Positions 1-25,706 of a stretch of DNA of 25,706 bases are shown in pieces. Positions within the stretch are counted from its first letter, which is position 1; every line of letters starts with the position of its first letter. The notes under the pieces were generated by a model. That model was not told the origin of the DNA. It worked only from the letters and a program-made list of their open reading frames with translations, and searched no databases. The position numbers and the translations under genes are program-made. Where the stretch lies: positions 1 through 25,706 of IMG/VR virus record IMGVR_UViG_3300014656_000117. One strand, 5' to 3'. The DNA is from a virus. Lineage: Duplodnaviria > Caudoviricetes.

Positions 1-9
1 AGATATATA

Positions 10-276
10 TTAAGCACTATAACAACTGGCTAATTCGTAGGTCATTTCAAATATGTCTGGCTTACATGGATAGAACTCACCTTTGACCCCTTTAATTATC
101 CAGTCTCCTACTGATGCTATATGACCACCCTCTAGTGTATCGAGATAAATGGCCAAACCCTTATCATCATAAGTATGGGTGTGTTTGCATCCCTTTATAA
201 AAGCCTCTATCTTATCCCCATTTTTTCCTGTCCACTGTATCGCCTCAATCACTACTGGCTTCTTTCTATATTTCAT
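10..276 (-). CDS. conserved small phage protein (KYRKKPVVIEA...GEFYPCKPDIF family)
   Basis: 88 aa with the motifs KYRKKPVVIEAIQW, TLEG, GDWIIKGVKGEFYPCKPDIFEMTYE, typical of a widespread phage hypothetical family; GAGGTG RBS upstream. Confidence 0.85.
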   Translation of the reverse strand: MKYRKKPVVIEAIQWTGKNGDKIEAFIKGCKHTHTYDDKGLAIYLDTLEGGHIASVGDWIIKGVKGEFYPCKPDIFEMTYELASCYSA

Positions 277-298
277 CTCATCACCTCATTCAAAACTA
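271..298. repeat. 28-bp direct repeat copy 1 (RBS/start of the 10..276 gene)
   Basis: tttcatctcatcacctcattcaaaacta; 27/28 identical to 602..629. Confidence 0.9.
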
Positions 299-325
299 CT
301 ATCCCCACCACCATAGCCACTACCC

Positions 326-607
326 CTATTGCTCGGAAATGGTGCAGTATTTTTTCTTTTCAATCTCATAACATTTCAAGCAACTACCTATTTCCAGATA
401 AGGACAGTTATCTTGTGTGTCTTTTGATTCGCAGGGTGCGTGTATATCTTCACTCATCATCTTGAGGACTTTGGCTACTTGTTCTTTGAGTAAATTAGTT
501 AAATCAAAAGTGGAGACGCAACTACCTTTCCCATCAAAGTACATCCTTTCTTTATCCAAATCAATACTATTCACAATTTCCTCTGGTGTAAGTGCATAGT
601 CTTTCAT
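326..607 (-). CDS. hypothetical phage protein, Cys-rich C-terminus
   Basis: 93-aa ORF, GAGGTG RBS, co-oriented with neighbours. Confidence 0.7.
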   Translation of the reverse strand: MKDYALTPEEIVNSIDLDKERMYFDGKGSCVSTFDLTNLLKEQVAKVLKMMSEDIHAPCESKDTQDNCPYLEIGSCLKCYEIEKKKYCTISEQ

Positions 608-629
608 CTCACCACCTCATTCAAAACTA
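602..629. repeat. 28-bp direct repeat copy 2 (RBS/start of the 326..607 gene)
   Basis: tttcatctcaccacctcattcaaaacta. Confidence 0.9.
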
Positions 630-636
630 TTTATGT

Positions 637-1317
637 TCAACTGTGCAGCTCCTTTGCCCTACCTCGCTGACTCTGTCCTTTGTTCACTACTACAAGGCAA
701 CGTTCGTTGTCATGGAAACGATCACGGACCCGGGGTGTGAAGTCTACTAGGTCAAGATTAGTCGTCATGGCCGTTGGCAGCCAGTTGTGATATCGATAGT
801 CAATGAGTTCTTCCATAAGAGAAGTTTCCCACTCCCGACCTAATGTGCCGAGCCCTATGTCATCGATGAGCAATACCGGCGCTTGTTTACGGTTAGCTAA
901 CACCTCGTCATAAGAATATCCCTCATATTCCTTGCCCATCTTTGACTTGAGAAGGTCGATAAACTCAGGCCATTTCCACATGCGCCTACTCATGGCGATG
1001 GCAGTCGCTTCGAGCAAGTGGGTTTTGCCATTGCCGTTTGTACCTAAACATAAAAGCAGAGGCGCTTCCGGCTTACCAGCAGCAAACAGCTTGAAGGCTC
1101 TAGCAGCATCCTTGTTTCCAAGAAAAACCTTAAAATTCTTGAAGGTCTGCTCAAGGCTGGAGACATTGAGTCGTCGGCGTAAATCCTCTTTTTGCTCCGC
1201 CTCAGTCGGTTCTGATGAGTCTTTCAAACTCTTCGTCATTTGTGTCAGTAATGCTTTTTGGTAAGGGGAGCTCAGTGTAGACTTTCTCCGGTCCAAAATT
1301 TCTTTGACGCTTTCCAT
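637..1317 (-). CDS. DnaC/IstB-like AAA+ ATPase (helicase loader)
   Basis: TFKNF N-terminal motif, Walker A GTNGNGKT, Walker B LLIDDIG, IDYRY..LPTAMTTNL and RVRDRF motifs; directly follows the initiator gene; AGGAG RBS. Confidence 0.9.
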   Translation of the reverse strand: MESVKEILDRRKSTLSSPYQKALLTQMTKSLKDSSEPTEAEQKEDLRRRLNVSSLEQTFKNFKVFLGNKDAARAFKLFAAGKPEAPLLLCLGTNGNGKTHLLEATAIAMSRRMWKWPEFIDLLKSKMGKEYEGYSYDEVLANRKQAPVLLIDDIGLGTLGREWETSLMEELIDYRYHNWLPTAMTTNLDLVDFTPRVRDRFHDNERCLVVVNKGQSQRGRAKELHS

Positions 1318-1969
1318 TAACTTTCTCCTGCTTGAATTCCCTGGCCTTATCCATCCAGTTTGTCAATGCTGACTTTGGGCGCTTTAACTTCCGGCTACCC
1401 TCTGACCAGTAGAGGTGAAATTTCTTTAGTTCTTTATCATAGTCGAGGTCTGTATATTGTGGCCGTAGTTCCTCAACGTATTCATCAAATTTAGATTTTG
1501 TAATTTCAGGAGAGGTGGCCTTCTCCCTCTCCTCCTCTTTAACTTTATCTTTAACTTTAACTTTAACTTTAACTTCGCCAAGAGTTTGTCTATCATTACT
1601 CTTGCGTAGCTCTTGCGTAGCTCTTGCGGGATTTTCTGGTATTACACTCGGAGACTCCCTGTCAAGTGCTGATTTTGTCTGGTGATTTAAGAAGTTAGGG
1701 AACTCTAAATAATCAAAACCATTAACCGAATATCGAACGCACAATTTCAAATTGACAAGTGATTCTATTGTTTTGCTCACCTTTTTCAATGTGTGTGTTG
1801 TTCGGGGAACAACAATTCCTTTAATTATAAAGGGGTCTGCCGGTATCCTGCCCTCTTTATCGAGGTGTAATATTATCCAGGTATACAGTAACCTTTCGGC
1901 CTCATCAGGCAAGTAGGCAACCTTATCATCGGTAGATATTTCCCTACTAATGAATCTACCTCTAGGCAT
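1202..1969 (-). CDS. phage replication initiator / replisome organiser
   Basis: MPRGRFIS..ERLLYTWIILHLDKEGR winged-helix-type N-terminus, FPNFLNHQ, VKVKVK linker, C-terminal ELKKFHLYW..ALTNWM helical domain; upstream of DnaC-like gene. Confidence 0.8.
   Translation of the reverse strand: MPRGRFISREISTDDKVAYLPDEAERLLYTWIILHLDKEGRIPADPFIIKGIVVPRTTHTLKKVSKTIESLVNLKLCVRYSVNGFDYLEFPNFLNHQTKSALDRESPSVIPENPARATQELRKSNDRQTLGEVKVKVKVKDKVKEEEREKATSPEITKSKFDEYVEELRPQYTDLDYDKELKKFHLYWSEGSRKLKRPKSALTNWMDKAREFKQEKVNGKRQRNFGPEKVYTELPLPKSITDTNDEEFERLIRTD
1537..1575. repeat. AT-rich 6-bp tandem repeat (tttaac)n encoding VKVKVKVKDKVK
   Basis: tttaactttatctttaactttaactttaactttaactt read directly. Confidence 0.85.
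1599..1628. repeat. 11-bp tandem repeat (ctcttgcgtag x2.7), candidate iterons of an intragenic origin
   Basis: ctcttgcgtag ctcttgcgtag ctcttgcg inside the initiator gene, next to an AT-rich repeat. Confidence 0.7.
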
Positions 1970-2270
1970 GAATATTAGCTCCCTTAGAACGGTTACACTT
2001 TCGGCATAATAAAGCTAGATTATTTTTGTCATCTGTGCCACCTTTTATGACGGGAATAATGTGGTCAATCTCAAAAGGTATAACATCATTCCCGTTGTAG
2101 AAATATGCTTTTGATAAATCAACACAATTTGGATTTTCAACGACACAAGGTTTGCCATATCTTAAAATAAAGAATCCTTGCTTCCCACACAATCTACAAG
2201 CGCATTTATCTCTTGTTATCACCTCTGAGGTCGTGCCGAGCCGTAAAGATGCTCCATTTCCTCTAGCCAT
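1962..2270 (-). CDS. HNH endonuclease
   Basis: RDKCACRLCG ... EIDHIIPVIKGGTDDKNNLALLCRKCNRSKG. Confidence 0.93.
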   Translation of the reverse strand: MARGNGASLRLGTTSEVITRDKCACRLCGKQGFFILRYGKPCVVENPNCVDLSKAYFYNGNDVIPFEIDHIIPVIKGGTDDKNNLALLCRKCNRSKGANIHA

Positions 2271-2401
2271 TATGCCCTCTCCTTATTCCAATATGGGGAT
2301 TTGCATCTGGCACACCTGAGAGGCTTGCGCTTCTTACTGTCCCACAAATGACCGCATTTCTTACATTTAATCCTAAAGTAAGTTATTTTTCTGATAGCCA
2401 T
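2270..2401 (-). CDS. 43-aa zinc-ribbon microprotein (not in the ORF track)
   Basis: Manual translation MAIRKITYFRIKCKKCGHLWDSKKRKPLRCARCKSPYWNKERA*; two CxxC; TAATG overlap with the HNH start. Confidence 0.85.
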   Translation of the reverse strand: MAIRKITYFRIKCKKCGHLWDSKKRKPLRCARCKSPYWNKERA

Positions 2402-2407
2402 ACCCTC

Positions 2408-2436
2408 AGTGTACACCTCGCATAGTCGTTTGTCAA
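2408..2436 (-). promoter_or_regulatory. sigma70-type promoter, probably leaderless
   Basis: TTGACA-17 bp-TACACT-gagggt-ATG. Confidence 0.8.
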
Positions 2437-2670
2437 GTCCTTTTTCCCACTATTTCAGGGGGTGCCGGTAAAATTGGTTATTGCTTCACCCATTCCTCGC
2501 GCTTATCGAATGGCACGATATAAACAGCCCCGGTGAGTTTCACCCCTCGAACTCTCATTCAGCCAGCCCTCGCCTACTATGGACACTCCACCATCGGCTT
2601 TTCATGCACGCCCAAAGCAGTTTAGTTACCATCAGCTTTACCACTTCAACTCTTTTCCAGAGTTCCCTCA

Positions 2671-2694
2671 GCTCAGGCTGCTTGCTGGCTCGGT
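2671..2694. repeat. 24-bp intergenic repeat copy 1
   Basis: gctcaggctgcttgctggctcggt; 22/24 identical to 4327..4350. Confidence 0.8.
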
Positions 2695-2710
2695 TCTGCT
2701 TCGCCAGACC

Positions 2711-3340
2711 TTATTTATTACTGTGACATTCGTAGCATAACCAATTAACATCCAATGGCTTGTCAACTTTTACAAAGGAATATTTGAAATCCCAATTCTT
2801 TTCATGTGAGCCTTTGCCATTGATGCTATCATAGAGTGCAAAGTAGGCTGCTTGTGGTGTGTCAAATGCTATGCCATCTTCAGCAGTCCAGTAGCACCCA
2901 CCAGCAAATATAATTCCCTCAAGTAAGCAATCCTCTGGTGTAATGTCTTTTGTTCTCTCAGCCCTTACGTCTGTTATCTTGATGAAGTATCGGGCTGTCT
3001 CAAGAGGCATAAACATTGCTGACAATATATCCCTTGACCATCGCCATTTTAGGCAGTCCCCAATGGTTTGATTGATAAATACGGGAGTTTCGTCTAATAC
3101 ATAGCCCGCCTCATTCAAATATGGGTGCCGGAATAAAGTCTCTTTGATATACACAACCTCACCCACTTGATAGCGTGGCTTGAATTGTTCACCTTGTGCC
3201 GTACATGGGAATTGCGCATCGCTTGTATAATGGAAGTGCTCAGGCTGTGGCTTAATCACCCTGCGTGTTTGCCAGTCTCTATCATAGCCACCATCAGCAA
3301 TCGCCTTTATCTTCCAGGGTTTGAACAGTATCCCTTTCAT
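2711..3340 (-). CDS. phage ASCH/PUA-like protein (ILF...QTRRVIKPQP family)
   Basis: KGILFKPW.IKAI, QTRRVIKPQP, PRYQVGEVVYIKET, AMFMPLETARYFIKITDVRAER..DITPEDCLLEGI motifs. Confidence 0.8.
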   Translation of the reverse strand: MKGILFKPWKIKAIADGGYDRDWQTRRVIKPQPEHFHYTSDAQFPCTAQGEQFKPRYQVGEVVYIKETLFRHPYLNEAGYVLDETPVFINQTIGDCLKWRWSRDILSAMFMPLETARYFIKITDVRAERTKDITPEDCLLEGIIFAGGCYWTAEDGIAFDTPQAAYFALYDSINGKGSHEKNWDFKYSFVKVDKPLDVNWLCYECHSNK

Positions 3341-3341
3341 A

Positions 3342-3521
3342 TCATTCCCCCTTCTCTAACTTATTGAAATACACTGCTAGGATATGGTTGACGGCTGCCG
3401 GGACTGAGCCGAGTCCCAGGCGCATAGCTTCCCTTTCTAATCTTGGAATGTGGTCACTGTTGATGCGCCAGCCGGTCTGTACCTTGCCCGGCTTTACGGC
3501 GCCACGAACTTTAGCACCCAT
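3342..3521 (-). CDS. ribbon-helix-helix DNA-binding protein (59 aa, start revised to MGAKV)
   Basis: VQTGWRI beta pattern followed by two helices (LEREAMRLG, SVPAAVNHIL); purine-rich RBS AAAGGGGG before ATG 3521. Confidence 0.6.
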   Translation of the reverse strand: MGAKVRGAVKPGKVQTGWRINSDHIPRLEREAMRLGLGSVPAAVNHILAVYFNKLEKGE

Positions 3522-3630
3522 AATTTCCCCCTTTCTTTTTCGGCTTAAAGCATATAATAAGGGCAAAAGTCACCGCGAGCAGTAATAGGTAGAAGGCCGT
3601 TCCGGCAAGCACCAGTGCATAGATTACCAT
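3511..3630 (-). CDS. 39-aa single-pass membrane peptide (not in the ORF track)
   Basis: MVIYALVLAGTAFYLLLLAVTFALIICFKPKKKGGNYGC*; hydrophobic stretch followed by a basic tail; weak RBS. Confidence 0.45.
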   Translation of the reverse strand: MVIYALVLAGTAFYLLLLAVTFALIICFKPKKKGGNYGC

Positions 3631-3648
3631 TTCGACAATCCACGCACG

Positions 3649-3680
3649 AAAGTCACAAAAAAGGCACAGAAAAAGTCACA
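3649..3680. repeat. three phased 9-bp direct repeats AAAG(T/G)CACA
   Basis: copies at 3649, 3660 and 3672; a further AAAGTCAC at 3566. Confidence 0.6.
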
Positions 3681-3770
3681 GGCGAAGCCTCTCAATATCT
3701 TCTTCGCTGAACTTGGCCAGTATTTTATTCTGTACCTGCTCATCAATTTTAGTAACCATCTTATAATCAT

Positions 3771-3799
3771 AATATACACTTCCGCTTACTATTTGTCAA
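3771..3799 (-). promoter_or_regulatory. sigma70-type promoter
   Basis: TTGACA-17 bp-TATATT in an intergenic region. Confidence 0.8.
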
Positions 3800-3832
3800 G
3801 CCCCCTTACAGTGACTAGACTTAAAACTGATG

Positions 3833-4057
3833 TTAGTTTGATATTAAGAATTTACCTACAAGGCGACCACCAGCACAGATAACGCCATCTACCGGGGTAT
3901 CAAAGAATACTTCAATATTCCGCGACATCAAGTGCTTTCTTGCCTCTTGGCACACCCTCCCTGCTATCTCGAATTCATTGTGTCCATACTCTACCTCAAT
4001 CTCTCCATTAAATCTGTCTCTGCCTACATCTATCAATTTTACTTCCAATTTATCCAT
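3833..4057 (-). CDS. hypothetical phage protein
   Basis: 74 aa, GGAGG RBS. Confidence 0.75.
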   Translation of the reverse strand: MDKLEVKLIDVGRDRFNGEIEVEYGHNEFEIAGRVCQEARKHLMSRNIEVFFDTPVDGVICAGGRLVGKFLISN

Positions 4058-4069
4058 CCTTTCCCTCCA

Positions 4070-4420
4070 TATCCACAGTGAACACTAGGTTTCACCTGGC
4101 CGTCTTTAATCGGTAGGATTGTCATAATGCCCTTTTTATCCAGGTGAGCAGGGGCTGGTGAGCCTTATGTACCTCACCATAAATCCAGCACTATCAAGAA
4201 CACCCCCGCTCCCTGCTTGACCTGAGCCTACATGGTTATACGCCTTACTTCGTTCCTTTTACCTTGGGCTGGATAGCGAACAGGCAAAGTCTCTATTCTC
4301 CAAACCTTCTTCCAGCACCTTCGTAGGCTCAGGCTCCTTACTGGCTCGGTATTCCTCCCCCTTGTGAACCGATACTTCGCTAACTTTCATAGCTTGGACA
4401 CCAGCAATCTATATTGTTAA
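4070..4420 (-). ncRNA. candidate structured non-coding RNA / cis-regulatory element
   Basis: ~350-nt gap with nested inverted repeats: 4221-4231/4323-4333 (11 bp), 4092-4099/4140-4147 (8 bp), 4147-4153/4211-4217, 4156-4162/4173-4179. Confidence 0.4.
4327..4350. repeat. 24-bp intergenic repeat copy 2
   Basis: gctcaggctccttactggctcggt. Confidence 0.8.
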
Positions 4421-4423
4421 CCG

Positions 4424-5806
4424 TTATGCCATGTCCAGCAAGTCCTGAATCTCTTTGGCAAATAGAGCTGCCGTCTCTTTGTTGAGCAGCTTGGCAGCTT
4501 CGGATACGCTCTTGGCCTGGCCGCCGGTGACAATATTGAGACGCGCCAGCACTTCTTTGTTTGTCCACTTGTCCAGCTTCAAAGCCTGTAGCTGCGTGAG
4601 TGATTCCTTTAGCCAGTCAAGGTCTATGAAGCTGGCCATCTCGAGGCCCGGCTCCTGCCGGTCAGTCTCTTCGGTGAAAATCCCCGGCTCTTCCGGTTGC
4701 TCGGCTACCGCTGCACTCAGCGCTTTGCCTTTGCACCAGACCTTCTTACCAGCAGAACGACCGGTGCCCTCTACCTTATTCGGGCAATAGGGCGGGAAGT
4801 TACCCTTTCCCCTTACTAAGGGAACGTTGTGTATCGGGCAGACGCCGAGGTCGTTTTGCTCTGGCTTATCATCTGAGAGTTCTCTAGATTCACCCTCGAT
4901 TATCTCACCGGTTGAAGTGTTCACCTTGCCGACATCTGGCACTTCAATCTCCATATACTTTTCGTCCACCACTTCGATATTCGGCGGCATCTCACCAGGG
5001 TATTGCCTATCAAGAGCTAATCTCTCGGCCCGGATGCAGGCCATATTTAGATGCGTGTTGCCCTTTTCTGTGCCTTTGATACTTGCGTTTTTCTCGATAC
5101 CTCGGAGACCGAAAGCCTCGGCTCCGGTCACTGTATCCTTAATCCACACAAAGCCATAGACACAATTGGGGTCAGCCGTGTCTCCGAGTATCTTTTCAAT
5201 TTCAGCTTTGGTGGCTTTCCTCGGCGTCATATCAAGGTAGGAGTAACTGTGCTTTCTCTGTGCCAGAAGTCGGGTAGCCCCGATGCCCTGCTGTATTGAC
5301 CAGTCGAGGACGTCTTTACCTTGGCCGTCTTTTACGAATTGGCCATTTACCTTGCGCCGGTAGCCCACTAGGTAAAGGTGCTTCATCAGCGGGTTGAGCT
5401 GATAAGTCTGGCATAAGAGAATACACTTGGTCTTCTCGATTGCCGGAGCGGGGCCCCAAAGAGTCTCGACAATCTCAGTGGCCACACTCTTCGTCATAAC
5501 GACGCCACCACCCGTGTATCTGCTTAGTGCCTTGGTCTTTTCTTCTCCGTATGATTGTTCCATGATTTCCCTCCTTCTTTCTATTGTAAATTCTGCCAGA
5601 CCGCCCTTTTCGTAGCGGCTGGGCTCGCGCTCGATGCCGTCATGTCCTGTTCTTCGCCAATCAGAGCAAGCTAGGAAAGCTAAGTGGTTATCGAAGTCCA
5701 GAAAAACATCCAGCCTTTCACCGCATACTGAGCATCTATTCTTACGGCGAAGCTCCTTCAGGTCTTCCTGGGATACCCTCCCTTCTTCTTCATAGATTGG
5801 TGACAT
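4424..5806 (-). CDS. RecT/Bet-like single-strand annealing protein with N- and C-terminal Zn-finger-like segments
   Basis: LLCQTYQLNPLMKHLYLVGY and NMACIRAERLALDRQYP resemble RecT/Redbeta core motifs; TSTGEII acidic linker; CSVC and CPIH..CPNK..WC clusters. Confidence 0.7.
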   Translation of the reverse strand: MSPIYEEEGRVSQEDLKELRRKNRCSVCGERLDVFLDFDNHLAFLACSDWRRTGHDGIEREPSRYEKGGLAEFTIERRREIMEQSYGEEKTKALSRYTGGGVVMTKSVATEIVETLWGPAPAIEKTKCILLCQTYQLNPLMKHLYLVGYRRKVNGQFVKDGQGKDVLDWSIQQGIGATRLLAQRKHSYSYLDMTPRKATKAEIEKILGDTADPNCVYGFVWIKDTVTGAEAFGLRGIEKNASIKGTEKGNTHLNMACIRAERLALDRQYPGEMPPNIEVVDEKYMEIEVPDVGKVNTSTGEIIEGESRELSDDKPEQNDLGVCPIHNVPLVRGKGNFPPYCPNKVEGTGRSAGKKVWCKGKALSAAVAEQPEEPGIFTEETDRQEPGLEMASFIDLDWLKESLTQLQALKLDKWTNKEVLARLNIVTGGQAKSVSEAAKLLNKETAALFAKEIQDLLDMA

Positions 5807-5807
5807 A

Positions 5808-6959
5808 TTACCTCGCTCGGTTCGACATGAAGGGCTTATTGACGAACCTAACTCCTGGGACTTCTTTTTTATCGTGGTACTTCTTGGCCGTGTTACCCAA
5901 TAAGACGGTGTCAGCCATCATATACTCTCGCGGGATTAAATCAAGATTCGTGATTTCAAAAGTCCAATGGTCCGTGAGTCCTGAGCTTCCAAGTGCCGTT
6001 TTTATCGATTTGGGGGCCTCTGGCATCACTTCCATGAGGTCGAGTGGGGCGGTAAGTTCTCCCTTCAAAGCCATCTCGGCCTCAGCAGCCTCCATGCGTT
6101 GCTGGTTTATCCGCTCTTGCTCCGCCTTGATTCGGGCTTGCTCGGTGAGGTAGGCCGTCATCTTTGCGCGGGTGATTTGGTCGGCTTCAATAACCGGTCC
6201 CATGATGAAAGTGTAAGTCTCTCGAATAGCGTCCGATTGGGCCTTTAGCGGGTCAAGAAGTTCCTTACGTCTCGCTTCCATGAGCTTCTTGAGTTTCGAG
6301 ATAAGGCTGAGGTCATCGCTGGCCAGAGCGTGCTCCTCAGCGTTGGTAACTTTCCTGGCATTGGCATAAGCTAGGGCATTGAGGGCTTGGACGTGCCAGC
6401 TCATGGCTTCGGCATCAGCACCTGGCCGGAGGGCTAGGGCTGTCTCTGGTGCTGATTCCTTTAGCAATGATTCCGTTATTGTTATTGGTTCACCGATATT
6501 GTCCGGTAGGCATCCTGGGATTGGCTCTGTCGCTTCAACCATGGCGCTCCATGCTTTCTCGGTATCGGTCTTTACTATTGACCCCGCTGGTATCGTCTTG
6601 ACCTTGTCCTTGAAGGCTTCTATCTCAGCACAGGGCACGTCAATGGCGCTTACCTTTGCTTTGGCATCACCCCACTTCGCCGGCACCATAACGATGTCGC
6701 CCACTGCCAGGGGCTCCTCCGTGTAGTAAGAATATTCTCTCTCGCTTAACTTCCCGGTGGTCTCAGAATAGTATTGAACCTTGACAATAGATAATGGCGA
6801 CTGTAAGGCGTCCTCACTCAAGCGGGCCTCGTACTCGTCCATAGCGGTAGAGACGGGGGCGTTGGCCACATCCCGGGCCGTCTGGGCCTTAGCAATGCAC
6901 TGGGGGCAGCCCCCTCCTTCCAAGGGGTCAAACTCTACATTGTGTCGTGCGCACTTCAT
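5808..6959 (-). CDS. phage coiled-coil protein associated with the recombination module (Gam/Gp157-like C-terminus)
   Basis: EARRKELLDPLK coiled coil, then WTFEITNLDLIPREYM...EVPGVRF; internal YSYYTEEPLAVGDIVMVP beta domain. Confidence 0.6.
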   Translation of the reverse strand: MKCARHNVEFDPLEGGGCPQCIAKAQTARDVANAPVSTAMDEYEARLSEDALQSPLSIVKVQYYSETTGKLSEREYSYYTEEPLAVGDIVMVPAKWGDAKAKVSAIDVPCAEIEAFKDKVKTIPAGSIVKTDTEKAWSAMVEATEPIPGCLPDNIGEPITITESLLKESAPETALALRPGADAEAMSWHVQALNALAYANARKVTNAEEHALASDDLSLISKLKKLMEARRKELLDPLKAQSDAIRETYTFIMGPVIEADQITRAKMTAYLTEQARIKAEQERINQQRMEAAEAEMALKGELTAPLDLMEVMPEAPKSIKTALGSSGLTDHWTFEITNLDLIPREYMMADTVLLGNTAKKYHDKKEVPGVRFVNKPFMSNRAR

Positions 6960-7147
6960 AGTATTACTTCCTCCTTTTTGGATATTTCCTCTAACTGCTG
7001 TGACAGCTTATCCTTACCGAGCACTATAACCCGTGTGCCCACCGGCGTTTCTGCCAGAATAACGCACTGGCCTTGTTCGGTAACCCTCTTGATAGTCTCC
7101 ATGATTGCCTCGCGCTGTTTATCTGCTTTGCGCTTGAATAGTCTCAT
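6956..7147 (-). CDS. hypothetical protein (start revised to MRLFKRK, 63 aa)
   Basis: GAGGA RBS before ATG 7147; ATGA overlap with the downstream gene. Confidence 0.65.
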   Translation of the reverse strand: MRLFKRKADKQREAIMETIKRVTEQGQCVILAETPVGTRVIVLGKDKLSQQLEEISKKEEVIL

Positions 7148-7148
7148 T

Positions 7149-7334
7149 TTACTTATCCTCTTGGAATCTGATAGAACATAAACCGCAGTTCTCAATAATA
7201 TTTATGGCTTCGGCTTTGTTGAAACTGCCATCCGGCTCATTCAGGGAGACCACAGCATCTATCCAGTTGAACCCACACTTAGGGCAAAATGCCTGTCCCT
7301 TTAGACTTTCCTTAACCTCTTGTGATATTGGCAT
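7149..7334 (-). CDS. small zinc-ribbon protein
   Basis: 61 aa, CPKCG...CGLC; GGAGG RBS. Confidence 0.7.
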   Translation of the reverse strand: MPISQEVKESLKGQAFCPKCGFNWIDAVVSLNEPDGSFNKAEAINIIENCGLCSIRFQEDK

Positions 7335-7524
7335 TGACTATCCTCCTTCCCCTTTTATACTCTTTTATCAGTTTACCCTGGGGGTCGAGTAGTTTTAGCT
7401 TTCGCCTTGTTACTTCATTCTGCATGACCAGTATGTTAGAGTTGGGGCCTGACCACCTGATACCATCATCATTTAATGTCTGGGTGCGATACATATTGTG
7501 AGTGAACGGAATTGTCATTGCCAT
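7312..7524 (-). CDS. hypothetical protein
   Basis: 70 aa, TAAGGAGGT RBS. Confidence 0.7.
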   Translation of the reverse strand: MAMTIPFTHNMYRTQTLNDDGIRWSGPNSNILVMQNEVTRRKLKLLDPQGKLIKEYKRGRRIVNANITRG

Positions 7525-7649
7525 TTTCAGACCTCCTTAATACTAGACTACTAATTCGCCCTTAAACCTGTCAGAAACCTATTGTAGCAATTCTGGTGGT
7601 ATCTTGGCGGGTAGCCCCATGATAGGTTTCTGATGCTTAGTTCCTATTT

Positions 7650-7805
7650 TCATTTCTTACCCCCATGACTTCTCAAGCCAAGTCTAATTGCCCAGTTCAA
7701 CCATTTATTTATTGACCACCCCCTCCGCTTGGCTCTCTGGTTTATCCAGTCAGCTATATCATCAGGTATCCTGACTGTCTTTACTGTGGTGTTTTTTGTT
7801 GGCAT
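7650..7805 (-). CDS. Arc/Mnt-like ribbon-helix-helix regulator, 51 aa (not in the ORF track)
   Basis: MPTKNTTVKTVRIPDDIADWINQRAKRRGWSINKWLNWAIRLGLRSHGGKK*; RHH pattern; AAAGGGGG RBS; first gene after the promoter. Confidence 0.8.
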   Translation of the reverse strand: MPTKNTTVKTVRIPDDIADWINQRAKRRGWSINKWLNWAIRLGLRSHGGKK

Positions 7806-7835
7806 CTATCCCCCTTTCTTACTTGGGTATACCCC

Positions 7836-7865
7836 ATATTACCACAGTAAATAGGCATATGTCAA
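7836..7865 (-). promoter_or_regulatory. sigma70-type early promoter
   Basis: TTGACA-18 bp-TAATAT with TGn extension, just downstream of a terminator. Confidence 0.75.
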
Positions 7866-7926
7866 GTCTTTTTAGACCTATTTCGACCTGCTCTCTAAAA
7901 ATAGTATACCCCTTAAAAAAGGAAAT

Positions 7927-7960
7927 AAAAAAGACCCCCTCTCCGGTTAAGGAAAGGGGT
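7927..7960 (-). terminator. intrinsic terminator ending the structural/lysis operon
   Basis: minus strand ACCCCTTTCC-TTAACC-GGAGAGGGGGT followed by CTTTTTT. Confidence 0.8.
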
Positions 7961-7979
7961 AATCTTCATATTATATACT

Positions 7980-8177
7980 TTAAGGGTCGTGTTGTGGCTT
8001 ACAATGCTTCTCATGGCATGAAACTAGCCAGCACGTTCTTTTCTCTCTAACTAATTCCAGGTATCTTAGCCATGCGGCACCGCCGGCATGTCCAAAGTCC
8101 TCTACTCTCTCCCAGATATGGAACCAGTGGACATACCACATCCTACCAGGTCCATATCTTGATACTGAATGACACAT
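7980..8177 (-). CDS. hypothetical Cys/His/Trp-rich protein
   Basis: 65 aa, TAATG overlap with the protease gene and GGAGG RBS. Confidence 0.55.
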   Translation of the reverse strand: MCHSVSRYGPGRMWYVHWFHIWERVEDFGHAGGAAWLRYLELVREKRTCWLVSCHEKHCKPQHDP

Positions 8178-8611
8178 TAACCTCCAAATAATACAGTGTG
8201 TGCTTTATACGAGCCATCCTCAACGGGAATAAAGTCCCCTGATTGAGGCTCAAAATATATCAGGCCATCTTTATGCACTAGCAGGTTAAATCCGTGCTCC
8301 CCCCAGGGTGACTTACCTATGGCTACCCCACAAGTATTGAGCTGGTATCTCTCGCTTACCCGGGCCGATACTAACATAGCAAAGTTCTCGCAATCAAACT
8401 TGTCTACTGTATATTTCGGCATACCAAAGCAAACGTCTTTCAATACCTTGCCCCAGTCCACAAGGGATATGAACCAGTAATTGTAGTCCCAGATGTAGGA
8501 CTTCTCCAAGCCTAGAGGCTGTAGCATAGCCGAAAACTCAGTTGCGCTTATCTGATACTCTTTTGGCTTTGTTAGATGTTCAATCGGGGGGTTAAACTTT
8601 AATCTACACAT
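8177..8611 (-). CDS. papain-like cysteine protease related to the MOA (Marasmius oreades agglutinin) C-terminal domain; putative lysis enzyme
   Basis: FDCENFA, GEHGFN and YFEPQ match the Cys-His-Glu triad motifs of that domain. Confidence 0.75.
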   Translation of the reverse strand: MCRLKFNPPIEHLTKPKEYQISATEFSAMLQPLGLEKSYIWDYNYWFISLVDWGKVLKDVCFGMPKYTVDKFDCENFAMLVSARVSERYQLNTCGVAIGKSPWGEHGFNLLVHKDGLIYFEPQSGDFIPVEDGSYKAHTVLFGG

Positions 8612-8614
8612 TGC

Positions 8615-8854
8615 TCAGCCGCCTATTACAACATGGGTTATGCTAGCATCAATAACACCGAGACCGATTAACAGAGAAATCAGTGAGGCTAGGGTTATCT
8701 CCAGGCGGGTTAATCGCATGTCCCTCTTTGCCCCGTTGCCGTTTATCTGCTCAAGGTGTTTCTCCTGTGATTCGGTACGCTCATCAAGCCTCTGTACAGT
8801 ACCATACATTTCAACAAGTATTTCATCTCTTCTTACTGGTGTCAGTCTTGCCAT
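8615..8854 (-). CDS. XhlA/holin-like membrane protein (start revised to MARLTP, 79 aa)
   Basis: coiled coil (VQRLDERTE..HLEQING..RLTRLE) plus a C-terminal transmembrane helix; GAGGAG RBS. Confidence 0.65.
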   Translation of the reverse strand: MARLTPVRRDEILVEMYGTVQRLDERTESQEKHLEQINGNGAKRDMRLTRLEITLASLISLLIGLGVIDASITHVVIGG

Positions 8855-8978
8855 CTTGTTTCTCCTCATAGTCATTAGCTGTCTTCAATATTAAGGGGGT
8901 GAAGGTTGTAAACCCACACCCTATGCAGACTCCGGCTGAGTCGGGGTTTATCTGGTTACATTCTGAGCAGACCTTCAT
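8823..8978 (-). CDS. 51-aa zinc-ribbon microprotein (not in the ORF track)
   Basis: MKVCSECNQINPDSAGVCIGCGFTTFTPLILKTANDYEEKQDGKTDTSKKR*; CxxC-x10-CxxC; TAATG coupling; GAGGT RBS. Confidence 0.7.
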   Translation of the reverse strand: MKVCSECNQINPDSAGVCIGCGFTTFTPLILKTANDYEEKQDGKTDTSKKR

Positions 8979-9220
8979 TATTTACCTCGCCACAGCGAGA
9001 TAAAGAATCTATATAAGACTATCAGTGAAAAGGTAAAGATAGTTGATGACAGGCCGAACTCAAACATTATCATGTGCTTATCAGGGTCAATCAAGTGGAT
9101 AGAACCGCCACTATGATAAAGAGCAGCAAATACCCAGAGTTGGAATCCAGCCGACAATGCGAATAGAACTAGAACTGATAGCGTAAAGAAAAATTTGCTT
9201 GGCTTATTATCTTCACTCAT
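8978..9220 (-). CDS. two-TM membrane protein, holin candidate (probable start MSEDNK)
   Basis: two hydrophobic segments and a basic C-terminus; follows the tail gene. Confidence 0.55.
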   Translation of the reverse strand: MSEDNKPSKFFFTLSVLVLFALSAGFQLWVFAALYHSGGSIHLIDPDKHMIMFEFGLSSTIFTFSLIVLYRFFISLWRGK

Positions 9221-9236
9221 AACATTCGTCCTTACC

Positions 9237-11996
9237 CTAATGTAATTGCTCATCAGAATAGGTAGATACTGTGGGGGCACCAGCCACTATAGCAAACCTG
9301 AAATACCAGTTTACTGGAACTATAAAGGTAAATGGCATACGGACTGATGTAGCTCCAGATTGAGATAGTCTGGCTCTTATTGTAGTAGGAGCAGTGGTGC
9401 TATCCATCTGAAATGAAACCTGGTCTCCATCCGCAAGTACAACAGTTATCGTCTGTACCAGGAGCTTACCTGTCGTATTCTGATAAATAGTATTAAGTGC
9501 TCTGACTGTTGAAGCTACAGCTATGGTAACAAGTTCTACCGCCCTTGCTGCATCGGTGCTACCAACAGTAGGAGCAGCCAAGTTAATGACCTTTGACACA
9601 TTCATATCCAGGTTGCCGCCAATGTCAAAGTCATGCATTTGTCCTCCAGCAGTTATCGGTACATTCATGTTGCCAGCGACTATAGGAACTCCATTCGTAG
9701 TGTCCCTGATATTATGACCATTGACCTCTAAGGCAGCACCTAGCTGTGGGGATAAGTCTTCTACTATGTTTTGCAGACTGCTAGCCGTTATAGCAGCATC
9801 AGCCTGTGTTTTAGTATAATAGGGTAGTAGTGCTGTGGGTATCTGCTCATCGGCAGGCACTTCACCTTCAAGCCAGCCCAGACTAGTAACTATTTCATTA
9901 TATAGCGCAACCAAAGCTCCCAAACCTTTATCTCCCCATAACTCGTCAATGGCAGCTTCCACCCACTTCATACCTGTCAGTTCTTTTGCATATTCACCTC
10001 TGCCATATAGCCAATCAAGTTGATCATCTACTATCTCAAGGCTGGGCTTAATCATGCCCCATTTTAAGATTTGCTCTTCCGTAGTAGGTTCTGGTATCGG
10101 CTCCCTTTGTAATAACGAAGGTCTTGTCCCAGGAACACCTTTAAGGGCAACCCCACCAAAGCCAAAGTCCATTCTCCAAGTAGTCCCAGGCTTATATGAC
10201 CGCCTGATAGAGCCGAGGTTTCCCGTCCTGGTATCGCTTTGCCTGCTGTCAGTAACCAAATCATAGTCAAACACTTCAGCGCCAAGGTTCATTGGAACAG
10301 AGGCACTACCTCTTTGGGCTGCTACCTCTAATCGGGAAATCATCGCCGTTGCTATGCTAATGCCTTGAGCATCGCTGATTAGACTAGTTCTTATGTAATC
10401 GCTTATAGGCAGTAAGGCGAAACTTGTTGCACTGGTGAACGTACCCGAATACTCAGTCTCATCTGTCTTCAGAGATGTAACAACAACGCGGTTAGGAATT
10501 ACTAGAGCTTCACGGATTGCCTTTGAGAAGAACACATGACCCGCCGTAAGTGAATACTCAGAGTCGTAAACTGTTCCCGATGTTACTGGCACGAACACAT
10601 GAATCTTGCCGTCTGCCTCTACACGCTTCTCGCACCCTGTATAACCAAGTAGCTGGTTTATCTTATCAAGGCGGCTCTGCCCCTCGTAAATCCTGAAAGC
10701 ATCCTTTGGCAGGTAAACATCAAGGAGAGGGTCTTCAATAGTATAAGCATCACCGGTGTCCCACTGGTTATCTCCGCCACCGGCCAGAGCAACTACGGTG
10801 GCAGTCGTGGCGTCATTATCCGTGACAGTACCAGAACTTCCATCGGTAACATTGTAAATTATCTGCCCGATTAACGCATCAGTCTTAAAGGCAGCAGCAG
10901 AGTCAGTCAGTATAGTTGCATGGATTCCGGCAGTGTGCGTCCCATGTGGGTCATAGACAACTTCGTAGGCTTCGCAATAAGTCTCAGGCCCAGTACCCCT
11001 CGCCCAGCAGTCGATTCCAGCACCGGTGTATTTGTAGCGGTACAAACAGTCAAGGTCAGTATATTCCACTACCCCACCATTAACCTTCACAAGCCACTCA
11101 TCAGGTTTTACGGCAACCGAACTATAGGCGACTTGCACATAGTTGCCTGCATCACCATCAGTATATTCGCAGTAAATCCAGACACCACCAATCCATTCTT
11201 TGGCCACACCATCCCAAGTCATCTCCTCGTCTATTGCTGCTGATGCGTCAAAGGTTGCTTCCCTCCAAGTGCCTACACCATCGAGAGTGTTGGCGTTACC
11301 CCAAACCTTTGTAAGTAGAATAGCCTGTGGAGCCTCAACCTGCCTCACGACAAAGGTTATATCACCTGCTGGGGCACCTGATTTCTTTAACATGAAGGAC
11401 AACTTGGTAACTGTCCTGGAAATAGAAAGTCTTTGCCCTGCGGCGTCTAGCGTATTATCAAGGTTAATGTAGCTTATGCCTGCAACGGCATTATAGTCCT
11501 CTTGCTTTTCCGTTAGTTCTACCGCGACTGGTTCCCCATCGGCTATCTCGGTAAGCATGGACTTGACTGTCTTGGTGTCCGACCAGTGGTGGAAGTAATC
11601 TTTACTCGCCTTATCCTCTGCAAGTCGATTCGGTATTCCAATCAGGGAGAACTGACATTGCAAGATGCCTGGCAACGAAGACAGATTTTGAGATAATACT
11701 TTCAGTGGCGCTACAGCAGAATACTCATTCCCGATTGACGTAACAAGCCCCCACTCAAAAACTGCATCCCAACCCTCCAGGTTAAGGGCAGTAAAGTAAC
11801 CATCTGAATTATGGCAAATTACCTCGACAGTCTGGCTATCCGATGTCTCTTCATGTGATGGTATGCTCAAGATTCGGTCATGCTCAACGACAACATTAGC
11901 CGCTATAGCAAGGGGGTCGGAGAAGGTAATGCGTATTAAAGGGTCAATGACAGCAGCCTCCATCGCAGTTTGTAATGTTCCTGGAAGTGTCCTCAT
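9237..11996 (-). CDS. large multidomain tail/baseplate-type virion protein with fibre-like C-terminus
   Basis: 919 aa beta-rich; EDLSPQLGAALEVNGHNI and VINLAAPT..DAA fibre-type motifs; C-terminal RALNTIYQNTTGK..TFIVP tail-tip-like domain; position at the end of the structural module. Confidence 0.7.
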   Translation of the reverse strand: MRTLPGTLQTAMEAAVIDPLIRITFSDPLAIAANVVVEHDRILSIPSHEETSDSQTVEVICHNSDGYFTALNLEGWDAVFEWGLVTSIGNEYSAVAPLKVLSQNLSSLPGILQCQFSLIGIPNRLAEDKASKDYFHHWSDTKTVKSMLTEIADGEPVAVELTEKQEDYNAVAGISYINLDNTLDAAGQRLSISRTVTKLSFMLKKSGAPAGDITFVVRQVEAPQAILLTKVWGNANTLDGVGTWREATFDASAAIDEEMTWDGVAKEWIGGVWIYCEYTDGDAGNYVQVAYSSVAVKPDEWLVKVNGGVVEYTDLDCLYRYKYTGAGIDCWARGTGPETYCEAYEVVYDPHGTHTAGIHATILTDSAAAFKTDALIGQIIYNVTDGSSGTVTDNDATTATVVALAGGGDNQWDTGDAYTIEDPLLDVYLPKDAFRIYEGQSRLDKINQLLGYTGCEKRVEADGKIHVFVPVTSGTVYDSEYSLTAGHVFFSKAIREALVIPNRVVVTSLKTDETEYSGTFTSATSFALLPISDYIRTSLISDAQGISIATAMISRLEVAAQRGSASVPMNLGAEVFDYDLVTDSRQSDTRTGNLGSIRRSYKPGTTWRMDFGFGGVALKGVPGTRPSLLQREPIPEPTTEEQILKWGMIKPSLEIVDDQLDWLYGRGEYAKELTGMKWVEAAIDELWGDKGLGALVALYNEIVTSLGWLEGEVPADEQIPTALLPYYTKTQADAAITASSLQNIVEDLSPQLGAALEVNGHNIRDTTNGVPIVAGNMNVPITAGGQMHDFDIGGNLDMNVSKVINLAAPTVGSTDAARAVELVTIAVASTVRALNTIYQNTTGKLLVQTITVVLADGDQVSFQMDSTTAPTTIRARLSQSGATSVRMPFTFIVPVNWYFRFAIVAGAPTVSTYSDEQLH

Positions 11997-11998
11997 AT

Positions 11999-12358
11999 TT
12001 AAGCCTCTAGCAGTGTGTACTCAACATTGCAGATTCCTGTGTCTGCTATGGCATAGACTGTGGCACTGTTATGACGATAAAGAGCAAACTCCCCGGCATT
12101 TATTCTAATATCATAAACCCCGGTTGTAGACCCAATTCGCACATAGTTTGTAGTATCGAGGTTTTTGATAAGCATATATCCTGGAGTTGCCAACTCTAGC
12201 CCTTGCGCTATCTCTTCCTCAGCAGCAAAACCTATTGCTTGGATACCGCTAGTATAAGCATCCCCAGCGACAGTAACCTTTTTGGTATACTGCCTGGAAA
12301 CCGTAGCACCACCTTTACTGAAATCAAGGTTAACTATCAATGAAAGTTCGTTGGCCAT
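11999..12358 (-). CDS. putative virion structural protein
   Basis: 119 aa beta-rich (GYMLIKNLDTTNYVRIG..IRINAGEFA); AAGGAGG RBS. Confidence 0.7.
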   Translation of the reverse strand: MANELSLIVNLDFSKGGATVSRQYTKKVTVAGDAYTSGIQAIGFAAEEEIAQGLELATPGYMLIKNLDTTNYVRIGSTTGVYDIRINAGEFALYRHNSATVYAIADTGICNVEYTLLEA

Positions 12359-12373
12359 ATTTCCCTCCTTTTA

Positions 12374-13204
12374 CTAATCCGTTGGATAAGTCCGATAGGT
12401 CCTGGGCTTCGTCATTCGTTTAAGGTCTCTCTGGTATAGAACGAGTTTATTGTTCCCCCAGGTTTGATAAGAGTTAATGACACCGGAGATTGACAACCTG
12501 CTCGTCAACTCTCTGGTAAACCCTTGAGACTGAGCCAAGTAGCCACTGTTGGCGTTCCTAATTTCTCCCCCTGCCTGGTTGATGTAGTCTCCTAAAGGAT
12601 TACCACCAACGTATATCTTATTGAATCCCAAGTCTCGCCCACTACTTAGGTCTTCTATTGCCTGTCCTACCCTACCCGACATGGCACTAACGGCGATATT
12701 GATGTCTTGGACTCTAATAAGGGCTTCCCTTACCTGGTCTTTAATCTTGTTTACCCAGCCTAGTGAAGCCTTAGCCACAACCCCTGCTACCAGAAGGCGT
12801 TGAAGTTGAGGAGACAGGGTATTTACTACCTCAGTTAGTTGATGCACCTTATGGCAAAACAGGTAGATGTCCTCGTCAGCAGTAGGCTTGGTATCAATGT
12901 CAATCGTCAAGGTAGTGCCGAATACAGATATATTCCTGAAATCACGGGGGTCATTATCTATTGGAAACTCAACCCTGTCCACTTCAATCAAGTCCTCAAT
13001 AGTGCTAATATCCAAATCCCTTGAGGCTGCTGTGGTCAGTTCCTCCTTGACTTCATAAGGTATCCGTTCTGATATTTCAGTCCGAACATCATCGATATAC
13101 AGGTCAAGTTCATCATCTGTGAAGTCCTGCTCAGAGCCTTCGACAAACTCATCATTGAGGAATTGCCTGATAATAGTTCTTACTTCGGTTAGTTCTCCTG
13201 CCAT
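12374..13204 (-). CDS. head-tail adaptor/connector protein
   Basis: N-terminal LTEVRTIIRQFLND...FTDDELDLYI helical motif typical of adaptor proteins; position in the module. Confidence 0.65.
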   Translation of the reverse strand: MAGELTEVRTIIRQFLNDEFVEGSEQDFTDDELDLYIDDVRTEISERIPYEVKEELTTAASRDLDISTIEDLIEVDRVEFPIDNDPRDFRNISVFGTTLTIDIDTKPTADEDIYLFCHKVHQLTEVVNTLSPQLQRLLVAGVVAKASLGWVNKIKDQVREALIRVQDINIAVSAMSGRVGQAIEDLSSGRDLGFNKIYVGGNPLGDYINQAGGEIRNANSGYLAQSQGFTRELTSRLSISGVINSYQTWGNNKLVLYQRDLKRMTKPRTYRTYPTD

Positions 13205-13212
13205 AATTCACC

Positions 13213-13383
13213 TCACTCTCTGGCTTTCTTGCCAGTCGGCTCCCAGCCTGTCTCCTTTATTGCCCTCAGTAGATTCAGTTGCCTCTGAGCCTTTATCCTA
13301 CTATCGTGAGTTCCTTTGACATCTTTGGTTGAAGTATTTAAGACCACGAATTTCCCATTTCTCTCCTCGATTGCATAGGGCAC
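13213..13383 (-). CDS. 56-aa small phage protein (GTG start; not in the ORF track)
   Basis: MPYAIEERNGKFVVLNTSTKDVKGTHDSRIKAQRQLNLLRAIKETGWEPTGKKARE*; TAAGGAGGT RBS. Confidence 0.8.
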   Translation of the reverse strand: MPYAIEERNGKFVVLNTSTKDVKGTHDSRIKAQRQLNLLRAIKETGWEPTGKKARE

Positions 13384-13394
13384 TTGACACCTCC

Positions 13395-13856
13395 TTATAA
13401 TACACTCGGATGATGGTAAACCTTAATGTTTAACGTACTTGTACCAATACTGTCTGCCACCTCACCCTTGAAAACACTATTAGCTGGTATCGTTATCCCC
13501 TGTATCGGAACAACAATGGATGAGTTTTGCACACCACCTCTTGTCATACTGGCAAAAGCCCATTCGGTATCATCTGCTCCGTAGGTAAACCGAATAGTAT
13601 AAGAAGCATTGGCACTCATGCCGCTAATACTGATATGCTTAACATTATAAGCATATGCGATAGTATTGATTGGTATTATCTCCGTCAGAGTTCCATATGT
13701 CCACGCAGTACCATTTGCAGGCAGGGTTATTGGCAGAGCCAAGCTAGGATAAATATCCTGCTTCGAATGTAACTCCCCCAATACTAGAGCAGCCAAAACT
13801 GCTGCGTCATCTACTGAAATCTGCACCCTTTTTAATTTCCCAATCAAGTCTATCAT
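13395..13856 (-). CDS. putative virion structural protein
   Basis: 153 aa beta-rich, TAATG-coupled. Confidence 0.7.
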   Translation of the reverse strand: MIDLIGKLKRVQISVDDAAVLAALVLGELHSKQDIYPSLALPITLPANGTAWTYGTLTEIIPINTIAYAYNVKHISISGMSANASYTIRFTYGADDTEWAFASMTRGGVQNSSIVVPIQGITIPANSVFKGEVADSIGTSTLNIKVYHHPSVL

Positions 13857-14566
13857 TACGGATACCCCAATCTGTAAAGTAATCTATGTTCGTCTGCTGT
13901 TAAAGCCCTTGACCATGCTCTAGGACGGTGGAATTTAGCCTTAAACCAGTTCATATCTTCTGTATATCTGCATCCGATTCTAAAATCATCAACAAGGCTG
14001 GAAGCAGGGTCTTGCAACGGCCCACCTATTGTTGCAATCGGCACTCCATCCCGATAATGATAAGCGTTAGCCCCAATCCTTGAATAACTGAATAAATGCC
14101 ACTCGCCTGGAGTCCACCCCAAAGAATAAGTGGCTGTCCTAGTCCCTCCATGGTGATGTCTTACAGTTATAGATTCAGCAGCCCCGATTTTAGTTACGTA
14201 GACTTCCCACCCTCTTGAATCCACCACATACTTGCCCATCATAATTTGAGATAATCCTGTATCAGTCCAATTGAACCACATTGCTAAACTGTAATCGGTG
14301 GTGGTGAAGTTCAGGTTAGTGCAATCCGCAGCCGGTATATCAAGAAACTGGTTAGTGTTGAGAGTCGGATATATAGCATTGATACTCAAACCAAAATTAC
14401 CCACTGCCAGTTGTTGCCATAACGGAACTCCAACAGACGAGTGCATCGTCGCCATGCTGTGATTCTTGGACTCGTCATGGACAAATAATCCATTGGCCTC
14501 CAGCATTGAGAGGTCGAGTTGAATGTCCTCATTGAGTGCTAAACTGTCATAATGTGTAGCTGGCAT
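13856..14566 (-). CDS. LamG / concanavalin A-like beta-sandwich virion protein
   Basis: VHDESKN, DYSLAMWFN, GEWHLFSYSR...YRDG, DFRIG, RAWSRALTADE motifs. Confidence 0.85.
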   Translation of the reverse strand: MPATHYDSLALNEDIQLDLSMLEANGLFVHDESKNHSMATMHSSVGVPLWQQLAVGNFGLSINAIYPTLNTNQFLDIPAADCTNLNFTTTDYSLAMWFNWTDTGLSQIMMGKYVVDSRGWEVYVTKIGAAESITVRHHHGGTRTATYSLGWTPGEWHLFSYSRIGANAYHYRDGVPIATIGGPLQDPASSLVDDFRIGCRYTEDMNWFKAKFHRPRAWSRALTADEHRLLYRLGYP

Positions 14567-15096
14567 TATATCTCATAATGCGCGTCCCAGGGATAAGCCC
14601 GGTTCGTGCCTCCAGTTTTTTCAATGGTAACTGAAACTCCGTACCTGTTAGGACTTAGTTCCACCTTAATCATGGGTGGAGATATCACCCCGATATATTC
14701 AACCTCGTCAACCAGTAGAAGACCGGCGCCTCCCGGGGCGTTGTCATAATACTCACGCACGACGATAGTTTCCGTGGCTGTTTGTGCCGTACAGTTTATC
14801 ATGACGCATATCGGTCGGTACTCTCCGAGAGGGGTGGAATTGATATAGACGTTCTGCTCAGTACCATCCGTTGTTACCGTCCCGCCTGTTTCTGATAGAG
14901 TCGGTAAAGCATTAGTGACTGCCAGAATATCAGTAACGTCTGCCTGAACCAGCACCACGTCAGCATCCAAGTCTGCGACATCAAGCAATAACTGGTCAAC
15001 ATCTAACTGCATGGCATCAACAGCAGCTTGCAGAATAACGATAACCGCTAAAATAGCAGCATCCCAATCTATATCATAATGAGTTCTGACTGCCAT
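14566..15096 (-). CDS. putative virion fibre/decoration protein (coiled coil plus beta domain)
   Basis: heptads LQAAVDAMQLDVDQLLLDVADLDADV followed by a beta-rich domain. Confidence 0.65.
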   Translation of the reverse strand: MAVRTHYDIDWDAAILAVIVILQAAVDAMQLDVDQLLLDVADLDADVVLVQADVTDILAVTNALPTLSETGGTVTTDGTEQNVYINSTPLGEYRPICVMINCTAQTATETIVVREYYDNAPGGAGLLLVDEVEYIGVISPPMIKVELSPNRYGVSVTIEKTGGTNRAYPWDAHYEI

Positions 15097-15471
15097 CTAA
15101 ATACCCTCACCTAAACGGTCGATTCGGTAAGTCGCCTGGCTATCCGCAACTTCAGCCTTTCCCTGAAGTATCATCCGAGCATAAGACCTGTTATAGAGAA
15201 ACTCAGCCACCTCACCTGCTGCCAATACTGTCTCTGCTACCTTCTCATCCTGCACAGGGTCTTGAGTGTCCTTAGATACAGCAAGAGACATCTGTGTTAG
15301 GAGTTTATAGTGCAGACCATTTAAGGCATGGGTATTCTTCAGTAAGATGCTCTTCCTTGACATGGCTTGAGTAATCCAGTCCATAGCATCAACATAGGCA
15401 TTAGTGGTAGTGCCTGTTAGTTTTCTCCAAGCCGCCCACGGCTCTATGGTAGACCTTACCTCTTCTCCCAA
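15097..15471 (-). CDS. putative virion structural protein
   Basis: 124 aa, TTG start, tightly packed in the operon. Confidence 0.6.
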   Translation of the reverse strand: MGEEVRSTIEPWAAWRKLTGTTTNAYVDAMDWITQAMSRKSILLKNTHALNGLHYKLLTQMSLAVSKDTQDPVQDEKVAETVLAAGEVAEFLYNRSYARMILQGKAEVADSQATYRIDRLGEGI

Positions 15472-15482
15472 TGTCTTACCCC

Positions 15483-15728
15483 TTATTTATGCGTTCTTTG
15501 ATGACTTTTCAATCCGAGAAGCGATTTACACTCTCTACCACATACATTGCACACAAGGTCTGGTGTAGAGGGTGTTACACCCGTCTCAGTGGCTCTGGTA
15601 GTGGGTTCAGGTAAGAGTTCTCGCCACCTGCCCGATGTTAAACAATCGGTGCATACAGGTTTCTTCTCTCCCCAGCCTCCATCCATCAGACGTGCTGTTT
15701 CATTTTTATTACATACTGCACAAAGCAT
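15483..15728 (-). CDS. small protein with a CxxC/CxxC treble-clef-like segment and a C2H2 zinc finger
   Basis: CAVC..CTDC and CNVCGRECKSLLGLKSHQRTH; AAGGAGG RBS. Confidence 0.8.
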   Translation of the reverse strand: MLCAVCNKNETARLMDGGWGEKKPVCTDCLTSGRWRELLPEPTTRATETGVTPSTPDLVCNVCGRECKSLLGLKSHQRTHK

Positions 15729-15811
15729 AATTTAGTCCTCCTTCTTTTCCAGTGGGCGGGGGAGTTACCCCCCAACCCACCTTTAGGAATGATGCCTGCC
15801 GAGTGGGCAGG

Positions 15812-16225
15812 CTATTTCTTTACCATCTTGATGAACTTCATTAAAGCCAGCAAGACAGTTGGCTCAATATTCAACTCTATGGTAGAGGGTATTTCAACCA
15901 CATCAAGCACGATTTCAATTTCCTTTGACATCAGTTCATTATATTCTGAAATGAACTTTACGGCTTGAGGATTCTCAACCATCTTTTTGTTGTCGTCCTC
16001 TATCATAGGTTGTGGCGGTCGTAGCTGTCGTGGATTTTCGGGGTCGGGTGCACCATAGGTTTCAAACAATCCCTGGCGAACCTGCTCGATAATTCTTACT
16101 TGAGGGTCAAGTTTAGATGCCAGAACTGCCAGCCCATAGCTGACTGCAAATGGTGGCTTTTCCGCCAGCAGTTTCTGAAGTGGTTCCTTTGCACTAAAGA
16201 TTTCTCCGCTTGTTAGTTTCATCAT
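15812..16225 (-). CDS. DUF1617-like phage protein (possible fibre chaperone)
   Basis: KLTSGEI..LQKL...VSYGLA...EQVRQGLFETYG...EYNELM..EIEI pattern. Confidence 0.6.
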   Translation of the reverse strand: MMKLTSGEIFSAKEPLQKLLAEKPPFAVSYGLAVLASKLDPQVRIIEQVRQGLFETYGAPDPENPRQLRPPQPMIEDDNKKMVENPQAVKFISEYNELMSKEIEIVLDVVEIPSTIELNIEPTVLLALMKFIKMVKK

Positions 16226-16283
16226 TCCCTCCGTTTATTTATAGTGGGGGCTAGTTAAAGCCCAGCCCCCGAAGGCTTGAAGT

Positions 16284-17525
16284 TTAGGTAGTTGCGTCAG
16301 CGTAGATGCGTATCCACTTGACTGCACCACCGCCAACAGAGAAGAATGGTACGCTACCAATAGCAGCAGCCGTTGGGGTAGCTGCCTGATATCCAAGTGC
16401 TCTAGCAGCATCGTTGACGTTGAACATGGCATCAATCACATTGAAGGCATCTGATGCGTAGTTGAGTTCCCAGATAGACAACCATGCAGGATTACTTGCC
16501 AGTAAGGATGTGTATTTCTGCATGGAAATATAAGCACTGGTTAGTGTCGCACCAGCATCCCAGATGCCATCATTGCGCAGGTCTAAATAACCTGCAATCG
16601 TAGCAGCAGCGCCAAGATTAAGCCACATGGATGACAAGTCTGCACGTGTAGATGCCCCAGTAATGTTGGCGGAGATATTGACGATGCCATCACCATCTAC
16701 TGTTCCTGGAGTTGCCCAATCACCACTGAGTTTGAATATCCTGTCGTTAGCTGCTATCACTGAGAAGTCGTGGCTGATATAGTTCTCCGCGATGCTCTGA
16801 ACCAGGTACTTGGCATAATGCACACCAGAGACAACCATCGAGCACTTCAGGGTGTGCATGTCTGCCGAGAGTAGTTTGCCGATAGCCGGAGTAAGGCCAG
16901 TTATTAACATGAACTTACCATCGGTGTCAAAGTCGGCGATACCAGCTCCACTAGCACCGCAATACAGGAAGCCAGCGTCAGAACCCCAGGGGGTGATGGT
17001 TGAACTGGTTTGGAAAACTACCTCGCTCTCTAAGCCATAGTAGGCTCCCCTGGCAGCCGCATTGGGCAAGCGTATCTCGCCATTGACACCTGACAGAAGA
17101 CCTGTGCTTCCACCAGAATCGTTGCAGTCTACGTAGCCTTTAAGCCCATTGGCATAGCCACCCAGTAACACATCGGTTATCAGTTGTGACTCTAATGGCC
17201 TTCCGGTAGCGCCAGCTACCTCCCAGACCTCGAAAAAGCCCAGGTCAGCTAACGCAACCTCACTGTGAAAAAGTAGTGTGCCTACGGCATGAGCTACTCC
17301 TGTAGTGCCTCTCTGCGCCCTCGTTACAGTGAGCGTCTTGGTAACTGTGGTGACGGTCGTAACCCAAACGCACTCCGCCTTATCCGTGGTGTCCTCAAGA
17401 ATAGCCATGAAGGGGGCGGTAGGAATACTGGTAACGCTTTCAAGCACAATGGAAGTAGCGGTTGCCGTTAGCGCAGTCGTGATACGGGATTGGAATTTTT
17501 TTAGTAAATGTAAAGCTGTATCCAT
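16284..17525 (-). CDS. virion head fibre/decoration protein
   Basis: N-terminal TTALTATATSIVL...LTVTRAQRGTTGVAH domain common in phage virion proteins; Ala/Gly/Thr-rich; directly after the capsid gene. Confidence 0.6.
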   Translation of the reverse strand: MDTALHLLKKFQSRITTALTATATSIVLESVTSIPTAPFMAILEDTTDKAECVWVTTVTTVTKTLTVTRAQRGTTGVAHAVGTLLFHSEVALADLGFFEVWEVAGATGRPLESQLITDVLLGGYANGLKGYVDCNDSGGSTGLLSGVNGEIRLPNAAARGAYYGLESEVVFQTSSTITPWGSDAGFLYCGASGAGIADFDTDGKFMLITGLTPAIGKLLSADMHTLKCSMVVSGVHYAKYLVQSIAENYISHDFSVIAANDRIFKLSGDWATPGTVDGDGIVNISANITGASTRADLSSMWLNLGAAATIAGYLDLRNDGIWDAGATLTSAYISMQKYTSLLASNPAWLSIWELNYASDAFNVIDAMFNVNDAARALGYQAATPTAAAIGSVPFFSVGGGAVKWIRIYADATT

Positions 17526-17553
17526 TTTATGTGTCCTCCTTTCTTAGATTTTC

Positions 17554-18687
17554 TTAGGCTGCATCGTATAGTCTGACGGCCAGTTCGGGAGTGAGTGTCT
17601 TGAAGCCGCAGAGTATCGAGAAGGTGATAACGTTCTTAAACTGCGAACCCACATAGTCGTAGACTACATTAACAGTCAGCCCCTTATAGTTCATGGTTGC
17701 ACCCTTAGCTCCGCCAATCGGTGCGGCTATAGGAGCAGTTACCAGGGCAAAGGCGTTCTTGTGGAACATCAGGTTTTCCTTGCTGGTGGTGAGCGTTGTC
17801 TTGAAAGTAACTACCTCAGTGCCGAGTGGCGTAGCAACCTTCAGGGCAGGCCAGAAACTTATGGTCGCAGCAGCTCCACCGATAACAGAGTCAGCCGTTA
17901 CCACGTACTTCTGAGAATCACCAGCGATTTCAAAAATAGTACCATCGTAGATTGTTCCAGCAGCGCCGAGTGCGCTTACCACCATGCTCGTAACGCCAGC
18001 GAGAGAGATAGCCGCAGTCCCAGCTGCATCGGCAGTAATACTGGCATCAGTAACATGGTTCTGGATATTCTGGTTCTCAAAGAACTCGTAGCTGAATATG
18101 CGCCCTAGTGAAGCGTCACGTAGAGCCTTGGTGCTACCAGTCTTATCCAGTCCTCTGAAGGCTTCCAGCGCCAGCAAAGCGGCAGTAGTTAATGGAGACA
18201 TAACCGCATAGCGACTGACTCCGAATGGTGCCTTGTTGTCAACATGAACTTTTCGGGCATCCAAGATATCGGACACGGCGGTTGCGCCTGTGGTGTCTGA
18301 ATAGTAGGGAACATCTTTGTAGAGCTTTGCCAATTCAACATCAATCTTCTGCGCAAGAGCCTGCATAGCAGGTTCAACTATTTGGGTATTGAAACTGACG
18401 ATATCGAGGGTGAGGTCTGTTGCCAGGACTTCCACCGGGACAACCAGAATTTTGTCTAGCAGAATATCTATGTAACTCTCAGTGATGTTCTGGTATTCAC
18501 CAGTCAGGTCGCCATCAAACTCAATAGCGGTGAGAAGTGCTGGTTTACGTATCCTTACGGTATTCCCCACTTTACGGAATTCTTTTGCGTAGTCCCTGTA
18601 TACTAAACCGGCAAACATCAGATTGTTTAGAAGTGTGGGTAATGCCAGCTTTGCTACAACAGTTGGTGTTATAAATGTATTAGCCAT
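17554..18687 (-). CDS. major capsid protein, P22 coat protein family
   Basis: MANTFITP.VVAK.AL..L.NNL.FA.LVYRDY, GNTVRIRKP, PAMQALAQKID, NLMFHKNAFALV, GFKTLTPELAVRL. Confidence 0.92.
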   Translation of the reverse strand: MANTFITPTVVAKLALPTLLNNLMFAGLVYRDYAKEFRKVGNTVRIRKPALLTAIEFDGDLTGEYQNITESYIDILLDKILVVPVEVLATDLTLDIVSFNTQIVEPAMQALAQKIDVELAKLYKDVPYYSDTTGATAVSDILDARKVHVDNKAPFGVSRYAVMSPLTTAALLALEAFRGLDKTGSTKALRDASLGRIFSYEFFENQNIQNHVTDASITADAAGTAAISLAGVTSMVVSALGAAGTIYDGTIFEIAGDSQKYVVTADSVIGGAAATISFWPALKVATPLGTEVVTFKTTLTTSKENLMFHKNAFALVTAPIAAPIGGAKGATMNYKGLTVNVVYDYVGSQFKNVITFSILCGFKTLTPELAVRLYDAA

Positions 18688-18706
18688 ATTAGACCTACCT
18701 CCTTAC

Positions 18707-19426
18707 TTAAGAGGAGGCTTTTTCAAGTGCCTTTTCCACAGCAGCAATAGAGCTTCCCTCTACGTTCTCTGCGGTAAGGGTTCCAACTCCACCACCAGTT
18801 CCTTCGCCTGAGTCGGAGAATAGTTCCGGTGCTTCCCCACTTGGGATTTCTTCGCTTTCTAATTCGGAACCAGGTTCCTTTGCAGGTTTAGCGCCAGCAA
18901 GCCTTTCAGCTACTCTTTCGAGAACTTCGGGGTCGCTGATACCTAGTGACTCCAGTGCATCAGGTTCCAGACCATGTTTGGCCGCAAGGAAGGCGACTGA
19001 TACTACGTGTCTGTCCTTGTCAACCGCTTCGCGGTCAGCCTTAACTTGCTCTTCACGTCTAGCCAGGTCTCTGATTTTGTCCTGAAGTTCCTTCTCCTGC
19101 TTGATAGTAGCCTGTTCCCGTTGATAGGCGCTTAGTGTCTCGGAACCTCCAGCCCTTGCCTCAGCATACCGGGACTCATTCTGTTCTCTCTCAAGGTTGT
19201 CGAGTCTACTATTTGTAGCCTCAAGTCTGTCTTTGAGAGCATCCCTTTCCAGTTCTGCCGCTTTCCGTTGCCTTCCGGCCTCGGCAGCAGCATCGCTTCT
19301 GATTTTGGCAAGCGCTTCTTCGGTGTAGAGTTTACCCTTGTCTTTTGAAGTTCCCTTCGTTCCGCTAGAAGACCCACCAGGCTCAGCCGTTAGGTTGTCC
19401 TTGCTTCCCTTAGTTTCGTCCGGCAT
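18707..19426 (-). CDS. capsid scaffolding protein (start revised to MPDETKG)
   Basis: acidic, coiled-coil-rich; directly upstream of the capsid gene; GGGAGG RBS before ATG 19426. Confidence 0.75.
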   Translation of the reverse strand: MPDETKGSKDNLTAEPGGSSSGTKGTSKDKGKLYTEEALAKIRSDAAAEAGRQRKAAELERDALKDRLEATNSRLDNLEREQNESRYAEARAGGSETLSAYQREQATIKQEKELQDKIRDLARREEQVKADREAVDKDRHVVSVAFLAAKHGLEPDALESLGISDPEVLERVAERLAGAKPAKEPGSELESEEIPSGEAPELFSDSGEGTGGGVGTLTAENVEGSSIAAVEKALEKASS

Positions 19427-19505
19427 TTTGAAAATTCCTCCCTTGATATAAAATAACCTCACGTTAAGATTCCGCAAGGTTCGGTGAATTCTTTATAATT
19501 AGGTA

Positions 19506-19534
19506 TTGACAAATACGAGTATGTATGTTAGTAT
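19506..19534 (+). promoter_or_regulatory. sigma70-type promoter, probably leaderless
   Basis: TTGACA-17 bp-TAGTAT (TGn extended)-gtaggt-ATG. Confidence 0.8.
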
Positions 19535-19540
19535 GTAGGT

Positions 19541-19852
19541 ATGAACCATGCTCCGTTGAGTGCATTGAGTGGCAATCGGCAATTCTATTTGTTAGTAAAA
19601 GCCTTTGTTTTTACTTTGGACAATGGTAAATGTCATATCTGCCATAAACCCATATCTTACAAAAAGGCTACACTTGACCACATAATCCCAGTTTGTAATA
19701 TTCATATACATTCTAGTAATGAATATTGGAATTTGCGTCTTGCTCACCACAGTTGTAATATTTTAAGAAATAATGGCAAAATAGCTGGTCAGTTACGTTT
19801 ACCAATCCCCAAACAAATTACTTGCGGAGGTAAGATATATGCCTTGTCCTGA
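19541..19852 (+). CDS. HNH endonuclease
   Basis: GKCHICHKP...TLDHIIP...NLRLAHHSCNILRNN. Confidence 0.9.
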   Translation: MNHAPLSALSGNRQFYLLVKAFVFTLDNGKCHICHKPISYKKATLDHIIPVCNIHIHSSNEYWNLRLAHHSCNILRNNGKIAGQLRLPIPKQITCGGKIYALS

Positions 19853-19958
19853 ATGCAAATCTAAAAAAGTAACAAAGGCTGGTTTTACTTGGCATAATCG
19901 GCTTAAGGTACAACGATATAGATGTGTAAATTGTGGCCGATTATTTACTAAAACTTAA
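19839..19958 (+). CDS. 39-aa InsA(IS1)-like zinc-ribbon microprotein (not in the ORF track)
   Basis: MPCPECKSKKVTKAGFTWHNRLKVQRYRCVNCGRLFTKT*; GGAGGT RBS. Confidence 0.85.
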   Translation: MPCPECKSKKVTKAGFTWHNRLKVQRYRCVNCGRLFTKT

Positions 19959-19995
19959 ATCCCCCTACTGGGATAGACCAAGAAAACATAAATAG
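19957..19995 (+). pseudogene. 3' remnant of a KSPYW-type zinc-ribbon gene
   Basis: AAA TCC CCC TAC TGG GAT AGA CCA AGA AAA CAT AAA TAG = KSPYWDRPRKHK*, matching the tail of 2270..2401 (CKSPYWNKERA*). Confidence 0.6.
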
Positions 19996-20094
19996 GAGGA
20001 AGAATGCTCAAGGTTTTTACGAAGTATGACAGCGTTCCGTTCACTATAAAGAAGTGTTAGAAGGAGTTAAATTCGTTTACTATGAGGAGGAGAT

Positions 20095-20340
20095 ATGAAG
20101 AAAGAAATAAAAAGATTATACCATTCTTTATTTGGACATGACCGTTGTTTCACATGGCAAAAGCGTGAAAAAGTTGGGGGCAGGACTGTGTATAGCGACC
20201 TTGCCTGTTCCTGCGGTAGTCGCCAACAAACAACTTGGCATAAAAAAGAGGGAGGTAAAGGTGGGTATAAACCTGTCAGGGCATTCGACACATCTCCGTT
20301 CCCCCTTTTCCACTGGCGGAATCGTCCTTTACACGAATGA
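20095..20340 (+). CDS. hypothetical protein
   Basis: 81 aa, GAGGAGG RBS; converges on the giant gene. Confidence 0.6.
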   Translation: MKKEIKRLYHSLFGHDRCFTWQKREKVGGRTVYSDLACSCGSRQQTTWHKKEGGKGGYKPVRAFDTSPFPLFHWRNRPLHE

Positions 20341-20369
20341 TAAGGTATTCAAGGGTTAGGAGCTTCCCT

Positions 20370-23300
20370 TTATCTCTTTAGCCTCTCTTCCATTTTCTTT
20401 ACATCTTCTGCCAATCTCTCCTGTGGAGTTAATGAACCCCCGCGTATCTTCTCAGAGATTGGCACAGTTACCTTGCCAGTGAGTAGCAACCAAGCATCAA
20501 GGTCACGGTGGTCAAATCTCAAATCTTCCCTCGGTTTACCTTTTATCAGGTCAAGATATTCTTTATAGAGAGCGTGAACTTTCCTTGTTGGAACTTTGGC
20601 GAGTTGTTTATCCTTAGACTTTTGATTCCATACAGGTTCTCCGGCAGAGTCACGCAGAGCCAGCATATTCTTATAGAATTCAGGATGCTCGATTAAGTAC
20701 CAATCATCTTCATAGTAGGTTTCATTAGGATTATCCTTAAAGAATGGGTCAATAGATTTGGCTTTGTCGGTAAAAGGTATCTCGTAGTAACCTACATAAT
20801 CATCCAGCGTGTTATCTGGCAACTTCAAAAGTAGACCATCTCTCTTGTGTTTGTCCTGCCTGTATTTAGGATTAGTAGTCAGTAATTGCTCCCTGTACTT
20901 TGTCCTGTCATCTTCGTCAGCTTTGTAGAACTCCGACTTATTATCAGAGGCTCCCATATATTGGAAGTCTAATTCAATGTTGTCTTCCCATAACCCACGC
21001 CACTTGGAATTAGGTACATTGTCAAAGTTCACATCTTCCAACTCAAGGAGGCCAACATAGATATCTTTGTAGAACAGTGGGTGGTCGAATAAATACCACT
21101 CATCCCCATACCAAGTCATGTCATCAGGATAATCCACTTGCCTTTTTTCAGCGTTTAGAGAATCAAATTCAACAAACCTGTCAATGTATTTCTCTGGGAC
21201 AAAGAAGCGATACCCCTTTCTTTTTATCTCAGCAGTACCAAACTCTGTGAGTTTGCCATCTGGACTAAAACGTAATTCATAGGTAGCCTGCTCTCTTGGA
21301 GTTCTACCAGTTATCGGGTCTGTGTAAGCAACTGCCTCTCCTGTTACTGGGTCAGTGACGATTGGATTCTCAACAAAGTAGAAATCCTCTGGTTTGTCAG
21401 CACCATCTATTCTATCAAACTGCTCAGGGAATTGGTCATAGATGTCATCAAACTGGACAGCAGGCACATCTTTTGGCAAAGGTAAGTCAGCAAGTTTTCC
21501 AGTATCATATAATGCTTGGGCAAATGGAGAATATGCTTTAGCAACAGGGTCATAGCCTTCAAGTAACATCCTCTCCTGTCTTTTTCCTTTAACCCCATAC
21601 TCAGAATAGGTAACATAGTCCTCAACCATAGTTGATGGGAGTCTATAATCAGTCTTAGAGTTGCTAAGTTCTAGCGCATCTCTCCTGAGTCTGTCTTGGC
21701 GATACTGTTCATTATTAGGTTGCTGTAACCATTCAGTACGAAGATTTATACCAGTCTTAGGATTCTTGGCATCTGGGTCGATAGCGTCATATTCCACATC
21801 TTCAGTGCGATATTTAACATCTATCCTCCATCTCGGAACCAGGTAGTTATCAAGATATTCCCTGTCTGCATCCAATGGCTCGGCTTTTTGCTTGCCATGA
21901 TAATCCTCATTCATCAGGTACTCATCGAGAGCTGGATTATCGTATCTGTTAAGTCTAGCCTCGGCGCTTAAACCACTCGTCTCATCCACTATCTGCATGT
22001 GCTCGACATAGGCATTAACTATTTCAGGGTCAACTGGAACTACCCTTGTCCCTTTGCCCATAGCATCCACACGGCGTTCTATATCGTGAAAAGTCTCATC
22101 GCCTACCTTTGTTGCCCTTACTTCGACATAAGCCCTATCCTTTGCCGTTAATCCGTTCTCGTCTTTTATGATGTCGTCCAGCTTTTCATTTTCCCTAATC
22201 TCGTCAAGTTTACCAAAGAGTTCAGAGTTATCCACTCTCATTTGTAGATATTCCACCGACTCATCGGAAATCTTGAGCTTGTGCCAAGTGGCATAAGATT
22301 CAACTTCCGCCTCTTCCGCAGCCAGATGGTCTTTGAGCAATAGCAATCTTGCTTCAACACTACCGTGAGTTCCCTCACCTACCATCTTCTCATAGTCAAA
22401 ATGGGTTTGCGCTAGATTCTCTGGCGGCATATTATCAGGCCATGAAGATTTAGGATAGTCCAGTTCTTTTAGTAATCTAATCCCCTCCGTATATGCTTCC
22501 ATCGTAAGGAAGTCAGCCTTACCATGCATGGCAACCAGGGCATTTTCTTTTGGGTGGTTCCTGTACCAATCTTGCCTTTGATTGGTATTTATGTCAGGAT
22601 TATCAATGAGATATTGTTTCCGTTCCTCTACAGGTAATGAGTAGTATTCTATCAGAGACACATAATCAGTCTGGCTCATATTGCCTTGTTCTGCCTGTAG
22701 AAACTTTTTATCATAAGCCTTTACAGCATCATCTCCCTTATATTCTATGATTTTGTAAGTGCCATCCGTTTGCAATTCAGAACTTGTCCATACTGCGTCA
22801 TCACCAGCATCAACAAGATTCTCTCTGTCATTCCATTGTTCCCGGTACTGGACAAATGTATCATCCTTTGCAGGGTCAGCGTTGATAGAGATTAACTTCT
22901 GGTTTGGTATTTCATTTGCTTGGTCGAGTATCCTTTTAGCCTCAACCATAGTCTTTACTTTGGGGTCATACCCCTTCTTTTCTGTAAGAGTTTCAGGGTC
23001 TACTCCCTTAAATTGGCTTGCTGTATCTGCCCACAAGTCCTCAATATCATATCTGGGCTGGTTATCTTCATATTTAGATAATCCCAATTTATTAACATTT
23101 TCTTTCCAGTCTCCAGTATAAGTCTGGACACCAGCGCCAACTATAGCCGGAAGAGCAACTTGAAAAGCAGTAGTTGGGTCATCAATATATGCTTCGTGAA
23201 TATCCCATATAGAGAAGGGTGCTACCCTTTCAATCCACTGTCTAGGATTATCCCACTCAACTTTTTCCCCAATAAAGTTTTTTCCACTAACAAATTCCAG

Positions 23301-25706
23301 CACAGTAGACATGAACGGTGATGCCTTACCCCTGAGTAGATTCTGCACTAAATCCAGCGGGTCCGTTTTATATTCGGCACCAGTTACACTTGATATACCT
23401 GTACCTGTAATAGCTCTTGAAAAGAAGGTAAGGAACGGTCTGTAACCACCCCAGGGGTCTACTCTAGTATTCCCAAGACGGATTGACATATACTCTGCAC
23501 TATTTGGGTTCTTATCATCTACATCCCACCATCCAGCCGCAGCACCCATTAAGATAATTCCGCCAACAGTGCTTACAAATAATGAAGCGTTTTTCCAAGC
23601 TTCTTTTCTTACCCTTGGATTAGCGTTTACCAAATCCTTAACAGATAGTATTCTACCTATTGAAGCTCGTGGTGCAAAAAACAAAGCGCTTAACTCTGGC
23701 GCAGTCATAGCAAATTTACCAAGTGAACCCCTAGCCGTAAAGTTAGCGAGGCTCTTCGAGAAGTCAATCATCTCCTTCTGTATATTGAATGACTCCCCTA
23801 CCTTGAGTTTCTTTTGCCCTGAAGCATATTGCTCATTAAGTTTGAGCATAGCCTTATAGTAGTTTTTGAATATCATCCAGTTATGCTCATTAGTTCCAGT
23901 TTCAAAGGCTCTAGCCGAAATCTTAACCCAGGGCAACTTGGATGTAATCAATGGTAAAAGTCTGCCGGTACCCTTTGTATAACCAAATTCCTCAGTACCA
24001 GTATATTGCGCCATTCCTTTAGATAATACGGCAGGTCGAAGGAAATCACCACCCTCAGCAGCAGCAAACTCATATATCTGGTACAGTGGGTCCCCGATAA
24101 TACTATTCCACGAACTATCAGCCGCCCTTTGACTCCATGCTGCGTTCCATGCTCTTACATTAGCTTTAGCAAATGCTATTGGATGACTGACAATTAGAGG
24201 AGCTTGCTGTCTCCAGAATGAGAAGTCAAAGGATGCCTTATTTGCTCTAAGGAAGTTACCTATATCTATCGGCAACATCCCCAGTTCCTTGAGTACTCGA
24301 ACCACACTATCTCTAACAGGAGTAGGCCATAGTGGTAATTCTTTGAAAGCCTCATCAATCGGTGCATCGTAGTGGGTAGGTGGTATCGGTTCTCTAAATG
24401 CTGTAGGTTCATAAAGAATATCGCTTGATAAACCACGCAAATATTCAGCCATATTTGGGTCAACTGGTATCGGTTCTCTACCTATCTCATGGAATATGCC
24501 CTCGACAACATCTTCAAGTGTCTTGCCTTCTGAAGTTATCTTATCAAGGGCTTTCATAACTTGTGGCTGTTTACCGAAGACGCGCTGCAACCTAGTGAAA
24601 GCAGATCCACCTTTAACTCCTGGTTCTCGCGGTATCGGCTTGCCGAGCAGTGCGTTAGTCAAAGCTTCAGCAGTAGACATCATCTCAAAAGGTTCATCCT
24701 TGAGAGTTTGATAGACTTTATCGAATAAGGCCACCCGCATCTGATTTGTCAGGTCACTCAGGTAATCCGTTGTTGCAACGGGCAATTCACCGGCCATCGT
24801 CTCTCTTATTGCCTGATTCATTGCATCTTCAGCGTTAATACCTTCAGAGACGATGAGTTCCTGCGCTCTGGCTTTAAGGTTTTCAGCTCTCCCAGCCCGA
24901 GTTTCTCTGCGTAATTCTCTTGTCAGTTCCCAAGCATCAATGACAGAACCACTCTCTATATATTTACCAAAGAGGTCAAGAGTCCTAGCACTCTGAGCAG
25001 GAGTCAGCATCTTCTCGCCAGTTGGTGATACCGCAACCTCCGCAGGTGTTGGTTCTGGAATTGCAGCCAGTGGTTTCTCCGTGAAATGAGTTTTTACCTT
25101 TGCCTCTAGTTCCCTGATTCTAACTAGAGATTCGCCAGCCTTTTCAACGGCTTCTTTAAGTGCCTCATCACTTTTGTATCCCAATTCAGTAGCAAGTTCA
25201 TCTAGCGCATACTCCCATCTAACGTGCTTACCGTCTTTAGTGAGAATATTAGGCAGTATCTCCTGCTTGCCAGTAATATCTCTATACTGCTTTAAGGTTA
25301 AGTCCTTAATCTCCCCCTTATACCAACCTGTTTTCTTAACTAGATTGACTAACTTTGTGGCTGGTTCGGTTGCCATCCATTCCTTCAATCCTTCTATTTC
25401 AGCTTGTGCCTCATACGCTACTTTAAGCTCAGGTGGCGCTTCCTCAGCAGCCCGCCTTACCTGTTCTAATTTAAGTTGCTCCTCCATGCTTATCTGGACT
25501 ATTCTACCTTTACCCTTCGGCCTGACCTCTTTGGCAGCGACTTCCGGTATCATAGCAGGCTGTATACCCGCTTCAGGTTCGCCAACCTCAGCTTTGGGGA
25601 TTGCTGGAACTATATCCTTAAATTCAGGAAGGATTACACCACTTGCTACATATCTTCTATATTCATTATAAAGCTGTGGAGTATAACCAAACTTCTCTAT
25701 CTTATC
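20370..25706 (-). CDS. giant virion-associated protein (probable internal/ejection protein), 5' end outside the window
   Basis: frame stays open for 51 more codons from 25553 to the window edge (>1770 aa); helical, with a hydrophobic segment VGGIILMGAAAGWW and degenerate acidic/aromatic C-terminal repeats. Confidence 0.7.
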   Translation of the reverse strand, partial: DKIEKFGYTPQLYNEYRRYVASGVILPEFKDIVPAIPKAEVGEPEAGIQPAMIPEVAAKEVRPKGKGRIVQISMEEQLKLEQVRRAAEEAPPELKVAYEAQAEIEGLKEWMATEPATKLVNLVKKTGWYKGEIKDLTLKQYRDITGKQEILPNILTKDGKHVRWEYALDELATELGYKSDEALKEAVEKAGESLVRIRELEAKVKTHFTEKPLAAIPEPTPAEVAVSPTGEKMLTPAQSARTLDLFGKYIESGSVIDAWELTRELRRETRAGRAENLKARAQELIVSEGINAEDAMNQAIRETMAGELPVATTDYLSDLTNQMRVALFDKVYQTLKDEPFEMMSTAEALTNALLGKPIPREPGVKGGSAFTRLQRVFGKQPQVMKALDKITSEGKTLEDVVEGIFHEIGREPIPVDPNMAEYLRGLSSDILYEPTAFREPIPPTHYDAPIDEAFKELPLWPTPVRDSVVRVLKELGMLPIDIGNFLRANKASFDFSFWRQQAPLIVSHPIAFAKANVRAWNAAWSQRAADSSWNSIIGDPLYQIYEFAAAEGGDFLRPAVLSKGMAQYTGTEEFGYTKGTGRLLPLITSKLPWVKISARAFETGTNEHNWMIFKNYYKAMLKLNEQYASGQKKLKVGESFNIQKEMIDFSKSLANFTARGSLGKFAMTAPELSALFFAPRASIGRILSVKDLVNANPRVRKEAWKNASLFVSTVGGIILMGAAAGWWDVDDKNPNSAEYMSIRLGNTRVDPWGGYRPFLTFFSRAITGTGISSVTGAEYKTDPLDLVQNLLRGKASPFMSTVLEFVSGKNFIGEKVEWDNPRQWIERVAPFSIWDIHEAYIDDPTTAFQVALPAIVGAGVQTYTGDWKENVNKLGLSKYEDNQPRYDIEDLWADTASQFKGVDPETLTEKKGYDPKVKTMVEAKRILDQANEIPNQKLISINADPAKDDTFVQYREQWNDRENLVDAGDDAVWTSSELQTDGTYKIIEYKGDDAVKAYDKKFLQAEQGNMSQTDYVSLIEYYSLPVEERKQYLIDNPDINTNQRQDWYRNHPKENALVAMHGKADFLTMEAYTEGIRLLKELDYPKSSWPDNMPPENLAQTHFDYEKMVGEGTHGSVEARLLLLKDHLAAEEAEVESYATWHKLKISDESVEYLQMRVDNSELFGKLDEIRENEKLDDIIKDENGLTAKDRAYVEVRATKVGDETFHDIERRVDAMGKGTRVVPVDPEIVNAYVEHMQIVDETSGLSAEARLNRYDNPALDEYLMNEDYHGKQKAEPLDADREYLDNYLVPRWRIDVKYRTEDVEYDAIDPDAKNPKTGINLRTEWLQQPNNEQYRQDRLRRDALELSNSKTDYRLPSTMVEDYVTYSEYGVKGKRQERMLLEGYDPVAKAYSPFAQALYDTGKLADLPLPKDVPAVQFDDIYDQFPEQFDRIDGADKPEDFYFVENPIVTDPVTGEAVAYTDPITGRTPREQATYELRFSPDGKLTEFGTAEIKRKGYRFFVPEKYIDRFVEFDSLNAEKRQVDYPDDMTWYGDEWYLFDHPLFYKDIYVGLLELEDVNFDNVPNSKWRGLWEDNIELDFQYMGASDNKSEFYKADEDDRTKYREQLLTTNPKYRQDKHKRDGLLLKLPDNTLDDYVGYYEIPFTDKAKSIDPFFKDNPNETYYEDDWYLIEHPEFYKNMLALRDSAGEPVWNQKSKDKQLAKVPTRKVHALYKEYLDLIKGKPREDLRFDHRDLDAWLLLTGKVTVPISEKIRGGSLTPQERLAEDVKKMEERLKR

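Follow-up and report, generated by a model that had tools for sequence, protein, structure and literature searches.

A stand-alone MOA-type papain-like domain at the lysis position of a tailed phage with a probable Dehalococcoidia host

Described systems nearest to the locus

The fungal agglutinin MOA is a mushroom defence protein, and LapG, a calcium-dependent periplasmic protease of the LapG/BTLCP type, cuts a surface protein and is a chromosomal regulator of adhesin release. In MOA the C-terminal domain is the protease and dimerisation domain and not the sugar-binding one (accessible text of PMC4764322 and PMC8244254). The same text of PMC8244254 gives C215, H257 and E274 as the catalytic residues, together with Q276 and W208, makes the backbone of Gln211 a metal ligand, states that activity requires Ca2+ or Mn2+ and the dimer, and superimposes calcium site A of MOA on that of LapG. 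Viral Cys-His enzymes that open a non-murein wall are also on record: the pseudomurein endoisopeptidases PeiW and PeiP open the walls of methanogens (PMC10791045, accessible part). Pyrobaculum filamentous virus 1 (PFV1) lyses its archaeal host with long cuts; according to the text available from bioRxiv 2020.01.16.907410, PFV2 is without PFV1 genes 28-30, two of which (29 and 30) are called 'lectin-like'.

The stretch of DNA analysed here, called the window throughout, is part of the genome of a tailed phage (25.7 kb; 25,706 nucleotides) and carries nearly all of its genes on the minus strand. Its terminal cassette shares with the holin-endolysin cassettes of tailed phages a place at the end of the late operon and small transmembrane (TM) genes beside a soluble hydrolase without a signal peptide. 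It differs in that its enzyme belongs to no recognised class of peptidoglycan hydrolase (no Pfam or PHROG match to one), the TM proteins match no holin family and no spanin was seen. Judged by its genes, it would work like a holin-endolysin cassette but departs from one in the class of its enzyme.

That enzyme, a protein of 144 aa, most resembles MOA and PSL1a (PDB 2IHO, 3PHZ; PF18021, PF18022), with which it shares the fold (Z 13.8 and 13.0), the Cys-His-Glu residues, an equivalent of Gln276, an aromatic residue at Trp208 and acidic residues around the Cys. It differs from them in standing alone, the ORF having no room for the N-terminal ricin-B lectin domain, in carrying Tyr for Trp208, and in Pfam scores (22.3 and 18 bits) that fall under the curated cut-offs. 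Its place is among MOA-type domains, not among the chimerolectins. LapG offers the next-best fold (Z 7.4), but its identity to the window protein is 11% and it is not a lysis enzyme. PeiW is only weakly alike in structure (Z 4.8); the window protein is without pseudomurein-binding repeats, and PeiW and PeiP belong with another host group. The PFV1 protein A0A140F3M5 is likewise stand-alone and is the best viral structural match (E 6.6e-9, TM-score 0.73), but identity is 22% and the virus is filamentous.

The cassette and its enzyme

Five tightly coupled ORFs, placed as the original prediction had them, lie on the minus strand between the last tail gene and a terminator-like hairpin:

9237-11996, minus: last tail gene, 919 aa, preceding the cassette
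8978-9220, minus: 2-TM protein, 80 aa, a holin candidate by size, topology and position
8823-8978, minus: zinc-ribbon protein, 51 aa, CxxC/CxxC (Pfam Zn_Ribbon_1, E 0.0018, below cut-off)
8615-8854 (to 8875 from the ATG at 8875), minus: protein of 79 aa (86 aa from that ATG), soluble coiled N-terminal part and one C-terminal TM segment
8177-8611, minus: stand-alone MOA/PSL-type papain-like cysteine protease by homology, 144 aa (Pfam Agglutinin_C/Lectin_C_term)
7980-8177, minus: ORF of 65 aa, GGAGG upstream, overlapping the stop codon of the protease gene
7959-7936, minus: intrinsic-terminator-like hairpin (9 bp) and T-run, closing the late operon

Hairpin-plus-T-run sites of this kind numbered 3 against 1.7 in shuffles, so this hairpin by itself does not rise above chance. 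An upstream GTG start would lengthen the 80-aa protein to 100 aa. The earlier label 'XhlA/holin-like' agrees with the topology seen here, but neither of the window's two TM proteins matches any Pfam or PHROG family, holins included. PHROG gave no family match to any gene of the cassette. An architecture like that of the 79/86-aa protein recurs beside homologues of the protease. No homologue of the 65-aa ORF or of the zinc-ribbon protein was found in the fetched loci; the sole match to the latter was the window's own contig, and it is probably the product of an accessory gene.

The gene order of the window runs from a giant protein through a scaffold-like protein, a P22-type coat (Pfam E 4e-45), adaptor-like and tail genes and the cassette to a RecT-like gene, replication genes and a DnaC-like gene. 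The genome is incomplete: the ORF of the giant protein runs off the contig end, and the genome record consists of this contig alone. A RecT-like protein identical to the window's also sits on a contig of 32,310 bp, which puts the unseen part of the genome at about 6.6 kb or more. Thirty window proteins were scanned: none matched a terminase or portal, and none matched an amidase, muramidase or M15/M23 peptidase in Pfam or PHROG, in keeping with the earlier statement that the window has no recognisable peptidoglycan hydrolase. The giant protein (20370-25706, minus; over 1,778 aa, truncated by the contig end, no Pfam or PHROG match) is likely to be an internal ejection protein. It has counterparts in two complete phages: one of 2,127 aa in G002, and one in G001 that measures 1,382 aa and includes a radical SAM domain. 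Small plus-strand ORFs at 19541-19958 and 20095-20340 (HNH-like, zinc-finger-like, 81 aa) break the late operon and separate the giant-protein gene from the scaffold-like gene.

The motifs FDCENFA, GEHGFN and YFEPQ had been read as the Cys-His-Glu domain of MOA, and a comparison of an AlphaFold model with MOA had been proposed as the check. The match to MOA is confirmed. A phmmer search of the PDB with the 144-aa protein gave MOA and PSL1a as the only matches under E 0.01, the best at E 4e-5. The AF2 model (pLDDT 88.5, 48 sequences) matches MOA and PSL1a in Foldseek at E 8.8e-10 to 7e-8 with TM-scores of 0.66-0.71. VIA-align superimposes 120 residues on MOA at rmsd 2.6, and the hits that follow MOA, PSL1a and LapG are protein-glutaminase (6.5), transglutaminase-like folds (about 6), PeiW and NlpC/P60 (4.5). 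In register with MOA are C74 (Cys215), H106 (His257), E121 (Glu274), Q123 (Gln276) and Y67 (Trp208). The protein is a stand-alone papain-like domain of the MOA type whose Cys-His-Glu triad is intact, and we infer that it is proteolytic. It contains no hydrophobic segment (highest Kyte-Doolittle 18-mer 0.97) and neither a signal peptide nor a TM segment. Residues D42 and D73 and the acidic or amide residues at 75-76, which we take to be the equivalents of MOA's metal ligands, are conserved in its family. Because MOA needs Ca2+ or Mn2+ and the acidic D42, D73 and E75 are conserved, activation by calcium may be expected by analogy.

The family, its hosts and its neighbours

A profile search with an E limit of 0.001 returned 1,498 representatives (50% identity); among the best 150, lengths of 120-210 aa predominate. 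Of 304 aligned members with lengths of 115-215 aa, 297 keep the whole triad. By residue, C is present in 304, H in 301, E in 291 (with D in a further 9), Q in 276, D42 in 301 and D73 in 302, the figures for D73 and Cys74 being partly selected since up to about 90 of the 304 were found through a motif containing D-C. Unlike the window protein, 7 of 150 representatives and 8 of 68 viral clusters have an N-terminal TM segment. The family is seen mostly in uncultured viruses, and the ESM Atlas clusters closest to the query are mostly labelled viral. Two member loci, L213 and L229, have halophile-type proteomes (D+E 18-19%), and L229 carries a best match to Halogranum tailed virus 1 (HGTV-1). Five queries found no family match among 50,697 deposited phage records; PFV1 was also missed, being absent from these or too distant. 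Members occur too on the chromosome-like contigs L007, L076, L094 and L097, and the one in L173 sits among secreted or tail-region genes.

Single viral proteins are already auto-named 'Agglutinin C-terminal domain-containing'. A literature search, mostly of open-access text without supplements, gave no description of a MOA-type family in viruses, of lysis by Dehalococcoidia phages or of splice-less endonuclease inserts of the kind described below. The Pfam names 'Agglutinin/Lectin C-terminal' would mislabel viral proteases as lectins, and the 'unique' fungal MOA domain gains a large viral family.

The signals for a Dehalococcoidia host, as originally proposed, come from several directions. Dehalococcoidales account for three of the five GTDB loci, the other two being contigs of 2.4 and 6.6 kb in proteobacterial bins, and the gene is carried by only 3 of 301 Dehalococcoidia genomes. 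Window DNA resembles a 33.6-kb phage contig, without host flanks, binned in the Dehalococcoidales genome G004 (69% over about 950 bp). The C-terminus of the 919-aa tail protein resembles that of the last tail protein of a prophage in genome G060 (34% over 79 aa, pairwise E 2e-8), and the RecT-like protein has one named Dehalococcoidia homologue, at 42%. A search for prophages in host genomes, also suggested at the outset, led to this same prophage, which ends in the same kind of cassette. Genome G060, one of the three carriers among the 301, is a closed Dehalococcoidia chromosome of 1.52 Mb in a single contig, and the whole prophage lies beside rpsF/rpsR (contig C1, about 1003400-1037730; loci L099 and L100). 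About 34 kb long, siphovirus-like and apparently intact, it runs from a serine recombinase and repressor through terminase, portal, S78 protease, capsid and tail to a terminal cassette of a 71-aa 2-TM gene, a 179-aa gene that is permuted-papain-like by eye, an 82-aa coiled gene and the MOA-type gene; a toxin-antitoxin-like GNAT pair follows on the opposite strand. Its protease gene and neighbours recur in the IMG/VR records L116 and L181.

According to the accessible text of bioRxiv 2021.08.23.457424, Dehalococcoidales lack peptidoglycan synthesis and the wall of D. mccartyi is S-layer-like. In line with this, neither a PBP transpeptidase nor FtsW/RodA was found in the five carrier genomes, whose completeness is unstated, against 10 of 14 controls. 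The sequence likenesses are a good, though indirect, link of the window to this class, and its host is probably a peptidoglycan-less Dehalococcoidia bacterium. Positions 1-20000 of the window, searched against 401 Dehalococcoidia genomes, gave phage-gene matches in two and no spacer-like match, a search of low sensitivity for spacers. The coat protein matched 3 of 401 genomes at 31-36%, which is uninformative for the host. Mur_ligase_C was dropped as a peptidoglycan marker; it has one match in each of five genomes and matches in Haloferax as well, and the match is probably FolC.

The gene was expected to travel with small membrane genes, and it does so in two sets of loci, in which genes and TM segments were called with simple custom scripts. 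The close-relative set holds 88 loci, the window among them, in 69 clusters at 90%, and includes 80 of 101 metagenome matches. Of its 57 evaluable clusters, 32 have a TM gene of 35-135 aa as the next gene downstream and 25 have none there; among 77 control genes, 1 has such a neighbour. For a TM gene on either side, the count is 18 of 33 clusters. The distant viral set came from two motif scans of viral contigs (134 loci; with L114 added, 95 of 135 were true members), of which 91 members with a called gene at E under 1e-5 form 68 clusters at 70%. In it a TM gene is downstream in 23 of 62 clusters against 10 of 131 controls, and on either side in 26 of 60 against 20 of 131. The Fisher p values for downstream enrichment (3e-14 in the close set, 2e-6 in the distant one) overstate it, because the clusters are kin. 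The gene in L048 follows the tail with no TM neighbour adjacent.

The TM partners are of several unrelated-looking sequence types. Among 68 scanned, two match PHROG holins (E 8e-6 and 2.5e-5) and three more do so weakly, so that only 5 of 68 match any holin family at E under 0.05; the neighbouring membrane proteins are putative holins. In L011, a Dockerin/EF-hand gene with a C-terminal TM segment (515-910), a calcium-binding partner, lies between the protease and a 2-TM gene. A permuted papain-like gene of the YiiX/C92 type recurs beside the MOA-type gene in seven loci, one of them by Pfam match (L135, E 5.8e-6) and the others by eye (L006, L028, L052, L053, L055, L096); it may encode a second envelope enzyme acting, for example, on lipid anchors.

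Mutual exclusion with classical endolysins had also been named at the outset as a point to check, and it held in part. Phages G001 and G002, complete by terminal repeats, encode no peptidoglycan hydrolase among 102 proteins of at least 70 aa, and the G060 prophage has none save a sub-threshold Transgly match (E 0.001) in an immunity-region gene. In nine further records at 97-100% the scan covered the 271 proteins that are 105-420 aa long and have no more than one TM segment, the last 0.2-3.6 kb lying outside it in four of the records; eight are without such an enzyme and one, G336, has an RlpA-like DPBB_1 domain. A recognisable peptidoglycan hydrolase is thus missing from 11 of 12 near-complete carriers. 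Against strict exclusion, the partial carrier G318 encodes Amidase_3, and the cassette of the partial carrier G310 also holds a phage lysozyme, four genes further downstream, with a small TM gene and a C92 gene after it. Four endolysin families were found in 2 of 32 carriers and 3 of 16 control records, a weak control of records that match the motif by chance, which does not discriminate. Exclusion of canonical endolysins is a tendency and not absolute. Dehalococcoides DET1070 is annotated 'endolysin, putative' (PMC5102406, accessible part).

Nine homologues (P0115, P0156, P0159, P0193, P0202, P0215, P0264, P0265 and P0266) carry an in-frame LAGLIDADG endonuclease, some with a winged helix. 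Homing elements invade conserved active-site codons, and in all nine proteins the insert (144-259 aa) sits between the conserved Asp and the catalytic Cys, starts with Cys and is followed by Cys; the flanks belong to different sub-lineages. None of the nine shows the Hint features sought (an HN/HQ end, or TxxH in the first 90 residues), nor does a Hint family of Pfam match any of six inserts scanned. In the model of P0265, which has a pLDDT of 88.1 with low values at the two junctions, about 200 columns align with I-DmoI and with the endonuclease domains of inteins; the endonuclease spans residues 81-272 of an insert at 77-284, so there is no room for a Hint domain. The insert resembles a homing element, which might be tolerated as a looped-out domain, leave at the RNA level as an intron, or be taken out by the very enzyme that hosts it. 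A DNA search for endonuclease-bearing alleles found 12 loci, which are endonucleases of other genes.

Possible roles of the enzyme

We favour the reading, to which we give a little under an even chance, that the 144-aa protein is a released and probably calcium-activated protease that opens a protein (S-layer-like) envelope for phage exit. Late in infection it would accumulate in the cytoplasm in a soluble, metal-free and inactive form. The small TM proteins of the cassette would then open the membrane, and the lesion would expose the enzyme to external calcium, allowing it to take up the active MOA conformation and cut the envelope or its anchors. An S-layer-like protein coat is the substrate that this scheme would predict, and the enzyme may assist release rather than being required for it. 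On these terms the family offers a small soluble lysis candidate with a named catalytic residue, and the intact prophage in a closed Dehalococcoidia chromosome offers a setting in which to study such lysis; both bear on phage control of dechlorinating cultures and on subsurface Chloroflexota.

A far broader reading, which we regard as possible but doubtful, makes the MOA-type family the shared exit enzyme of viruses of protein-coated, murein-less hosts in both domains (Dehalococcoidia phages, haloarchaeal-type tailed viruses and PFV1). It would be a calcium-switched S-layer lysin released by holin-like proteins, and the protease domain of fungal MOA would have its prokaryotic origin here. Selection on it would be so strong that a splice-less homing endonuclease has colonised its catalytic codon and is tolerated or removed by the protease itself.

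The evidence also admits other roles for the enzyme. Membrane proteins alone might lyse thin-walled hosts while the protease merely trims the envelope, clipping receptors or S-layer debris and so freeing progeny or blocking superinfection. The related phage contig G004:C21 (L276, 7230-8441) has modules in common with the window, and after its tail come three small TM genes, with neither an evident enzyme nor a family member; G310 keeps its member beside a true lysozyme; some members have an N-terminal TM anchor, G002 has two paralogues and chromosomal copies exist. Such an accessory role is nevertheless unlikely in our estimate, as a near-invariant active site, a cassette position that recurs despite changing TM partners and invasion by a homing element all fit a commonly selected function.

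We consider it less probable again that the protein is an amide hydrolase of a new kind, acting on cross-links or anchors of the envelope (peptidoglycan stems, isopeptides or lipoprotein anchors), an unrecognised endolysin like the CHAP, NlpC/P60 and PeiW enzymes. Many cell-wall amidases have papain-like folds, genes of the permuted papain-like C92 type recur as neighbours, and some carriers encode peptidoglycan hydrolases, so that their hosts likely have peptidoglycan. In structure, however, PeiW and NlpC/P60 score far below MOA and LapG, which cut proteins; the best-placed hosts are without PBP and FtsW, and the family is unmatched in deposited phage records.

To a virion-associated enzyme (a maturation protease, a cross-linking transglutaminase or an entry enzyme, placed after the tail as a structural accessory) we assign the same low probability as to an amide hydrolase. 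The gene often stands right after the last tail gene (L001, L039, L048, L077 and the second copy in G002), protein-glutaminase and transglutaminase-like folds score about 6, and in L020-type loci it sits among many N-anchored membrane proteins. But the virions concerned are of unrelated types (podo-like G001 and G002, siphovirus-like G060, L020-type, PFV1), G060 and G320 have an S78 prohead protease of their own, and in G001 and G002 the position shifts to just before the terminase.

Very improbable is an inactive passenger or a sugar-binding 'lectin', a reading that the Pfam names Agglutinin_C and Lectin_C_term and the label given to small PFV1 genes might suggest: the triad is nearly always intact, and we rejected the lectin reading on the ground that the matched domain is the protease and dimerisation part of MOA and not its sugar-binding part.

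Several loci show further features beside the family. Members in L063, L064, L071 and L074 are flanked by genes that by eye are glycosyltransferase-like and methyltransferase-like, a non-lysis setting that may point to surface modification. Klosneuvirus KNV1 has a stand-alone structural homologue (A0A1V0SJY7, BFVD; E 1.9e-7, TM-score 0.74), which on this structural match is a possible bridge to eukaryotes. Phage G002 is a complete temperate phage with the gene order of the window; of its two paralogues (L091 3002-3505 and L092 4707-5087), one has an N-terminal TM segment and precedes the terminase and one is soluble and follows the tail, and the phage also encodes an S-adenosylmethionine decarboxylase gene. 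The L020-type element (L020 3275-6285; also L004, L005, L013-L015, L017-L019 and L026) is rich in small N-anchored membrane proteins and carries Avd-like, reverse transcriptase and DUF6273 genes (a diversity-generating retroelement) and a DUF5679 gene. It may be a tailless membrane-containing virus of Dehalococcoidia, and its copy L004 lies in a Dehalococcoidales bin.
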